This document shows, in pieces, positions 1 to 64,000 of a stretch of 64,000 nucleotides of DNA. Made by a program: the position numbers and the translations under genes. Every line of letters begins with the position of its first letter. Position 1 is the stretch's first letter. The notes under the pieces were generated by a model, which did no database searches, was not told the DNA's origin, and saw only the letters and a program-made list of their open reading frames with translations. The DNA is taken from positions 72,839 to 136,838 of the IMG/VR virus record IMGVR_UViG_3300025030_001854. One strand, given 5' to 3'. Source of the stretch: a virus.

Positions 1-913
1 TTAAATTCCACAAATCCAAAATATTAATTGTTTTATAGACTTTAACGGGATATCCTTTGGATTTCCATAGAGATATATTACCATCCCATTCTTCTTTATA
101 TTTAGGATGTTGAGTATCAGGGAAAACTAAGTCCCATTTATTTAATTCTTCTATTTTTGACTGTAACCCAACGGCAAGTGATGCTTCTTGAGATGTAAAA
201 TTTTGTTTGTCTATTTTTTTAAGTTCATTTTCAATAAATTTAATCTCAACAATTCTATCCATAAACTCATTAGAACAATTAACAGATAAATTAAACTTAT
301 TTAAACGACCATCCTGCAATTTGGCAGTAATCCATTCCTCAATGTCAGGATGCCAACAATCCAAAATTCCCATCATGGCACCCTTTCTAATTTTAATTTT
401 TCCTTCTTTATTTGCCTTTTTCTTGCCAGAACCAGCAGTTATTATATCAGAAGATGTATTAAATAATTCTGCATATTTAACAGCGCCAGGAGTTTCAACT
501 CCAATACCATAAATAAAAGAACCACGAGGACGAATAAAAGAAAAATTCATACCCCAACCACCTTCTGATTTAAGAGTCATCGCCTGAGATAATAATACTG
601 AAAATATCCCTTCTAATGAATCTTGGTCATATTTCGGTTTTGGACCGACGAAACAATTCATCCAAGTAGTTCCCTTCCAATCAGTTCCAGCATTAGCTAA
701 AATTCTTCCGCCAGGAACTATTTTAAAATTAGACAATAGTTCTAAAAACTTTTCTTCCCATTCCTCTTTTAAGTCATTTTTTTCAGCAGAAGCGACGGCT
801 TTAGCAACTCTAGCTAAGGTATCGTTTATTGAATTATCAGAATGATGTTTGTAAGTGGTAAACCAAACTTCGCGAGAAAAATCGTCAATGAATTGTGTCA
901 TAATTTTAGGCAT
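1..913 (-). CDS. nrdJ: Class II (adenosylcobalamin-dependent) ribonucleotide reductase, 5' part; continues past left edge
   Basis: Not in the ORF track. Hand translation from ATG 913 is open to the edge: MPKIMTQFIDDFSREVW...ARVAKAVA...FKIVPGGRILANAGT...NCFV...DSLEGI...KSEGGWGMNFSFIRPRG...RKGAMMGILDCWHPDIEEWITAK...FNLSV. These are typical RNR motifs, and there is no N-terminal ATP cone. Confidence 0.88.
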   Translation of the reverse strand, partial: MPKIMTQFIDDFSREVWFTTYKHHSDNSINDTLARVAKAVASAEKNDLKEEWEEKFLELLSNFKIVPGGRILANAGTDWKGTTWMNCFVGPKPKYDQDSLEGIFSVLLSQAMTLKSEGGWGMNFSFIRPRGSFIYGIGVETPGAVKYAELFNTSSDIITAGSGKKKANKEGKIKIRKGAMMGILDCWHPDIEEWITAKLQDGRLNKFNLSVNCSNEFMDRIVEIKFIENELKKIDKQNFTSQEASLAVGLQSKIEELNKWDLVFPDTQHPKYKEEWDGNISLWKSKGYPVKVYKTINILDLWNL

Positions 914-951
914 GATATATTACAGTAAAAAATTGCTATTTGAAAAAATAA

Positions 952-1404
952 TTAAGGAAAAAGATATAAGTCGGCAAAAGATATTTGGGCGACATTAGCT
1001 ATTTTTAATATTGTCGGGAGGATATCGCTATCTTTATTGTTTTGCCAAAATCCTCTCCAATATTGTAGGGCAACAGTTTCTCTATGAGCCCTTTTACATG
1101 GACATCCAACCCCAACCATATCTCTTGTTTGTACAAGAGTATCTAATGCTGTCTTTTGGGCCTCTGTAAAGAGTTCTCTTTGTGGTAAATACCAATCTGA
1201 GAAATCCCATAGATTATAAAATATAAGCATTCCTTCTGTCACCTTTTTGGGTTCTGGGAAAATTGGTTGTAAAAGAGAATTAAGTTCGTTTATAGATAAT
1301 GGAACTGGTTCGTCATTAACTTTAATCTCTTCAATTATTTGAGCTGGTTGAGTTTTAATTGGAGAAAGTTGATTTTTTATCCGTTGTCCGACAAACTCAT
1401 TCAT
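952..1404 (-). CDS. Hypothetical protein with GCPC motif
   Basis: 150-aa ORF, co-oriented and overlapping with its upstream neighbour, directly upstream of nrdJ. Confidence 0.6.
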   Translation of the reverse strand: MNEFVGQRIKNQLSPIKTQPAQIIEEIKVNDEPVPLSINELNSLLQPIFPEPKKVTEGMLIFYNLWDFSDWYLPQRELFTEAQKTALDTLVQTRDMVGVGCPCKRAHRETVALQYWRGFWQNNKDSDILPTILKIANVAQISFADLYLFP

Positions 1405-1744
1405 ATAGTTTTTTGATTATCCATCTAAAAAGGAAATACCCTAGTATTGATAATAATATATTTAAACCTAAAGTATAAAATGGTAAAAAAACTAATGATA
1501 AAATATTAATCCATACCCCAAAACAAATTGGACAATTTAACATTCGTGTTGGGAAACTGGGAAACTTATATTCTAAGAAGTCTGGATAACTTAATGGAGT
1601 CATACCCTTTTTACAATCTTCCTCATAAGGAGCATATTTTAAAAACTTTAGTCTAAATAACTTCGCCCACTCTATAAAAGCATTAGTATCAAACCAAATA
1701 TATAAAACAACTATAATAAAAGATATCCCATAAATTAATTCCAT
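1397..1744 (-). CDS. Small membrane protein with CPIC motif (DUF1360-like)
   Basis: Hydrophobic segments flanking LNCPICFGVW. Confidence 0.55.
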   Translation of the reverse strand: MELIYGISFIIVVLYIWFDTNAFIEWAKLFRLKFLKYAPYEEDCKKGMTPLSYPDFLEYKFPSFPTRMLNCPICFGVWINILSLVFLPFYTLGLNILLSILGYFLFRWIIKKLYE

Positions 1745-2010
1745 ATTTTAATTTTCCCTTTCGCCATTATATTTCGATTCTTTAAAAAAAGAATAGGTGT
1801 TCGCCACCAAAATATAACACAGTAACAATATACACAAAGAAGCCATCCATAGTTAGACAACCAAAAGTTTTTCTTATTCTACCGAAATTTTCTTGAATAT
1901 TTACAAATATTTGTGTATCTATTGTTGAAGAACAAAAACTAGCATAGTAAATACCTCACTATATATTTTAAAAAATATATTCTTTTAGCAGCTATGAACT
2001 ATGTATGAAC

Positions 2011-2440
2011 AAAAGGCGAAAATCCTTTTCAGCCCGCCGAGAAGACAACGGAAGGGTTTTCCCAAGTTGCCCTACCAAACTGGAGGGGAAAAGTAATAAC
2101 TAGGCCGCAGTTGGCACCCGGCGGCGACAAAGCTGAAGCCAATCAGACGCAATAAGGGACAGGCACCATTCATTGATGGTAAAAAAAGAGGCTATCTTAA
2201 TAAGATAGAAGTTGACAGGAATCCGCTAGACCTGAAAAGGTGAAATCGGAAGTATAAATGAGTTCTAGGCTCTCTCTCATCACCAATATTTATATTGGTA
2301 GCTTCTGGAAGCCGAAAGGCTATAAATCTCAATGCACTCTTCGCAAACTCCCGGCGAATTCAAAAAATATAACGGGACTTCAAGAATAGAGTCATTATTT
2401 TCCCTCTAGAGTTTTTTAATAAACTCTCTAGGGGGAAATT
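2011..2440 (+). ncRNA. Putative large structured non-coding RNA, family unknown
   Basis: ORF-free, GC-enriched intergenic island with about 12 complementary helices, two GAAA tetraloops, possible pseudoknots and a terminal 13-bp hairpin containing a G-U pair (see findings). Confidence 0.6.
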
Positions 2441-2554
2441 TCACCCGGTATATTTGCTTAAGAATTCATCATTAAGAGTCTACAAAAGAATTACGTTTAA
2501 AACTTTAATAAGACCATTCGTGAATATTTTACCCACTTCTACCGTCAAACTTTT

Positions 2555-2977
2555 ATGGAAATTATGGAAAACGAAGTCATGGCTGATATTGTAAAACGTC
2601 CTATAATTAAAGATTCAGGACAACGGGAAGATTTCTCAACTGGTTCAAAAAGAGACACCCGAAACGGTAAAGGGAGATTCGATTTACTTCCTTTGTTCGC
2701 TGAGGAAGAATTGGCTAAACATTTTGAGGCTGGGGCCGTAAAGTATGGAGACAATAATTGGCTAAAGGGCCAACCTTTATCCAGGTATTTAGATTCAGCT
2801 CGTAGACATTTAAATAAAGCCGCTAGAGGCCAACGAGACGAACCTCATTTTACTGCTGCCGCTTGGAATATTATGTGTCTTATTGACACTATGAAAAGAA
2901 TAGAACTTGGTCTTTTACCTGAAAGTTTAAATGACCTTTTACCAGTTTTACCAGAAGAAGTAGAAAAACTATTATGA
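2555..2977 (+). CDS. dATP/dGTP diphosphohydrolase domain protein (DUF5664-like)
   Basis: GKGRFDLLP...GAVKYGDNNW.KG...RYLDSARRHL...HFTAAAWN pattern. Confidence 0.8.
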   Translation: MEIMENEVMADIVKRPIIKDSGQREDFSTGSKRDTRNGKGRFDLLPLFAEEELAKHFEAGAVKYGDNNWLKGQPLSRYLDSARRHLNKAARGQRDEPHFTAAAWNIMCLIDTMKRIELGLLPESLNDLLPVLPEEVEKLL

Positions 2978-3597
2978 TTTCTCCTAATTTACTAATGATG
3001 GGTAAGTCTGATACTGAACTTATCCGATTAGTTAAAAATGACGCTGATAATGAAGCTATTTTAGAAGTATGCAGAAGATACGAGAATATTTTTTACAAAA
3101 TCTGCCAAAGATATTCTTCGTCTCTTACCAAGGTCGGAATTGACGTTAACGATATTTTCGATGAGAAGTATTATATTATTTTTTATTGTATCTGTTCATT
3201 CAAACCATCTAAAAAAACTAAACTCTCTACTTGGATAGGAAACTATGCCAGGTATCTTTGTCTTAATGCTATAAATTCTAAGAAATTTATTTTACCATCT
3301 TCCGATGAAGAAATTAAACAGAAAATCGAAGAGACTCAATGTAAGAACGTCTTTCTTAAAAATGAAGACAAACAAGGAGAGTATTCTTTTATTTTAAATA
3401 TTCTATCTCAACTCAAAGACCCTAGAATTTATAATGTATTTAATTTAAGATATTCTCATTTGCCAAACAAAATGATTTGGTCTAGAATAGCTTCATCGTT
3501 AGGTCTTTCTACTCAAACCGCTATCAACTTACATAATAAAGGATTGAGAATATTAAAAACTAAAATTAAAAGTAAAGATTTCTGTGATTTTATTTAA
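2974..3597 (+). CDS. Phage-encoded sigma70-family RNA polymerase sigma factor
   Basis: Region-2-like FKPSKKTKLSTWIGNYARY and region-4 HTH WSRIASSLGLSTQTAINLHNKGLRILK. Confidence 0.75.
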   Translation: MISPNLLMMGKSDTELIRLVKNDADNEAILEVCRRYENIFYKICQRYSSSLTKVGIDVNDIFDEKYYIIFYCICSFKPSKKTKLSTWIGNYARYLCLNAINSKKFILPSSDEEIKQKIEETQCKNVFLKNEDKQGEYSFILNILSQLKDPRIYNVFNLRYSHLPNKMIWSRIASSLGLSTQTAINLHNKGLRILKTKIKSKDFCDFI

Positions 3598-3670
3598 AAA
3601 CATTTGAATAATCTATCAATACTTTACATCATATAATTAGCCCAACAACGGGCAAACTACAAATAAAACT

Positions 3671-4003
3671 ATGAAACAAACTACAAATGATACAAATGGT
3701 AATAGCGGCGGAAATAGCGGCGGTAACGCTTGGAATAGGAAAGAGCTTGGTGTATTCTGGAGTAAAGAAACCAAGAACACTGGGGAAAAATATCTAACAG
3801 GAATAATTAATTTAAAAGCTCTCGGGTTTGATAAAGATGTTCCTGTTGTCGTCTTTACCAATAAGAACAAGCAAAAGGATAGTCATCCAGATTTAAGAGT
3901 CTATTTATCAGAAAAGCCTACTCCCACAGCCGCAGCGCAGCCAGTAGCTACCCCCTCAGTAATTCCACAGACGCCTAAACCCTCAAACAAAGAGTTAATT
4001 TAA
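3671..4003 (+). CDS. DUF736-like small protein (possible ssDNA-binding)
   Basis: ELGVFWSK...KYLTGII...VVVFTNKNKQKDSHPDLRVY pattern with low-complexity tails. Confidence 0.55.
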   Translation: MKQTTNDTNGNSGGNSGGNAWNRKELGVFWSKETKNTGEKYLTGIINLKALGFDKDVPVVVFTNKNKQKDSHPDLRVYLSEKPTPTAAAQPVATPSVIPQTPKPSNKELI

Positions 4004-4056
4004 TCCTTTGTTTTGCCAATATAATAGTTTAAATATTATTATGTTGGTTATATTTT

Positions 4057-5169
4057 ATGCGAAAATTAGCTTTACACCTACCTATTAATTCGGTTTCTTT
4101 TGGACAAGTATCTACATTGCTTTTAAGAACTATTTGGGAGAAGGAACAAAAAGGAGAATCTGATATTAATTGGAATTTATTTCCGATTGATGTTATAGAC
4201 CTTGGCTCTCAAACAGCATTACCACAAGAATTCGTTCAATGGTTACAACAGAAAATCGCTAATTCAATGGAAACGTTTTCTAGAGATACTCCTATGTTTA
4301 AATTATGGCACTTAAACGGGAGCTTAGAATCTTTTTCTAGAAATCAAACGTTATTATCTTTTTACGAGTTGGATAATCCAACGAAAATAGAACTTAATAT
4401 TGCAAGAAATAATAATAAATTATGTTTGTCTAGTCAGTATGCAGTTAACGTATTTAAGATATACGGCGTGGAGGCTAACTTTCTACCATTGGCATTTGAT
4501 TCTTTTAATTTTAGGACTATCAATAAACAATTCCATACTGATGGAAGGATAGTATTTAATTTGTGTGGTAAACTCGAAAAACGAAAACATCATGCAAAAG
4601 TAATTCAAGCTTGGATTAAAAAATATGGTAACAATTCTAAATATGTTCTCCAATGCGCCGTATATAATCCTTTCTTGGGGGAAAAGGGTAATAATGAGCT
4701 TCTTGGGCAAATATTAGGTGGAAATAAACCATTTAATGTAACATTTTATCCTCACATGAAAGAAAATCAAATCTATAATGAATTTCTTAATAGTGCTAAT
4801 ATCATTATTGGTATGTCTGGTGGTGAGGGTTGGGGGTTGCCTGAATTTCATTCTGTAGCTATTGGTAAACATGCTATTTTATTAAATGCTCATGCTTATA
4901 AAACGTGGGCGACAAAAGATATGGTAACTATGGTTCAACCATCAGGAAAAATTTCCGCTGTAGATGGAATGTTTTTTAGACCAGGAGATGTTTGGAACCA
5001 GGGAAATATTTTTGATTGGAACGAAGAAGAATTTTTACAAGCTTGTGAAGAAGCGGTTATCAAATATCAAAAAAATCCAATAAACAAAGAAGGACTAACT
5101 TTACAAGAAAAATTCTCGAAAGATAAGTTTTTAGATTCTGTTATTTCTCTAACAGAGGCTCAATCATGA
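4057..5169 (+). CDS. GT-B glycosyltransferase (GT4-like)
   Basis: GKLEKRK and SGGEGWGLPEFHS (EGxGLP) motifs. Confidence 0.8.
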   Translation: MRKLALHLPINSVSFGQVSTLLLRTIWEKEQKGESDINWNLFPIDVIDLGSQTALPQEFVQWLQQKIANSMETFSRDTPMFKLWHLNGSLESFSRNQTLLSFYELDNPTKIELNIARNNNKLCLSSQYAVNVFKIYGVEANFLPLAFDSFNFRTINKQFHTDGRIVFNLCGKLEKRKHHAKVIQAWIKKYGNNSKYVLQCAVYNPFLGEKGNNELLGQILGGNKPFNVTFYPHMKENQIYNEFLNSANIIIGMSGGEGWGLPEFHSVAIGKHAILLNAHAYKTWATKDMVTMVQPSGKISAVDGMFFRPGDVWNQGNIFDWNEEEFLQACEEAVIKYQKNPINKEGLTLQEKFSKDKFLDSVISLTEAQS

Positions 5170-5873
5170 ACCCCCCATTAATATCTTTAAGAAACTTTTC
5201 TAGTGACCAATATATTCTTGATAAAGTATTTTATCATAATTGTTATAGACTTCCACATTTTAATAAAGAGTCTTCTACTCAAGATAAAGTTGTTGTAGAT
5301 ATCGGCGCTCATGCAGGATATTTTTCTGTTACGGCTTTATTTCTGGGATATAAAGTTTATGCTTTTGAGCCGGTCGTAGATAATTTATCAGTTTTATTAG
5401 AAAATACATCTAAGCATATAAACTCTTCTGTTTTTGTATTTCCAGTTGGGGTTTCTACTAATAATTCTAATATTCAGTTATTAAATAAACCAGTTCTTAA
5501 TAATTCGATGTTTGATTTTGCTTATTTGTCAGAAAATCTAACACAAACACATGTTCCTGAAGATTCATATCCAATTTCAGTATTCTCATTAGCTTCATTG
5601 TTGAGAGTTTTTGTATCTAATCATATGATTGATTATTTAAAAATCAATCTAGGATATGGAGAAGCATTTGCATTAACTAATCATAAAGATTTTTCTATTG
5701 TTAGTAATATTTGTGGAGAATTTAGTTTAAGTGAGATTTCTTCTGAAGGACTTTCATCTTTTCTGAAAAGCGTCGGCTTCACAAATGTTTTAGTGGAGCC
5801 AATTAATGATGATTCTAGAGCTTTATTTTTTGCTTCTAAGGGAAAATTAGAAGACGCTTTTATTACTTCATAA
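5166..5873 (+). CDS. FkbM-family SAM methyltransferase
   Basis: VVDIGAHAGYFS...VYAFEP...IDYLKIN. Confidence 0.85.
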   Translation: MNPPLISLRNFSSDQYILDKVFYHNCYRLPHFNKESSTQDKVVVDIGAHAGYFSVTALFLGYKVYAFEPVVDNLSVLLENTSKHINSSVFVFPVGVSTNNSNIQLLNKPVLNNSMFDFAYLSENLTQTHVPEDSYPISVFSLASLLRVFVSNHMIDYLKINLGYGEAFALTNHKDFSIVSNICGEFSLSEISSEGLSSFLKSVGFTNVLVEPINDDSRALFFASKGKLEDAFITS

Positions 5874-5878
5874 TTTAT

Positions 5879-6208
5879 ATGGGACTATATTTATATCAAA
5901 ATCCAAACACAAAAGAGATTATTGAAGTCGTTCAAAAAATGAATGACGAGCATACGTTTTTTAAAGATGGAATAAATTGGATAAGATTATTTACTTCTCC
6001 ATGTCCAAAAATCGGAATTAATCCATTTTCTCAAGAAGACTGGAATAATCAAACTCGTAATACCAGGGGAACTATCGGAGATTTATGGGATAAATCGGCT
6101 GAATTATCAGAAAAAAGAGCTAAAAAAAGCGGTGGTATAGACCCAATTAAACAAAAAACTGCCGAAGCTTACAGAAAGAAAACTGGTAAACCTCATCCAC
6201 ACGAATAA
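5879..6208 (+). CDS. FmdB-like small phage protein (Cys-less variant)
   Basis: MGLYLYQNPNTKEIIEVVQKMND...W.RLFTSP resembles the FmdB N-terminus. Confidence 0.45.
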   Translation: MGLYLYQNPNTKEIIEVVQKMNDEHTFFKDGINWIRLFTSPCPKIGINPFSQEDWNNQTRNTRGTIGDLWDKSAELSEKRAKKSGGIDPIKQKTAEAYRKKTGKPHPHE

Positions 6209-7047
6209 TGAAAACTCTACAGAATTGCGGAAAATTGATAGTTAAAGAATCCCCAATAGAAGGATTTGGGGTCTTTGCCACAGAAGACATTCAAAAAGGG
6301 ACTATTCTTGAAGAAGTTCCTTTTGTTACCATTCCAAATTGGGCATCCTTTGGTAAAGCGTTATATGATTTTTTATCAACATCTGAATGGATGGGTGATA
6401 AAGTAAAATATACAGAAAATTTAAGAAAAAACTTGGGTTTTAAAGACCCAGAAAAATACTATTTTAAATGGTTTCCCCAGCATCAATTAGATAAGAGTCA
6501 AATTTCTTATACAGTTCTTCCTTTAGGATTTGGATGTATTTATAATAGTTCTAATACCCAGAACAACGCGGGTTGGGTTATTAAAGATAGTCTTTTTATA
6601 TTTAAAGCAGAAAAGGATATTCAAAAAGATGAAGAGGTAAAAACGTTTTATGGATATTTTTTAAGTGAAAATGGAACAATATTTAATTGCGATAATGTAT
6701 TTAATATTGGATTAGATATCATTAACGGAACTCTTAAATTAAAAATGTTTAGATTTAGTTCTATTGAAGTTTTTGAGGCAAGTCGGGTCCATCCAACATA
6801 TATTCGTGGTCAAAAAATGTTAGCAGATTCTAAAGACGGACTTTCAATTAAAAAAATATCTTCGTCTAACTCTCCTACTGAAGACCAACAAGCAGTAGAT
6901 GTTCCAGAAGTTGCTACACTACAGGATGTATATACAAGATTATCTGAATGTAAGAACCTTCCTAGAACTTTCTCTAGAATTCATATTGAATATACTAATA
7001 GAGAAGGAGAAATAGTTAAAGACGTTTTAGTATTTAAAAATTCTTGA
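6208..7047 (+). CDS. SET-domain protein (putative lysine methyltransferase) with C-terminal extension
   Basis: VKESPIEGFGVFATEDIQKG, GCIYNSS and FKAEKDIQKDEEVKTFYG motifs. Confidence 0.8.
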   Translation: MKTLQNCGKLIVKESPIEGFGVFATEDIQKGTILEEVPFVTIPNWASFGKALYDFLSTSEWMGDKVKYTENLRKNLGFKDPEKYYFKWFPQHQLDKSQISYTVLPLGFGCIYNSSNTQNNAGWVIKDSLFIFKAEKDIQKDEEVKTFYGYFLSENGTIFNCDNVFNIGLDIINGTLKLKMFRFSSIEVFEASRVHPTYIRGQKMLADSKDGLSIKKISSSNSPTEDQQAVDVPEVATLQDVYTRLSECKNLPRTFSRIHIEYTNREGEIVKDVLVFKNS

Positions 7048-7720
7048 TATCTTCGTGGTTTTTGTATTTGTATATTATTTCTATCCATTTAAAAAATTCT
7101 TTTTCATTCATATTCATTTTCATGGATTGTAAATCTTTGTGAATCCATTGTATATTATCTAATTCATAACCCTTAGAGGAATCTATTCTATCTAAAGATG
7201 CAGTTTGGTTTTTGTAATTTTTATAATTAATTTCTAAATTTATCGGTTCTCCAGATAAAGCACATTTTCCAAATTGTTTCTCAAACTGCTTCCAAGCATC
7301 TTTTATTGTTATATTGAAAGATAAATTTCGATGTTTCGCCCCACTTTTTACTCTCCAAAAATAGCTTCCATTTATTTTCCCATATCTCGTTAATTTTAAA
7401 CATCCACAACTTTTACATTCTCCATTTTTTAAATTTCTTAGTCTAACGATTTTAATGTTTCCACAATCACAAAGACATTCCCATTTAGACATATTATCTA
7501 CTGAATTTTTAACTCTTGATTTAATAATAAGTTTTCCGTATCGTAAACCTATATATTTTTTTAATGCTTCTTGAATATGCTCGTCACTGTTTCTAATTGG
7601 TATATTAAACTTTTTTAAATAATTTAATACCGTTGAATAACTTACTTTTAATTGAAAGGCAATATTCTTGCTACTGAGTTTTTGATTAATATATAATTCG
7701 TATAATAAATTTTTATCCAT
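7034..7720 (-). mobile_element. Freestanding HNH/His-Me homing-endonuclease-like gene
   Basis: N-terminal HTH, WECLCDCG...SCGC module, CALSG...SLDRIDSSKGYELDNIQW; antisense within a + operon. Confidence 0.75.
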
Positions 7721-7729
7721 ATATGTAAA

Positions 7730-7738
7730 TAATTACAC
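7730..7738 (-). promoter_or_regulatory. GTGTAATTA motif, candidate phage-sigma promoter
   Basis: Identical 9-mer upstream of the minus-strand starts at 7720, 48070 and 61216. Confidence 0.5.
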
Positions 7739-7812
7739 TAATTAATTCCATCAAGTGAATAAATATCATCAGATTTCCCTCAAACTACTATAATAGTTTG
7801 AGGTTTTTTGTT

Positions 7813-8544
7813 ATGAATTTTACTTTATTTTTAAATTCCAGAGGAAGAGTTGAGCAGCTTAAAAGATTTATTGAAGTGGTCGAAAATGTTACAATTAATT
7901 TAGCAGAAACAGAATTAATAATTACAGGCGATAATGATGACCAAGAAACCGTAGAATTTTTAAATTCTCTAAATTCTAGAAAAACTCTTATTTTTAATCC
8001 CATAATCGGAGATAGACCAAAAAGTTTATGCGGCTCATATAATAATATGGCAAATAGAGCTAGCGGGAAATATCTATTTGTAATGAACGATGATGCTGAA
8101 ATATTGACTATGGGTTGGGATGAAATTGCATTAAAGAAAATTTCCGACTTTAAAAAAGAAAAAAATATTAAAGATGATATAATTTTTGGCGTTACTTCTG
8201 ATACAAGTGTCGATAAGGCCCACACAAAAGAATACCCATCTTTTCCAATTATTAGTAAACAAGCAGTAAACGTTCTTGGATTTTTTATGCACGATAATTT
8301 TGTTGGTTTAGGTGGAGATAGTTCTATTTATCGCGTATATCAAGAGTCTCAACGATTAGTAGATATGACCGCAATAGTAGTAGACCATATTTACCATAAT
8401 ACTATTTATAAAGTAATGGCTCCAGATAAAACTGCTGCTGAGATGAGAATGAATTCTGCCGTTAATCCAGTTGACCCATTTTCTTTTGATGTATCAGATG
8501 ATGTTAAAAAACTACAAGATTTTATTAAAGCTACCAACAAATAA
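7813..8544 (+). CDS. GT2-like (GT-A) glycosyltransferase
   Basis: FLNSRGR...GDNDD...YNNMANRASGKYLFVMNDD; ATG 7813 preferred to TTG 7798. Confidence 0.75.
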   Translation: MNFTLFLNSRGRVEQLKRFIEVVENVTINLAETELIITGDNDDQETVEFLNSLNSRKTLIFNPIIGDRPKSLCGSYNNMANRASGKYLFVMNDDAEILTMGWDEIALKKISDFKKEKNIKDDIIFGVTSDTSVDKAHTKEYPSFPIISKQAVNVLGFFMHDNFVGLGGDSSIYRVYQESQRLVDMTAIVVDHIYHNTIYKVMAPDKTAAEMRMNSAVNPVDPFSFDVSDDVKKLQDFIKATNK

Positions 8545-8546
8545 AT

Positions 8547-9005
8547 ATGACTGAACAATCATTAAATTGCGACAGAAGATATACCCATACATTTGCTGAT
8601 TTGGTCGATAGACTAAGTATATGTATTCTAAAAAGTATTTTTATTCCATCAAATAAGAAAGCTTATGATGCGGAAATTCAAGACATAATGCACGATATCG
8701 ACTTGATTATCTCACAAAAAAATGTTACTCTTAATGCAGAATCGGTAAGAGCCATACAAATCCTAATGCTTTCCAACCGATTTATTTGGGAAAATGAGAG
8801 TAAATGTAGAGCTGGGGAAAATCAAGACTTTTCTTTATTAAAAATTACACACTCAATCAATGGAGTTCGAAATACTGCGAGAAATGTATTGTCTAAAGAG
8901 ATGGGTGAAAGATTAGACTTAAAAGTTGATTGTCTCGCCGCAGAATTACAAACTGATTTCCAAAATTGGAACTTATTTAATAATGAATCAACCACGAATA
9001 GTTAA
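8547..9005 (+). CDS. DUF6165-like all-alpha protein of glycan clusters
   Basis: ADLVDRLSICILK...NRFIWENESKCR...NGVRN pattern. Confidence 0.5.
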   Translation: MTEQSLNCDRRYTHTFADLVDRLSICILKSIFIPSNKKAYDAEIQDIMHDIDLIISQKNVTLNAESVRAIQILMLSNRFIWENESKCRAGENQDFSLLKITHSINGVRNTARNVLSKEMGERLDLKVDCLAAELQTDFQNWNLFNNESTTNS

Positions 9006-9510
9006 TTATGACTTTTATATTAAAGGGGTTTTTGGATTAGAATTTGATTCTTTCAAAGATGAGCGTGGTTATAATTTTGAAGGATTTAATCATAATTACT
9101 TAAAAAGGATACCTGCTTTAGATTTAGTATTTAAAGTTGATTCTTTTTCAAAATCCCGAAAATGGACATTAAGAGGTTTCCATGGAGACAAACAAAATCA
9201 TAAATTAGTTCAATGCCTTTCTGGAAGAATTCAATTAATACTATTAGATGCAAGACCTAATAGTTCGTCTTATGGAAAGACATTAGATATTGGGGTGATT
9301 TCTGGAGCTTTACCGAAAGCTTTTATTCTACCTCCTGGAGTATTAAATGCTCACTTATGTTTAAGCGAAGAATGTATATTTTTTTATAAACTAACTTATG
9401 GTTATGTTCCAATAGCAGAACAAATTCATGTTAAATGGAACTCTCCAAACTATAATATTTCATGGATTGGTAACTCAAAAGATTTTATATTATCAGAAAG
9501 AGACAAATAA
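8983..9510 (+). CDS. dTDP-4-dehydrorhamnose 3,5-epimerase (RmlC)-like cupin
   Basis: FKDERG, TLRGFHG, KLVQCLSG, DARPNSSSYG, PPGVLNAH motifs; likely start ATG 8983. Confidence 0.85.
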   Translation: MNQPRIVNYDFYIKGVFGLEFDSFKDERGYNFEGFNHNYLKRIPALDLVFKVDSFSKSRKWTLRGFHGDKQNHKLVQCLSGRIQLILLDARPNSSSYGKTLDIGVISGALPKAFILPPGVLNAHLCLSEECIFFYKLTYGYVPIAEQIHVKWNSPNYNISWIGNSKDFILSERDK

Positions 9511-10473
9511 ATGATTATTTTAATAACTGGCGGAGCTGGATATTTAGGAACTATCTTAATAGAAACACTATTAAATTATAGAAATATAGGATTAATAAGT
9601 TTTAAAAAAATAGTAGTTTACGACAATTTACTGTATAAACAAGATGGTATATTTCCATTATTGTCTGATTCTTCCGTAGAATTCGTATTGGGTGATGTTA
9701 GAGATTATACTAAACTTCAAGGATATATACAGGAAGCAGATTATATTATTCCTTTGGCGGCTATAGTTGGAGCCCCTGCTTGTGATAATGACCCAAAACT
9801 TGCAGAAGAAATTAATTACAGACAACTCTATTATATTTCTCAAAATTGTCCTTATCACTCAAGAATCATTGTTCCAAATACTAATTCTGGATATGGGGCG
9901 ACTAAAGATGGACAGCCCTGTTCCGAAAAAAGTCCTTTACGTCCATTATCGGTATATGGTGTTACTAAATGTAATGGAGAAAAAGCGGTTATGGAATCTG
10001 GACATGGATGTGCTTTTAGATTAGCTACTGTTTTTGGAACATCATATAGGTTTCGTAAAGATTTATTAGTTAACGATTTTGTCTTAAAAGCGATGACTGA
10101 TAAATATATTGTTTTATTTGAAAGTCATTTTAAAAGAAATTTTATTCACATAAGAGATGTGGCTCATGCTTTTATTCGGGCAATGATGAATTGGGATTTA
10201 TTTAAAAATGAAGTTTTTAATCTTGGATTATCTTCTGCTAATTTGTCAAAATTAGAATTATGTGAAGCTATAAAAAAACACATTCCAGATTTTGTTATTA
10301 AACAAGATGATTTCGCTAAAGATAAAGATAAAAGAAACTATATCGTCTCCAATAAGAAGCTTGAAAATGCCGGATGGACTGCTCTTAATAGCTTAGATGA
10401 TGGTATTCAAGAACTTATAAAAGCTTATCCAGTATTAATAAATTCTGGTCTTACAACATATACGAATTTATAA
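9511..10473 (+). CDS. NAD-dependent epimerase/dehydratase (extended SDR)
   Basis: TGGAGYLG, LAAIVG, YGVTK (YxxxK), FRLATVFG. Confidence 0.9.
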   Translation: MIILITGGAGYLGTILIETLLNYRNIGLISFKKIVVYDNLLYKQDGIFPLLSDSSVEFVLGDVRDYTKLQGYIQEADYIIPLAAIVGAPACDNDPKLAEEINYRQLYYISQNCPYHSRIIVPNTNSGYGATKDGQPCSEKSPLRPLSVYGVTKCNGEKAVMESGHGCAFRLATVFGTSYRFRKDLLVNDFVLKAMTDKYIVLFESHFKRNFIHIRDVAHAFIRAMMNWDLFKNEVFNLGLSSANLSKLELCEAIKKHIPDFVIKQDDFAKDKDKRNYIVSNKKLENAGWTALNSLDDGIQELIKAYPVLINSGLTTYTNL

Positions 10474-10476
10474 AAT

Positions 10477-11100
10477 ATGATAACAAATTTAACAAAACAA
10501 AACCTCATAGATTTTGAGGAAGACATTGCTCAATGTTTTAATCAGAAGATGATTAAAGCTCCCATTCATCTTTATTCAAATAACGAAGAAGAAATGATTA
10601 ACGTTTTTCAAGAAATTCGTCCTCAAGATTGGGTTTTTTCTGCTTGGCGAAGTCATTATCAATGTTTATTAAAAGGAGTTCCCCCAGAACAATTAAAACA
10701 AGCTATTCTTGATGGAAAATCTATTTCTTTATCCTTTCCATCTTATAAGATATTCTGTTCTGCTATAGTTGGGGGCTCGGTTCCCATTGCTGTCGGAACA
10801 GCCCTAGCTATTAAAAGACAAGGATTAGATGAAAAAGTTTATTGTTTTGTGGGAGATATGACTTCTGAGACAGGTATTATGTGGGAGAGCTTAAAATATA
10901 GTATTTCTTACGATTTACCTATTGTGTTTATTGTGGAAGATAATGGACTTTCTGTATGCACTGATACAAGAAAAACTTGGAATATGGAAATCCTTACTTT
11001 TGAATATCAGCTTCCAAAGTCTTCTAAAAAATACATAAGATATTATAAATACAAAAACAAATGGCCACATGCCGGTTCTGGGTCACGAATTCAATTTTAA
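10477..11100 (+). CDS. TPP-dependent E1-alpha-like subunit (short)
   Basis: PIHL, WRSH, SAIVGG, GDM...EDN TPP-binding motif. Confidence 0.85.
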   Translation: MITNLTKQNLIDFEEDIAQCFNQKMIKAPIHLYSNNEEEMINVFQEIRPQDWVFSAWRSHYQCLLKGVPPEQLKQAILDGKSISLSFPSYKIFCSAIVGGSVPIAVGTALAIKRQGLDEKVYCFVGDMTSETGIMWESLKYSISYDLPIVFIVEDNGLSVCTDTRKTWNMEILTFEYQLPKSSKKYIRYYKYKNKWPHAGSGSRIQF

Positions 11101-11870
11101 TGAAAACTTCATATATTTTAGCAACTAACAAAGACTTGGGATTTAGTCAAGATACAATTATTTCTATTTTATCGTTACCAAAACACGATATGGAACTAAT
11201 AGTCTGTTGTCCACAATCGTCTATACATCCACAACACGAAGATTTTTTAAAACGATATAATATAAAAATAATTATAGACAAAGAATGTTCTGGAAGCATT
11301 TTCGCATTTAATTACGCATATTCGTTTACTGATGGAGATTATATAGCTATGATGATAGAAGATATAATCCTTCCTCCTAATTATTTAGATATGCAAGCTT
11401 GGATGGAATCGGATTTTATGAAACAAAAACGTTTCAAAATATCTAATACATTATGGGATGCTGGCCCTGGATTATTAATGTATGGACATCATGACCCAAA
11501 CGCCATTGATGGAGACGAAAGATTTAGATGGCCAATTACTGCTCCACATTTATGTATTAATCCTGCTTATACTCCATATGCTGTAATTCCTCTTCCATTT
11601 TTTTTAAGAGAAACTGTTGAGAAAGAACTCCAAGGATATCTTTTTCATCCCAAAATTAAACATCATTTTCCAGACCATTGGTTAGGATTTTTTATATCTA
11701 AACAAGAACCATTCGAACCATTTAAATGGAGATGCCCAACGGTTCAATATCAAGTAAATACTAAATACTCTTTTCCTTATGATTGGTCAACTAATAACTA
11801 TGACATGAAAATTGTCGCCCAGCTAGCAGAAGACTTTATGGCAGGACAACAACTTTACGTCAATCCTTAA
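11100..11870 (+). CDS. Divergent GT2-like glycosyltransferase
   Basis: ELIVC...AFNYAYSFTDGDYIAMMIED; ATG 11100 overlaps the upstream TAA. Confidence 0.6.
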   Translation: MKTSYILATNKDLGFSQDTIISILSLPKHDMELIVCCPQSSIHPQHEDFLKRYNIKIIIDKECSGSIFAFNYAYSFTDGDYIAMMIEDIILPPNYLDMQAWMESDFMKQKRFKISNTLWDAGPGLLMYGHHDPNAIDGDERFRWPITAPHLCINPAYTPYAVIPLPFFLRETVEKELQGYLFHPKIKHHFPDHWLGFFISKQEPFEPFKWRCPTVQYQVNTKYSFPYDWSTNNYDMKIVAQLAEDFMAGQQLYVNP

Positions 11871-11871
11871 T

Positions 11872-12402
11872 ATGAGATATTTCAACGAATTAAAAAAATC
11901 AATGGAGTTTTTAGCCGATAACCCAAAAACCATATTTTTGGGGCAGGCTGTTATTTATGCTGGAACTGCGATAAGTAACACATTAAAAGATATTCCTGAA
12001 TATAAACGAATAGAATTTCCGGTAAATGAAGAATTGCAAGCTGGTGTTTCTAATGGTTTAGCTTTAGCCGGACTTATTCCTGTTAGTATATTTCCAAGAT
12101 GGAATTTCCTACTTCTTGCCACAAATCAAATAGTCAATCATCTTGATAAATTTCCTATTTTTTCTGGATATAAAACCAAGGTTATTATAAGAACAAGTAT
12201 TGGCTCTGAAAGACCATTACATCCTCAGTATCAACATGTTGGAGATTTTTCAGATGCCTTTAGATTAATGTGTCCTAACATTGAGGTTATTCGATTAGAT
12301 GAACCAGAACAGATATTTCTATCATATAAAAAGGCTCTAGAAAGAGAAGACGGAAAATCTACTATTTTAGTAGAATATGGAGATTTTTATAATGAAAAAT
12401 AA
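11872..12402 (+). CDS. TPP-dependent E1-beta/transketolase pyrimidine-binding subunit (no C-terminal domain)
   Basis: IFLGQAV, EFPVNEE, GLALAG, NQIVN, QH motifs. Confidence 0.85.
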   Translation: MRYFNELKKSMEFLADNPKTIFLGQAVIYAGTAISNTLKDIPEYKRIEFPVNEELQAGVSNGLALAGLIPVSIFPRWNFLLLATNQIVNHLDKFPIFSGYKTKVIIRTSIGSERPLHPQYQHVGDFSDAFRLMCPNIEVIRLDEPEQIFLSYKKALEREDGKSTILVEYGDFYNEK

Positions 12403-13342
12403 TGTCTTATTTGTAACCGAAAAATGGGCCGATGGTAATCCTAATTTTGGATTTACTCATACAATGACTGATATTTTTAATACATTCAGTCAAACCCAAA
12501 GAAACTATAATTTTAACACCCTTCATATTGACGAAGCTGGAGTTGTTTTTGGAAAGCATGTAGATGATATCCTTCCTCGCTATTGCCTTAGTTGGGATAT
12601 AAAAATAGTTATTGTTTCTCTTTTGGGGAACTCCCCAATGAATCCTTCTCTGGAATGCTTTCAAAAACTTAAACAATTAGGAATTTTTATTTGCTTCTTA
12701 TGGTGCGATAGTAACCCAAATGATTTGGCTCTCATTAATTATTTAAGACCAATTACAGACATTAATGTTTTCATGGATGCTTCTTATATTCCCGAAAGAA
12801 AATATGAAGAAAACGATTTAGTATTATGGACCCCGCTTGATTCAAATCTTTTTTATCCAGATGATAAAACTAGAGAAGTCTCATTCGTAGGACGCCTTTA
12901 TCCATACAGAGAGGCATCAATGTCTATGCTTTCAGAAGTTTATCCTAAAGCTATAGTGAAAAGTGGGCAAAGAGAACATCGTTTGTCTTTCGAGGAATAC
13001 GCCCAAATCACTAGAGAATCGCAAATAATAGTAAATTTTTCATATCACCCACTTGGTTATCACCAAGTAAAAGGAAGAGTATTTGAGGCCACAGCTAGTA
13101 ATTGTTTACTATTAGAGTCAGATAATCCAGCAACCGAAAAATTATTCATTCCCAATAAAGAATATGTTCCATTTATTTCCCCTAAAGATTTATTAGATAA
13201 AGTCAATTACTATTTAGAGAACGAGGAGGAAAGATTAAAGATAGCTCAATCGGGACATGAAGCTTATCAACAGCGTTTTAACATTACAATTTTTTGGAAT
13301 AAAATAATGTCTCGCGCAGAATCATATTTAAACAATGACTAA
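12392..13342 (+). CDS. CgeB-like GT-B glycosyltransferase
   Basis: VSFVG...R...KGRVFEATAS...L...F.PNKEYV...ERLKIAQSG; likely start ATG 12392. Confidence 0.8.
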   Translation: MKNNVLFVTEKWADGNPNFGFTHTMTDIFNTFSQTQRNYNFNTLHIDEAGVVFGKHVDDILPRYCLSWDIKIVIVSLLGNSPMNPSLECFQKLKQLGIFICFLWCDSNPNDLALINYLRPITDINVFMDASYIPERKYEENDLVLWTPLDSNLFYPDDKTREVSFVGRLYPYREASMSMLSEVYPKAIVKSGQREHRLSFEEYAQITRESQIIVNFSYHPLGYHQVKGRVFEATASNCLLLESDNPATEKLFIPNKEYVPFISPKDLLDKVNYYLENEEERLKIAQSGHEAYQQRFNITIFWNKIMSRAESYLNND

Positions 13343-14297
13343 AGTTTTAATGTTAAGTGCTAAATGGTGCGACGGAAATCCTAGCTTAGGACTTTCAAAT
13401 GATTTTCATAATGTATTTAATAGTTTTAGACAGAGTTTTTCAGAAATTCAATATGATATTTTATTTTATGATGAATGCTTAATTACATATTCTTCTCATA
13501 TAAATGATATACTATTGAACTATTGTGAAAAAAATAACGTCACCACCATAATTGTTTCGTTGATGGGTAACAGTCATTTAAATCCGTCTATTGAGTTATT
13601 AGCTCAACTTAAAAATCTTGGATATAAAGTATGCATTATTTGGCCCGACACGGGTCCAACTTGGGGTATGCAAACGATGGCAGCTATTGGGGAAAAAGTT
13701 AGTCTTCATGTTTCTTGGGATAATCCTCGCTCTCAGTTTCATGATAATACACCTAGAGTTAGTAATTATTTAAATTTGTGGACTCCAGAAGACAATACTC
13801 TATTTAGATTTTTAGATTTTGACAAGAAAGATATTGATGTAAGTTTTCTTGGAAGCACAGATAAATATCACGATAGATTATTTTTCTTGAATCATCTGAA
13901 AAAGTTTGCTAACATTTATATTAGCGGTGGACAGAGAGATAAACGTCTTTCTCCAGAACAATACGCTGATATTACACGAAGAAGCAAAATAGGAATTAAT
14001 TTTGCTCTTAGCCAAACAGGGGTATTTTGGCAAGCAAAAGGCCGAATATTCGAATATACTATGAGCGGAGCTTTATTATTAGATTTAGCCAATCCATCAA
14101 CAAAAGATTTTTTTACTCCAGGTGAAGATTTTATAGAATTTGTGAATATTGAAGATTTAATTAACAAAATCTCCTATTATCTTAATAATAAAGATGATAG
14201 AGAAAAGATAGCTCTGCAAGGACATAAAACTTGTTTATCTAAATACTCTTCTTATAAATATTGGGAGGCGATATTAAAGACAATGAATTCTATATGA
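13335..14297 (+). CDS. CgeB-like GT-B glycosyltransferase, tandem paralogue
   Basis: Shares KW.DGNP..G N-terminus and KGRIFE...FF.PGEDF...REKIA..G with the upstream gene. Confidence 0.8.
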   Translation: MTKVLMLSAKWCDGNPSLGLSNDFHNVFNSFRQSFSEIQYDILFYDECLITYSSHINDILLNYCEKNNVTTIIVSLMGNSHLNPSIELLAQLKNLGYKVCIIWPDTGPTWGMQTMAAIGEKVSLHVSWDNPRSQFHDNTPRVSNYLNLWTPEDNTLFRFLDFDKKDIDVSFLGSTDKYHDRLFFLNHLKKFANIYISGGQRDKRLSPEQYADITRRSKIGINFALSQTGVFWQAKGRIFEYTMSGALLLDLANPSTKDFFTPGEDFIEFVNIEDLINKISYYLNNKDDREKIALQGHKTCLSKYSSYKYWEAILKTMNSI

Positions 14298-15256
14298 AAA
14301 TTTTAATTACGGGTATTAATGGAAGTGCAGGTAGTTATCTTGGAGAATTTTTGGTAAATACTACTAATCATCAAATATTTGGAACTGTTAGGAATCATAA
14401 TGGACTATCTAATATTCAAAATATCAAAGATAAAGTTTCAATTATTTATGTTGATTTAATGGATTTTCCCTCTTTGTTAAAAACTCTAGACAAGTATCGT
14501 CCAGATGTTATTTTTCATATTGCTTCTATGGCCAACGTAAGGAATTCTTTTGATTCTCCTTGTGTTGTTGTTAATAATAATGTTAATATCACTCTTCATA
14601 TATTAGAAGCCGTTAGACTTTTAAAAGATAAGGATAATTATAATCCAATTATTCAACTATGTAGCACTTCTGAAGTATACGGAAATCCTAGTAAAGAATT
14701 TATTCCTATTGACGAAAATTGTCCACTTCTTCCAATTAATCCATATGCATCATCTAAATTGATGCAAGATAGTCTTGGTTACGTTTATTTTCTTAATTTT
14801 AAATTAAATGTAATCAGAACAAGAATGTTCTCTTATTTCAATCCTCGACGACCAGATTTATTTGCTACTCATTTTGCCAGACAAATTATAGATGTTTCCA
14901 ATGGTAAAAAAGAAACGGTTGAGCACGGAAATCTTTCTTCGATACGAACAATTATCGACCCAATGGAAGCTGCTGAATGTTATTGGTTAATAACCTGTAA
15001 CGGGAAAATTGGAGAGGTTTATAACATTGGTGGAATAGAACCAATTTCTGTTGGTGGAGTTTTAGAAGCATTAATTAAAAAATCTGGTAAAAATATACCA
15101 ACAAAGCAAATCTCTGGTTTAATGCGTCCATCTGATATAGATAGACAAATTCCAAATATCCACAAATTTCAAGCAGCGACCGGATGGACCCCCAAAAAAA
15201 CATTAAGTCAAAGTATTAATGATTTTTGGATAGATGTAAATAATCTATATCGTTAA
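14294..15256 (+). CDS. GDP-mannose dehydratase/Rmd-like SDR
   Basis: ITGINGSAG, STSEVYG, NPYASSK, GNLSSIR, RPSD; likely start ATG 14294. Confidence 0.8.
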   Translation: MKILITGINGSAGSYLGEFLVNTTNHQIFGTVRNHNGLSNIQNIKDKVSIIYVDLMDFPSLLKTLDKYRPDVIFHIASMANVRNSFDSPCVVVNNNVNITLHILEAVRLLKDKDNYNPIIQLCSTSEVYGNPSKEFIPIDENCPLLPINPYASSKLMQDSLGYVYFLNFKLNVIRTRMFSYFNPRRPDLFATHFARQIIDVSNGKKETVEHGNLSSIRTIIDPMEAAECYWLITCNGKIGEVYNIGGIEPISVGGVLEALIKKSGKNIPTKQISGLMRPSDIDRQIPNIHKFQAATGWTPKKTLSQSINDFWIDVNNLYR

Positions 15257-15261
15257 TTCCA

Positions 15262-17046
15262 ATGAAAAAAATTAAAGTTTATTTTAATGAGTTTAACATT
15301 CCAACAGATAACACTGTTTATTTTCCCTATTCGTCAGGATTGTTATTAGCATATTGTCTTCAGGACGAAGATGTTAGACTTAATTTTGATTTTCAAGAAT
15401 TTTTGTTTCGAAGGGAACCATTATTAAATATTTTATCTAGATATGAAAATCCAGATATAGCTTGTTTTTCATCATCAATTTGGAATCATCAGTTAAACTT
15501 GGCGGTTGCGAAAGAAATTAAAAATAGATTTCCTAATTGTCTAATTATCTTTGGTGGACCACAAGTTCCATTAAACAGTAATTTTTATATTGAAAATCCC
15601 TTTATAGATATAGGAATATTTGGGGAGGGAGAAATTATATTCCGAGATTTATTAATTAAATATTTAAAAAGGGAGAATAATTTTCCCCATCATATTACAT
15701 TAAAGAATGATGTTACAACTAAAGAAATAGATGTTTTTCCGTCACCATATTCATTAGGACTATTTGACCAATTAATTAAAGATAATCAAGATATTAAATT
15801 TAAAGCAATAGTAGAAACAAATCGTTCGTGTCCATTCTCTTGTGATTTTTGTTTTTGGGGACAATCAGACTTAAATAAGAAGATTGTCTTCCATTCTCTT
15901 GAATATACAAAGCAAGAAGCCTTATGGCTTGCAAAAAATCAAGTAGAATATATCTTCTGTGCAGACGCAAATTTTGGAATGTATAAAAGAGATATTGATG
16001 TAGCCCAACTATTTTCAGATATTAAATTAGAATATGGATATCCAGATAAGTTTCGCGTTTGTTATGGGAAAAATACAACAGAAAATATATTTAATACAGC
16101 TTTAATATTATCTAAAGCTAATTTAGCTAAAACAGTAACGCTAGCGAAACAATCTAACGATAAATCTGTATTAGCCAATATTCATCGTTCGAATATTAAT
16201 ACTAAAACATTTAAACAATTACAAATAAAATATACAGAAGCGGGAATCCCTACTTATACCGAATTAATATTAGGTCTTCCAGGAGAAACATATTCTTCAT
16301 TTTTGTCTGGACTAGAAGAAACCCTAGAATCTGTTATTAATAATCAGGTATTTATTTATCATTGTCAAGTTCTTCCAAATACAGCGATGGCAGAAAAAGA
16401 TTATATTTCAAAATATGGTTTAAAAACTGTTAAAATCCCACTAGCGGAAGTTCATGGTAGTGTTCGAGATAATTCTATCGTTCAAGAATTTGAGGAAATA
16501 GTTATTGGAACTAATTCAATGTCCCAAGAAGAATGGAAAAAGTGTGCCGTTATTTCTTGGTTAGCTCAATCTTTATATGGGCTTAAAGCTGCCGAAGAAA
16601 TTATTAATTTTCTTATTAAAGAATATAAAATCAAATTTACAGATTATTTTGAATTTATCTCTAAATGCGATATGGATGAAGTAAAATTATTATGGAGAGT
16701 AGCAAACGACATTACAGATGGGGAAAGGAGATGTCAACATGATGCTAGATTTGGGTCAATATATTATGACCCAGAAGAATTTGTTTTTTTATTGTTATGC
16801 TTAAATCCTAATAAATTCTTTCAAAAATTATTTCAAATAACTGTGGGATTTTTGATGTCTAAAGGTATAGACATAAAAAGTAAGTTTGCGGAGTTATTGA
16901 CAGTTTTTTCTGTTCAACAAGATAATCTCCCTTCTCCTTACGATTATAGTTCTACTAAAGAGTTTGCTACCAAAGTAGTCTTACATGGAAGAAAAAGTAA
17001 CTCAACTAAAAAACAAAGAAATCCAATAGGATTTCAATTAATATGA
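15262..17046 (+). CDS. B12-binding radical SAM enzyme
   Basis: N-terminal cobalamin-binding domain (FSSSIWN, IIFGGPQV, GEGE) and ETNRSCPFSCDFC. Confidence 0.9.
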   Translation: MKKIKVYFNEFNIPTDNTVYFPYSSGLLLAYCLQDEDVRLNFDFQEFLFRREPLLNILSRYENPDIACFSSSIWNHQLNLAVAKEIKNRFPNCLIIFGGPQVPLNSNFYIENPFIDIGIFGEGEIIFRDLLIKYLKRENNFPHHITLKNDVTTKEIDVFPSPYSLGLFDQLIKDNQDIKFKAIVETNRSCPFSCDFCFWGQSDLNKKIVFHSLEYTKQEALWLAKNQVEYIFCADANFGMYKRDIDVAQLFSDIKLEYGYPDKFRVCYGKNTTENIFNTALILSKANLAKTVTLAKQSNDKSVLANIHRSNINTKTFKQLQIKYTEAGIPTYTELILGLPGETYSSFLSGLEETLESVINNQVFIYHCQVLPNTAMAEKDYISKYGLKTVKIPLAEVHGSVRDNSIVQEFEEIVIGTNSMSQEEWKKCAVISWLAQSLYGLKAAEEIINFLIKEYKIKFTDYFEFISKCDMDEVKLLWRVANDITDGERRCQHDARFGSIYYDPEEFVFLLLCLNPNKFFQKLFQITVGFLMSKGIDIKSKFAELLTVFSVQQDNLPSPYDYSSTKEFATKVVLHGRKSNSTKKQRNPIGFQLI

Positions 17047-17879
17047 AAAGTCCAGACGTATCTATTATTTTACCGTCTATTCGCCCAGAAAATCTGATTA
17101 AATTTTATGAATCAGCTCAAAATGCTTGTCAGAGATATTCTTTTGAAATTATAATTCCTGGTCCATATCTAATTCCAGAAGAATTAATGAAAAAAGGAAA
17201 TGTTGTATTTATTCATACTTACGCTAATCCAACTATTTGTTTTCAAATGGCGGCTCTTTTAGCTAGGGGGGAATTTATTTATAATACAACAGATGATGGA
17301 TTATTACAACCCAATGTTATTGATATTGCTGTTGACCTTCATAGAGAAGCATTGACATTCAAAGATATGATAAATATGAGGTATGATGAAGGAGTATTAG
17401 ACCCGATAACTCTTTTACCTTTAAAAGAAAATCATGAACATTTCTCTCCATATTATTGGATTGCCCATTCTCATGCTGATTTAAGATTACCGGGAATTCC
17501 CGTTAATTATAAATTATGTATGCATTTCTTTATTAAGAAGAACTATTTTCTTTGGCTTGGTGGATTTGATTGTAATTATGAATATAGCAATCATGCTTTA
17601 CACGATTTAGCTTTTAGAGTTCAATCAGATGGAGGACAAATTGTAAGTCTTCCTGTGGTTGCTTTTTATTGTTCTCATCTTCCTGGCCAGCAGGGCGACC
17701 ATGGACCAGTAAATGATGCTCAATTAGGACCAGACATTACAAGATTTAATTCTATCTACGGAAACTCAACCCTAGATATAAAACAAAGAATTAATTTAAA
17801 TTATGACGATTGGAAGAATTTTCCTAATATATGGGAAAGAAGATTTGATAAAAATAATTTGTTAGTTAATAAAATATGA
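17043..17879 (+). CDS. GT2-family glycosyltransferase
   Basis: VSIILPSIR, TTDD, LGGFD...DLAFR. Confidence 0.8.
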   Translation: MKSPDVSIILPSIRPENLIKFYESAQNACQRYSFEIIIPGPYLIPEELMKKGNVVFIHTYANPTICFQMAALLARGEFIYNTTDDGLLQPNVIDIAVDLHREALTFKDMINMRYDEGVLDPITLLPLKENHEHFSPYYWIAHSHADLRLPGIPVNYKLCMHFFIKKNYFLWLGGFDCNYEYSNHALHDLAFRVQSDGGQIVSLPVVAFYCSHLPGQQGDHGPVNDAQLGPDITRFNSIYGNSTLDIKQRINLNYDDWKNFPNIWERRFDKNNLLVNKI

Positions 17880-19384
17880 AAAACGATTTAGATATCCTAC
17901 TTATTCATCCGAATTCTGCTAAAAGAGTCTATCAAGACCTTAGTAATAATTTTTCAGCTATAGAACCCCCAATTTGGGCGTTAATGATTGCTTCTTATCT
18001 TATAAATAAAGGGTGGAATGTAGAAATACTCGACTGCGAAGCTTTAAGGTTAAATCCAAAAGAAGTATATACAATCGTTAAAAATAAATCTCCAAAAGTA
18101 ATTGGTATGGTTGTTTATGGGCAACAGCCATCAGCCTCGACACAAAATATGACAGGGGCAATCGACATTATGCATAAATTGGCTGATTTAGATATTACTC
18201 GTATCTATATTGGTCCGCACCCCTCTTCGTTACCGATAAGAACTATAGAAGACGACCCAGGAGCATTGGTTTGTCAGGGGGAAGGTCCAATTACATTGGA
18301 TATATTATTAAAACAAAAAAATCACAAAGATATTAGCGATAGGAAAAAAGTTCCTGGATTGTGGTATTTTAATTATATTTCTGGAAAGATAGAGGGAAAT
18401 TGCTCTGCTCCTTTATTACGAGACTTAGATAATGATATTCCGAATTTGCCTCTTGACCTTCTTCCTTTAGAACAGTATAGAACTTCTAATTGGCATAGTT
18501 GGACTAATGAAAATAAAACTCAACCATTTTTATCTTTATATACCAGTTTGGGATGTCCTTTTCAGTGTTCTTTTTGTATGATTAATTCTCCATTTAATAA
18601 TGGGGATAATAAAAATAATACTTTCCGCACTTGGTCGCCCGCTCATACATTAAGGATTTTAAGGGGTTTTACTGATAAGGGGGTTACTAATGTTAAAATA
18701 GCTGATGAAATGTTTGTCTTAAAACCACCCCATTTTCTTGAAATTTGTAAGGGTGTTATTGATAGCGGGATGAAATTTAATTTTTGGGCTTACGCAAGAA
18801 TAGACACCGTAAGAGAACAATATTTAGATATTCTTAAAAAAGCTGGAGTAAATTGGCTAGCACTAGGTATTGAATCTGGTAATATTAAAGTAAGGCAAGA
18901 AGTCATTAAGGGTAAATTTCAAGAATTAAATATTCATGATATTGTTTCTAAAATTCAAAATCATGGAATTTGTTCTATGAATAATTTTATATTTGGGTTA
19001 CCAACAGACACCATTGAAACAATGCAATCAACGTTAGATTTAGCTATGAACTTAAATGGCGAATATGCTAATATGTATTGTGCTATGGGTTATCCTGGAA
19101 GTCAATTACACAGAGATTTTTCTCAACATAATCCATCTGTTTTACCAGAAAACAATGGCGTCGGATGGATAGGATATTCTCAACACGCTTACGAAACGTT
19201 TAATCTTCCGACAGAAGTATTAAAAAATCATGAAATTCTTAAATTTCGTGACGAAGCGGTAATTAAATATTTTAGTAACCCATCTTATTTGGAAAAAATG
19301 ACATTAAAATTTGGACCTAATTTTAAAACAGAAATACAAAACATGTTAAATATTAGATTAAAAAGAAAAATATTAGGAGACTAA
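17876..19384 (+). CDS. B12-binding radical SAM enzyme
   Basis: PPIW, IGPHPS, GEG, TSLGCPFQCSFC, GIESG, FIFGLP. Confidence 0.9.
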   Translation: MKNDLDILLIHPNSAKRVYQDLSNNFSAIEPPIWALMIASYLINKGWNVEILDCEALRLNPKEVYTIVKNKSPKVIGMVVYGQQPSASTQNMTGAIDIMHKLADLDITRIYIGPHPSSLPIRTIEDDPGALVCQGEGPITLDILLKQKNHKDISDRKKVPGLWYFNYISGKIEGNCSAPLLRDLDNDIPNLPLDLLPLEQYRTSNWHSWTNENKTQPFLSLYTSLGCPFQCSFCMINSPFNNGDNKNNTFRTWSPAHTLRILRGFTDKGVTNVKIADEMFVLKPPHFLEICKGVIDSGMKFNFWAYARIDTVREQYLDILKKAGVNWLALGIESGNIKVRQEVIKGKFQELNIHDIVSKIQNHGICSMNNFIFGLPTDTIETMQSTLDLAMNLNGEYANMYCAMGYPGSQLHRDFSQHNPSVLPENNGVGWIGYSQHAYETFNLPTEVLKNHEILKFRDEAVIKYFSNPSYLEKMTLKFGPNFKTEIQNMLNIRLKRKILGD

Positions 19385-19386
19385 TT

Positions 19387-19965
19387 ATGTCAGAACTTAT
19401 CAAATTACATTTGGGGTGTTACCATCGGAAAATACATGGATATATTAACATAGATATCCGTCCAGAATGCTCTCCAGACCTAGTAGAAGACTGCTTCCTA
19501 TTATCTTCGTTTAAAAATAATAGTGTTGATGTTATTTATACTTGTCATATGCTTGAACATTGCAAAAGAGACGAAGTTCTTCCAATATTAATCCGCTGGA
19601 ATGAGATATTAAAACCAGGTGGTATTTTAAGGATTTCTGTCCCAGATTTTGAGGCTTTGTGTGAATATTATATTCAAACAAGAGATTTAGAAGCCATTAC
19701 AAATTTAATGTTTGGTTCCCAAAAACATGCTTATGATTTTCATTATATTGGTTTTAATGAAAAGTATTTAACTAGTTTATTAAAAGGATTAGATTTCGTA
19801 AATATCCATCGTTATGATTGGAGGGAAACAGAACATTTTTATATTGATGATTACTCTCAATGTTATTTGCCAAGTATTGAATATAAATCTAGAAGACTAA
19901 CTGATGAAATAAAAGGAAAACTAGTTAGTCTAAATATTGAAGCGGTAAAAGCTCTATCTATATGA
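19387..19965 (+). CDS. Class I SAM methyltransferase (type 11-like)
   Basis: KLHLGC, YINID, HMLEH, LKPGGILRISVPD. Confidence 0.85.
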   Translation: MSELIKLHLGCYHRKIHGYINIDIRPECSPDLVEDCFLLSSFKNNSVDVIYTCHMLEHCKRDEVLPILIRWNEILKPGGILRISVPDFEALCEYYIQTRDLEAITNLMFGSQKHAYDFHYIGFNEKYLTSLLKGLDFVNIHRYDWRETEHFYIDDYSQCYLPSIEYKSRRLTDEIKGKLVSLNIEAVKALSI

Positions 19966-20741
19966 CAAAACCAGAAATTTCAATCTTAATGCCAGCTATT
20001 CGTCCGCAGAACTGGACAAAAGTATATGAATCTATTTTGTCTTCAACAAGGCGTTCTTTTGAATTAGTTATTGTGGGACCACACCAATTACCAGAAAATC
20101 TTTTACAATATAAAAATATTAAATATGTTAGAGATTTCGGTTCTCCAGTAAGAGCATCTGCTATAGGAAGTCTTTTGTGTGAAGGAACATTTATATATCC
20201 CACTCATGCAGATGATTGTTTTTTAATTCAAGATTCTTTGGATAATAATATTGATATCCTTTCTAAATATAACGATGAACATGTAGTTGTTTGTAAGTAT
20301 TCAGAAAGCGAAAATTTATCCAGAGAAAATGATTATCAAAACGATGATTATTATAAAATTGTTAATGCTTATCCAGTAAATCCAATGGTAATTCCTAGTC
20401 ATTGGTTAATTTTTAATTCTGTTATTTGGTATAGAACAACTTTTGATAGAATTGGGGGATTTGATTGTCATTTTGAAACCTGCCCAATGGCTCATGCAGA
20501 TTTAGCTATAAGAAGTCAACACGTTGGTATTAAAGCTATTTTATCGTCTTTTCCATTATTAAAATGTGGCCATATGCCTGGAACCAGTGGCGACCATGCA
20601 CCCATACATTTTACCCAAATATTGAAAGATGACCCAAAATTTAGATTAAAATATAGCGAACCACTTGACGATTTAGTTAGTTGTATTGATAGATTAAATT
20701 GGAAAAAATATCCCAATGTTTGGAAAGAAAGATTTAATTAA
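19962..20741 (+). CDS. GT2-family glycosyltransferase, paralogue of 17043-17879
   Basis: ISILMPAIRP, HADD, IGGFD, GDHAP, W..YPNVW..RF shared with 17043-17879. Confidence 0.8.
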   Translation: MTKPEISILMPAIRPQNWTKVYESILSSTRRSFELVIVGPHQLPENLLQYKNIKYVRDFGSPVRASAIGSLLCEGTFIYPTHADDCFLIQDSLDNNIDILSKYNDEHVVVCKYSESENLSRENDYQNDDYYKIVNAYPVNPMVIPSHWLIFNSVIWYRTTFDRIGGFDCHFETCPMAHADLAIRSQHVGIKAILSSFPLLKCGHMPGTSGDHAPIHFTQILKDDPKFRLKYSEPLDDLVSCIDRLNWKKYPNVWKERFN

Positions 20742-20745
20742 AATT

Positions 20746-23103
20746 ATGGAAATCCTTATTTTAGCAGACTCTAGAGCTATGTGGCCGAGAGAATATAGTT
20801 GGCCTAATGTATTACAACAGATGCTTGGTAAAGGATATAATATCACGTCTTATATTAGCGGAATAGATAAATGGCTTGCATCTATTAATATGATGGAAGA
20901 ATTTCTTTTGGACAAATTCCCAGATAAAGTATTCGATATTATCATTATTCAAGCGGGATGGCATGAGGGAGGACCATGCTTCTGGCCCGAAGAAACGTGG
21001 AAAGAGATTATAAATACCAAAACCAGAGAATTTAACCAATCTTCTCTTATTGATAAAATAGAAAATAATGGTAAATCTAAATTTTTATATAAAGACGAAA
21101 AAGAAGAAAAATCTGTTTTTAAAACATTTAGGTCAAGAGGAAGAAATGTTATTTTTATTAATATGCATTCTGTTCGGCCACCAAACGATTTAAATAAAGA
21201 GTATGGTCTTGGAATGACTCATCAATATAAACAACTAGAAGCTAATTTTAGATTTTCTCCTGTTGATTGCGATTCTTTTTCTTTACCACAAGACAATGAA
21301 TGGATATCTAATTGTTGTTTACCTGATAGGTTGCATTATATGTTTCATGGAATTAATTATATTGCTACTTATTTAGCCAGATATATTCAACGAGCACACA
21401 AAATATTACCCAACCTATTAGCAGATTCATCTAAACACAAATCTCTTTTTGAAGAATCCAAAAGAATAGGTTCATTTATTGCAAATAATACACAGGAACG
21501 AGATAAAGTAATTTTGTGCGATGATTTGACTTCCAATTTAATTGCTGCTTTTTGGGGATGTATTCTTTATAATCGTATTCCATTGATTATACAACATCCT
21601 TCAGTTAAAGTTCATTCTTCAGAATTTCATAAAAAGTTACAAAGAATAAAAGAAATAGTAAATCCATCATTTTGTTTTTGTTCGGAAAAATATTTTTCGT
21701 CGCTTAAGACATTTTTTAACGCGGCATTTACTATAAATAATCCTCACAATGATAGATATGAATTAGATTTGATTGATTATTCTTCTGATGATGTCGCCTT
21801 TTTGCAATTATCATCAGGAACCACTGGTGACGTTAAAATATTAGAAGTAACACATAAGCAAGCAATAGAGAATGTCGAAGAATATGCTCTTATTTCTAAC
21901 ATCAATCAGTATAGTTCTATTGTTTCTTGGCTACCATTATATCACGATATGGGATTAATTACTTCGGTTATTATTCCTGTTGTTATGGATTGTTCAGTTG
22001 CATATATAGATACATTTTTATGGCTTTCTCGCCCAGTGTTAATATTAGAAATGATTGAGAAATATAAAGCTACTCATGTTTGGTGGCCGAATTTTGTTTT
22101 TTCGTTTTTGGCTAATCAAAAAGACGATATATCTAAAATAGATTTATCTTCTTTACAATTTTTAATTAGTTGTTCTGAGCTTTCATTCAATAAAGATATT
22201 AATAAATTTATTGAAAAATATAAAAATAATAAACTTAATTGTCAGATAGCTAATTGTTATGCCCTAGCGGAAAATGTATTTGCCGTCAGTCAATCTAATT
22301 CTCTATCTTCAATAACACTAGCTAATGGTTTTTCATTAACAAGTTGCGGTAGAGCTATGCAGGGGATTTCTGTTTTAATTTTAAATGATAACGAAGAAGA
22401 TATTACTGGGGAACCAGTTGTTGGTAAAATTTATATTAAAAGTAATACTATTACAACTAAGACTCTAAATAAATATGGATATTATGATACTGGAGATTTA
22501 GGATTAATATATAATGGAGAAATTTTTGTAGCTGGAAGAAATAAAGACAATTTTGTTTCTTTTGGAATTAATATTTATCCAGAATTAGTTGAAAAAAGTC
22601 TTGATGGTATCAAAGGAATTACCCCAGGAAGAATAGCTTGTATTGGAATCCAAGATAATGAACTAGGAACATGTAGAACATTTATTATTGCTGAAACAAA
22701 CGACTTATCTCTTGCTGACGTTATCTCTAAAGAAATATCTTTAACTGTTAAAAATTTATACGAAGTCTCCCCTACTGTATTTATAGAAAATCCATCGTTT
22801 TTAATCAAAACTTCCAGTGGTAAAATAAGCCGTTTTCGTTCTGGGGAAAAACTAATTAAAAAAATAGGAATATTAAATATCATTAATAAATTCTTGGCTG
22901 AAAAAAATAAACCGAGTATTAGAATAAGCGACAGATTATATACCTCTGGTTTATTGGATAGTTTGGAACTGTTTGAATTAATTCTATTCTTAGAAAAATC
23001 AGGGGTATCTTTAAATAAAGAATTATTAACCAAAGATAGTTTTCGTATTGATTTAGACAAAATTGATAATATTGATGGAATTATAGCAGTATTACCAATA
23101 TAA
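20746..23103 (+). CDS. Tri-domain SGNH-like / FAAL-like acyl-AMP ligase / acyl carrier protein fusion
   Basis: ILADSR, QAGWHE, DRLHY (SGNH); LQLSSGTTG, SWLPLYHDMGL, YALAE, DTGDLG, KTSSGK (adenylation); GLLDSLEL (ACP). Likely start ATG 20746. Confidence 0.85.
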   Translation: MEILILADSRAMWPREYSWPNVLQQMLGKGYNITSYISGIDKWLASINMMEEFLLDKFPDKVFDIIIIQAGWHEGGPCFWPEETWKEIINTKTREFNQSSLIDKIENNGKSKFLYKDEKEEKSVFKTFRSRGRNVIFINMHSVRPPNDLNKEYGLGMTHQYKQLEANFRFSPVDCDSFSLPQDNEWISNCCLPDRLHYMFHGINYIATYLARYIQRAHKILPNLLADSSKHKSLFEESKRIGSFIANNTQERDKVILCDDLTSNLIAAFWGCILYNRIPLIIQHPSVKVHSSEFHKKLQRIKEIVNPSFCFCSEKYFSSLKTFFNAAFTINNPHNDRYELDLIDYSSDDVAFLQLSSGTTGDVKILEVTHKQAIENVEEYALISNINQYSSIVSWLPLYHDMGLITSVIIPVVMDCSVAYIDTFLWLSRPVLILEMIEKYKATHVWWPNFVFSFLANQKDDISKIDLSSLQFLISCSELSFNKDINKFIEKYKNNKLNCQIANCYALAENVFAVSQSNSLSSITLANGFSLTSCGRAMQGISVLILNDNEEDITGEPVVGKIYIKSNTITTKTLNKYGYYDTGDLGLIYNGEIFVAGRNKDNFVSFGINIYPELVEKSLDGIKGITPGRIACIGIQDNELGTCRTFIIAETNDLSLADVISKEISLTVKNLYEVSPTVFIENPSFLIKTSSGKISRFRSGEKLIKKIGILNIINKFLAEKNKPSIRISDRLYTSGLLDSLELFELILFLEKSGVSLNKELLTKDSFRIDLDKIDNIDGIIAVLPI

Positions 23104-23115
23104 AAGATATGAAGT

Positions 23116-23757
23116 ATGAATGTTTTGATTTTATCTGATTCTCGTGGAACTGTCCCACAAGGAAACTCATACATAAATAAATTAATACGTCTATTACCGA
23201 ATTTTTCTTTTACTTATTTTAATATTGGTTCTCAATTTCATATTAATACCCTAAATAAACTAGAAGAGTTTGTTATTGATTTAAATAAGAAATTTGATAT
23301 ATTAATAATTCAAGTTGGAATACATGATAATGGAGTTTTGCCTTGGCCTAAAACGATATGGGAATATTATTTAAATACCAAATATAGAAGATTTGAAAAA
23401 GCTTTTTTGTATCAACGTCCACCGTTCATGAATACAAATTTGTTTTTTTATCAAAACGAACAAGAAGAAAAAGATTGTTTTAAAACGTTTAGGAAATATT
23501 GCAAAAAAATAGTTTTTTTAAGTCCTCATGGTATATATTTATCAGTTTTCGAAAATAAAGTGATTCATTTTGGAGAGGACTATAGACAACTAAACCTAAA
23601 TAATATTAATAGAATATCTAAACTGGCCGACGAAACAATTTTTCTGCCACAAGACGAAAAATTTAAATTAAAATATACTATGGATGCAGGAATTCACTAT
23701 AATGACGCTGGTCATAATTTTATCGTGAGAAAAATTAAAAAAGCATTAAAATCATGA
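23116..23757 (+). CDS. Stand-alone SGNH/GDSL-like protein, paralogue of the N-domain of the upstream fusion
   Basis: ILSDSR, QVGIHD, DAGIHY; shares FDI.IIQ.G.H, WP...W and EEK..FKTFR with the upstream N-domain. Confidence 0.75.
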   Translation: MNVLILSDSRGTVPQGNSYINKLIRLLPNFSFTYFNIGSQFHINTLNKLEEFVIDLNKKFDILIIQVGIHDNGVLPWPKTIWEYYLNTKYRRFEKAFLYQRPPFMNTNLFFYQNEQEEKDCFKTFRKYCKKIVFLSPHGIYLSVFENKVIHFGEDYRQLNLNNINRISKLADETIFLPQDEKFKLKYTMDAGIHYNDAGHNFIVRKIKKALKS

Positions 23758-24656
23758 AAAAAATACTAATAACTGGAAAAACTGGAACAGTTGGTCAGAA
23801 CTTAAACTTTGGAATAGGTTTTTCTTCTCACGAATATGATTTAAGAGATAAAGACCAATGCAACCTCTTGTTTATGTCTCATCGCCCAGATGCGGTTGTT
23901 CATTGTGCTGCAAAGGTTGGGGGATTAAAATTTCATATCGAACAAAAATATAAGTTATTCTACGATAATATTTTAATTAATACTAATGTTTTGGAAGCAT
24001 GTAAAAACATGCATGTCCCAAGAGTATTATCGTTTTTATCTTCATGTATTTTTTCAGAAGAAATAAATAGACCTTATAAAGAAGAAGATTTACATATTGG
24101 ATTTCCGGCGCAAGTCCATTATCCTTATGGATTCGCGAAAAGAATGCTAGAAATACAAAGTCGTATTTGCTATGAAGAACATGGATTAATTTATAATTGT
24201 ATTATTCCAACTAATATTTATGGCCCAAATGATGATTTTAATCTAGAAACCGGACATGTAATAGGAGTATTAATATATAAAGCTCATCAAGCGAAATTAA
24301 ATGATACCTCTTTTTCTGTTTGGGGTGATGGAGAACAAGAACGAGAATTTTTATATGTAGATGACGTGGCAAAATTAACTGAATGGGCTTTAGAATATTA
24401 TAACGATAAAGAACCATTAATCTTTTGTAATAATCAGACTATTAAAATAAAATATATTGCAACTTTAATAGCTCGTGCGTTCGGAATAGAAAATAAATTA
24501 GAGTTTGATACCACTAAACCATCTGGACAGAAAATTAGACGTTTAAGCGGAAATAAGCTATTATCATTAAATGACTTCCCATTTACGTCAATTGAAAATG
24601 GAATAGAAAAAACCATTGAATGGTATTTAAATAATTATCCTAATATCAGAAAATAA
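23754..24656 (+). CDS. fcl: GDP-L-fucose synthase/ColC-like epimerase-reductase
   Basis: HCAAKVGG, LSSCIF, YGFAKR, PTNIYGPNDDF, WGDG..REFLYVDD. Confidence 0.85.
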   Translation: MKKILITGKTGTVGQNLNFGIGFSSHEYDLRDKDQCNLLFMSHRPDAVVHCAAKVGGLKFHIEQKYKLFYDNILINTNVLEACKNMHVPRVLSFLSSCIFSEEINRPYKEEDLHIGFPAQVHYPYGFAKRMLEIQSRICYEEHGLIYNCIIPTNIYGPNDDFNLETGHVIGVLIYKAHQAKLNDTSFSVWGDGEQEREFLYVDDVAKLTEWALEYYNDKEPLIFCNNQTIKIKYIATLIARAFGIENKLEFDTTKPSGQKIRRLSGNKLLSLNDFPFTSIENGIEKTIEWYLNNYPNIRK

Positions 24657-24657
24657 T

Positions 24658-25836
24658 ATGAATCAAATTAATCATCCATTAATGGCGGAAAATATTGACG
24701 AACAAGATATTCAATGTATTCAAGAATTTCTCTCTCAAAGACCTATACCGAAACTTACTAATGGCCCAAAAGTATTAGAATTTGAAAAAGAATGGTCTAA
24801 GTGGCTTGGGGTGAAATACAGCTTATTTGTTAATTCTGGAAGTTCAGCAAATGAGTTAACAATGTTAGCTATTAAATATCTTTATGGGGTTGGAGAGGTT
24901 ATTGTTCCTCCGTTAACGTGGGTCAGCGATATTTCTGCGGTTATTCATGCGAATATGAAGCCCGTTTTTTGTGATATTAATTTTGGAAATCTTTCTTTTG
25001 ACGAGCAAAAACTTTTTAAATTAATTACCCCTTCTACCAAAGCTATTTTCCTAACTCATGTTTTGGGTATAAACGGACTATCTCAACGGATTTTAGATAT
25101 ATGTAAAGAAAACGATATTTTATTAATAGAAGATGTATGTGAAAGTCATGGAACAACATTTAAGAATAAAAAATGTGGTTCTTTTGGATTTGCTAGTAAT
25201 TTTAGTTTTTATTTTGCTCATCATATGTCCACCATTGAGGGAGGAATGGTTTGTACTAATAATCGTAAATTCTATGAAGTATTAAGGTGTTTGCGTTCCC
25301 ATGGGATGTTAAGGGAATCAACACATGAAGTATTTAAAAAACAAATACTAAAAGAAAATCCTACTCTTAATCAAGACTTTGTATTCATTGCTCCATCTCA
25401 TAATTTTAGAAGTACAGAAATTAATGCAGTATTAGGATTATCTCAACTTAAAAAATTAGACTCAAATAATAAACTAAGACAAGAAAACTTTAAATACTTT
25501 TATGATGGTTTAAGACCAGATTTATATCATAAAGAGTTAAATTTACAAGGACAATGTAATTATGCTTTTATTGTTATCCTAAGAAATGGAAGTTTTAAAT
25601 TAAGAGATAAGATAGAAAAAACATTAAATAAAAATGGTATAGAATTTAGAAGGGGACTTTCTGGCGGCGGGAGTCAATTAAAACAACCATATTTAAAATC
25701 TATCGTTAAAATAAACGAGGAAGATTTTCCCCGAATGGAATTTATCCATCATTTTTCATGGTATATCGGAAATTATCCTTCTTTAACTAAAGAAAAAATA
25801 GACAATCTACTTAATATTCTCAATAATATTAAGTGA
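24658..25836 (+). CDS. DegT-family PLP enzyme, ColD-like GDP-4-keto-6-deoxymannose 3-dehydratase
   Basis: VNSGSSAN, EDVCESHG, FSFYFAHHMSTIEGG (His at the position of the Schiff-base Lys), LRSHG. Confidence 0.75.
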   Translation: MNQINHPLMAENIDEQDIQCIQEFLSQRPIPKLTNGPKVLEFEKEWSKWLGVKYSLFVNSGSSANELTMLAIKYLYGVGEVIVPPLTWVSDISAVIHANMKPVFCDINFGNLSFDEQKLFKLITPSTKAIFLTHVLGINGLSQRILDICKENDILLIEDVCESHGTTFKNKKCGSFGFASNFSFYFAHHMSTIEGGMVCTNNRKFYEVLRCLRSHGMLRESTHEVFKKQILKENPTLNQDFVFIAPSHNFRSTEINAVLGLSQLKKLDSNNKLRQENFKYFYDGLRPDLYHKELNLQGQCNYAFIVILRNGSFKLRDKIEKTLNKNGIEFRRGLSGGGSQLKQPYLKSIVKINEEDFPRMEFIHHFSWYIGNYPSLTKEKIDNLLNILNNIK

Positions 25837-25837
25837 T

Positions 25838-26584
25838 ATGAAACCGATTCTTGTTATTGGAGATACTTGCTCAGATGTATTTTTTTATGGGACTTGCGAA
25901 AGGCTAGCTCCCGATTCACCAGTCCCAGTTTTAGATATAGTTAAGCAAGAAAAAACTTTAGGGATGGCTGGAAATGTCTATCGAAATATTATAGATTTAG
26001 ATTTTCCTTGTGAGATAGTTACTAATAATAATTATCATGAGATTACTAAAACTAGATATGTGGATATTAAAACAAACCACATGTTTATAAGAATAGATTC
26101 CCAAGCAGAATACTCTCCTATAGACCGTCAAACTTTAGAAGCCCTTCCGTGGGACCATTGTTCGGCTGTAGTTATTTCTGATTATGATAAGGGATTCTTG
26201 AGTGAAAAAGACATTCAATATATTGCTGAACATCATCCTCTGACATTTTTAGATACTAAGAAGGTTCTTGGAGAGTGGGCTAATGATATTACTTTTATTA
26301 AGATTAATCGAAAAGAATATAGAGCTTCATTAAAATGTTTAACCCCAAGACTTCAATTAAAAATTATTGAAACATTAGGAGCTGATGGATGTAAGTATTT
26401 AGAACAAATTTTTCCAGTTAAACTTGTTGAAATTAAAAATTTATCAGGAGCAGGAGATTCATTCTTAGCTGGATTAGCTGTTAGTTTCGTAAAAACAGAG
26501 AATATGAATATTGCTATTCCATTCGCGAATAGTGTTGCTACGAAAGTAGTCCAAAAACTGGGAATTGGAACTATAAAAGGATAA
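25838..26584 (+). CDS. HldE/RfaE kinase-domain protein (heptose-7-phosphate kinase-like, PfkB family)
   Basis: RLAPDSPVPV, GMAGNV, ISDYDKG, GAGDSF. Confidence 0.8.
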   Translation: MKPILVIGDTCSDVFFYGTCERLAPDSPVPVLDIVKQEKTLGMAGNVYRNIIDLDFPCEIVTNNNYHEITKTRYVDIKTNHMFIRIDSQAEYSPIDRQTLEALPWDHCSAVVISDYDKGFLSEKDIQYIAEHHPLTFLDTKKVLGEWANDITFIKINRKEYRASLKCLTPRLQLKIIETLGADGCKYLEQIFPVKLVEIKNLSGAGDSFLAGLAVSFVKTENMNIAIPFANSVATKVVQKLGIGTIKG

Positions 26585-26587
26585 TAT

Positions 26588-26731
26588 ATGGATGGCTCAA
26601 TATTTCGCGGATTCGAGGTTATTTATAAATTATTTGTAGTGCTATTGGTTGTTTTTGTTCCATTAGGATTATGGAAAATGGTAGATATTATTATTTGGTT
26701 ATTTAAACATTTATCAGTTAGTTTTCAATAA
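26588..26731 (+). CDS. 47-aa membrane peptide
   Basis: Hand translation MDGSIFRGFEVIYKLFVVLLVVFVPLGLWKMVDIIIWLFKHLSVSFQ; fills the gap between two co-oriented genes almost exactly. Confidence 0.55.
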   Translation: MDGSIFRGFEVIYKLFVVLLVVFVPLGLWKMVDIIIWLFKHLSVSFQ

Positions 26732-26736
26732 AATTT

Positions 26737-27969
26737 ATGGAAAAAACAGTTATTATTACGGGTGTAAGTGGTCAGGATGGGTCATATATGGCAGAATATT
26801 GTCTTAATTTGGGACATAGAGTAATTGGTATGGTTAGACGAACCTCTCAGATGAATGATAAAAATTACGGTCATTTATTAAATAATCCCTTATTTAAGGT
26901 GGAAAGGGGAGATTTAACAGACAGTTCTTCTCTTGATAACATAGTGTCAAAATATAGGCCAGATTATTTTATTAATTTAGCGGCTCAATCTTTTGTAGCA
27001 GACAGTTGGACTATCCCAGAAGAGACATTTATGGTCGGGGCAGTTGGAGTCTTAAAATGTTTAGAAGCTATTAGAAAATATGCTCCTTTATGTCGTTTTT
27101 ATAATGCTGGTTCCTCAGAAGAGTTTGGAGACGTTCTATTCTCCCCACAAGACGAAACTCATCCCATGCGGCCAAGGTCGCCCTACGGGGCAGCTAAGTG
27201 TGCCGCTAGGCATCTGGTCAAAGTCTATAGAGAATCTTATGGTTTGTATGCTGTCCAAGGCTATCTTTTTAATCACGAAAGCGAAAGAAGGGGTTCTCAA
27301 TTCGTCACTCGAAAAATAACGCAAGGGGTTGCTCGTATTAAAAAAGCATTACTAAATAATGAACCTTTTAAACCAATCGAACTTGGAAATGTTTATACTA
27401 AAAGGGATTGGTCACACGCTGAAGATTTCATGGATGGTGTCTGGAGAATGCTAAATCAAGACAGATATAATATTGAACTTAATGACGAATTAAAATATGT
27501 AATTGGTGATAAAAAAACCGTATGGATATATTTAATTAAAAACCTTAAAGAATATGTTTTAGCTTCTGGAGAAACTCATACTATTGAAGAATTTGTTACT
27601 TTGGCTTTTAAACATGCGGGAATAGATGCTTTATGGGTAAATGGAACAACTGTCGAAGATTGTTTCAAAGGAATATCTTTTGACCCATTAAAAAGTAACT
27701 GCGGCATTCGTCAACCAAATGGGGTATATCCGTTTTTAGTTAATATTAGTAAAGAATTTTATCGACCCAACGAAGTAGAACTTTTACTCGGAAATCCAAA
27801 TAAAGCAAAATCCGAATTAGGATGGAAGCCAAAAATTTCATTTGACTCATTAGTAAAACGCATGGTATCATGGGACTTATATGAAGCAGGACTCCAACCA
27901 CAAAGAAATAATACAAAGCAAGAAAAAAGCTCCCAGGAAACTCAGCAATCAACAAAAATTAAGCAGTAA
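26737..27969 (+). CDS. gmd: GDP-mannose 4,6-dehydratase
   Basis: ITGVSGQDGSY, NLAAQSFV, SSEEFG, PRSPYGAAK, FNHES.RRG..FVTRKI, RDW.HAED, RP.EV.LLLG. Confidence 0.93.
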   Translation: MEKTVIITGVSGQDGSYMAEYCLNLGHRVIGMVRRTSQMNDKNYGHLLNNPLFKVERGDLTDSSSLDNIVSKYRPDYFINLAAQSFVADSWTIPEETFMVGAVGVLKCLEAIRKYAPLCRFYNAGSSEEFGDVLFSPQDETHPMRPRSPYGAAKCAARHLVKVYRESYGLYAVQGYLFNHESERRGSQFVTRKITQGVARIKKALLNNEPFKPIELGNVYTKRDWSHAEDFMDGVWRMLNQDRYNIELNDELKYVIGDKKTVWIYLIKNLKEYVLASGETHTIEEFVTLAFKHAGIDALWVNGTTVEDCFKGISFDPLKSNCGIRQPNGVYPFLVNISKEFYRPNEVELLLGNPNKAKSELGWKPKISFDSLVKRMVSWDLYEAGLQPQRNNTKQEKSSQETQQSTKIKQ

Positions 27970-28303
27970 ATTTTTAACGTGTGAATTCTTGCCCAAAACT
28001 CCCTCCTTTTGGGCGGGACAGATGAAGATTGTTAATGGTTTAATTAAAAAATATGGATTAGAATTTCTATTTTGGTGTCCTAAACCTAACAATTATAAAA
28101 TTACTTCTATGGTTTGGTTTCTCACAGAAGAAGGGAAACATTTTTTGTCAGACCAATTACTTGAATATAGTAAACAAAATACTAATCTATCTATTGACCC
28201 CATAAAGGTTGACCTAAAAGAAACTAAACTCGGCGAAGATATTATATTAGATAAAAAACCCAAAACTCTTAAAGAATTTTTAAATTATGGCAAAGAAAGA
28301 TAA
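27881..28303 (+). CDS. Hypothetical protein
   Basis: 140-aa ORF overlapping the gmd tail and the recA start. Confidence 0.6.
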   Translation: MKQDSNHKEIIQSKKKAPRKLSNQQKLSSKFLTCEFLPKTPSFWAGQMKIVNGLIKKYGLEFLFWCPKPNNYKITSMVWFLTEEGKHFLSDQLLEYSKQNTNLSIDPIKVDLKETKLGEDIILDKKPKTLKEFLNYGKER

Positions 28304-29504
28304 AATTGAACAACCAGTAGATACATCTCAATTATCCAAGAATTTCCTATCAGCTATGCTGAATGGGTATAAAGATTCTCATTTTAATTTTGATTGTCAA
28401 AATCCAGTTATTATTAGTTCTGGTTCATTAAAATTAGATAACTATATTAAAGTAAAATCGGGTATGATATTAAGGATGGGTGGCCCAGCCGAAACAGGAA
28501 AGACCTCTCAATCTTTACTTTTTGCAGATAATTATATGAAGTCTTTGCCTAAAGCTAAGACTATTTATATTAATGCCGAAGCTAAACTAAGCGAAGAACT
28601 AAGAAAAAGGACATCTTTAAAATTTGTTACTGACCCTAACGAATGGGAATATGGAACAGTTTTCGTTCTTAATTCTAACTGTTTAGATACAATTTGTGAT
28701 GTTTTACATGGTCTTTATAAACAAACTCATGAAGCTGGAGAACATTTGGCTTGTGTTATCGACAGTGTAGACATGTTAATGTTAGCATCATCTTTAGATA
28801 AAAAGATGTCTGAATCTAAAAAACCGGCAGGCATTAATTTCCTAACGAAAGAACTTCTTCGTCGTTTATCTCACATGATAACTAATTATAATGGTTTCAT
28901 GATAATGATTACTCAATATAGTGCTACTTTTACCATGAGTATGTATGAGAAAGAAGCCCCAAATATCATGGATGGTAATCAAACCCACGCTCTAAATCAT
29001 CAAGCCTCATATGCTTTATACTATCGACCAAGAGCCGCTAGTCATTATATTTTAGAAACAGAAGGGGAAAGACCAGACCCAATTAAAAATCCTATTCTTG
29101 GTATTAATGTTAAAATTGAAATTAAAAAATCAGCTTCAGATAATACTGGATACACCATTGAAATTCCTATTAAAAAGGGAAAAGTGGGTAATGCTATTTG
29201 GGTAGAAAAAGAACTTTTTGATTCATTATTTTTATTAGGACTAGTATCAAAGAAAGGGGCTTGGATTGAACTTTCTGATATTGTGACGAAGTGGATTGAA
29301 GAAGTTAATCTTCCCATTATTGCTGAAAATGAAGAAATTCAAAAACATAATGAAAAAGCTAAAGAAGCAGAAAAATTACCACTTAAACCATTAATTGAAT
29401 ATAAGTCTAAGCATCAAGGACTTGTTCAATTTTCTGAATATTTTGAGGCTAATCCTCCTACATTAAATATTTTAATTAACAAAATTAAAACTCTTTACTC
29501 ATGA
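28287..29504 (+). CDS. recA: RecA/UvsX-like recombinase
   Basis: ISSGSLKLD, Walker A GPAETGKT, YINAE, VIDSV, GLVSKKGAW. Confidence 0.85.
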   Translation: MAKKDKIEQPVDTSQLSKNFLSAMLNGYKDSHFNFDCQNPVIISSGSLKLDNYIKVKSGMILRMGGPAETGKTSQSLLFADNYMKSLPKAKTIYINAEAKLSEELRKRTSLKFVTDPNEWEYGTVFVLNSNCLDTICDVLHGLYKQTHEAGEHLACVIDSVDMLMLASSLDKKMSESKKPAGINFLTKELLRRLSHMITNYNGFMIMITQYSATFTMSMYEKEAPNIMDGNQTHALNHQASYALYYRPRAASHYILETEGERPDPIKNPILGINVKIEIKKSASDNTGYTIEIPIKKGKVGNAIWVEKELFDSLFLLGLVSKKGAWIELSDIVTKWIEEVNLPIIAENEEIQKHNEKAKEAEKLPLKPLIEYKSKHQGLVQFSEYFEANPPTLNILINKIKTLYS

Positions 29505-29914
29505 GGCTATTTAATATTAATGGAAAATTAGTTACCAAAAACGTTACCAGATATTTAATTAAATGGGATAAAGCATGTAAATCTAAACTCCAATTTAAAG
29601 TTAAAAAATTTCTTAGACCTTTTTGGCGTCCATTTATTGTTTATGAAGAATTTCCGGTTTATGGAACACTTTTAAAAGTCGATATATTAAACGCTTCATT
29701 AAAAGTGGCTATAGAAGTTCAAGGGCCACAACATAATGAGTTTCATTATTTCCATGATGGAAAACCAGAATTATTCTTAGATTCCGTTAAAAGAGACTGC
29801 AAAAAAATGGAATGGTTAGAAAGAAATGGTTTTCAATTAATAGAAATTATGTATAATGAAGTAGATACACTATCAAAAGAATGGTTTAGACAAAAATTTA
29901 ATCTTATTCTCTAA
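29501..29914 (+). CDS. PD-(D/E)XK endonuclease (DUF559/Vsr-like)
   Basis: EEFPV...VD...AIEVQGPQH...RD..K..WL..NG..LIEI. Confidence 0.75.
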   Translation: MRLFNINGKLVTKNVTRYLIKWDKACKSKLQFKVKKFLRPFWRPFIVYEEFPVYGTLLKVDILNASLKVAIEVQGPQHNEFHYFHDGKPELFLDSVKRDCKKMEWLERNGFQLIEIMYNEVDTLSKEWFRQKFNLIL

Positions 29915-29939
29915 ATAAAATATCTGTGTAAATACAATT

Positions 29940-30203
29940 ATGACAAATCGACAAGGCTCCATGCCGAAACATGTATTAAATTTAATAAATGAACATGCTC
30001 TTGGTGGATTTGTTTTATATTATTTTAATAGCGAAAATGGACATCCAGAACATATTATGTTTTTTGAAAGTCCAGCCCACTGTTTAGCATTACAAAAATA
30101 TATTGGAGATTGGAGTGAGGGTTTAAAACAAGCGTCTATTGAAGCTTCTAAACACTCAATCCAAGCATTAAGTGAGGGAGAAGAAGACGAAGAAGACGAA
30201 TAA
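29940..30203 (+). CDS. Hypothetical protein with acidic tail
   Basis: 87-aa ORF preceded by GTGTAAATA at 29926-29934. Confidence 0.6.
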   Translation: MTNRQGSMPKHVLNLINEHALGGFVLYYFNSENGHPEHIMFFESPAHCLALQKYIGDWSEGLKQASIEASKHSIQALSEGEEDEEDE

Positions 30204-30205
30204 CC

Positions 30206-30237
30206 TTGACAATGAGGCAGTCTTATTCTAGTATAAT
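30206..30237 (+). promoter_or_regulatory. sigma70-type promoter for dnaB
   Basis: TTGACA 30206-30211, 17 nt, TAGTAT 30229-30234 (overlapping TATAAT 30232-30237); ATG at 30243. Confidence 0.6.
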
Positions 30238-30242
30238 CTACT

Positions 30243-31727
30243 ATGGCCCTTCATTCTCTTCAAATAGAAAAACACGTTTTAGGAGGTTTAATTCAGAATC
30301 CAAACATCATGATAGATGTTATCGGATTTATTTCAGAAAAAGATTTCGTAGCTGAACCTCATGGAGTTATTTTTTCCTGCTTAAAACAGATTATCCTTGC
30401 TAGTGAAAATGTCGATAAAGTTCTTCTTGCCCAAAAAATAACAGGATTGGGAATCTCTTTCAAAGACAAAATTAATATCTTTGATTATATTGATGCTATA
30501 TCATTCTCTAGTATTACTCCAAAAGCAACATTCAAAGCTTGTCAAGAATTATCCAAATTAAAAGCTCTTAGAGAATTAAGTCATACCTGTAATAAGATTC
30601 AACAACACTTAGAAAAATCATCTAATAATCCTCTAGAACAAACTATTGCCGAAGTTGATGCTTTATACGGAGATAAAGTATCTTCTTTTTCTATTGAAGA
30701 CGAGCCAGATGATTTATTTTCTGATGTTTATGAAATGATTGAATCATTAGGGAATAATCCTAACGAAGAAATAGGACTATTAACTCCATTTAATGATTTT
30801 AACCGAATGTATGGTGGCCTTAGAGGCGGAAATGTATATGCCGTGGCATCTAGAGCTGGGCAAGGAAAAACTACTTGGCTCAACCATTTAGCCTGTGAAA
30901 CGGGCAGAATTAATAATGTTCCAGCCCTAATATTAGATACAGAAATGGTTTCTAAAGAAATTAAATTAAGAACAGCCGCAGCATTCTCTGGTGTCCCATT
31001 ATGGTATCTAGAAACCGGAAATTGGAGAAAAAATGCAGATATGGTAGAAAAAGTAAGAAAAATTCTTCCATCTCTAAAAAGTAAATATAAGACTTATCAT
31101 TATCATGTTGGCAATAAGCATATAGATGAAGTAATGGCCATTATGAGAAGATGGTATTATAAAATCGTTGGTAGAGGTAACAAGGCTATTATTATTTACG
31201 ATTATTTAAAACTCACAACGGAAAAGGTAGGACAAAATTGGGCTGAATATCAAGTGTTAGGAGAAAAGGTAGATAAATTAAAAAGAATAGCCCTAGAATT
31301 AGATTTACCCATTTTTTCCGCTATTCAAATTAATAGAACTGGAGAGAATTCTGGAAGAACATCGGCAAATGTAGTTGATGATGCTTCTGCTATTGCCATT
31401 TCTGATAGATTAGCGTGGTTTGCTACATACTTAGCTATTTTGAGAAGAAAAACAGAAGATGAAATAGTATTAGATACTCTGGATAGCGGAACCCATAAAC
31501 TCGTAGAAATTAAAGCTCGATATCAAGGAAGAGAGGCTGCTGGACATAGGGACTTAGTATTACGAGAATTCCCAGATGGAAGCAGAAAATATGTAAGAAA
31601 TTACCTTAATTTTGAGATAAGTAATTTTAATATTGAAGAACGAGGAACTGTCCACGATGCTATTCAAAGACAAAATTCTCAATTTCTGGTAACGGATAGT
31701 GTTGGTATTAGAGAAGAAACATTATGA
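30243..31727 (+). CDS. dnaB: Replicative DNA helicase
   Basis: EKHVLGGLI, Walker A SRAGQGKT, DTEM, IYDYL, QINR. Confidence 0.92.
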   Translation: MALHSLQIEKHVLGGLIQNPNIMIDVIGFISEKDFVAEPHGVIFSCLKQIILASENVDKVLLAQKITGLGISFKDKINIFDYIDAISFSSITPKATFKACQELSKLKALRELSHTCNKIQQHLEKSSNNPLEQTIAEVDALYGDKVSSFSIEDEPDDLFSDVYEMIESLGNNPNEEIGLLTPFNDFNRMYGGLRGGNVYAVASRAGQGKTTWLNHLACETGRINNVPALILDTEMVSKEIKLRTAAAFSGVPLWYLETGNWRKNADMVEKVRKILPSLKSKYKTYHYHVGNKHIDEVMAIMRRWYYKIVGRGNKAIIIYDYLKLTTEKVGQNWAEYQVLGEKVDKLKRIALELDLPIFSAIQINRTGENSGRTSANVVDDASAIAISDRLAWFATYLAILRRKTEDEIVLDTLDSGTHKLVEIKARYQGREAAGHRDLVLREFPDGSRKYVRNYLNFEISNFNIEERGTVHDAIQRQNSQFLVTDSVGIREETL

Positions 31728-32623
31728 TTGAAAGTATTAAGGATGTTCTTCATAAAATTGGTTATTCTCAATTAATAGATAATGGTCAATATTTTCGCAC
31801 AAAACCATTATATAGAGATTCAGATAACCCGACATCTCTATCTATAGATAAAACTACTGGTGATTGGTATGATTTTGGGACAAATACTGGGGGAAAGCTT
31901 CTTCAGTTTATTCACCTTCATTCTACCGGCACTTCTATTTTGTCCGTAGATGATTTAAATAAAGTCCAATCTTTTCAACCAGTAGTTAGTCATCAAGTCG
32001 AAATTCAAGAACAAGAAATATTCTCTAAGGATTGTCTGGTTAGATTATTAAAAGATAATTCTTATTGGAATAATCGAGGAATAAGTAATGAGACTTTGGA
32101 AATTTTCAGTGGGGGAGTAGCAATAAAGGGCAAACTTATGAATAGGTATGTTTTTCCTATTTTTAATGAAAGACATGACCTAGTAGGATTTAGCGGCAGA
32201 GCCCTACAAAATTTTAATCCTAAATGGAAACTTCTAGGGAGTAAATCAAAATGGAGTTACCCTTTAATATTTAATAAACCAGAAATCATCAAAAATAAAT
32301 ATGTAATTTTAGTAGAGAGTATCGGGGATATGTTAGCTTTGTGGGAGGCTGAAATAAAAAATGTTTTAGTGTTATTTGGTATAGATATTAGTTCTAGTAT
32401 TGTTACCTCTCTTATTAAATTAGATGTTAATAAAATCGTTTTAGCGTTAAATAACGACAAAGATAATAACTTTATAGGAAATATAGCTAGTGAAAACGGT
32501 AAAAAATTTCTTTCTAAGTTTTTTGATGAATCTCAAATTCTAATTTCATTACCTACTTTAAAAGATTTTGGAGATATGACTGTCGAAGAAATAAATTTAT
32601 GGAAGACAAACCTACCCCTTTAA
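31724..32623 (+). CDS. dnaG: DnaG-like primase (TOPRIM)
   Basis: RYVFPIFN..HDLVGFSGR, ILVESIGD, LNND, KDFG. Confidence 0.85.
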   Translation: MIESIKDVLHKIGYSQLIDNGQYFRTKPLYRDSDNPTSLSIDKTTGDWYDFGTNTGGKLLQFIHLHSTGTSILSVDDLNKVQSFQPVVSHQVEIQEQEIFSKDCLVRLLKDNSYWNNRGISNETLEIFSGGVAIKGKLMNRYVFPIFNERHDLVGFSGRALQNFNPKWKLLGSKSKWSYPLIFNKPEIIKNKYVILVESIGDMLALWEAEIKNVLVLFGIDISSSIVTSLIKLDVNKIVLALNNDKDNNFIGNIASENGKKFLSKFFDESQILISLPTLKDFGDMTVEEINLWKTNLPL

Positions 32624-33651
32624 TAGGATTATCCGCTTCTCGAACAAAACTTTTAGACCAATGTTCTTGGCAATATTGGGCAAATTACCATATTCAACTA
32701 CCTCAAATTCAAAATGAAGGAGCAAAAAAGGGTTCTATTTGTCATTCTGTTTTTGAGGTCTTGTTAAAAAAGAAACATAAAAAACATTATAAACAGATAA
32801 TTAAAGAAAATTCTATTATTGGAAGTAAAGCTGTTTATCGAATGGTTCTTCACCATATAAGAAAATTAAAACTTTCTCTAACTAAAGAATTATTAGTTAT
32901 GATAGACCAAATGATTATGGTCGGACTAAAAAATGATTTTTTTATTAAAAATGGGAAATTAGTAGCTCCAGAATTTGAATTTGATTTATCCAACGAATCA
33001 CCTTGTTATAGAATTAAAGGATTTATGGATAAGCCAGTTATTGTCGGTAATGAAATAATTATAGATGATTTTAAATCTTCTAAGAAAAAATTTGAAGGAG
33101 AAGACCAAGAATCTAATCTTCAAGCACTAATTTATAGTCTTGCAGCGAAAAAACTTTGGCCACATCTATCGCCAAGAGTCAGATTTATTTTTCTACAGTA
33201 TCCAGATAGTCCGATTATGGAATTAAAATTTACTGACAATGCTTTAAAAGGACTAGAGTTTTATTTAGAAGAAATAGAAAAAAAGGTATTATTTTTTAAT
33301 AAATATGATGCCATGAAAAATTTTGCCGCTCACATTGAACCCTCTCCAAATGAATTTAAAGGAAAGGTGGTTTGTGGCTATGCTAAAAAACCAGGACAAT
33401 TAAAAAAAGATGGAACAAAAATGTGGCATTGTCCATATAAATTTCCATTTCAATATTATCGTGTAAAAATGAAAGACGGGAAAGAAAAGACGTTTTTTAC
33501 CATAGAAGAAATTCCAAAAGATATAGCATTAGAAATTAAACTAGAACAATATGCTGGTTGTCCAGCCTTTTTCTCTCCAGCGTTAGACATAAATATTAAA
33601 CCTCAACCCCCTGTTATAAAAAGAAATGTTTTGGACGATTTCAACTTTTAA
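32599..33651 (+). CDS. PD-(D/E)XK RecB/Cas4-like exonuclease
   Basis: LSASR...C, GSICH..FE, GFMD, IDDFKSSK, LQALIY, C-terminal Cys residues. Confidence 0.8.
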   Translation: MEDKPTPLIGLSASRTKLLDQCSWQYWANYHIQLPQIQNEGAKKGSICHSVFEVLLKKKHKKHYKQIIKENSIIGSKAVYRMVLHHIRKLKLSLTKELLVMIDQMIMVGLKNDFFIKNGKLVAPEFEFDLSNESPCYRIKGFMDKPVIVGNEIIIDDFKSSKKKFEGEDQESNLQALIYSLAAKKLWPHLSPRVRFIFLQYPDSPIMELKFTDNALKGLEFYLEEIEKKVLFFNKYDAMKNFAAHIEPSPNEFKGKVVCGYAKKPGQLKKDGTKMWHCPYKFPFQYYRVKMKDGKEKTFFTIEEIPKDIALEIKLEQYAGCPAFFSPALDINIKPQPPVIKRNVLDDFNF

Positions 33652-33654
33652 CTC

Positions 33655-33683
33655 TTGACTTTTGGATAAGAAAAACTTAACAT
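33655..33683 (+). promoter_or_regulatory. sigma70-type promoter, apparently leaderless
   Basis: TTGACT-17 nt-TAACAT; ATG at 33690. Confidence 0.5.
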
Positions 33684-33689
33684 ATACAT

Positions 33690-34469
33690 ATGTATTCTAC
33701 ATTGCCGTTGTTTAAAAGTCACTTTAGTTTGGGTAAAAGTATCCTAACTTTAGAAGCTCCGACTTGTAAAGAATCTTATCCTGTTTCTATTTTTGACCTT
33801 CTCGTAGCTAATAAATTAAAAATTCTTCCATTGGTTGATGATAATATTAGTGGCTTACTACAAGCGAGTAAAAACGCCAAAGAAAATAAAATTAAACTAA
33901 TGTTTGGTTTAAGACTCTTCTTTACCGAAGATTGTTTAAATCAAAATGAGGATTCGCTTAAAAAGCGGGCAAGATATATAATATTTGCTAAAAATCCAAA
34001 TGGCTATAAAGACCTACTTCGTCTTTGGTCTTTTGCAGCGAAAGATGGATTTTATTATACTCCATGTTTAGATTTTAAACAATTGAAAAAATTATGGACA
34101 GATAATCTTTCTTTGGTGGTTCCATTTTATGATTCTTTTCTTTATTTAAATACTTTTTATTCGCACCAACACGTTCCAGATTTTTCTTTTACTTCTCCCG
34201 TTTTTCTCCAAGAAGATAATAATTTGCCTTTTGATTCGCTATTATTAAATAGAGTGATAGACTTTACTACATCGAAGAAATTCCCAATCATGCCAGCTCA
34301 AAGTATCTATTATAAAAATGAAGATGATTTTTTGGCTTATATCACTTTTAGATGTATCCATAATCGAGGCCATTCTTCCAAATCGACCGTAGAAAGACCT
34401 GAACTAGACCACATGGGAAGTAATACATTTAATTTTAAAAGATGGTTAAAAAATAATCAAACCGCATGA
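33690..34469 (+). CDS. Stand-alone PHP domain of DNA polymerase III alpha
   Basis: FKSHFSLGKS, KLMFG, IFAKNPNGYKDL.RL.S.A..DGFYYTP.LD. Confidence 0.85.
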   Translation: MYSTLPLFKSHFSLGKSILTLEAPTCKESYPVSIFDLLVANKLKILPLVDDNISGLLQASKNAKENKIKLMFGLRLFFTEDCLNQNEDSLKKRARYIIFAKNPNGYKDLLRLWSFAAKDGFYYTPCLDFKQLKKLWTDNLSLVVPFYDSFLYLNTFYSHQHVPDFSFTSPVFLQEDNNLPFDSLLLNRVIDFTTSKKFPIMPAQSIYYKNEDDFLAYITFRCIHNRGHSSKSTVERPELDHMGSNTFNFKRWLKNNQTA

Positions 34470-34972
34470 AAATATTCGACTTTAATGAACAATTACCTAT
34501 TGGGAAAACAGGAGAATTAATCTTTTCTCAAATTTATAAGAATTTAAATATCAAATTATCAGAAGATAAACGGTGGGATTTTGAACTTGGTGATAAAATC
34601 AAAATTGAGTTAAAAACCGACACATATAATATGGAAGCTACTGAAAACTTTTTTATGGAATTATATAGTGATTCAGATAAGGGAACTTTAGGCGGTCCAT
34701 GGAGAGCCCTTTCTGATGGGGTTGAATATTTTGTTTATTTTTATATTTCCAATGGAACATTTTTTTGGTTTAAAACGCAAGAATTATGTAATGCCTTAGA
34801 AAATATTATTGCTCAATTTAATTTAAAATTAAAGGCTATCAGTAATAAGGGATGGACTACCCAAGGATATCTCATAAATAGAGATTTATTAAAAAATGTA
34901 ATATGTCAATTAGATGTAGTTCCTTCGAATGAACCAAAAACAGACCCAGACGACTCCAACCCACCCTTTTAA
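34466..34972 (+). CDS. PD-(D/E)XK nuclease-like protein
   Basis: GKTGE...WDF...IELKTD...NFFME. Confidence 0.65.
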   Translation: MKIFDFNEQLPIGKTGELIFSQIYKNLNIKLSEDKRWDFELGDKIKIELKTDTYNMEATENFFMELYSDSDKGTLGGPWRALSDGVEYFVYFYISNGTFFWFKTQELCNALENIIAQFNLKLKAISNKGWTTQGYLINRDLLKNVICQLDVVPSNEPKTDPDDSNPPF

Positions 34973-34973
34973 T

Positions 34974-35621
34974 ATGGAAGATAACCTATTACGATATGAT
35001 AAAAAATCAGTATTTACTTTTATTGATTTAGAGACATTTAATTTATGTCTTAACTTTATATTTAATCGCCCTTGGCAAGTTGGGATTATTCAGGTTAAGG
35101 GAGATAAAATTATTGACTCCCAAGATATTAGAGTTAAATGGCCAGATTCCCCCCATTTATCTATAGGCAGAGAGGCGGCAGTAATTACTAGATTCAATCC
35201 AGAAGAACATGAAAAATTAGCTATCTTGCCAGAAGAGGCTTTTAAAATATTTTGGCCAATGCTTGTAAATTCTGATTATATTATTATGCATAATGGTCTT
35301 AGGTTTGATTTATATTTATTAAAGGGATTCGCGGAAATGATGGGTGTCGATTGGAAATTCATAATGAACAAGGTGATTGATACTAAATCTGTTGCTCAGG
35401 GAATTAAAATGAATATTCCTTATAGAAAAGCAGATGGAACTTTTTTGGAGTATCAATATAGAATGGCAAATGCAGTTGTTAAGGGAATTAAAACTAATCT
35501 TACCGCTCTTGGAAAAGAATATGGAATAGAACATGATTACGAACAACTCCATCATGCGATTAATGATTTGCTATTAAATTTAAAAGTCTGGGATAAGTTA
35601 AAATATCAATTGGATTTATGA
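34974..35621 (+). CDS. DEDDh 3'-5' exonuclease (DnaQ/epsilon-like)
   Basis: FIDLET, HNGLRFD, IDT, LHHAIND; likely start ATG 34974. Confidence 0.85.
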   Translation: MEDNLLRYDKKSVFTFIDLETFNLCLNFIFNRPWQVGIIQVKGDKIIDSQDIRVKWPDSPHLSIGREAAVITRFNPEEHEKLAILPEEAFKIFWPMLVNSDYIIMHNGLRFDLYLLKGFAEMMGVDWKFIMNKVIDTKSVAQGIKMNIPYRKADGTFLEYQYRMANAVVKGIKTNLTALGKEYGIEHDYEQLHHAINDLLLNLKVWDKLKYQLDL

Positions 35622-36013
35622 ATATTAAATTTAGAATATGGTCTTTTAATCTAAAAGGATGGATAAACGATTTATTTCTTGAGAATTTAGGATTCATTTA
35701 TTCTCAAACTTTAAATAGTTATCTTAAAAACTTACAGTTTAATAAATCTATTTGTATCCAGCAATTTACTGGCCTAGTAGATAAAAATGGAAAAGAAATT
35801 TACGAAGGAGATATTGTAACCACTCATCATTATGATGATTGGGATGATAATGAAGGATTCGATGTTATCAACATGGTAAAATGGTGCCCAATTCACGTAG
35901 GATGGAGAGGATTTACAAAAGAAATAGAGAAAAAATCTTATGCTGGAAATAAATTATCCAAACCGATAACTATCATTGGTAATATTTTCGAAAATCCACA
36001 ATTATGCAAGTAA
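35618..36013 (+). CDS. YopX-family phage protein
   Basis: IKFRIW...QFTGLVDKNGKEIYEGDIV...IIGNIFENP. Confidence 0.9.
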   Translation: MNIKFRIWSFNLKGWINDLFLENLGFIYSQTLNSYLKNLQFNKSICIQQFTGLVDKNGKEIYEGDIVTTHHYDDWDDNEGFDVINMVKWCPIHVGWRGFTKEIEKKSYAGNKLSKPITIIGNIFENPQLCK

Positions 36014-38577
36014 ATGAATTTATAAACGATTTTGAATCAATGGAGGTTCCCATTCTTGGGGTTCGACTTCCAGAATTCGCTATTGAAGAGAAATATTTAA
36101 AAGCAGTTGGTTTAAAATTAGGAACATCTAATTATGATTTTCTTCGAGCTTTATGTATTGAGGGGTTTAAGAAACTAAAAATATCTAAATCTAACCCAAA
36201 TTATCAAATTTATGGAGATAGAGTTAAACACGAACTTGGAATTCTTTCCGAATTAGGATTTGTTGATTACCTATTATTAGTATGGGATGTCATTAATTAT
36301 TGTAAAGAAAATGATATTCCGACTGGTTTGGGTCGAGGAAGCGCGGCAGGAAGTCTTGTCCTTTATCTTATTGGTGTCACTAAAATAGACCCTATTAAAT
36401 ACGGACTCTATTTTGAAAGATTCGTGTCTAAAATTAGAGCTAAAAAACAAATCTTTGACGGAATTACCTATTTAGACGGTTCGTTAATGTGCGATGTGGA
36501 TTTGGATATCTGCTACTATAATCGTCCAAAAGTATTAGCTTATTTGGATAAGAAATTTGCCGGAAAAACATCTAAGATTCTTACATTTAATACTTTATCA
36601 GCTAAATTGGTTATTAAAGAGGTCGGTAAGATTCTAGGTGGAGTTCCAGAAGAAGAAATGACTCATGTTACAAGTATGATTCCTAAACAGCATGGAATCT
36701 TGGAGGATTTAGATGTTGCCTATGAAAAAGTGGGAGAATTTAAAGAATGGTGTGATACTCATAGTCTTGTTTATTCTGTAGCTTTAAAATTAAAAGACCT
36801 TATTAAAAATAAGGGGGTTCATCCATCAGGAATTATGATTACTCATGGAAACCTACTAGATTCTTGCCCCACAGAACTTTCTTCAGAAAAGGAAATTGTT
36901 TCTTCCTATGACATGAACTGGGTGTCATTATTTTCTGTTAAGTTAGATGCTTTGGGTTTACGTGGAGTGTCGGTCGTAGATGATATATGTAAACAATTAG
37001 GAATTAAGGTCGAAGACATAGATTTAAATGACCCAATTATATATCAGAGCCTACAAAGTTTGAAATACCCACAAGGTCTATTCCAATTAGAGGCTGACCT
37101 ATGCTTTAAAACAACCCAAAAAGTTAAACCAAAGAATATGCAAGAATTAAGTGCTATTCTTGCTGTCGCCCGTCCTGGTGCGATGCAATTTATTGACAAG
37201 CTCGCTCTGTATACAACAACTGGAACTATTGACAGTATTCATCCATTTTTTGAAGATATTTTAATAGAAACTGGTGGGGTTGCCCTATATCAGGAGCAGT
37301 TAATGAAAATGGCTAATAAAATTGGTTTCACCTTGGATGAAGCCGAAATTTTAAGGAGAATTGTAGGAAAAAAGAAAGTTGACGAAGTTAAAAAATGGAA
37401 AAGTAAAATTGAAGAAAAAGTAAAAGAGCAAGGACTTGATAAAGAAATAGGAGAAATCTTATGGAAGATTTTGGAAGATTCGGCAAGTTATTCATTCAAC
37501 AAGAGCCATAGTGTAAGTTATGCTGCATTGGCTGCTTTAACAGTCTACTTAAAATTCAAATATCCAACAAATTTCTTCTTGTCTCTTCTTTCTATGAGTC
37601 AACATGAACCTGACCCCATAGGAGAAATAGCTAAAATCCATAAAGAAATGCAATATTTTAATATTAAATTGCTTTCTCCAAGCTTATCTTATTCCCAAAT
37701 TAAATTTACTATTGAAGGAAAAGATATTCGTTTCGGTCTTTCTTCTATTAAGGGCATTGCCGAAAAAACAATTGAAAAACTTAATAATTTTAAACGAGAA
37801 CATGCCAATAAATTTGAATTATTTGAATCTGCGAAAGAAGCCGGTCTAACAATCGGAGTCCTCTCCGCTCTTATTCAGGCTGGAACACTGTCTAAATTTG
37901 GCGATAAAAGAGCATATTTAGTCTATGAGGCTCAATTATGGAACCTTCTTAAACCGAAAGAAAAACAAAACGCTATTTCTTTAGCTTTAAAGTATGATTA
38001 TAAATTAATTCCCATTGTTAAAGCGTTAAATCAGGTTCATAAAGATGAAAAAGGACGACCTTTAATCAAGGATTCAAGAATGGCAACTATAAAAAAGGGT
38101 TCAGAAAGATATAAAAATATTTTTGAACTAAATGATGTATGTGCTGATTTCGCTAACTGGTGGTATGAAAAACGATTATTGGGTTATGTTTCCGACAAGC
38201 ACTTAATTGATATATTCTTATCCAAAAAAAGTTCATTATCCCCCATTAATGAAATATTAGAATTGCCAGAGGATTCTTACGTTGATTTTATTGGTCATAT
38301 TGATGAAAATCCTACGCTTGGAACTTCTAGGACAGCTAGAAAAAGCAAATATGCCAAATATCAAATCAGTGACGAAACAGGGACCGTTAAAGTCATGATT
38401 TTTAATGATTCTCTTGAAGAATGTAAAACTTTAAATGGAGTTCTTCCTAAACAAGAAGATATCGTAATTGTAAGCGGAAGGAAAAAGGGGGATGATACTA
38501 TTTTCGCCCGCTTAATTGCTGTTCAACAAAATGTAATTTATACAAAACTTTCAGAATTAAAAGACCCAACAGTTTAA
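36004..38577 (+). CDS. dnaE: DNA polymerase III alpha catalytic subunit lacking PHP domain
   Basis: GRGSAAGSLV, FERF, DVDLD, HPSG, KLDALGL, YQEQ, FNKSH, IRFGLSSIKG, C-terminal OB fold. Confidence 0.93.
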   Translation: MQVNEFINDFESMEVPILGVRLPEFAIEEKYLKAVGLKLGTSNYDFLRALCIEGFKKLKISKSNPNYQIYGDRVKHELGILSELGFVDYLLLVWDVINYCKENDIPTGLGRGSAAGSLVLYLIGVTKIDPIKYGLYFERFVSKIRAKKQIFDGITYLDGSLMCDVDLDICYYNRPKVLAYLDKKFAGKTSKILTFNTLSAKLVIKEVGKILGGVPEEEMTHVTSMIPKQHGILEDLDVAYEKVGEFKEWCDTHSLVYSVALKLKDLIKNKGVHPSGIMITHGNLLDSCPTELSSEKEIVSSYDMNWVSLFSVKLDALGLRGVSVVDDICKQLGIKVEDIDLNDPIIYQSLQSLKYPQGLFQLEADLCFKTTQKVKPKNMQELSAILAVARPGAMQFIDKLALYTTTGTIDSIHPFFEDILIETGGVALYQEQLMKMANKIGFTLDEAEILRRIVGKKKVDEVKKWKSKIEEKVKEQGLDKEIGEILWKILEDSASYSFNKSHSVSYAALAALTVYLKFKYPTNFFLSLLSMSQHEPDPIGEIAKIHKEMQYFNIKLLSPSLSYSQIKFTIEGKDIRFGLSSIKGIAEKTIEKLNNFKREHANKFELFESAKEAGLTIGVLSALIQAGTLSKFGDKRAYLVYEAQLWNLLKPKEKQNAISLALKYDYKLIPIVKALNQVHKDEKGRPLIKDSRMATIKKGSERYKNIFELNDVCADFANWWYEKRLLGYVSDKHLIDIFLSKKSSLSPINEILELPEDSYVDFIGHIDENPTLGTSRTARKSKYAKYQISDETGTVKVMIFNDSLEECKTLNGVLPKQEDIVIVSGRKKGDDTIFARLIAVQQNVIYTKLSELKDPTV

Positions 38578-41500
38578 ATCAAATTTTTTGATACTAAACA
38601 TATAGGTAATCCTTCTGTCGCGAAAGCACTATTTAATAAATCTTCTTGAAGGGTTACCCTTGTTCCTCTTCCTGAAGTTATACATTTTCCACTATTTATA
38701 ATAGCATCAGTTGAAACAGAATCATACATCTGAAACTGATTAGATATTCCATATTGTTTAGATATATCTGGATTTTTTAAACCATTAGGTAACGGTTGTC
38801 CCCTAGATGCGGAAAAAATCATAGCACTATTAGTAAAGGTTAATCCGTCGTCAGGGGGCATTATTTCTATGGTTTCTCCAGGATTTAAAATCTCAATTGA
38901 ACTAAATGCTGGCCATAAAAGTTTGTTGTAATTTTCTGGATATGTCATAAACATTCCACTATATTCTTGGTAATCTGTAATTCTAAGTCCTGGTTTTCTT
39001 TGTTTCATGATTGATGGCGCTTCTAATACTGGACGATTAGTAGTAGAAGTTGGTTCAATAAAAAATTTGGGGTTTAATCTTGATAAAACTGGGGACATAT
39101 ATACTGGGTCATATAGTGGTTTGAGTTCGTCTCCCGAAGAAATATTTTCTAATATAATTCCCTCGGTGAATATAGCTGTATCGGCTTGACCTAAATACCC
39201 CATTTCTCCAGAGACGACACAATAACCAGAAGGATTAATAATATGTAAATCTTCATATGGAATAGCTTTATATTCTATAGAAACATTTTTAAAAGTAAAT
39301 GAAATTCTTACTCCCTCTCTATATCCGCTAATATCCATTCCCTGTCGTCTTTGTCTACATCTTTTAGACCAATATTCTTCTACGGTATCTGAAGAATCAT
39401 ATATAAAATTATCAAAAGAGTCTATTCTTCCATAGCCTGTAAACCGACTTTCGTCGTCTGGTTGAGGATAAAGTTTACCTGTTCTAGAAAAAGTAACAAA
39501 AGTATGAGAACCCTTGAGTCCCTCAAAACCATTAGAATGTGGAATAACAAATTTTAATTCTAGTCCATTATTAGGAAAATTATGGATATTTAACCAATCA
39601 CGTTCTCCTTTATGGAAATTAAGATGATAGTTTTCTCCATTTAGGGTTTTTCTTGCTTTAAGTGTTAATTTGCCCGAAGGAACTCCCTTTTTTGTTTCTG
39701 CCAAATGTCCATCTTCAATATATCCATCTCCACCCACCGTTGGATTGGAATAAACATTTATATGTAATGGATAACCAGCCTTAATAACTGAAACAATAGA
39801 GTAATTAGCATATCTTCCACCTTCTTCTAATTTTAGTCCACTAATAATATACTGACTTTCTTTCGTAGGGTCGTCAGTGCAATTAGGATTATCAGCATAC
39901 ATCTGTGAAACTTTTCTATTATTTACATATAGGTCAGTAAATCCTTGCACACTATTAGGATACATTAAACCGATTTCTACATCTCTATCAAACGGACCAA
40001 TAGTTATACCTGAAGAATCATACCATTCGCCGATAGATGAGGTTTTATTAATAATTGGGAATAAAGTTGATAAATCAAATTCTAAATACATTCCACTTCT
40101 AAAAGTAGTAATGAGATTCCCAGTATATCCTATTTTTGCATACTGAATAACAGAGCTGCTAGTAAACGGTAGAGGTAACGAACCAGTATATCCCAGTGGA
40201 TTATATCTTAATGAAGAAGCCCAAATAACTGTCCCTGTTGGAGAACTATTAAATAATAAAATTCCATCATCATCTTCTGGAGTTCTAAAACACTGATAAT
40301 CATAACATGGATAATCATCACTTCTATCTCGACAATAAATACTATAAGTTTGAGCTGAAAAGCCCAACCAAGCATCACCAATTATTTCGCGAGAATGATA
40401 TCCACCCTGCCCAGAGGCAGAATATAAACCATAATTTAATAACTCTTCTTGTCGTCCCCCAATATATTCAAAAAATAATGGGTCTTTTCCTGTCTCTATA
40501 TCAAATCGTTGGTCATTATTATCTGTAATTTGACAGGTCTGAGAGTAATAATCAGCAAATGTAGAATTAATCCCAGGAGTCATTCCCAACCTACCAGAAT
40601 TAATATTAAAAATAGGAGGAGTATAAATTAATTCTACTTCATCAGTAAACGCATCGTAAGCATGAAATAGTCCCAAAGATAATGGCCGCAAATCATATGT
40701 ATAAATATAATGTTCTGAATCTAAACCTGTAAACCATTTATGAGTCCAAACATCATATCCTGTAAGATAATATCCGTTTTCAAAATAGGTATTTATATCT
40801 GCATCTAAATTAAAGGTAGTATTATTTTTTCCAGAAGGAACAAATCCTTTATAAAGTGGAGCCCATTGATTATTAACCAAATTAATTCCTAGTCGTTTTT
40901 GAAATGGTTGGTCAACTTTTTTATTATTAATATCTAGAGATGACCATCCGACATCATTTGTTTCGAATATTTTGGTCATGATAGGGGCATTATTTGGATA
41001 TGCTAATCCCCCTAATCCATCTGGACGTTTTACTGGAATATATTTAATATTAGATGAGACTGTTCCATCAGAATTGATATGATATACCCCAAAAATTTCT
41101 TTTACCACTTCTTCTCTTACCTCTAAATTAAATTTTACTTTATAAGGAAATCCTCTAAGTTTTCCTACATATAAAGCATTAGCTCCTAATGCTTGTGGAT
41201 ATAAAAACTTACGATTTTCCGTATTAAATGGACCACTAGTAAATCTTGGAAGATAGTTGTCTGATGACTGAGTGGCCATGATTCTAGGAAATTCGTTTTC
41301 CATATCTTCTGGCAATGGAGAAAATGAAGACCATCCAGTATATTTAATATTACTTGTTTCTGGGAAGCTATTGTCCAAATAATAATATTCTCTTTGAATA
41401 CCTGATTCGTCAAATGCTATTTTTTTCACCAATCCAACTGTTTGCCCATTAACTAAATATCCACTAATAAATGTAATTGTCTTAACGTCGTCACCAATAA

Positions 41501-43325
41501 TATCTTCTTGATAGCTATCAATAATATTATTTAATTCAATAATTTGTCCACCACCACTTAATAAATAACCAGTATATTCAAAATGGGAATTTTTTAAAAC
41601 TTTAGAAACCAAACTATATTTTCCCTCAAAGAAATCACCCATAGAAAAAAATTGTTTAGTTATTTCGTCTCTATTGTTAAGTTCAGCAGAACCTATTTTG
41701 GTATAAAATTTAGCCCTTGCCCCATTTTCAGAATAACCATAAGTATTATTATCTTCTCCCGTCGCAATAGGAAAAGAAGAAACCGAATTACTTCTAGACG
41801 ATTCTGAGGAATAGCTCGCCCCTTTGGATGAAGTTTGAGATGGAAATAAAACGATTTTTGCCCTACTTCCAAATGTTTGATTATCAAATGTTTGAAAAAA
41901 AGCTAAAGCAGGTAAAGAACTAAATTCACTGGGTTGCGGTGGACCAAAATACCAATATTGTTTACCAAAACTTTCATTCCAGGTTTGTAAATCGTCCCCA
42001 ACCAAAGTTCCGTTATGAATAGGATTATGAGAATCAATAGTTAGCATTCTTTTGGATATATTTCCTGTATTACAAACCGGATTTGCCAAGAAATATTGAT
42101 AGTCTTCTTTATTTAAACCCTCTTCAGAAACAAATAATGGAGAAAATTTCCATCCAGTAAAATTAGAAGAAGCACAAGTAACACATTTAACTTCATCTGA
42201 GCACTTGATAACAGACCCAGTAAATCCTATGTGCATTGACTGGGCAACATTGGTGCAGTCCATAGATGCTGGACTTTTAGCGTATTCTTGGTATAACCCT
42301 ATTCTTCCAGGACTATCTGTTCTAACTGAAGACGAAGTAACCTTCACATTATTACCATTATTATCTACTTCATAGGAATAAAGTGTTCTTCTATTATGAT
42401 GCCAATCAGAAACCGGCATTCCAGATTTGTCGAAATGAATATAAGCATTTTTTACGTCAGAATTAAAATCTCCAGAAGATGGCGGTCCATCGTTGAAAAT
42501 CCTGTGAAATTTTATATTAGGCACTGGTCCGATATAAGATTTTGGGTCGCGACAAGGCACTGTTCTTAAATATGTAAAGGAAATTGGCTGACCATTAGCT
42601 CCTATAATATTAACATTATCTTCTACACAATCACTAACATCATCCCCAATAGCATCATAAAGTAATTCTCCAGATACATAATAATACTGATTTTCTATGT
42701 CTTTCAATATTTGGAGATTAGGTTGATGAAAAATTTTACTAGTATCATACCAATTATAATTTGATACTTCTGATTCTTTATTTCTATCTGACGTAGCAAT
42801 ATATGCAATAGTAGAAGAATAATCATTTGACAATAAAGATTCCACGGCACTAATAGAAAATGGATGAATTACTTCTCCTGTTCTTGTCGTTTCGAATGGA
42901 CTATTCTCGAAAACAATACTTCCAATATTATTTAATACTTGTCCTATAACTTTAGATAATGTTGAAATTTTGACCCCACCAGCCCCAATCATACAGTAAC
43001 CAAAAATAATAGCATGAGCAGCAATATTTAATAATTCTCTTTCATTTTCTGTATTATCTGGCAGATAGTTATTAATAATATATGCCATCGAACTTTCATA
43101 ATTTTTATAAGTAGAGGTCTGAGAAAAACCCACCGTATTTTCAATATCAGAATCTTCTTGCAGATAATTATAAAAATCATCCCCGGCATCCTGTCCAAGA
43201 TTAAAACCAGCCGCCATAGCCATGCACATCTTATTCCTAAACCCTTTTTTATTTAAAACGGCTAAACGAATATATACGGCAGATATACTTAAACCAAAAA
43301 TTGTTCTTAGACCATTATCTTCCAT
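38574..43325 (-). CDS. 1583-aa hypothetical, probable virion protein
   Basis: Very long ORF rich in G/S/T/Y/N, in the minus-strand late-type block; no enzyme motifs recognised. Confidence 0.6.
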   Translation of the reverse strand: MEDNGLRTIFGLSISAVYIRLAVLNKKGFRNKMCMAMAAGFNLGQDAGDDFYNYLQEDSDIENTVGFSQTSTYKNYESSMAYIINNYLPDNTENERELLNIAAHAIIFGYCMIGAGGVKISTLSKVIGQVLNNIGSIVFENSPFETTRTGEVIHPFSISAVESLLSNDYSSTIAYIATSDRNKESEVSNYNWYDTSKIFHQPNLQILKDIENQYYYVSGELLYDAIGDDVSDCVEDNVNIIGANGQPISFTYLRTVPCRDPKSYIGPVPNIKFHRIFNDGPPSSGDFNSDVKNAYIHFDKSGMPVSDWHHNRRTLYSYEVDNNGNNVKVTSSSVRTDSPGRIGLYQEYAKSPASMDCTNVAQSMHIGFTGSVIKCSDEVKCVTCASSNFTGWKFSPLFVSEEGLNKEDYQYFLANPVCNTGNISKRMLTIDSHNPIHNGTLVGDDLQTWNESFGKQYWYFGPPQPSEFSSLPALAFFQTFDNQTFGSRAKIVLFPSQTSSKGASYSSESSRSNSVSSFPIATGEDNNTYGYSENGARAKFYTKIGSAELNNRDEITKQFFSMGDFFEGKYSLVSKVLKNSHFEYTGYLLSGGGQIIELNNIIDSYQEDIIGDDVKTITFISGYLVNGQTVGLVKKIAFDESGIQREYYYLDNSFPETSNIKYTGWSSFSPLPEDMENEFPRIMATQSSDNYLPRFTSGPFNTENRKFLYPQALGANALYVGKLRGFPYKVKFNLEVREEVVKEIFGVYHINSDGTVSSNIKYIPVKRPDGLGGLAYPNNAPIMTKIFETNDVGWSSLDINNKKVDQPFQKRLGINLVNNQWAPLYKGFVPSGKNNTTFNLDADINTYFENGYYLTGYDVWTHKWFTGLDSEHYIYTYDLRPLSLGLFHAYDAFTDEVELIYTPPIFNINSGRLGMTPGINSTFADYYSQTCQITDNNDQRFDIETGKDPLFFEYIGGRQEELLNYGLYSASGQGGYHSREIIGDAWLGFSAQTYSIYCRDRSDDYPCYDYQCFRTPEDDDGILLFNSSPTGTVIWASSLRYNPLGYTGSLPLPFTSSSVIQYAKIGYTGNLITTFRSGMYLEFDLSTLFPIINKTSSIGEWYDSSGITIGPFDRDVEIGLMYPNSVQGFTDLYVNNRKVSQMYADNPNCTDDPTKESQYIISGLKLEEGGRYANYSIVSVIKAGYPLHINVYSNPTVGGDGYIEDGHLAETKKGVPSGKLTLKARKTLNGENYHLNFHKGERDWLNIHNFPNNGLELKFVIPHSNGFEGLKGSHTFVTFSRTGKLYPQPDDESRFTGYGRIDSFDNFIYDSSDTVEEYWSKRCRQRRQGMDISGYREGVRISFTFKNVSIEYKAIPYEDLHIINPSGYCVVSGEMGYLGQADTAIFTEGIILENISSGDELKPLYDPVYMSPVLSRLNPKFFIEPTSTTNRPVLEAPSIMKQRKPGLRITDYQEYSGMFMTYPENYNKLLWPAFSSIEILNPGETIEIMPPDDGLTFTNSAMIFSASRGQPLPNGLKNPDISKQYGISNQFQMYDSVSTDAIINSGKCITSGRGTRVTLQEDLLNSAFATEGLPICLVSKNLI

Positions 43326-43327
43326 TT

Positions 43328-46300
43328 TTATCCTTCTTCTCCTCTTATATTAAACTGACTATACAAATTTGAAGCATAATTCTGAGCATCATTAAAAGCC
43401 GTAATATTACCCACTAATACGCTACTCATATGTCCAGCCCCTAAGTGTAAAGTCGGAGTAATAAAATTACAATGTTCAGAACCTCCATCTTGGCAGGGAG
43501 ATATTCCAACTATATCGGTATTTGTCTCAGGGAAATAAGATGTCCCAACATTAAGCATTCCACGAGTAATCCTAGCGTGAGGAGTATTAATTGGACTTCT
43601 AAATATAACATCACTATCTTTGCTAGATAGTTCATCTGTTATAATTAAACTTCCGTTACTTTTTTCATTAGCAATGGGAACAAGCCTTAATTTCTTTTTT
43701 TGTCGATTTGCGTTTTCTTCGACATAATTAAATAATTTTTGTGCTTTTCCTCCAGGGAAAAATCCTTGCCCATATCTCATACTTAAACATGGGTCAAAAC
43801 AATCTCCAGCCATCAATCTTGATGGAGGACAACTATACGCTGAAAAATCTGGGCTTCCGGCCAATTGAGAAGCGGTCATAACATAATCACACACTGTAGA
43901 ATTAAATCCTGGATAATTTTCCTCACAGGAAAAAGAGATATCCCCATATGGTTTAGAAGTTCCCTCGGTTCCCCGTTTACCCCACCAAATATTTCTAATA
44001 GACGGTAAATCCATAAAACCAAGATTGCTTCGTTTAGCATTTATTTGATTGACTAATGAAACATGGTTAGCGGAAGACTCTTTTTTTACATATAATCCAT
44101 ATATTGATGGGGCATCAAACATCATATTAAATCTTCTTCCCCATGCCATTGAATAGAATCCTAAAGAAATTCCATTTCCATTTCTATCTCTATTATGACG
44201 TTTTACTTTCCACTGATAGGCATATGGGCCATACATCGGCCTTCTTTCCAAATATGTATTGTTTGGTTGTCCCAACCAAAAATATTGAATAGCAGAATTC
44301 ATTGCTCTTAATCCAGGACAAATAAAAGTCTCATTTCTTACATTTTTCTTTTTTACTGGGTCACATAATATATAAAATCTATCAAAAGCTTCAATATAAT
44401 AAAGCATATTTCTACCAAATCCATTATTTGTATATCCACAATTCAATCCAGCTAAATCAGTGGGACGAATTAAAGCTTTCGCTTCTTCTAATAATCGTTC
44501 TGAGGCTTCCTCATTTTTTGGTGCTCCAGCCCCAATAAATTGAATATCTCTATCTTTTACAGTAGATATTTTTCCAAAACGTTTAATAGAGCCCAAATTA
44601 TTGCCCCATTGCCAATGACCGATACCCTTATTTGGATAATTTAATTCTCCATAATTCGTAACCGGAGGATATAATTCAGCAATAGTTGACAAACTAGATA
44701 ATTTCATTCCTTTTCTAGTATCTTTTGTAGCAACAGCTTTTTGTTTTAATGTCCAATGTGTAACTCGATAATTATTAAAATATACCATTGTTCTTATACC
44801 ACGTTTTCCAATAGGCATACTATAGTTTTCGCATTCTGGCAAATGTTTATATCCATACAAGAGATTACCTTCTTGTTGGTTAAGAAGCTTGCTAAATGGA
44901 ATAAGACTACCATAATCAAGAAGATGTCCCCACGATTCTCTTAATCCCCGTGTGTCTGTTAAAGTGGATGGTTTATAGCTTCTCGTTGCCCCAACATAAC
45001 CAATACTTCCAACAAAACGATAAGCCGATACATCTCCCCATCCTGCATTTGGTGGTGGAATTTTTTGCTCAATCACACTCTCAGGAATTGCATGTGGGTC
45101 TTCTTGATATCCACAATAAGGACCAATAAAAGAATATACTTCTGGACTAATAGATATAATTTGCAATTCATCATTTTTATCAAATACTTCAAAGTCTACT
45201 CTAATGTCTCCATTAGCATTCGAGGCATTTTTAACAGAAACATCAAATCTCAACCAGTCTTCTATTATTAATTCAGAAGGATTGCTCATTCTTATGCCAA
45301 ATCTTCCTGACGCTAAACAAAAATAATAATAATCACTATCTTCATCTTTTATAGTCCCTTGAATAAAAGAATAATCATCTTCACTATTATTTTCTGGGGA
45401 ATAAACTGGAGAGCAATCTAACGGATGAATAATGGTGCAAGTATTAGAATCTCCTTCTAAAGCACACCAATTTCCTCCCGTATTAGATGGTTCAGTCAAT
45501 TCAAAATTACTACTTGATAGAAATTCGGGATATTTATCTTTTTTAACTCTATGCCATTTATATTGTAATGGATATAGGTTGCGTTTATTTTTATTAAATA
45601 TCTTTAATTTTTCGCACCAAAAGGCAATTTCTGGATATCTAGTGGTCATCTTATCTTCTGGAATAGAATGATAATCTACCGCTGAACATCTTAAAGTTGG
45701 ATGTTGTCCTATTTTACAATGAACTTTAGGTAATGGTTGCTGAGTGAAAATAGGAGTAAAACAAGAAAAATTTTTATCTAATTGTCCTATTTCATTATAA
45801 CCAATTGCTAACCAACCGCTTGGAGAATATTTTCTTCCTAAAGTATCTAAAATTAGTCCGCTAAGAACAGGTTCATACGAAGGAGTCGGAATCATTTTAT
45901 TAAATCTAATATCATTAAAAAATCCAGGATAATAAAAAGTATTTTGGGAAAAGGATAAAGTCGCCAACGTGTCCATCAAACCTGAAATCGCGCCTCTACT
46001 TCCATAAGCCCCCTCAAAAAATCTTCTTTTTACATCTGGTAATTCTGAATTTGTCCCCCAAGAAAAAGGCATTCTCGACCACCCTGTATGCTCTAAATAA
46101 TCTTTAGATTTATCAAATGAAAAATAAATATGATTTAGCGGGAATAAATCAATCGGATTTCCATGAATGAAATTTTCCATGTATCTTGTCATCATCCGTT
46201 TTTCTCGTCCAGAAATAATTGATTGATAAAAAGATTCGTTTATACCATTATCGTCCCTGATATAATATCCATATCTATCTTCTAAAACTTGCCACCAATC

Positions 46301-48070
46301 CAATCCTGCTCCCGATAAAATTTGAATATAATTTTGTCTAAATTGATTATAACTATTATTTGTAAATAATAAATCAGAAACTTTGCCACTAGTTACGACA
46401 AATTTAGTACTAGCTAACCCCTCTTGAACGATAATCTGAGGTTCATTTCCACTAAAAGAAGCTAATCCACTAGTAAAAATGTCCTGAAATTTTCGATAAA
46501 GTTGATTAATAGAAAATTCAAATCTAGGATATTGACTAATAATCCAAGAATATTCTGCCGAACCAGTAATTCCAGAATAGTTTGCCCATAAGAAAAACCC
46601 TTTATTAAAAGCATACATATTGGAATACTTTTCTTCCATTTGCGCTGTTCTTAATAAGTTGTCATAAGCAGAAAAACTCCATTTTCCATTGGTATCTAAA
46701 GAATCAGGTTCAGTTGATTCTTTGTCGAACTCTAGGGGCTCTGTTTGTTGAGGTAATTCTGAAGCATTTTCTACTCCGCTCCATGGATAATCAAGAGCTA
46801 AAGTTTTACAACTATTAAGAAATCTTGTTCCATAAAAACCAAATTTTCTAATAGCTGCATAATAAGGAATATCAAAATGCGTTGATGGGCAGGCATATAT
46901 AGAAGCTCCGACAGTCCAAGGAAGAAAATCTACCGTATCTGGACATTGACGATTTTGCCAATAAGATTTTTCATGAGATAATGTTGGTTGAAAAAGTAAT
47001 GTTCCTTCACTTGGACTTCTATAAGTTATACCTTCTCTTATTTGGTTGAAGTTATTATAAAATGGAATAGTAGAAGCATTATCTTCAAATGTAAAATGCC
47101 AATAATGCCAAGGGTCAGCCCCAGCAAAACTTACTTGGTCACCAATACTTCCATATAAAATATCAGGAGCTTCAATTAACTGAACCCCATTGGTCCCTTT
47201 CCCGACGCTAGTATCTGTTTCCATTAAATTCGCTAAACAAAGAGCGTTATTTAATTTGTTTGTTTGAGAAGAATAAGAATATTGAGGAATAGGTTTTCCG
47301 CTACTATCAAAAGACACGTAATTATAATCTTCGTCACTAGTAGTAGAATATCTTCCGTTAACTTTAATATCGAAATTATCTAATGAAGTTGGAATTGGAT
47401 TCTGGTTATATGGAGTAGTTGCCCCAAGAGCATTAGTTGTTCCTTGAATTAATGAAAATTGAAATTCATCATAATAAACTTGAACCGCAACAGTACTTTG
47501 TGGACATACTTCTTTTGGACTGTATATCGGGGAAAAAGAATTTGCGCTTAATGTATTAGTAGATAAAGTTACATCTGAAGCACTTTTAGAAACAATACCA
47601 AACATCTCATTATATTCTGTTACAGTTAACGGAGAACAAGAACCCATGTCTAATGCTTGAGTTGCATCTTGGTTAGCATTAAAAATATTAATGTTTTCTC
47701 CATACGGAGGAAGAAAGTATCCTCCTGGATAAAAAGCATTATAGAAATTAAATCCATCATAAAACGAATCTTTGTCATGCCCAAACCCATGGCATGAACC
47801 ATAAAGAATAGCTTTATCATAATAATATAAAACGCCAGTCCTATCACTTACTGCTACTTCTGAAGAAGTAAATTTTCTAGCCACGCCAGATTTTCTATGA
47901 ACTTTATTATCTAAATATGCTCCAAATGGTGGTTCAAAATTTTCGGTTGGATAAGAAGGACTTGAAAATTCAAACATCTTTCCCCTGATACCCCTATTAT
48001 GAATTTTAAAATAAAATCCAGTTAAGATATCATTTTCAACTGTAACCCCAGGAAATTCTCCAATTTTCAT
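43328..48070 (-). CDS. 1580-aa probable virion protein with an Ig-like segment
   Basis: PIFTQQP...LRCSA...LQYKW...YYFCLASGRFG...SNPSEL (~45265-45760); many Cys. Confidence 0.6.
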   Translation of the reverse strand: MKIGEFPGVTVENDILTGFYFKIHNRGIRGKMFEFSSPSYPTENFEPPFGAYLDNKVHRKSGVARKFTSSEVAVSDRTGVLYYYDKAILYGSCHGFGHDKDSFYDGFNFYNAFYPGGYFLPPYGENINIFNANQDATQALDMGSCSPLTVTEYNEMFGIVSKSASDVTLSTNTLSANSFSPIYSPKEVCPQSTVAVQVYYDEFQFSLIQGTTNALGATTPYNQNPIPTSLDNFDIKVNGRYSTTSDEDYNYVSFDSSGKPIPQYSYSSQTNKLNNALCLANLMETDTSVGKGTNGVQLIEAPDILYGSIGDQVSFAGADPWHYWHFTFEDNASTIPFYNNFNQIREGITYRSPSEGTLLFQPTLSHEKSYWQNRQCPDTVDFLPWTVGASIYACPSTHFDIPYYAAIRKFGFYGTRFLNSCKTLALDYPWSGVENASELPQQTEPLEFDKESTEPDSLDTNGKWSFSAYDNLLRTAQMEEKYSNMYAFNKGFFLWANYSGITGSAEYSWIISQYPRFEFSINQLYRKFQDIFTSGLASFSGNEPQIIVQEGLASTKFVVTSGKVSDLLFTNNSYNQFRQNYIQILSGAGLDWWQVLEDRYGYYIRDDNGINESFYQSIISGREKRMMTRYMENFIHGNPIDLFPLNHIYFSFDKSKDYLEHTGWSRMPFSWGTNSELPDVKRRFFEGAYGSRGAISGLMDTLATLSFSQNTFYYPGFFNDIRFNKMIPTPSYEPVLSGLILDTLGRKYSPSGWLAIGYNEIGQLDKNFSCFTPIFTQQPLPKVHCKIGQHPTLRCSAVDYHSIPEDKMTTRYPEIAFWCEKLKIFNKNKRNLYPLQYKWHRVKKDKYPEFLSSSNFELTEPSNTGGNWCALEGDSNTCTIIHPLDCSPVYSPENNSEDDYSFIQGTIKDEDSDYYYFCLASGRFGIRMSNPSELIIEDWLRFDVSVKNASNANGDIRVDFEVFDKNDELQIISISPEVYSFIGPYCGYQEDPHAIPESVIEQKIPPPNAGWGDVSAYRFVGSIGYVGATRSYKPSTLTDTRGLRESWGHLLDYGSLIPFSKLLNQQEGNLLYGYKHLPECENYSMPIGKRGIRTMVYFNNYRVTHWTLKQKAVATKDTRKGMKLSSLSTIAELYPPVTNYGELNYPNKGIGHWQWGNNLGSIKRFGKISTVKDRDIQFIGAGAPKNEEASERLLEEAKALIRPTDLAGLNCGYTNNGFGRNMLYYIEAFDRFYILCDPVKKKNVRNETFICPGLRAMNSAIQYFWLGQPNNTYLERRPMYGPYAYQWKVKRHNRDRNGNGISLGFYSMAWGRRFNMMFDAPSIYGLYVKKESSANHVSLVNQINAKRSNLGFMDLPSIRNIWWGKRGTEGTSKPYGDISFSCEENYPGFNSTVCDYVMTASQLAGSPDFSAYSCPPSRLMAGDCFDPCLSMRYGQGFFPGGKAQKLFNYVEENANRQKKKLRLVPIANEKSNGSLIITDELSSKDSDVIFRSPINTPHARITRGMLNVGTSYFPETNTDIVGISPCQDGGSEHCNFITPTLHLGAGHMSSVLVGNITAFNDAQNYASNLYSQFNIRGEEG

Positions 48071-48080
48071 GTAATTTTGT

Positions 48081-48109
48081 TTGACTTTTGCCTTATCTTA
48101 TGATATTAT
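48081..48109 (+). promoter_or_regulatory. sigma70-type promoter with extended -10
   Basis: TTGACT 48081-48086, 17 nt, TG-n-TATTAT 48104-48109. Confidence 0.6.
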
Positions 48110-48118
48110 TAATTACAC
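48110..48118 (-). promoter_or_regulatory. GTGTAATTA motif upstream of the 1580-aa gene
   Basis: Same 9-mer as at 7730-7738 and 61233-61241. Confidence 0.5.
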
Positions 48119-48131
48119 AAGGTTATACATT

Positions 48132-48677
48132 ATGTTTCATATATACCATCCGACTAAAACTAATAAGGGGTTTGCCTGTTCATTCTGGTTTTCAATAAGA
48201 GAAAAGTGTGTTTTTGCTACTATTGTTAAACAAGCTGGATGGGACGAAAAAGCAGACAACGGTCTTTTTAAAGCAAGTTTAGAAGACCCAACAAAGCACG
48301 TTAATATTAAATTATCAGATATAGAAGTCGGACATATTTTAGAATGTCTAGATAAAAATCGCGATTTCAAAACATATCATGATAATGAACTGAAACCAAA
48401 ACATATATCTTTTACTACATGGATGGGAGCCGCTCAAAAAGATGTCTCTGGAGCAGTTATTAAAGAAGCCTGCCAGCAAGGATTTTCTTTCTCTATCTCT
48501 GTAATTGACAAGGAAGACTCTACTAATAAAAATAGTTTCTATATAGGTTTAAATTTTGGAGAAGCAAGACTGTTAAGAGAGTTTCTATTGTTTGCCCTTC
48601 ACCATTTCTTTGAAGAAAGAACATCTTTAGCTGCGAATAAAAACAATAATTCAAAGTCTAAAACAATAGATATTTAA
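48132..48677 (+). CDS. Whirly-like ssDNA-binding protein
   Basis: Colinear motifs with plant Whirly (see findings); ATG 48132 preferred because the TTG at 48081 is the -35 box. Confidence 0.55.
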   Translation: MFHIYHPTKTNKGFACSFWFSIREKCVFATIVKQAGWDEKADNGLFKASLEDPTKHVNIKLSDIEVGHILECLDKNRDFKTYHDNELKPKHISFTTWMGAAQKDVSGAVIKEACQQGFSFSISVIDKEDSTNKNSFYIGLNFGEARLLREFLLFALHHFFEERTSLAANKNNNSKSKTIDI

Positions 48678-48679
48678 TT

Positions 48680-50602
48680 ATGAGTCGCAAAAAAAAGGTT
48701 CTAATCCTAACGGACCACCCGTTAGCTAAAACAGGTTTTGGAAGAAATGCAAGAGCTTTATTGGAGTATTTATATTTAACCAATAAATATGAATTAGTTA
48801 ATTTGGCTGTTGGCGCAGTTAATTCTCCAGATTTATCGCGCACCCCATGGAAAACTCTCCCAACTGTTTTCCCGCCACAATTAGAAGAAATAAAAAAGCA
48901 AAATGACCCAAGGGCTTGGGAAAATATAGATAGAATGGCTGGATACGGAGCTTTCTCGGTAGACGCTGCGGTTAAAAGCGAAAAACCAGATGTATTTATT
49001 GCTATTCAAGATATTTGGGGAATTGATTTCTGCGCCGAAAAAGCATGGTTTCCTAAAATTACTGCCGCTTTATGGACGACGTTAGATTCTCGCCCTATTC
49101 TTCCAAAAGCTGTTGAAGTAGCTTCTAAAATTAAACATTTTTGGTCTTGGGCTGACTTCGCTACGCAAGACCTTCACAAAATGGGACATAAACATGTCAA
49201 AACAATTCGTGGAGCGTTAGCTACGAAATTATTTTATAGATTATCTGAGGAAAATAGGAAAAGTCTTCGAAAACAACATAATATTAATGAAAATACTTGG
49301 GTTATTGGTTTTGTGTTTAGAAACCAATTAAGGAAATCGGTTCCTAACCTTTTACAGGGTTATAAATTATTTATTGACAGAAACCCTCAAATTAAAACTA
49401 AACTCTTATTACATACGAACTGGACAGAGGGTTGGGATATTCCAAAACTTTTAGACGAAAACGAAATTAAAAAAGAAAACGTTCTTACGACTTTTGTTTG
49501 TCGTTCTTGTAAAAAATACGAAATAAAATCTCCATTAGCAACAGAACAAGATTGTCCTCATTGTCGAACTGCTAAGTCACAAATAACTACTCATCCTTCA
49601 TTTGGTATTTCTGAGCAAGAATTAAATGAAGTATATAATCTTATGGATGTTTACTGCCATCCATTTACTAGTGGGGGACAAGAAATCCCTGTCCAAGAAG
49701 CAAAATTGGCTGAATTGATAACTTTGGTTACTAATTATAGTTGCGGAGAAGATTTGTGCGTAGAAGAATCTGGGTCTTTTCCATTAGAATGGTCGGAATA
49801 TAGAGAACCAGGAACTCAATTTATTAAGGCTTCTACATATCCAGCTTCAATAGCCAAACAATTAGAAAAAGTATTTAAATTAAAACCCCAAAATAAAAGA
49901 GAACTAGAAAAGAAATCTAGGCAATGGGCGATAGATAATTTCGCAACAGAGATAATTGGAAAACAAATAGAAGAATTTATTGAATCAGCTCCATTTGCCG
50001 AAGATTCTTGTTTTATCGAAGATGTTCCTGCAAAAAATCCAGAGGCAGCCATCCCTGAGATTAAAGATGATGGGGATTGGCTAATTCATATGTATCACAA
50101 CATATTAAAGATGCCTATTGGTAAAGACGACCCAGGTTTTTTACATTGGATAGCTCGCATAAAAGAAGGCGTCCCAAGGATAGAAATAGAAAAATTCTTT
50201 AGACATACAGCTACCGTTGAAAATCAAAAAAATCAAATTGCTCCCCTTACTTTTGATTGTCTTTTAAATAAAGAAGATAAAGGAAGAGTATTAGTTGTTA
50301 TGCCCGAGAGTGCTGGAGATGTGTTTTTAACGACTTCTATTTTTAAATCTATTAAGGACCGTTACCCAGATTGGGCCTTATATGTTGCGACAAAGCCCCA
50401 ATTTAAAGATATTTTAATTGCTAATCCGTTTGTGGATAAATGCCTTGATTATCATCCTATGATGGAAAACTTAACTTGGCTTGAGGGAAACTCTTCTCAT
50501 AATGGATATTTTAATGTCGCATATTTACCCCATGCTCTTACTCAAAGATATATCGCCTACTATCATGGTGGAGAAGATAAACTTGATTTAAATTTAAAAT
50601 AA
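48680..50602 (+). CDS. Multidomain GT4 glycosyltransferase with Zn-ribbon insert, DUF4214-like helical domain and GT9 N-lobe
   Basis: TGFGR, RNQLRK, CRSC..CPHC, GGQEIPVQEA; MYHNIL...D.PG..HW; VLVVMPESAGDVFLTT...YP...YVAT...NPFVD. Confidence 0.75.
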   Translation: MSRKKKVLILTDHPLAKTGFGRNARALLEYLYLTNKYELVNLAVGAVNSPDLSRTPWKTLPTVFPPQLEEIKKQNDPRAWENIDRMAGYGAFSVDAAVKSEKPDVFIAIQDIWGIDFCAEKAWFPKITAALWTTLDSRPILPKAVEVASKIKHFWSWADFATQDLHKMGHKHVKTIRGALATKLFYRLSEENRKSLRKQHNINENTWVIGFVFRNQLRKSVPNLLQGYKLFIDRNPQIKTKLLLHTNWTEGWDIPKLLDENEIKKENVLTTFVCRSCKKYEIKSPLATEQDCPHCRTAKSQITTHPSFGISEQELNEVYNLMDVYCHPFTSGGQEIPVQEAKLAELITLVTNYSCGEDLCVEESGSFPLEWSEYREPGTQFIKASTYPASIAKQLEKVFKLKPQNKRELEKKSRQWAIDNFATEIIGKQIEEFIESAPFAEDSCFIEDVPAKNPEAAIPEIKDDGDWLIHMYHNILKMPIGKDDPGFLHWIARIKEGVPRIEIEKFFRHTATVENQKNQIAPLTFDCLLNKEDKGRVLVVMPESAGDVFLTTSIFKSIKDRYPDWALYVATKPQFKDILIANPFVDKCLDYHPMMENLTWLEGNSSHNGYFNVAYLPHALTQRYIAYYHGGEDKLDLNLK

Positions 50603-50611
50603 AGAAACCTT

Positions 50612-51817
50612 ATGCATCTTGTAGAAACATACGCTTTACAGTGTGGAGCTAAAATTCATAAACCATTCATTTATGAAACGTTTTTTCCTATTCCGATAGA
50701 GAAATATATTACTTTTCAGGCTCAATCCCAGCAAAATATAGACGCTAAAAATTATTCTTATTGGCAAGATGTCATTGACATGATTTATCCTATCCTATTA
50801 AAGAATAATATTTCTATATTACAAGTTGGACTTCCTTATGAAGCTCCCTATGGAAGAGTAGTTGACCTTAGAGGGGCGACATCTATTAATCAATTAGCAT
50901 ATTTAATGAAGGGTTCTTTATTACATTTTGGTCCTGATAGTTTTGGTATTCATTTGGGCTCTCATTATGATATTCCGATTGTCGCATTATATAGTTCAAC
51001 TCGTCCAGAAATAGCTGGCCCATATTTTAGTTCTAAAGATAAAACGATTTTATTTAAATGTTATGAAAGAGTTGGAAATAAAAAGCCCTCTTATGCATTA
51101 CAAGAGAATCCTAAATCAATTAATAAAATCTTACCTGAAGAAATAGCTAACGCAATATTAAAATTATTAAATATTAATTTCGTTTTACCAATACAGACCG
51201 TTCATTTAGGGGATAGGTATTCTAATGTTCTTATCCGAGAGCTAATTCCTAATCATCCATCAAATATAGGAAATCCTGATTCTCCAGTAGAGGTTCGAAT
51301 AGATAAATTTTTAGATGAGCAGCTTCTTGCTCATCATTTAAATTATCTTAAAAAGGCAATTTTAGTTACAGATAAGCCAATAAATTTAAACCTATTACGT
51401 TATTTTAAAGGAAATATTCCGACAATAGTATATAAGATTCCAGAATATGATGATATAGAATTCGTAAGAAACGTTATATCTATCGGAATTCCAATAGTTT
51501 TATCTTCTGAATTGCCAGATGACAAACTATTACCTAAAAAAATTAATTACTATGAATTTGGTCCAATTACCAGAACAGGGGTAATTAATGAAAAAATCAG
51601 ACAAGAATTACTTCCTAAAATAGACAAATTATATTTTAAATCAAGTAAAATTGTTATTTCTCAAGGGCAAATTTTCTATTCCTTTTCAGCTTTAGATAAT
51701 AATACACCTTCTCAAAATAATCAAGAATATCAAAAAGCTGTAGATTCCCCATTATTTTGGAGAGATTTAGATTTCTATACAATAGTAGAAAAACTTGACA
51801 CTCCAATAACTACTTGA
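50612..51817 (+). CDS. GT9-like C-lobe plus unknown C-terminal domain
   Basis: KNYSYW, VDLRGATSINQLAYLM, HFGPDSFGIHL...IPIVALY. Confidence 0.7.
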   Translation: MHLVETYALQCGAKIHKPFIYETFFPIPIEKYITFQAQSQQNIDAKNYSYWQDVIDMIYPILLKNNISILQVGLPYEAPYGRVVDLRGATSINQLAYLMKGSLLHFGPDSFGIHLGSHYDIPIVALYSSTRPEIAGPYFSSKDKTILFKCYERVGNKKPSYALQENPKSINKILPEEIANAILKLLNINFVLPIQTVHLGDRYSNVLIRELIPNHPSNIGNPDSPVEVRIDKFLDEQLLAHHLNYLKKAILVTDKPINLNLLRYFKGNIPTIVYKIPEYDDIEFVRNVISIGIPIVLSSELPDDKLLPKKINYYEFGPITRTGVINEKIRQELLPKIDKLYFKSSKIVISQGQIFYSFSALDNNTPSQNNQEYQKAVDSPLFWRDLDFYTIVEKLDTPITT

Positions 51818-51823
51818 TATCAT
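51795..51823 (+). promoter_or_regulatory. sigma70-type promoter, apparently leaderless
   Basis: TTGACA 51795-51800, 17 nt, TG-n-TATCAT 51818-51823; ATG at 51830. Confidence 0.65.
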
Positions 51824-51829
51824 AAGTCT

Positions 51830-52621
51830 ATGAATAATTCTCCAGATAATCAATTAACAAACGCCCCCGTTTTAGACCCTCTTAAACCAGATAGAGTCAT
51901 AGGCTGGATTCCTCCAGCCGTCATTTCAAGAAATGATGCTGGACTAATTATTGGGAATAACTATATATTTAATCCTGATAATACTATTAATTGGAGGAAA
52001 ATGATAAAACCAGAGTTTCTGGTTCCGAACAAACAAATTTTTGAAAAACGAAATAAACCAGTTCCACCGTCAATCGAAGGATTAGATGATAAAGAACTTC
52101 TAATCCTATTAGGCGGAATTAAAGAATTAGCTCAATGTCGAGGATTTACTTCTGTTAAATATGTCGTTAGCAGCCCAACACCAGAATATGTTATTGCTGT
52201 TTGTTCCATTGATTGGATAGCAAATTATGAAACAGAAAATCGACCTATTACTTTTTCTGCTATTGGAGATGCTCATCCAAGAAATACGACCAATTTTGGG
52301 CAGAATTTTCTTGGTCCTATAGCAGAAAATAGAGCTTTTGTCCGTTGTGTTAGAAATTTTCTTAAAATTAATATCGTATCTCAAGAAGAAATCGGTGGAA
52401 CAGTCGCTTTTGAAGAAGACCCAGCATCGACTCTTTTAAAAGATACTATGGAAAAATATGGAATTTCCTTCGCAAAAGTCAAAGAAAAACTTGTTGCTGA
52501 AAATGTAGAGGGAGCATCATTATTTCAATCTATTTATGATATTCCAAAATTTAAGCAATTAGAATTAATAGCTCGTATTAAAACTAAAGTTGCCGAAGCT
52601 CAAGCAGAAGAAAAAAAATAA
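51830..52621 (+). CDS. Rad52/Sak-like single-strand annealing protein (putative)
   Basis: GGIKELA..RG...IGDA...AENRAFVRCVRNFL.I...SQEE resembles the AETRA..RA.R...EE motif of Rad52-fold annealases. Confidence 0.5.
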   Translation: MNNSPDNQLTNAPVLDPLKPDRVIGWIPPAVISRNDAGLIIGNNYIFNPDNTINWRKMIKPEFLVPNKQIFEKRNKPVPPSIEGLDDKELLILLGGIKELAQCRGFTSVKYVVSSPTPEYVIAVCSIDWIANYETENRPITFSAIGDAHPRNTTNFGQNFLGPIAENRAFVRCVRNFLKINIVSQEEIGGTVAFEEDPASTLLKDTMEKYGISFAKVKEKLVAENVEGASLFQSIYDIPKFKQLELIARIKTKVAEAQAEEKK

Positions 52622-52622
52622 T

Positions 52623-53537
52623 CTATCCGCGAACAATATTAGAATATGTAGGGTTGTAGGAAATAGTTCCTACAGCCCTTGTTTTTGCTGTCGGAAACTG
52701 ATTTGGAGTAGTAATAACTAAAGGAATACATTCATTAGTAGCACTTCGTTGTTTATTATCTATATTAATATCTTCGTAATCTATTGCCGCCAATGTAATA
52801 TATGGATAATTATAAAATAGATATCCCCCATTTGAAGAATAAACCGGAGTCACCCCTCCCCATGTTCTCGAAAACACTTTCGTTAATATTTCGCTTTTGC
52901 TACTATTCGAAGAATTGATAGATAATGCAAATGCTTCATATTGATACTTCTGCAAAAAACAACGATAATATCCATTAGAGCCCTCGTATGGTTCTATGGT
53001 TTTTTGTCTTAAAGCTAATATTCTATCGCTGTTTCCGGCAAAATATGGAAGAGTCGAACCCTCTGAGTGCCATGTTCCATATGTAATATTTGGGGAAAAA
53101 ACTGCTTCGCGAGATAAAAAAATATCACTATTCGCTGGGGTTAATGCTTTTGGAAGTTTTTTAATTTTAATAGTTTCCCCTAAATAATATGGATTATTTA
53201 TTCTGGCTATAGATGAAGTGCTATAGTTTCCAGCTAATCCAATACTTACATTACCAAGTGCATCAGACCTTCTTTGCTCTGTTGGGGTAGTAAGGGCTCC
53301 CTCTACATTAATCCATAAATGTTCTGGACGCTTAACGACAGCTAATGTCCATGGCCAGGAATCGGCTGTTAAAATTCTATCTACAGACTCAATCATTACA
53401 ATAACATATCTGCTAAGAATGTCAAAATGATAATCTTCATCAAGGCCAGGGTCACCATAATTAGCAATAACGCGAGCTTCTTTTATTTCAGCTTTTTCGT
53501 TATTTCTAGTTTTAATTTTTTCTGTATTGTCTGACAT
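52623..53537 (-). CDS. Hypothetical protein (late block)
   Basis: 304-aa ORF, last gene of the minus-strand operon. Confidence 0.6.
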   Translation of the reverse strand: MSDNTEKIKTRNNEKAEIKEARVIANYGDPGLDEDYHFDILSRYVIVMIESVDRILTADSWPWTLAVVKRPEHLWINVEGALTTPTEQRRSDALGNVSIGLAGNYSTSSIARINNPYYLGETIKIKKLPKALTPANSDIFLSREAVFSPNITYGTWHSEGSTLPYFAGNSDRILALRQKTIEPYEGSNGYYRCFLQKYQYEAFALSINSSNSSKSEILTKVFSRTWGGVTPVYSSNGGYLFYNYPYITLAAIDYEDINIDNKQRSATNECIPLVITTPNQFPTAKTRAVGTISYNPTYSNIVRG

Positions 53538-53538
53538 A

Positions 53539-55509
53539 TTAAAAATCTAAATCTCCCAAAGAGACAGTCCAAGGATTATTTGTATAAGCCTCAGAACTAT
53601 AAACCGAATCGAGTTCTCCTTGTGTTAATAAAAATCCGAGGTCATTTCCTTCTGAATAAATTCCTGTTAAATCATTACGCTTTTTTTTTAAGCTATACGG
53701 GTCTGTTGAATAAGAACGTAAACCGGATATAACGTTTGTAATAGAATTTGAATTAAATCCTAATGATAAATTAATACCCATTTCTTCTGTAATATCTAAT
53801 CCATTAAATACTAATTTGATATTAAAATAATTTTCCTCTGGGGGGAGTTCAAAAGCAAATAATATGGGAGAGGCAACAGAATAATATAATTGTGGGGTTT
53901 CTCCCATTAATCCTGTAAAAATAGACCACTTATTCCAAAAATTATAAGCACCCCCTGACCCTGTAAACCTCATCTGAAGAGTCCCAGAGGCATTTTGTCC
54001 AGTATAAGTATCTGTCAATGAATTTCGTTCGAAATTCATGATTGGTCGTAAACCAGAAGAATATCCCGAACCTAAATTTGTAATATCAATACCTGTTACT
54101 TTATAACCCGTTATTCCTGTTCCAAAAGTGCCAGTAGTATATAATACTTCTCCAGTTAAATAGCCCGCAGCAATATCAATAGCTCCATAAGTATTAAATG
54201 GGGAAAACCAACCCTCATTATATCCAGATTTTAATGGAATATCAAAACATCCAGTTCCCCATTCCCCCGTATTAATAATTGCTCTTGGAGCCTGAGTATA
54301 TCCAGAACCAACACCTATTCCTGAATAACCATTAACTACATAAAAGTATTGATTACCCGAACCATACACATCTTGAAATAAAACTCTTGTTGTTAGTAAT
54401 TTTCCCGTGGCCCCCGTCCCAAAATTGCCAATACCAGAAAAATTTATACCCAAATTTCCAGTACAACCACTACTAAATAAAAGAGTATTAAAATTTTGTT
54501 GGATGCCGGTAACATAATAATATCCGCTAAATTTAACGAAAGGAATATCTAAATATTCTCCACTACTCGTTAAAGTAAAACCAGTAATATACACCCCACT
54601 ATAAGTATTACCATCAATAGGACGGATACCAGATATTCTTCCGGTAATATGAATACCCGAAGAATCAATATTTCCTAATCCATCTATTTTAGATGCATAA
54701 TAAGATAATGTAATCGAACTGTTAGTCCCACTATGAAGAAAATTATTTCCTGACCAAGTTCCCTCAAAAGGAACAAAAGCAATATTTGAATTATTAAATC
54801 CAGTTAAATTTTCTATAGAAACATCGAATAATCCGCTTCTCTCAGTTGAAGATTCTAAATTTTGCTCTCCCTCATTAGCAAATAAAGATAATTTCCATGA
54901 AATTTCATTATTTAATTGAGAACTATCATTGTCATTAAATATTAATCTTTCTTGACCTGTCCCCAAACATCCAATAATCTGATTTCCAGTTAACGACTCT
55001 TCCAAAGAATTATAAAATTCTGCTCTATGTCCATAAACCCAAGATACTATATCACTAGAATATATTCCTGTTAAAGTCCCATTAATGCGAAATGTTTCTG
55101 GCATCGACAAAGAATATGAAAATGGGCTTGATGAGACTTCAACATCACATTGTAAATTCTCGGCCCCAACATTTATTCCAATAGCATCTAATGTCTGTCT
55201 TAAGCAATTTCTTTCTACAAACGGAACACTATTTGCTAATATGTAACAAATATTTCCAGTATTATTACTGGCATCATTTATAAACCAGCCAGACAACGAA
55301 AATGGTTCTCCAGTATTATACGAAGACAAAACAGTTTGTTTGTTAGAAGATAAAATAAAACCACTTCTTAAAAAAATATTCTTTTCGAAAGATAAACCTG
55401 AAAAAATAAAACGACATTCTCCCCAGTCAGACACACGAATATTATTAAAAGCAAAAGAAAATTCATTTGCCCTTTGTAATCTTAATGTATTATTCCCAGT
55501 AAAAAACAT
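53539..55509 (-). CDS. S/T-G-rich probable virion (baseplate/tail) protein
   Basis: Repeated ITGF.LTSSG.Y / GSGYTQAP / ITNLGSGY motifs typical of phage tail and baseplate proteins. Confidence 0.6.
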   Translation of the reverse strand: MFFTGNNTLRLQRANEFSFAFNNIRVSDWGECRFIFSGLSFEKNIFLRSGFILSSNKQTVLSSYNTGEPFSLSGWFINDASNNTGNICYILANSVPFVERNCLRQTLDAIGINVGAENLQCDVEVSSSPFSYSLSMPETFRINGTLTGIYSSDIVSWVYGHRAEFYNSLEESLTGNQIIGCLGTGQERLIFNDNDSSQLNNEISWKLSLFANEGEQNLESSTERSGLFDVSIENLTGFNNSNIAFVPFEGTWSGNNFLHSGTNSSITLSYYASKIDGLGNIDSSGIHITGRISGIRPIDGNTYSGVYITGFTLTSSGEYLDIPFVKFSGYYYVTGIQQNFNTLLFSSGCTGNLGINFSGIGNFGTGATGKLLTTRVLFQDVYGSGNQYFYVVNGYSGIGVGSGYTQAPRAIINTGEWGTGCFDIPLKSGYNEGWFSPFNTYGAIDIAAGYLTGEVLYTTGTFGTGITGYKVTGIDITNLGSGYSSGLRPIMNFERNSLTDTYTGQNASGTLQMRFTGSGGAYNFWNKWSIFTGLMGETPQLYYSVASPILFAFELPPEENYFNIKLVFNGLDITEEMGINLSLGFNSNSITNVISGLRSYSTDPYSLKKKRNDLTGIYSEGNDLGFLLTQGELDSVYSSEAYTNNPWTVSLGDLDF

Positions 55510-58500
55510 TATTTTATCCTTGGTATTATTTTATTTAAAATCGCCTCTTGTCGAGGTAGCACTTTTGGTCTATCTGAAAACGACAAAGAGGTTGTTAATC
55601 CATTATCACTTACACTTAAGGATAAACTGTTTAATCCATAATCGGGACTAAGATAAGAAACAAATTCCCCAAAATCACTTGGACCACCAGCTAAAGATAA
55701 TTCTACTGATTTCATTGGAGTAGTTAGTTCATATCCATTAATTTGTTTAATAAAATTATGATAAGATTCAACAGTAGTTAGAACTTGTGTTTCGCCAGTA
55801 ATAACTGTCATATAAGATAAAAATCTCATAGAATATGGGTCTAATTGTGGGGGAAGGTCTGGGTCAACACTATTATTTAATATTTTAATAGATGATGTTC
55901 CATTATTATCAGTATTAACTGGTTCTCCATATATTTCGTTAATTTCTGGGGAACGAAGCTCTAAATCAACCTGTGATTGCAAAACCCCACGATATCCCCC
56001 CAAAGCATTAGTCGAAACTGGATAAATAATAGTCATATTTGCTTCGGCAGACGTATAAGATAAACTATTAGATGTAACATCGGCCCAATAAAGATTTCCA
56101 TAAACGTCAGAGTTTGCCCCAGCTTGAATAAGTTTATCAATTTCCGTATTTCTGACAGGATTTTTTACAATTTTTATTTGAAGACCCCTAGAGTTTGGTT
56201 GAATTAAATATTCCCATGGGAAGCCTTCTGTAAAATAATTTACTTTATTTTCATCAATAATACAACCATATCTCGGGTCAGTATTTCCTCCTTCTACCCA
56301 TTTGCCAGATAAAAGATTATTGCACATTTCTTGTAGTAATGATAAGTCACAAATGCTTTGTGTTTTAGTCTCTATTCTTCGTTTTGTTGCTTCTCTTTCT
56401 TTATCAATAAATTGTTGAAGAACTGTTCCGTTTATAAAATTAGTCCCCCGAGCATTAAAAGATAGATAAACATTTGGATGGCTTCTTGTATCTGTTAATA
56501 CTAATAAATGTAATTTCGAACAAGTTTGTTGCGAAATATAATGTAAATCATAATAAGATTCAATATGCCTATCCAAATCACTTACTACTGGCAAGTTGTT
56601 CAATGCAAAAGCTACTTCGCCCCTAAATTCAGTTAAATTAGGAGATGCTTTTGGTTTAAATAACTCTAAATTCCAATCTTGATATTTTTTTGAAATAGCA
56701 TTATTAATATTAGTAAAATTATCTTCTGAACTAAACTCTTGAACACATGCGTCTCCAAGATTTAATGACATAGTTCGTTTAAATTCTTCTACGCTCGTTC
56801 CCCACTCATTGTCTATATCTGAATAAAATAATCCAGCAGGAAAAACCCCCGTTCCAATTTGGTCAACCGCAATTGGTAATGCTTCTGATATTGGGGTTAA
56901 CAATCCTGAATATAAAATTAAATCTTTAAATGGAGCAAATTTCAACTGATAATATTGGGTGATAGAGGGCTCACAATTATGGGAAATTCTTAATAAAGAA
57001 GTTCCCTCTTCTCCATAAAACCCTTCACTTGGGCTTAAATCTTTCAATTGATTAGCCGACATATAAGGGAATCTATTTAAAAGTCCTTGGGTAACTATCC
57101 CATATTTATACATGGAACTAGCGGCGTCTTGTTCCCAACGCTGAATATCCTCTTTAAAACTTGAATAATAATATCCAACATAAACCTTATAAAATCTTTG
57201 GTCCAAACAGATATTAGATATTTCATCCCCATTACCACCACCAACAATTTTTTGAATAACAGCGGATTTATCTACGCCAGTTAACTCTACTAATGGAACC
57301 ATCCCTAATGCTCTAAAATTAGAAGCCCTTATTTCCTCTGTCATCCCATAAATAGCTTGGTCTTGACAATATAAATCTCGTAACGTTTCATCATATCTTG
57401 ATAAAGCTATAGAAGTATCAATGTCACCAAACGTTCTTCCGTCTAGTTCGGATAAAGTTTTCTCTCGGTCATTATGTCCAATTTCGAAACTATTTGTCCA
57501 CGCAACATCCCAAAACCAAGTTCCAAAAACATCTGTTCTTAATACTGGCGTGTTTGATTTTTTATTAAAATCAATTGGATGTAACGGCAAAATTCCTATA
57601 TATCTTTTAGGGGCTTTAGAATGGGTTTTTGATTGTTTTGCTCTAGTATTTGTAGTAATAACAGATTGTTTGAATGTGTTATCTAAACTAGTTGATGCTT
57701 TATAAGAAAGAATGGCTGTATTTTGATTAATGGCAAACTGGGAACCCAGTGCGGTTGTTGGGTCAGCGATATTGACAATGTTAGAGATATCTATAGCTCT
57801 ATTTAAATTGATGCCAATAAATGACTTACCCCTACAATAAAAATCATATCCTAAATCAGAGCACCATTGTTGTAACACCTCTCTTAATGAACCTATATAA
57901 TTTTGACGATAAATATAATCAGCATCGTTTACAGCAACGGGAAATACACCATCAAATTTTAATCCTCTTAGTCTTAAAGATGCCAATAATTGATTAAAAT
58001 TATAACTAACCCCAGCTAAATCACCACATCTTTCTTCACTAGCCTCTTCCGTTCCTAATATTAAATATCCTCCATTCAAATCAAATGTAACCTTTTCAGT
58101 TTTCAATTCAAACAGTTGTTCCCATTGACGATAAATATGAGAGACTTTTAGCGTAGAAGCGAAGTTATCGTATACTTTACCGTTAATTCCAACATAGGAA
58201 CCAAATGCCAAATCTCTATTGGCTCGTCCAAGCATGGTAATACTATCCCCAGCTAGTAAACAATCTGGACAAACTACAGAAAATTCCATATTTGCATTTA
58301 ACGTATAAACAAATTGATTTCCTTGTTTTTTTATTAAACCAACATAAATCTTATCTAATATTAAAGAATAATCTTTAAAAACTACATTGAGAATTTTGGT
58401 TTCATTTTGTATTTCAATATCATATTGATATAAAATGAAATCTGTAAATGTTACCCCATTAAAATCAATATCATATAAATTTTCTTTCCCTCCGTCTCCA

Positions 58501-58757
58501 GCTCCGCACTTTAAATCGTCATCTTTAATATCAAATACGGCATAATTTTGTGCTCTATTTTCGACTTCTAATACAATACTTAATTTTATCTCTGTGGGAG
58601 AAGAACTATAACCAATCTCACAAGAAGCATTATAAATCCATCCACCAAAAGCAAATGCAGTTGGCCACGAACCCCTGACCAAATTTTTTCCAAAGCGTAA
58701 TGAATTATAATTACCCTTTGGAGAAATTGTTATACCTTGTAATATTTGATATGCCAT
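55509..58757 (-). CDS. Large probable virion protein (~1080 aa)
   Basis: Long ORF in the coupled late operon; likely start ATG 58757. Confidence 0.6.
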   Translation of the reverse strand: MAYQILQGITISPKGNYNSLRFGKNLVRGSWPTAFAFGGWIYNASCEIGYSSSPTEIKLSIVLEVENRAQNYAVFDIKDDDLKCGAGDGGKENLYDIDFNGVTFTDFILYQYDIEIQNETKILNVVFKDYSLILDKIYVGLIKKQGNQFVYTLNANMEFSVVCPDCLLAGDSITMLGRANRDLAFGSYVGINGKVYDNFASTLKVSHIYRQWEQLFELKTEKVTFDLNGGYLILGTEEASEERCGDLAGVSYNFNQLLASLRLRGLKFDGVFPVAVNDADYIYRQNYIGSLREVLQQWCSDLGYDFYCRGKSFIGINLNRAIDISNIVNIADPTTALGSQFAINQNTAILSYKASTSLDNTFKQSVITTNTRAKQSKTHSKAPKRYIGILPLHPIDFNKKSNTPVLRTDVFGTWFWDVAWTNSFEIGHNDREKTLSELDGRTFGDIDTSIALSRYDETLRDLYCQDQAIYGMTEEIRASNFRALGMVPLVELTGVDKSAVIQKIVGGGNGDEISNICLDQRFYKVYVGYYYSSFKEDIQRWEQDAASSMYKYGIVTQGLLNRFPYMSANQLKDLSPSEGFYGEEGTSLLRISHNCEPSITQYYQLKFAPFKDLILYSGLLTPISEALPIAVDQIGTGVFPAGLFYSDIDNEWGTSVEEFKRTMSLNLGDACVQEFSSEDNFTNINNAISKKYQDWNLELFKPKASPNLTEFRGEVAFALNNLPVVSDLDRHIESYYDLHYISQQTCSKLHLLVLTDTRSHPNVYLSFNARGTNFINGTVLQQFIDKEREATKRRIETKTQSICDLSLLQEMCNNLLSGKWVEGGNTDPRYGCIIDENKVNYFTEGFPWEYLIQPNSRGLQIKIVKNPVRNTEIDKLIQAGANSDVYGNLYWADVTSNSLSYTSAEANMTIIYPVSTNALGGYRGVLQSQVDLELRSPEINEIYGEPVNTDNNGTSSIKILNNSVDPDLPPQLDPYSMRFLSYMTVITGETQVLTTVESYHNFIKQINGYELTTPMKSVELSLAGGPSDFGEFVSYLSPDYGLNSLSLSVSDNGLTTSLSFSDRPKVLPRQEAILNKIIPRIK

Positions 58758-58759
58758 AA

Positions 58760-61216
58760 TTAAGGAATCTCTGAATACCAATACCAAGTATAATATGGAC
58801 TTGCCGTTGTCCCATCAATAAATTTGGCTCGATAATTATATGTTAAAGTAATTGGAACCGTATCTACGACATTAAAATTTGGATAACCAGAAGTAGAAAA
58901 ACCAGAAAATCCATTTCCAGTATTTCTCTCAGTTTGTAAATAATAATTACTAAACGCTGATGAAGTGTCGAAACTTCCCGTAAAAGATGTTGATGGTCCA
59001 TTATAGTTTATTGTTTCTCCGGTTTTATTTGGTGCCTGGGGCATTCCACTAATAGCTTTAGTTACCCCAAATGGTCCAAAAACATTTCCGCTATGATACC
59101 TTGCCTGAACAAAACCTCGGTGGTTTCTACTAGATGGTAACCATCCAGTTATACCTGTGGCTTGAGTGCTAACCATTCCCGAAGGAATAAAATATTCATC
59201 TGATGAACCATCTGGATAAGTCAATTTGCTATATAATTCGACAAATAATCCTGTTGGATAATAATTAATGCCACCAGTCCATCCAATCGAATATCCTGTA
59301 GAACCGCTTACCCACATTCCTGTCGCCCCAGATACATGATATGTTGTTGGAAATACAAAATTCCAATATCCAGTAGTATCTAAATTTAAAGAAGAATACA
59401 AAACATATTCTAAAATTGGAATATCAATAATTCCGCTAACAAAAGAGCAGGGAACAAAACGACGATAATCTCGTTGATAATATTGACGAATTCCATTTAA
59501 CCATACCTGTTCTGAAAATCCAGTAATATTAGTAAGATTCACTTGGGAACCAGTAATATTAAAAAGATAACGATAAAAACCACTATATTGAGGAATAAAA
59601 GACAACTCATTATCTTGTATATCCGAAAATCCAGACGGAATTCCTGTCTCTGGAATTTGGTCGGCAGAAAAATATGGTAATCCTGTTCCAGTTAATATAA
59701 CCACAAAACCATTAGTCCCAGAACCAGAAATAGAATATTGATATCCCGATACTAATTTCTGACCATTTAAATATAAATCATATCCAAAGAACGGATAAGT
59801 ATTATTTCCAGTACAAATACCAGATAGCCCAGTAATAAAAATCGCCCCAGTTATTCCAGTAGGTTCATTAAACTGCGATGATGGAGGAAAAAATCCTCCG
59901 CCACTAACAGCTATTCTACTTTGATACCAATAACCACTATATGGGATAACGGTTGAATTTTTCTTTAAAATATCATACGTTAAATTATCGTCATCAAAAA
60001 AACCACTAATACTATTTCTGGATACATAATAATCCACCCCATTTGTTTCAGCTAAACCATTACCAAATAATTGAATAAATCCTGTATCTTGAGGCCACAT
60101 GTTGCCGGTAATTTTTCTATTTAGATAAGGAATTTCTCTAGAATAAGTATAAATTTCTACAACATCTCCAGAAGTTAAAGATAAATCAAAATCTATAGAA
60201 TACTGAGAAAAAGAACTTAACGTCGCCAAATCATATAAAAATGCAGTATCGTTTCGTGTTCCTGTAAATGGAATACCAGAAAATAAAGGAAAAACAATTT
60301 CACCAGTTGTCACTAATCCAGATAATCCAGATTGGACAATAACATTAACTACTTGTCCATTAGTTCTAGTCATTGTCCCTGTTATATATGATAGTCCAGT
60401 AACCGCCACTTCTTGAATTCCTGAAAAATACGTTCCTGTTATTTGATATCCACTACTAGCATAGTATCCTGTAACCGTATTATATCCAGAAACAAAAGAA
60501 CAATCAGCACACACAGAAATATCATACGGTAAAATAGAATCTTTAAATAAAATAGCATGATAAATATTACCAAAGAATCCCGTTGCCCCAGTATTGTTAT
60601 TATTAAAAAATTCACCTAAATATAAATTTGAAGTATTTAAAAATGCTCCAGAAAAATACAAAGAAGCATTAAAATAACTATTATCGGCCATATTAACAAT
60701 ACCAAAATCTATATATCTATTATCTACTAATCCAACGTATATTAAATCTCTAACACTAAGTTCTTTATTTAATGTTTCTAATTTACCAGATGTTTGAAGA
60801 AATAGTCTATTTGAATCAGTAATTCCCAAATAAAAACCACTAGATAATCCGCTGATATTATCAACTGTAGATATTATAATTTGATTTTTACCTAAAAATG
60901 CCCCACTTCTTTTAGAACATCCATTCGAGGCAATATCTAAGATAATACCGAAATTTCCTGTATGTTTATATCCAATGCTATATCCGTTATTTCCTGAAAA
61001 TTGATTTCCTGTAAAAGGAAAAGGGGAAAGATTAATTAATGGGACTGCTTGAGAAGAGATTTCTCCACTTATAAAGTGTTGACCAGTAGTATAAAGTTGA
61101 TTATATATTATTCCCGTTGTTCCACTATTAAAAGAATATACTCCTTCTAAAGCATTTGAAGCTCCAGTAGAAATATTATAATAACTTATACATGTTAGAA
61201 ATGGGCCAATATTCAT
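58760..61216 (-). CDS. S/T-G-rich probable virion protein with LamG-like N-region
   Basis: FYLGI...LYLG...FFGNIYHAILF (LamG-like); LFGNG/LYLNG/VWLNG repeats. Confidence 0.6.
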   Translation of the reverse strand: MNIGPFLTCISYYNISTGASNALEGVYSFNSGTTGIIYNQLYTTGQHFISGEISSQAVPLINLSPFPFTGNQFSGNNGYSIGYKHTGNFGIILDIASNGCSKRSGAFLGKNQIIISTVDNISGLSSGFYLGITDSNRLFLQTSGKLETLNKELSVRDLIYVGLVDNRYIDFGIVNMADNSYFNASLYFSGAFLNTSNLYLGEFFNNNNTGATGFFGNIYHAILFKDSILPYDISVCADCSFVSGYNTVTGYYASSGYQITGTYFSGIQEVAVTGLSYITGTMTRTNGQVVNVIVQSGLSGLVTTGEIVFPLFSGIPFTGTRNDTAFLYDLATLSSFSQYSIDFDLSLTSGDVVEIYTYSREIPYLNRKITGNMWPQDTGFIQLFGNGLAETNGVDYYVSRNSISGFFDDDNLTYDILKKNSTVIPYSGYWYQSRIAVSGGGFFPPSSQFNEPTGITGAIFITGLSGICTGNNTYPFFGYDLYLNGQKLVSGYQYSISGSGTNGFVVILTGTGLPYFSADQIPETGIPSGFSDIQDNELSFIPQYSGFYRYLFNITGSQVNLTNITGFSEQVWLNGIRQYYQRDYRRFVPCSFVSGIIDIPILEYVLYSSLNLDTTGYWNFVFPTTYHVSGATGMWVSGSTGYSIGWTGGINYYPTGLFVELYSKLTYPDGSSDEYFIPSGMVSTQATGITGWLPSSRNHRGFVQARYHSGNVFGPFGVTKAISGMPQAPNKTGETINYNGPSTSFTGSFDTSSAFSNYYLQTERNTGNGFSGFSTSGYPNFNVVDTVPITLTYNYRAKFIDGTTASPYYTWYWYSEIP

Positions 61217-61232
61217 TACCTTTTTCCATTTT

Positions 61233-61241
61233 TAATTACAC
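61233..61241 (-). promoter_or_regulatory. GTGTAATTA motif followed by GGAAAAAGG before ATG 61216
   Basis: Same 9-mer as at 7730-7738 and 48110-48118. Confidence 0.5.
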
Positions 61242-61244
61242 TTT

Positions 61245-62840
61245 TTAATAACCAAAAGAGTAGCCAGGAATTCTCGTAAAACTTCTAGACGTGGAACCTA
61301 CTAGTTTAGTATATAATACGCCAGAACTTTGTGTATCCATACCTATCCACTCTTTATTATAAGAGATATCAGACAAACCCGTTGATAAATTATCATTAAT
61401 TACCACTCCATCTGACACATAAATATCTCTTAATCTATCCAAAATGCCAGAAGCAATACTTGTAAGAGTTTTAGGATTCAAAGAATCAGCAGTAACATCA
61501 ATAGAAATTTTAGCCCTATTTCTCATTTGAGAATCTTGAACTACATAATGTCCTTCAATATTTCCAGCAGCTAACGTATCAAATTTCCATAAAGATGGTT
61601 GGACAGAAACATTATATTTTTGATTAGCTCCTAATAAATCTCCCCCTTCAGGCATGGACATGTTAATTTTAAAATTACCAACACCAGAATTCTCTTGAAT
61701 AGAAATTGGAAGATTGGCAGAAAGAAAATTTCCTGGGGTTGCAATTCCAGAGAACAACGGAGAACTTACTATTAATCCTGAAAGATAAGTTCTCCAATTG
61801 CTTATTTGAGATTTAAAAAGAGATAATTGATTTAATTTATAATCCAATGGTCCCAAACAAAAAAATTCCCCTTCTATTTTCCAAACATTTTTTGGTAAGA
61901 CTCTATCTACATCTACAGAAATATTATAATCAAAATATCCTGTAATATCTCCAGACGTTAAACCAGAAATATAATTACTTCTTATTTCAAAAGTATTTGT
62001 TCCTGAATCCTGATTTAACGAAAAGTTACTAATACCCAAAAAGCCAGTTAATATACCAAGATTTTGTATACGAGAAAGAATATTAATCCCTGTGACCGAA
62101 GAACTTAAATTTCCAGCCGAGTCGTTATATGGAGAACCCTGAATTTTTAAATTAGTTTCAATCGTCGGATAAATAGCGTCTACTGGATTATTAATAGTCG
62201 CAGAAAATGTCTCTAAATAAGTGTCGGTCGAACCAGTAACATATTTATAGGTTTCTGTAACTGAAAAAGAAGAACTTAATCTATCAATCACCTCAACAAC
62301 ATTAAATAAAACAGGCTTTCCAGTGGGAATAAAAAATGACGTTGAATTAGCCCCCGTGAAAAATTTTACAAATGTTACAGCATTATTAAAGGCTGAGGAA
62401 GAATTTTTAATACCCTTGGCTGATATTTTATGAGATAAAGAAACTATTCCGTCATCACCTTGACTAAAAGAATATTCATTAATCGGTTCAATGACCCCGC
62501 TTGGAATAGTATAAGACTTTAAAGAAATAGAATATGGAACTTGCCCTCCAGAATAAAAATAATTATTACTGAAACTTAAATTATCAATAACAACATTTGT
62601 CCAATCATATAAAGTAGAACCACCGATTTCAGATACAGTCAATCTCCCAAATTGTCCAGTAAAAATATTAGTTAGAGTGTTAATGGCCCCAGAACCGTTA
62701 ATGCCTGTGATAAATCCATCTAAAGTTATTTGGGCTACTTGTCCCCATCGTTGATTGTAATCAATAAACTGTTGAGAAAACCTAACTAGCGGGGTTGGGC
62801 TAAGAGTGCTATTATTATATGTTACAGATAAGTCTCCCAT
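61245..62840 (-). CDS. Probable virion protein
   Basis: 531-aa beta-rich, S/T/G-rich ORF in the late block. Confidence 0.55.
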   Translation of the reverse strand: MGDLSVTYNNSTLSPTPLVRFSQQFIDYNQRWGQVAQITLDGFITGINGSGAINTLTNIFTGQFGRLTVSEIGGSTLYDWTNVVIDNLSFSNNYFYSGGQVPYSISLKSYTIPSGVIEPINEYSFSQGDDGIVSLSHKISAKGIKNSSSAFNNAVTFVKFFTGANSTSFFIPTGKPVLFNVVEVIDRLSSSFSVTETYKYVTGSTDTYLETFSATINNPVDAIYPTIETNLKIQGSPYNDSAGNLSSSVTGINILSRIQNLGILTGFLGISNFSLNQDSGTNTFEIRSNYISGLTSGDITGYFDYNISVDVDRVLPKNVWKIEGEFFCLGPLDYKLNQLSLFKSQISNWRTYLSGLIVSSPLFSGIATPGNFLSANLPISIQENSGVGNFKINMSMPEGGDLLGANQKYNVSVQPSLWKFDTLAAGNIEGHYVVQDSQMRNRAKISIDVTADSLNPKTLTSIASGILDRLRDIYVSDGVVINDNLSTGLSDISYNKEWIGMDTQSSGVLYTKLVGSTSRSFTRIPGYSFGY

Positions 62841-62841
62841 A

Positions 62842-64000
62842 TTAAGATGTATATTTCTTTACTGTATAATCAACGGTCATAACCAATTGAATAATCCCCT
62901 CTGAATTAATTGTATATTTTATGTCAGATAATTGATAAGTAAAAGCTATGGGAATTATATTAACAAATTGTTTCATAAATAATTCTATTCCATGTCTATA
63001 TAAGGCCGTTAAATATGTAGACGTATTACTTCTAAATGTCGTCAAAAATTCATTAGGATTATATCCCGCTCCACCGTCTAAGGTTATTTGAATTTGTCCT
63101 CTTTGTGTTTGATAAGCATAATTAATGACACTTAACTTTGATGGTCTATTGACCACTTTATATTCTGTAACTATATCTACTGGTCGAGTGTCCTGAACTT
63201 TTGTATCTAAAAAATAGAAAAATACATTATTAATCGTAACAAAAAATCTTGGATGATTAGAATATTGGAATGTGGCCGTAGCCTTATTTTTTTTAGATGG
63301 CCAAGAAAATGATGATTGAATCCATTTGATAGGTAAAGCGGCATTATAAAATTGACTATTTAAATAATAGCCTGTTACTGTTTTCGGAGACGAAATATTA
63401 ACCCCAGACAAAGTATAAATAATATTTCCTTGTGGGGGCGATTTTCTATTAAAAACATAATCAAAAGAATGTTTAATGTCTATTAGGTTTTTTTCGTCAA
63501 CATTCATTTCCATGGTTTCATTCGTGGACACGCCACTAGCTGAAAACTGAGCATCATTAGTAAATTCTATTTCATAATCAGAGGTCATTGCCAAATGATT
63601 ATATGTAATGCTCGTTCGTTTTGCGCCAGTTATTAAAATATCAGTGATATTATATTGCGACGAAAAATTTTTAAATCTATTATACACATCATTGCATCTA
63701 GAATATGCAGAAGAAAGAAGACTATTACAAGCATCTCTTGATTGAGCAAAAGACATATATCCTTTAATATTAGAGGATTCTACTACGTCAATAATACCAT
63801 TATCTCTTAATTCTAATTTATGTTTTAGATTATACGAACGAGGAGATGCTGCTTGCGACCCAGAAAAAGGAAATACTTCTCTTCGTTTGCTAAAACTATA
63901 GGTATGTCTAAAAGTATCAAATGTTTCACTATAATAATCTCTAAAATATCCAGTATCCCCCAAAGATTCTCCACCAGAAACACCTATCGACCCTAAATTA
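62842..64000 (-). CDS. Probable virion protein, 3' part; start lies beyond right edge
   Basis: The frame of the 373-aa ORF stays open upstream of TTG 63963 to the window end. Confidence 0.55.
   Translation of the reverse strand, partial: NLGSIGVSGGESLGDTGYFRDYYSETFDTFRHTYSFSKRREVFPFSGSQAASPRSYNLKHKLELRDNGIIDVVESSNIKGYMSFAQSRDACNSLLSSAYSRCNDVYNRFKNFSSQYNITDILITGAKRTSITYNHLAMTSDYEIEFTNDAQFSASGVSTNETMEMNVDEKNLIDIKHSFDYVFNRKSPPQGNIIYTLSGVNISSPKTVTGYYLNSQFYNAALPIKWIQSSFSWPSKKNKATATFQYSNHPRFFVTINNVFFYFLDTKVQDTRPVDIVTEYKVVNRPSKLSVINYAYQTQRGQIQITLDGGAGYNPNEFLTTFRSNTSTYLTALYRHGIELFMKQFVNIIPIAFTYQLSDIKYTINSEGIIQLVMTVDYTVKKYTS

Follow-up and report, generated by a model that had tools for sequence, protein, structure and literature searches.

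What kind of element fills the one long intergenic space at the point where the coding strand switches in this phage genome, and what might it do? The source record is a 136.8-kb IMG/VR virus (completeness estimate 71%, GC content 33%), and the window, by which we mean the whole 64-kb stretch of DNA analysed here, is its right-hand part. In this part of the genome, positions 1745-2554 are the sole gap of at least 300 nt without an ORF of at least 70 aa, in agreement with the initial annotation, which had picked out this gap as the longest ORF-free one and as visibly GC-richer than the rest. GC content is 0.48 at 2001-2200, compared with a genome mean of 0.334 (sd 0.05, 200-nt windows). TAA, TAG and TGA are all present in all six frames of the gap; thus, stop-codon recoding or a hidden gene was ruled out as an explanation for it. 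The ORF-free, GC-rich part at 2011-2438 holds a structured RNA on the + strand.

The gap is bordered on the left by genes on the - strand, which encode a 115-aa membrane protein (1397..1744, divergent), a 150-aa ORF and an 867-aa ribonucleotide reductase (RNR). The membrane-protein gene is the left border of the locus in all relatives (tblastn identity of 33-40% at each of the 8 viral loci). The genes to the right, on the + strand, are a dATP/dGTP diphosphohydrolase-like gene (2555-2977; Pfam PF18909, 8.9e-23) and a sigma-factor-like gene (2974-3597), identified by a weak match to Sigma70_r2 (5e-4) and a match to a PHROG sigma factor (7.5e-7). The sigma gene is kept downstream of the RNA in all relatives. 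The locus is the switch point of all genes, from the - strand on the left to the + strand on the right, and the cumulative GC skew of the whole genome has its global minimum here, at genome 74-75 kb. The phage encodes other stable RNAs: a tmRNA (genome 70557-70942, - strand, 109.8 bits) located 1.9 kb ahead of the window start, and 12-13 tRNAs outside the window.

The element did not match any RNA family in Rfam 15 when the whole window was searched with gathering thresholds. The families without a match include RNase P, tmRNA, group I and II introns, cobalamin, T-box, 6S and SRP, and also OLE, raiA, HEARO and the large RNAs GOLLD and ROOL, both of which are Rfam families. At E<=10, the region 1750-2650 produced six chance-level matches only, to miRNA, snoRNA and sRNA models (E 2.6-9.7). 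ARAGORN identified no tRNA or tmRNA in the window; the tRNA-like end and tag frame of a tmRNA were not found. The earlier failure to recognise a known family by eye therefore holds up against Rfam. No account of this RNA was found in the literature searched, including the accessible parts of PMC10690425 and of the 2026 Minerva preprint. In the accessible part of PMC10690425, 8,495 short IMG/VR candidates are described, and these may include a fragment of this RNA. We class the RNA as a new family within a known broad kind, the large structured RNAs of phages and bacteria.

The excess of folding in the single sequence is modest and alike on both strands (z -2.72 and -2.86). Single-sequence folding alone decides nothing, and homologues were needed. 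No match was obtained by blastn against 50,697 deposited phages. Neither a homologue nor a syntenic gap was present at loci around relatives of the dGTP diphosphohydrolase and of the RNR; neither protein is a marker of the clade. Two 18-mers from the window were searched against IMG/VR, with no match in one case and five chance matches within ORFs in the other. The route into the family was the DnaE-like polymerase, which led to six large IMG/VR contigs (61-63% identity). A blastn comparison across five of the six whole records gave short collinear matches in two, and MAFFT alignment indicated true homology. The gene order common to the relatives is the membrane-protein gene on the left, a gap with the RNA, and sigma on the right.

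Using the sigma-protein alignment as a query, we recovered 8 viral and 38 metagenome loci. Twenty-eight loci extend for at least 1,400 nt upstream of sigma, and iterated nhmmer detected the element in 21 of them. The seven loci in which it was undetected (L055, L065, L087-L090 and L092) keep the synteny or the sigma gene; one of them, L065, has neither homologous sequence nor folding excess at the same locus (z +0.87 and -0.48). The element is present at L070 and L095, where it is cut off by the contig end. L058 is a divergent member, found by covariance model (CM) at E=0.0036 with filters off and by nhmmer at 6e-11 for its 3' half. After removal of three duplicates there are 20 distinct homologues besides the window, on phage or metagenome contigs. 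The covariance searches covered the loci recovered in this study and used three partial models.

A 27-nt degenerate pattern for one conserved hairpin (P8, below) had a single match in GTDB, searched with one genome per prokaryotic species. This match, of 33 nt and without flanking genes, is judged to be due to chance. The same pattern recovered three loci from IMG/VR, all of them already in the set. Among the sequences searched, the RNA family is unseen beyond this phage clade. The DnaE-like polymerase is less than 30% identical to that of any deposited phage, and the clade thus has no cultured relative. DNA near-identical to that of the window occurs in groundwater, soil and freshwater metagenome runs, and no RNA run is listed among the sequencing runs that contain it. 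One homologue is on a contig named as an ocean survey scaffold. The family comprises highly structured RNAs of 330-430 nt from large uncultivated aquatic phages.

Covariation among these homologues supports a fold of 13 helices (P1-P12 and a long terminal hairpin) and one pseudoknot. The absence of covariation, which the initial annotation had named as grounds for preferring a DNA element, is not what the relatives display. RNAalifold, applied to a plain MAFFT alignment of 15 sequences, predicted 23 pairs, 18 of them with compensatory changes. Two long-range helices are among these pairs, which belong to P3, P7, P8 and the base of the terminal hairpin. At P4, P10, P11, P12 and the pseudoknot, the columns of the plain MAFFT alignment are shifted out of register. 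Three partial covariance models (core, 5' and 3') were built and the members realigned to them. Alignments fitted in this way lean toward the modelled structure, and the MAFFT-only result agrees with them.

In the core (P5-P9, 19 sequences), 89.4% of cells are paired versus 64.3% in shuffles, a level that none of 500 shuffles reached, and 22 of 27 pairs have compensatory changes. The covariation score of the core is 0.661, compared with at most 0.118 when slid. The 5' domain (P1-P3b, 17 sequences) is 86.7% paired versus 68.3% in shuffles, again reached by 0 of 500, with compensatory changes at 17 of 26 pairs and a covariation of 0.454 versus at most 0.104 when slid. For the 3' domain (P10-P12 and the pseudoknot), the corresponding values are 71.2% and 53.9% (0/500) with 15 of 18 pairs compensatory, in an alignment of 12 relatives from which the window is absent, as the third CM missed it at E<=0.01. 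Consequently, P10-P12 in the window rest on direct reading and on comparison of the pseudoknot strands. G-U cells outnumber A-C cells (55 vs 34) in the alignment fitted to the + strand. The + strand assignment made earlier from GNRA loops and a G-U pair is upheld by this count, by loops that read as GNRA on that strand and by an upstream promoter on it. Many unpaired bases are invariant across the family alignments.

Window coordinates of the helices were mapped from the CM alignment combined with reading of the sequence. P1 is a hairpin of AAAAGG with CCTTTT (2011-16/2024-29), 92.7% paired and with compensatory changes at 3 of 6 pairs. P2, a CCG/CGG hairpin with an A-rich loop (2037-39/2049-51), is 85.9% paired (3/4 compensatory). 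The long-range helix P3 joins CCC to GGG (2061-63/2156-58) and GTTGC to GCAAT (2066-70/2149-53), with 83.1% of cells paired and 6 of 8 pairs compensatory. It encloses P3a (2071-76/2082-86), which is part of the family fold, and P3b (GCTGA with TCAG-A-C, 2132-36/2143-48; 86.7% paired). As read from the alignment, the window also has an insertion inside P3 at 2087-2131, with a hairpin of its own (2104-08/2121-25). The insertion is missing from 13 of the 14 other aligned sequences, and L056 has a different insertion at this place.

One correction to the initial annotation concerns this domain. The long-range helices proposed there, TTCAGC with GCTGAA (2028-33/2132-37) and CCGCCG with CGGCGG (2034-39/2119-24), appear in the single-sequence minimum free energy (MFE) fold, as do the pairings that they were thought to enclose (TTTTCCC/GGGAAAA and AGTT/AACT), but the family supports none of these. 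The long-range pairs draw on the insertion; the family has P2, both segments of P3, and P3b in their place.

P4 is a hairpin of ACCAT with ATGGT (2165-69/2176-80). Reading of the alignments by eye, across MAFFT columns that do not line up here, identified CCAT/ATGG, CTCG/CGAG and CTG/CAG at this position in different members. P5 (CTATCTT/AAGATAG, 2192-98/2202-08) is 91.2% paired with compensatory changes at 6 of 6 pairs, and its loop is of GNRA type in most relatives. The inner part of P6, ACCT-GAAA-AGGT (2230-33/2238-41), is 96.1% paired (3/3 compensatory). The outer part, TCCG/CGGA (2222-25/2247-50), is only 68.4% paired, and its register varies among members. P7 (GAAGT/GCTTC, 2249-53/2301-05; 98.9% paired, 4/5 compensatory) closes a three-way junction with P8 and P9. 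P8 (ATGAG/CTCAT, 2258-62/2276-80) has a conserved loop and is 92.6% paired with 5 of 5 pairs compensatory, and P9 (ACCAATA/TATTGGT, 2282-88/2293-99) is 83.5% paired with 3 of 5.

For the 3' domain, the pair counts are from the 12 relatives, with the window excluded. P10, AGCC-GAAA-GGCT (2310-13/2318-21), is 80% paired (4/5 compensatory) and P11, TTCGC/GCGAA (2340-44/2354-58), is 60.4% paired (4/4). P12 closes the domain by pairing AATG-C-AC with GT-CATT (2331-37/2391-96; 63.8% paired, 5/6 compensatory). Of the 15 sequences, 8 have a P12 duplex energy better than that of shuffles at p<=0.05; the value for the window is p=0.48. In the pseudoknot, TCCCG of the P11 loop pairs with CGGGA (2349-53/2373-77), with 88.9% of cells paired. 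Its strands exchange polarity among members, from CUCCCG/ACGGGAC in the window to CGCCCCU/UGGGGCC in L064 and UGGCUGU/UCAGCCC in L078. The RNA ends in the long terminal hairpin, which has 13 bp in the window (2399-2411/2426-2438), is followed by a pyrimidine-rich tail and resembles a terminator or attenuator. Its basal pairs covary. Most of the local hairpins first noticed in the window (P1, P4, P5, both parts of P6, P8-P11 and the terminal stem) are thus kept in relatives with compensatory changes, as is the first of two pseudoknots suggested at that time. The second, CTAGA with TCTAG, was abandoned, as 50.6% of its cells are paired versus 53.1% in shuffles and it has no compensatory change.

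Over the coding flank (1000-1779), a variant strain seen in one run has 46 differences in 768 nt; in the RNA, it has at most three in the 230 nt covered (2011-2110 and 2133-2262). By this comparison, the element is under selection and far better conserved than the coding flank in that strain. One of the strain differences, 2030 C>T, was considered as a G-U-preserving change and dropped, as the family model has an unpaired, variable base at position 2030.

We searched for the limits of the transcription unit to which the RNA belongs. In 9 of 14 relatives, a strong sigma-70-type promoter of the form TTGACA/TTGACT-N17/18-TAnnAT ends 5-12 nt ahead of P1. The presumed promoter or start region of the window (1990..2010, + strand) is weak, with a TATGTA-like -10 and no good -35, and the scan recognised no sigma-70-type promoter ahead of P1 there. 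Between the terminal hairpin and the next gene, the same scan found a promoter in 1 of 14 relatives, and a weak one; the scan detects only sigma-70 -35/-10 sites, and other types, such as those read by the phage's own sigma, are invisible to it and could lie behind the hairpin. At L086 and L068, TATAAT is present about 30 nt before the next gene.

Each of the 15 sequences has a very stable terminal hairpin, with a stem of about 10-22 bp (dG -13.9 to -27.1). A script counted at least 5 U in the first 8 nt past the stem in 4 of 15; in 6 of 15 the counted tail is not the one after the main stem. These miscounted tails follow a small downstream hairpin instead. The window has 3 U in the 8 nt after the hairpin, which is a poor U-tract. 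In L078, L083 and L069, only 14-53 nt separate the hairpin from the start of the next gene. In every homologue, the order is promoter, RNA, hairpin, 0 to 2 variable genes and sigma. In the window the variable gene is the hydrolase, L051 and L056 have a P-loop kinase-like ORF there, and L053 and L057 have none.

The presence of a promoter before P1 (9/14) and the near absence of one behind the hairpin (1/14) lead us to infer that the sigma operon has this RNA as its 5' leader. As the downstream genes have no recognisable promoters, the RNA must be physically in the operon transcript at least sometimes. Judging from promoter and gene arrangement, the RNA is at least physically the 5' leader of a sigma-carrying operon, and in the relatives transcription of the rightward gene block apparently begins with it, given transcript ends that are predicted. 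The earlier suggestion of a leader for the hydrolase-sigma operon is strengthened by the sigma-70-type promoter ahead of the RNA and by genes behind it that mostly lack their own.

Selection appears to extend past the hairpin. A 16-nt direct repeat is present on both sides of it, with a spacing of 77-80 nt. The left copy, DR-L (CAAGAAT...TCATTAT, 2381..2398, + strand), overlaps P12 at its 3' strand, and DR-R, the right copy (2450..2478, + strand), is within the block TATATTTGCTTAAGAATTCATCATTAAGAG, which is conserved in relatives and unique in the window. DR-R is closer to the DR-L of its own genome than to those of others (mean score 2.71 vs -1.17; 0 of 5000 permutations). Conservation of DR-R just past the hairpin points to selection on read-through transcripts or on the DNA at this place. 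Several roles were considered for DR-R and rejected. A repeated phage promoter is at odds with its being unique in the window. Its spacing does not fit a Bacteroidota -7 box, nor the -12/-24 elements of a sigma-54 site, and the promoter of the RNA is of the classical -35/-10 type. DR-R as an alternative partner of P12 was dropped, as it is complementary to the P12 5' strand in only 1 of 15 sequences.

We tentatively favour the reading that the RNA is a cis-acting leader of the sigma operon that sets read-through past the long hairpin, with a probability of roughly 0.4. The RNA would act in cis on the host RNA polymerase transcribing it, or on a factor that it recruits, and so set the share of transcription that crosses the hairpin. 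It could be an attenuator or a platform for processive antitermination. Read-through would time or dose sigma together with the + strand genes that follow over roughly 36 kb, and transcripts ending at the hairpin would leave a discrete RNA of about 430 nt. We looked for an alternative antiterminator pairing of the pseudoknot region with the 12 nt at the base of the hairpin 5' arm, and no sequence had one at p<=0.05 (0/15); the pseudoknot strand was rejected as an antiterminator for this reason. This pairing and that of DR-R with the P12 5' strand are the only two candidate pairings to which the antiterminator tests apply. As no antiterminator pairing was found, control in cis, if it occurs, is more likely to be processive, by analogy to put RNA and lambda Q, than of the riboswitch type. 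The unrecognisable promoter and poor U-tract of the window, and the 7 of 28 loci without a detectable copy, count against a cis role.

Two known systems resemble this arrangement. The put RNAs of phage HK022 are cis-acting processive antitermination RNAs of about 70 nt with two stem-loops. Like put, this RNA is a structured RNA after an early promoter and before what would be the first terminator of an early operon; in position, it lies between a promoter and a terminator-like hairpin. By analogy to put, it could act on its own polymerase without an alternative hairpin, which fits the 0/15 antiterminator result. Unlike put, it has 330-430 nt, 13 helices and a pseudoknot, and there is no similarity in sequence or model. 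In lambda, the unit of PR', 6S transcript and tR' is controlled by Q antitermination, and Q is a protein loaded on DNA. The likeness would be in the promoter (constitutive in lambda), the short terminated leader, the terminator and the very long operon that needs read-through, but a conserved ornate fold is not a feature of the lambda leader. The cis antitermination RNAs known to us so far are far smaller than this RNA.

The size and invariant unpaired bases of the RNA suit a trans-acting RNA about equally well as one acting in cis. Thirteen helices with many invariant unpaired bases are commoner in ribozymes, RNP scaffolds and riboswitches. It is quite possible, therefore, that the RNA is a stable early non-coding RNA acting in trans, whether as a ribozyme, as the scaffold of an RNP or as a decoy that engages a host factor or defence system, and that sigma is expressed by leaky read-through. 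The RNA is a discrete unit with its own promoter and a very stable hairpin, which in several members is followed by a U-rich tail, and the phage has other stable RNAs (the tmRNA and 12-13 tRNAs). The failure to find an antiterminator pairing is also as expected for such an RNA. In size, complexity and invariant unpaired bases, it recalls GOLLD, ROOL and OLE more than it does known leaders. GOLLD and ROOL are large ornate phage-associated RNAs according to the accessible part of 10.1101/2024.12.08.627333. As described in that part, they share with this RNA a phage-borne, multi-helix form and the presence of tRNAs in the same genomes, whereas this RNA is smaller, is fixed as an operon leader beside sigma and has no Rfam match. 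A role in trans would leave the conserved DR-R block beyond the hairpin without a function. In addition, the U-tract is weak in about half of the members, including the window, the lack of recognisable promoters for downstream genes places the RNA partly within the operon transcript, and no gene for a partner protein is consistently adjacent except sigma.

It is improbable that the RNA is a ligand-sensing riboswitch or a T-box-like leader, with formation of the terminal hairpin controlled by a bound metabolite or tRNA. The layout is that of a leader with a terminator-like hairpin, the pseudoknot adjoins this hairpin, and many unpaired bases are conserved. The neighbouring genes also belong to nucleotide metabolism (RNR, dGTP diphosphohydrolase and, in L051, the P-loop kinase-like ORF). 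T-box and cobalamin leaders are likewise long and structured, with a pseudoknot and a terminator-like hairpin at the end. Unlike for those leaders, no riboswitch or T-box model matched, even at E<=10, and we found no antiterminator alternative: complementarity of the pseudoknot region to the hairpin 5' arm is not above shuffles in any of the 15 sequences, and DR-R is not an alternative partner of P12 (1/15). The gene directly downstream varies, and the RNA would be larger than any riboswitch aptamer known to us. The swap of polarity between the pseudoknot strands among members means that the GGC loop does not serve to bind tRNA-CCA.

As the main explanation, an association with a replication origin is just as improbable as a riboswitch. 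The transcript could prime or open an origin, in the manner of ColE1 RNA II or of T4 R-loops, or the DNA itself could be the origin or a protein-binding site. The global minimum of the cumulative GC skew and the strand switch of genes coincide with this locus, and a long palindrome lies between the two direct repeats, which are 16 nt long, 77-80 nt apart and co-evolving. However, the strand switch of genes alone predicts a GC-skew minimum. The compensatory changes in 13 helices, the G-U pairs and the GNRA loops are constraints at the level of RNA, there is no iteron array (two direct repeats only) and no AT-rich unwinding block inside the element, and the region is GC-rich. ColE1 RNA II is a structured transcript of several hundred nt at an origin, and in this it is similar to the present RNA at a putative origin region, but the origin role here rests on the GC-skew minimum alone. 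An origin may be an added role of the locus; it cannot account for the compensatory base changes.

The reading that no functional RNA exists here, and that the fold arose by chance or the sequence is a decayed gene or a small protein-coding ORF (43 aa, 2258-2389 on the + strand), can be dismissed: although the single sequence shows only a modest excess of folding, no greater on one strand than on the other, and ORFs of 43 and 46 aa are present, covariation is strong among homologues from 20 other distinct contigs, indels within the 43-aa frame are not multiples of three, changes in codon 2 of this ORF are the compensatory partners of P8, and the variant strain has far fewer changes in the element than in the coding flanks.

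To our knowledge, few phage or bacterial RNAs longer than 300 nt have as many conserved helices together with a pseudoknot. Those large RNAs for which the function has been solved are ribozymes, RNP cores or riboswitches. It is unlikely, but conceivable, that this RNA represents a new class of large catalytic or polymerase-reprogramming RNA. If so, it would in one form be a device made of RNA alone, several-fold the size of put and the first thing that the phage transcribes. It would convert the host RNA polymerase, or recruit the phage sigma, so that the hairpin and the 36-kb rightward block are read. Alternatively, it would be a new ribozyme with a product released at the hairpin. The co-evolving repeats beside the hairpin would in that case be part of an undescribed switching or processing mechanism.

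The covariation defines the fold well enough for in vitro transcription, probing and cryo-EM. Since the clade has no cultured member, the RNA is one of few handles on its regulation. From its fixed place in the genomes compared, apparently first off the promoter at the main strand switch and directly ahead of the phage sigma, the RNA probably bears on the timing of the hand-over from host to phage transcription.

A 16-nt direct repeat was identified on both sides of the terminal hairpin (window 2399-2438) of the structured RNA; the spacing of the two copies is constant, at 77-80 nt. They lie at 2381-2398 and 2450-2478 in the window and, in the sigma-factor neighbourhoods of related contigs, at 1695-1710 and 1772-1787 (L051), 2361-2376 and 2439-2454 (L057), and 805-820 and 885-900 (L086). 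Within each genome the two copies co-evolve. None of the explanations tested accounts for this repeat.

Insertions in the 5' domain of the RNA are lineage-specific and occur at or near helix P3a. The window carries a 45-nt insertion (2087-2131) with its own GCCGC/GCGGC hairpin, and locus L056 carries a longer, unrelated one (about 1360-1440).

In some related contigs the flanking genes are the same and an ORF-free gap of similar size is present, but we detected no copy of the RNA (L065 1478-1917, L055 1554-2106, L092 1503-1884 and L088 608-1198). L065 retains the TTGACA promoter, followed by unrelated singleton sequence in which the folding excess is absent. The gap sequence of L087-L090 is common to these loci and conserved among them, and is different from the RNA.

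A full-length tmRNA gene (Rfam, 109.8 bits) was identified on the minus strand of the phage genome at 70557-70942 (L010:10557-10942, in the stretch left of the window), 1.9 kb ahead of the window start. The 12-13 tRNA genes, all on the minus strand, are located at 40.6-60.6 kb of the genome. Between them are many ORF-free gaps of 300-1000 nt each, part of which are GC-rich (e.g., genome 58023-58553, GC 0.44).

Within the window, a DnaE-like DNA polymerase (33690-38577, plus strand) appears to be split into an N-terminal piece (33690-34469) and a main part (36004-38577), both plus-strand matches to phrog_405, separated by three ORFs, one of them exonuclease-like. Two adjacent giant minus-strand ORFs of 1583 and 1580 aa (38574-43325 and 43328-48070) have no PHROG match, and beyond them a series of minus-strand ORFs without a match reaches 63963. 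Also encoded are a SET-domain protein (6208-7047, plus strand; Pfam, 6.1e-9) and two HNH endonucleases, one the sole minus-strand gene within the plus-strand block there (7034-7720), the other (29501-29914, plus strand) directly 3' of the UvsX-like recombinase gene. In five related contigs (L012, L014-L017), the match to the ribonucleotide reductase gene spans 3.7-3.9 kb rather than 2.6 kb, which suggests an inserted intein or intron.

Upstream of P1, the first hairpin of the RNA, a conserved motif, TATTATA(G/A)A, precedes the -35 box on its left side by roughly 10-20 nt (L051, L053, L054, L056, L086 and L068). Because this motif gives TATAAT when read on the minus strand, its sequence suggests that the leftward and rightward gene blocks are served by back-to-back divergent early promoters.

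Follow-up and report, generated by a model that had tools for sequence, protein, structure and literature searches.

What does a virus do with a protein that joins an SGNH-like domain, a FAAL-like adenylation domain and a carrier domain in one polypeptide and is followed by a stand-alone copy of its first domain? We analyzed the two genes concerned, ORF A and ORF B, in a 64,000-nucleotide stretch (the window) of a 136.8-kb record, estimated to be 71% complete, of a large uncultivated phage. In the list of open reading frames, the longest frame of ORF A spans 20716..23103 (+) and encodes 795 aa, and its residues are numbered from 20716. As the aligned homologues start at the residue equivalent to Met11 and the upstream gene has its last position at 20741, the likely start is 20746, in agreement with a first-pass annotation of the locus. 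The features of the two genes are:

20746..23103, plus strand: ORF A, SGNH-like / FAAL-like adenylation / carrier tri-domain protein (785 aa from 20746)
20746..21399, plus strand: N-terminal domain with a predicted divergent SGNH fold (residues 11-228; family HMM E 2.3e-71)
20764-20775, plus strand: motif ADSR
20770-20772, plus strand: codon of Ser19, SGNH domain
20950-20970, plus strand: motif QAGWHEG, SGNH domain
21325-21336, plus strand: motif DRLH (Asp204..His207), SGNH domain
21433..22860, plus strand: FAAL-like adenylation (ANL) domain (residues about 240-715)
21811-21828, plus strand: motif SSGTTG, adenylation domain
21925-21957, plus strand: motif SWLPLYHDMGL, adenylation domain
22807-22824, plus strand: motif KTSSGK, adenylation domain
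22861..23100, plus strand: C-terminal carrier-protein domain, as modeled (residues 716-795, 80 residues)
22951-22968, plus strand: motif LLDSLE, carrier domain
22960-22962, plus strand: codon of Ser749, putative phosphopantetheine site
23116..23757, plus strand: ORF B, stand-alone paralogue of the N-terminal domain, with a modeled SGNH fold (213 aa)

Domains of the fused protein and its paralogue

The three domains proposed earlier for a single polypeptide were borne out by motifs, profile searches and structure models. Judged by its sequence, the middle domain belongs to the ANL superfamily and is a FAAL-type ligase, not an amino-acid adenylation domain. The Pfam AMP-binding model matched ORF A with E 1.9e-29 (103 bits against a cut-off of 29.9), and the ANL core motifs A3 (SSGTTG..K), A5 (YALAEN), A7 (YDTGD, here YDTGDLG), A8 (hinge GRxKD, here GRNKD) and A10 (KTSSGK) were found and were invariant or nearly so in an alignment of 23 homologues. 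The NCBIfam models ranking highest were those of FAALs or long-chain ligases (1e-58, 1.7e-53), none of which came near its curated cut-off (181.8 bits against 600 for NF006624, the best FAAL-named model, and 198.9 against 572 for NF005850). FAAL and acyl-CoA-ligase models led the best 25 NCBIfam matches, among which there was no D-alanine ligase (DltA-type) model, and the amino-acid adenylation model TIGR01733 stood low (2.9e-17). With a FAAL-type ligase, the term "NRPS-like" used in the first-pass annotation turned out to be loose. In a sequence search of the PDB, the closest solved relative of the ligase was the A-PCP of McyG (4r0m, 3.5e-38), followed by the FAALs 3pbk, 3kxw, FadD23 and FadD32. 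Against the E. coli FAAL 3pbk, eight residues of ORF A (535-542) stood opposite 29 residues of the chain (356-384), about where we take the FAAL-specific insertion to be located. FAALs are described as bearing such an insertion in the N-terminal subdomain (PMC8460268, PMC12820801) and as passing acyl groups to holo-ACP, not to CoA (PMC8460268).

The Pfam carrier model PF00550 gave no match in ORF A in either the Pfam search or the genome scan, and matched three of six homologous tails (best E 6e-4). The C-terminal 80 residues nevertheless model as a carrier-protein fold with Ser749 as putative phosphopantetheine site: the AF2 model of the tail (pLDDT 91.0) has carrier topology with helices at 2-14, 34-46, 53-56 and 65-76, and Ser749, invariant in all nine fused and free carrier homologues, is tail position 34 and thus the first residue of helix II. 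The Foldseek matches listed for the model were nearly all carriers (best E 0.042), and in a wide structure search 42 of the best 50 chains were carrier or NRPS/PKS carrier entries by title, with a modest top Z of 7.7; DltC structures occurred among the tail matches. A C-terminal carrier with a Ser motif, read earlier from the letters, is thus upheld by the modeled topology and the invariant residue. We found no PPTase on the 136.8-kb record or on two related viral records (25% and 9% complete), so that on these three incomplete records carrier activity would depend on the host.

The stand-alone SGNH unit had been called a paralogue of the N-terminal domain of ORF A, and the two indeed aligned with 33% identity over 221 columns (E 3e-33). 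The AF2 model of ORF B (pLDDT 91.5) gave 66 Foldseek matches in the PDB at E<=0.001 (top E 2.2e-6), headed by GDSL/SGNH esterases and PatB. A wide structure search, independent of Foldseek, placed 7ddy first (Z 15.8, rmsd 3.0, 171 aligned), and its best 50 matches (Z 15.8 to 11.5) were GDSL/SGNH-type esterases, lipases and acyltransferases throughout; OatA scored Z 14.4 (rmsd 2.2) and PatB Z 13.9. An Atlas search concurred with the SGNH fold. By its model, ORF B has the three-layer alpha/beta/alpha SGNH fold, and the identity between the two units points to a divergent SGNH fold with Ser19, Asp204 and His207 for the N-terminal domain of ORF A. The AlphaFold check suggested in the first-pass annotation thus returned SGNH and carrier folds for ORF B and the tail.

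Across 43 members of the SGNH family, the block I nucleophile Ser (D-S-R) was present in 41, the remaining two being N-terminally short, the block III Gly in 42, and the block V Asp and His in 42 and 43, respectively. The position of the canonical oxyanion-hole Asn in block III was occupied by His in 34 members, ORF A and ORF B included, by Asn in five and by another residue in four. ORF B was the sole member without the DxxH Asp, having Ala there: Ser9 and His194 are present, and D190 and A191 show the Asp displaced one residue upstream. The motifs ADS..G.H..DxxH, as annotated at first, thus hold for ORF A, and ORF B departs from them at the DxxH Asp. Neither SGNH unit had a family match in Pfam or NCBIfam, GDSL models included. 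Sequence inspection of both units found no signal peptide, membrane segment or N-terminal hydrophobic segment, and the nucleophile Ser is residue 9 of each; with MBOAT and AT3 undetected on the record (see below), we take ORF A and ORF B to be cytoplasmic.

Most proteins with an SGNH fold are hydrolases, and the matches included thioesterase I of E. coli; the fold alone is therefore no proof of transferase activity. The SGNH domains could be thioesterases, the ligase and carrier holding an acid for tailoring, the SGNH units releasing or proofreading it, and another enzyme attaching it. We consider this unlikely, since activation followed by hydrolysis would be futile without an acyltransferase, although thioesterase I / TesA (1jrl, 1ivn) matched ORF B with TMt up to 0.70 and the altered acid residue of ORF B is such as an editing enzyme might have. 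ORF B could also be a virion-associated, receptor-modifying esterase (deacetylase) similar to the SGNH-like domains of tail spikes and unrelated to the chemistry of ORF A. A search of a viral structure library, with a best E of 4.5e-5, yielded SGNH domains from tail spikes, from lysins and from "hydrolases", and a weak PHROG tail-fiber match (E 7e-4) covered residues 172-212 only. Being a 213-aa protein without a fiber or spike domain, paralogous to the N-terminal domain of ORF A and encoded 12 bases past it in overlap with the next sugar gene, ORF B is very improbable in such a role.

Split forms, other fusions and the Dlt comparison

The same module was found in other states of fusion. In locus L003, an SGNH-FAAL fusion is directly followed by a separate gene for an 83-aa carrier homologue, one relative of which was labeled acyl carrier protein by its source; in locus L004, SGNH, FAAL and a carrier-like frame are three adjacent separate genes. 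These split forms support one functional module. By the family HMM, the N-terminal domain was present in 29 of the best 120 homologues. The architecture was absent from 50,697 GenBank phage records, where none of the 13 matching records covered the N-terminal domain, in line with the earlier remark that it was unfamiliar from phages; as to the possibility, raised at the same time, that it is common in bacteria, none of the 80 top-ranking matches in GTDB species genomes had it. In the searches made, the SGNH-FAAL-carrier family was seen solely on uncultivated viral or metagenome contigs and is rare. A literature search found no published description of the architecture, and the main text of a 2026 survey of FAAL diversity (PMC12820801) mentions neither SGNH, GDSL nor viruses.

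The logic of the design is not unique, being shared with relatives in which the partner fused to ligase and carrier is a hexapeptide acyltransferase. Two such uncharacterized metagenome or NCBI proteins, P0051 (856 aa; AMP-binding, PP-binding, then the acyltransferase) and P0044 (891 aa), showed 32% identity to ORF A (E about 1e-64). They share the neighborhood of its ligase clade and its one-polypeptide logic, but their acyltransferase is a C-terminal left-handed beta-helix, whereas that of ORF A would be the N-terminal SGNH domain. A bona fide acyltransferase fold in the place of the SGNH domain argues against release by a thioesterase. In a further protein, P0112 (936 aa), AMP-binding and PP-binding domains precede a C-terminal extension of ~300 aa with the motifs LGSSTS ... 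DAYH; it differs from ORF A in domain order and in its putative SGNH lineage, matched neither the phage SGNH-family HMM nor the operon-GDSL HMM, and a search for fold support for the extension gave nothing.

The first-pass annotation had likened the module to the Dlt system, in which an SGNH protein receives its acyl group from a carrier. According to a 2025 mechanistic paper (PMC12148441), the last step in the known polymer acylation systems is performed by SGNH proteins as acyl-enzyme transferases; two systems, MBOAT plus SGNH and AT3-SGNH, are presented there as the major ones, and Dlt as the only case in which a carrier protein supplies the SGNH protein. We surveyed 79 bacterial loci of the nearest ligase homologues and found MBOAT in 34, a GDSL-like gene in 28, and MBOAT, GDSL-like gene and carrier together in 19; crude profiles detected none of the three partners in 35. 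In the ligase tree, a phage-type clade of 40 rows (support 100) joined the MBOAT-linked bacterial ligases with a support of only 83. That the nearest bacterial ligases often lie in MBOAT-GDSL-carrier-ligase operons upholds the analogy and gives the comparison with Dlt an evolutionary basis. A profile comparison of the phage SGNH family with the GDSL proteins of the bacterial operons gave no specific kinship (probability 0.3%), so the link to Dlt is one of ligase and carrier only.

Dlt (DltA, DltC, DltB, DltX and DltD; teichoic acid D-alanylation) likewise runs from ligase to carrier to SGNH Ser to polymer hydroxyl (PMC12148441). The Dlt ligase is DltA-type, however, and that of ORF A FAAL-type; DltD is membrane-anchored and extracytoplasmic, whereas the phage SGNH domain is fused to the ligase, duplicated and read as cytoplasmic. 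Dlt includes a membrane MBOAT, while ORF A has no membrane anchor and searches for MBOAT (PF03062) and AT3 (PF01757) at E<=1 came back empty over the 136.8-kb, 71% complete record; the lack of MBOAT and PPTase noted for the window thus extends to the whole record. PatA/PatB, AlgI/AlgJ/AlgX, OatA and OafA also employ SGNH as terminal acyl-enzyme transferase, and OatA and PatB resemble the model of ORF B. The MBOAT-SGNH and AT3-SGNH systems are described as using acyl-CoA and a membrane protein and acting outside the cytoplasm (PMC12148441); in the phage module the donor would instead be a carrier thioester. The FAAL-ACP loading pairs of lipopeptide and polyketide pathways and the McyG A-PCP didomain, in which the adenylation domain precedes a carrier as in ORF A (the McyG carrier aligned to the tail model with Z 6.0), differ in that the phage protein has SGNH in front and no downstream KS or C domain.

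The surrounding sugar genes and the acceptor

The genes around ORF A and ORF B abut or overlap as in an operon, ORF B starting 12 bases past ORF A and overlapping the next sugar gene:

15262-17046 and 17876-19384, plus strand: two B12-binding radical SAM enzymes
17043-17879, plus strand: GT-A-like paralogue of the 19962..20741 gene
19387-19965, plus strand: methyltransferase
19962..20741, plus strand: GT-A-like protein (~260 aa), directly upstream of ORF A
23754..24656, plus strand: Fcl/ColC-like SDR epimerase-reductase (NF047922 E 6.7e-54, below cut-off)
24658..25836, plus strand: ColD-type PLP/PMP 3-dehydratase (2gms/3gr9 E 6e-55 over full length)
26737..27969, plus strand: GDP-mannose 4,6-dehydratase (GMD)

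The genes in 15262..19965 are all co-directional and abutting. L003 and L091 likewise have a homologue of the GT-A-like gene (41-43% identity) immediately before the SGNH-FAAL gene, so that it precedes the fusion in all three loci having upstream DNA. The product of 24658..25836 has His where 3b8x is mutated; together with the full-length ColD-type match, this led us to reject an annotation as sugar aminotransferase. It is the only DegT-family gene on the 136.8-kb record, which has no sugar aminotransferase. From their sequences, the neighbors (GMD, ColD-like, Fcl-like) appear to encode a path to a colitose-type deoxysugar, and with a ColD-type dehydratase and no aminotransferase, cytoplasmic O-acylation, not N-acylation, is the best reading. 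A carrier protein and an AMP-ligase are also known from Vibrio cholerae O1, where rfbK/rfbL, inside an O-antigen sugar cluster starting from GDP-mannose, serve the tetronate N-acyl group of perosamine. There the acyl group sits on an amino sugar through an amide bond and SGNH is not known to have a role, whereas the DegT-family gene of the phage is a dehydratase without an aminotransferase beside it on the record.

The neighborhood also bears on the alternatives. The two B12 radical SAM genes and the methyltransferase upstream could supply the tailoring that thioesterase release supposes, but the radical SAM genes do not adjoin the module in L003, and the cluster shows no other acyltransferase family to attach the acid. 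A second alternative is salvage, with an SGNH lipase or esterase freeing an acid from a host lipid or acylated polymer and the ligase capturing it on the carrier for re-use, comparable to E. coli Aas, in which an acyltransferase is coupled to an acyl-ACP synthetase. The order of SGNH, ligase and carrier fits such a pathway, lipases are numerous among the SGNH structure relatives, and the Aas-type NF006386 occurred among the weaker NCBIfam matches (1.6e-16). Salvage would leave the last transfer unexplained unless ORF B performed it, and the conserved partners are sugar-pathway genes and no lipid genes; we regard it as distinctly unlikely.

The acceptor could also lie outside the glycan cluster, in which case the sugar genes would be mere neighbors; lipids, virion proteins, modified DNA bases and small molecules are examples. 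FAAL-carrier pairs are described as usually supplying lipid or polyketide products (PMC8460268), and in L004 the three genes have non-sugar neighbors (M23 peptidase, exonuclease, methyltransferase). But in the window, L003 and L091 alike the module and sugar genes form a tight, overlapping operon, and domain searches of the cluster detected neither KS nor C nor any other domain of a downstream assembly line, which makes a non-glycan acceptor rather improbable.

A candidate route of sugar acylation

In view of the observed domain identities, conserved catalytic residues, split and fused forms and gene context, we give an even chance to ORF A being a self-contained, cytoplasmic, carrier-protein-dependent acyltransferase. 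It would probably acylate a phage-made sugar without the membrane partner of the related bacterial systems. The chemical steps that we infer, from the acid and the acceptor to the SGNH units acting as transferases and not hydrolases, would be as follows. The FAAL-like domain would adenylate a carboxylic acid without an alpha-amino group, and would then attach it by a thioester bond to the protein's own carrier domain, at the phosphopantetheine arm of Ser749, which a host PPTase would have to install. The acyl group would then be taken onto Ser19 of the N-terminal SGNH domain and passed to a hydroxyl of a sugar from the surrounding cluster, a nucleotide-activated or already transferred colitose-type deoxysugar. 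ORF B would draw on the same carrier in trans, to act on a second position or to serve as an esterase for editing. This would be the Dlt logic of ligase, carrier and SGNH minus the membrane-crossing steps of MBOAT and DltX.

A fuller reading, which we put forward tentatively, is that in large uncultivated phages the SGNH-ligase-carrier protein, paired with a dedicated GT-A-like glycosyltransferase, forms an ester in the cytoplasm, independently of the membrane, between an unusual acid and a 3,6-dideoxyhexose-type sugar made by the phage; before that, the adjacent B12 radical SAM methylases may modify the acid while it is bound to the carrier. If this is true, an acylated glycan would be present on the virion or the infected cell, and passage from the carrier directly to the SGNH Ser would be a third route of SGNH sugar acylation beside MBOAT-SGNH and AT3-SGNH. 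Direct transfer to a fused SGNH domain would imply that the membrane components serve export only, and a soluble single-protein system would become available for studying how SGNH enzymes choose between transfer and hydrolysis; the protein might also serve as a compact, ATP-driven tool for regioselective sugar acylation. The phage repertoire would gain acylated, secondary-metabolite-like deoxysugars, with a bearing on virion glycosylation, host-surface remodeling and receptor masking.

Genomic setting of ORF A and ORF B

A 136,838-base IMG/VR virus record, of the large lytic-type phage kind and with an estimated completeness of 71%, contains the window as its right-hand 64 kb. The record encodes rIIA/rIIB, a UvsX-like recombinase, a clamp loader, thymidylate synthase, dCMP deaminase and ribonucleotide reductase, together with sigma factors, many HNH endonucleases, a DnaE-type polymerase, a DnaB helicase and a primase. 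To the left of the window (G000:C1 ~31,000–58,000), a stretch of ~27 kb holds at least eight genes of the HNH or endonuclease VII type, several of them phrog_10822. Inside the window, we observed a SET-domain protein at 6208–7047 (PF00856, 6.1e-9) and, on the minus strand, two adjacent and mutually dissimilar ORFs of 1583 and 1580 aa (38574–43325 and 43328–48070) that match nothing in Pfam or PHROG. A MazZ-like dATP/dGTP diphosphohydrolase N-domain is encoded at 2555–2977 (PF18909, 8.9e-23); as no PurZ/adenylosuccinate-synthetase homologue was found on the 136.8-kb, 71% complete record, a 2-aminoadenine (Z-base) genome is not indicated.

Sugar-pathway genes, co-directional and abutting, span ~7.8–28 kb of the window, and the two ORFs studied here lie inside this run.

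Focal ORFs
20716..23103, + strand: ORF A, 795 aa (longest ORF), SGNH N-domain, ligase and carrier tail
23116..23757, + strand: ORF B, 213 aa, stand-alone SGNH unit

Since the first residue of ORF A homologues aligns to Met11 and the upstream gene stops at 20741, the true start of ORF A is probably 20746; residue numbers count from 20716. Twelve bases separate the end of ORF A from the start of ORF B, whose own stop overlaps the beginning of the following gene. A DNA search of GenBank phages with the two ORFs gave no match.

Domain composition

ORF A had been described in the first-pass annotation as an SGNH–ligase–carrier tri-domain protein followed by a second, stand-alone SGNH copy. Both parts of that description were confirmed: residues ~240–715 match Pfam AMP-binding (E 1.9e-29), the tail is modelled with a carrier fold, and the N-domain (residues 11–228) is paralogous to ORF B (33% identity, E 3e-33), which itself is modelled with an SGNH fold. 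We regard the domain assignments of the two ORFs as solid.

The top NCBIfam rows for the ligase domain were long-chain and fatty acyl-AMP ligase models (1e-58 and 1.7e-53), all far below the curated cut-offs. Among PDB sequences, the closest solved relatives were the McyG A-PCP didomain 4r0m (3.5e-38), the E. coli FAAL 3pbk and the Legionella FAAL 3kxw, with FadD23/32 and CoA ligases ranking behind them. All ANL core motifs are found in ORF A and are invariant or nearly so across 23 homologues. The alignment with 3pbk places eight residues opposite 29 of the chain, at what we take to be the place of the FAAL-specific insertion, and we class the domain as FAAL-like, short of a proven FAAL. Because the amino-acid adenylation model ranks low among the NCBIfam rows, the sequence suggests an acid lacking an alpha-amino group as the more likely substrate.

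In the carrier tail, a PF00550 scan of the record detected no PP-binding domain, and Pfam detected none in ORF A. Five other fusion proteins have conserved counterparts of the last 80 residues, and PF00550 matches three of the six tails (best E 6e-4). An AF2 model from nine sequences (pLDDT 91.0) has four helices (I–IV), of which the first two are joined by a long loop and the third is short; helix II begins exactly at Ser749, the putative phosphopantetheine site, which is invariant (9/9). Foldseek returned no match at E<=0.001 for this model, and its rows were nearly all ACP, PCP, DltC or aminoacyl carriers (best E 0.042). In a structure search independent of Foldseek, 42 of the 50 best rows were carrier entries by title, the top Z being only 7.7, and the other eight comprised six respiratory-complex chains, one vague entry and one dehydrogenase. 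When the profile of the six tails was compared with PDB sequences, the top match was polyubiquitin, which we rejected as an artefact of nine weak repeats (i-Evalue ~25 each); beyond it there were only subsignificant carrier matches (E 0.07–1).

No Pfam or NCBIfam model matches the N-domain or ORF B, and among 1.84 billion cluster representatives only 30 proteins matched ORF B at E<=0.001, three of which were set aside as multi-stretch, low-complexity matches. The fold was assigned from an AF2 model of ORF B (43 sequences, pLDDT 91.5). Foldseek against the PDB gave 66 matches at E<=0.001, headed by the acetyl-xylan esterase Axe2, PatB, GDSL esterases and thioesterase I, while all 50 rows of a wide structure search were of GDSL/SGNH type (Z 15.8 for 7ddy, 14.4 for the OatA catalytic domain at rmsd 2.2 and 13.9 for PatB), with the protein atlas concordant. 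Of the 43 family sequences, 41 have the D-S-R block and the remaining two are truncated; block V has Asp in 42 and His in all 43. In block III, Gly is found in 42; at the following position, usually Asn, 34 have His and five have Asn. ORF B alone has Ala at the block V Asp position, its Asp lying one residue off. Neither the N-domain nor ORF B contains a signal peptide or membrane segment, and the sole hydrophobic peak of ORF A falls within the ligase core.

Arrangements of the module and its bacterial relatives

The same three components recur on other viral contigs, and SGNH, ligase and carrier appear to form one module occurring in three arrangements, those of the window and of two contigs carrying split forms.

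Split forms of the module
L003, 45.8-kb viral contig: 711-aa SGNH–ligase without tail, then directly an 83-aa tail-homologous ORF
L004, 39.9-kb viral contig: adjacent 203-aa SGNH-like gene (family HMM E 1.7e-36), 477-aa ligase and carrier-like frame

A relative of the 83-aa ORF bears the source name acyl carrier protein. Among the 120 best ORF A homologues, the N-domain is found in 29 and the carrier tail in eight. Directly upstream of the fusion, the window, L003 and the metagenome locus L091 each have a homologous GT-A-like gene of ~260 aa (41–43% identity); it precedes the SGNH–ligase in all three loci having upstream DNA. It is duplicated in the window, where the copies are 31% identical.

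GT-A-like family (without confident Pfam match)
Window: 19962–20741 and 17043–17879
L003: 8402–9205
L091: 8885–9679

The architecture appears to be rare. Thirteen GenBank phage records match ORF A, none covering the N-domain, and besides the window's own record IMG/VR holds the fusion in one contig and the split form in one. Scans with the N-domain alignment found, in viral data, only the L003 contig again and, in metagenomes, L091 as the sole confirmed locus among the matches listed, the patterns being unspecific. GTDB species genomes hold at least 600 ligase relatives; in the best 80 of these matches (79 loci), none reaches residues before 183 and none encodes a phage-type SGNH. A literature search, which covered the main text of FAAL surveys, found no publication describing the SGNH–ligase–carrier architecture.

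Other single-chain designs combine the ligase and carrier with a different C-terminal unit.

Parallel single-chain homologues
P0051, 856 aa: AMP-binding, PP-binding, then hexapeptide acyltransferase
P0044, 891 aa: ligase–carrier–hexapeptide acyltransferase
P0112, 936 aa: AMP-binding, PP-binding, unassigned ~300-aa tail with LGSSTS ... DAYH (GSS ... DxxH) motifs

The C terminus of P0112 gave nothing meaningful against PDB sequences and no match to an HMM of bacterial operon GDSL proteins.

In three bacterial loci, Pfam identified a consecutive run of genes: an MBOAT, one or two GDSL-like proteins with weak matches, a PP-binding protein and the ligase. Across the 79 bacterial loci, crude HMMs built from these three detected MBOAT in 34, GDSL-like proteins in 28 and carrier-like proteins in 31; 19 loci had all three, and 35 had none. 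We class loci with the full set as Dlt-like operons in which the ligase is FAAL-type.

Dlt-like operons
L018: 3414–9539
L056: 4993–9584
L072: 4477–9870
and 16 further bacterial loci

These operons, whose ligase is not DltA-like, sit in Chloroflexota and Acidobacteriota MAGs and have one to five GDSL-like copies. A published account (PMC12148441) gives the mechanism as transfer from carrier to MBOAT, a Tyr shuttle, the SGNH Ser and then the polymer, and presents MBOAT–SGNH pathways other than Dlt as lacking a carrier protein. In contrast to the bacterial operons, the phage record has no MBOAT: the lack of MBOAT and PPTase first remarked for the window extends to the whole 136.8-kb record (71% complete), on which AT3 was not found either. 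The phage SGNH family showed no specific kinship to the operon GDSL proteins (hhalign probability 0.3%), and the operon-GDSL HMM matched none of 155 collected proteins.

We placed the ligases in an unrooted FastTree tree of 68 rows, several of odd composition, in which the bacterial rows were 26 of the 79 loci, hand-picked to cover the context classes; L075, chosen as a 27th, yielded no ORF, and P0027, P0035 and P0080 were excluded as partial. All 40 phage-type rows fall in a single clade (SH-like support 100, branch length 1.19), inside which fused and unfused forms are interleaved. In this unrooted tree, the clade groups with 13 MBOAT-linked bacterial ligases and two hexapeptide fusions at weak support (83).

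Sugar pathway and proposed reaction

The sole DegT-family gene on the record (window 24658–25836) aligns full-length to ColD structures 2gms and 3gr9 (E 6e-55). Where the H188N mutant entry 3b8x is altered, it carries His rather than the catalytic Lys, and the 'DegT aminotransferase' is, as predicted from sequence, a ColD-type PLP/PMP 3-dehydratase. An Fcl-like reductase (23754–24656) and GMD (26737–27969) flank it, and the three genes together are predicted to encode, in a phage, a colitose-type 3,6-dideoxyhexose path. L003 retains a ColD-type gene and a PfkB-like gene near the module. The sugar cluster also holds two B12-binding radical SAM enzymes (15262–17046 and 17876–19384), one a KedN5-like C-methyltransferase (6.9e-62), as well as a split TPP-dependent E1 alpha/beta-like pair (10477–11100 and 11872–12402); these are tailoring genes as in antibiotic deoxysugar pathways and are unusual for a phage.

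The pathway bears on the linkage made by the module. Acylation of an amino sugar nitrogen, by analogy with the V. cholerae O1 tetronate, was set aside as the only DegT-family gene is the ColD-type dehydratase. A colitose-type path gives no amine to acylate, and an ester, the linkage formed by known SGNH acyltransferases, is therefore favoured.

In the best-supported reading, to which we give roughly an even chance, the ligase would adenylate an acid and load it on Ser749 of the carrier tail, from which the acyl group would be handed to Ser19 of the N-domain. The N-domain would then esterify a sugar made by the cluster, in the cytoplasm, with ORF B acting as a second or editing SGNH.
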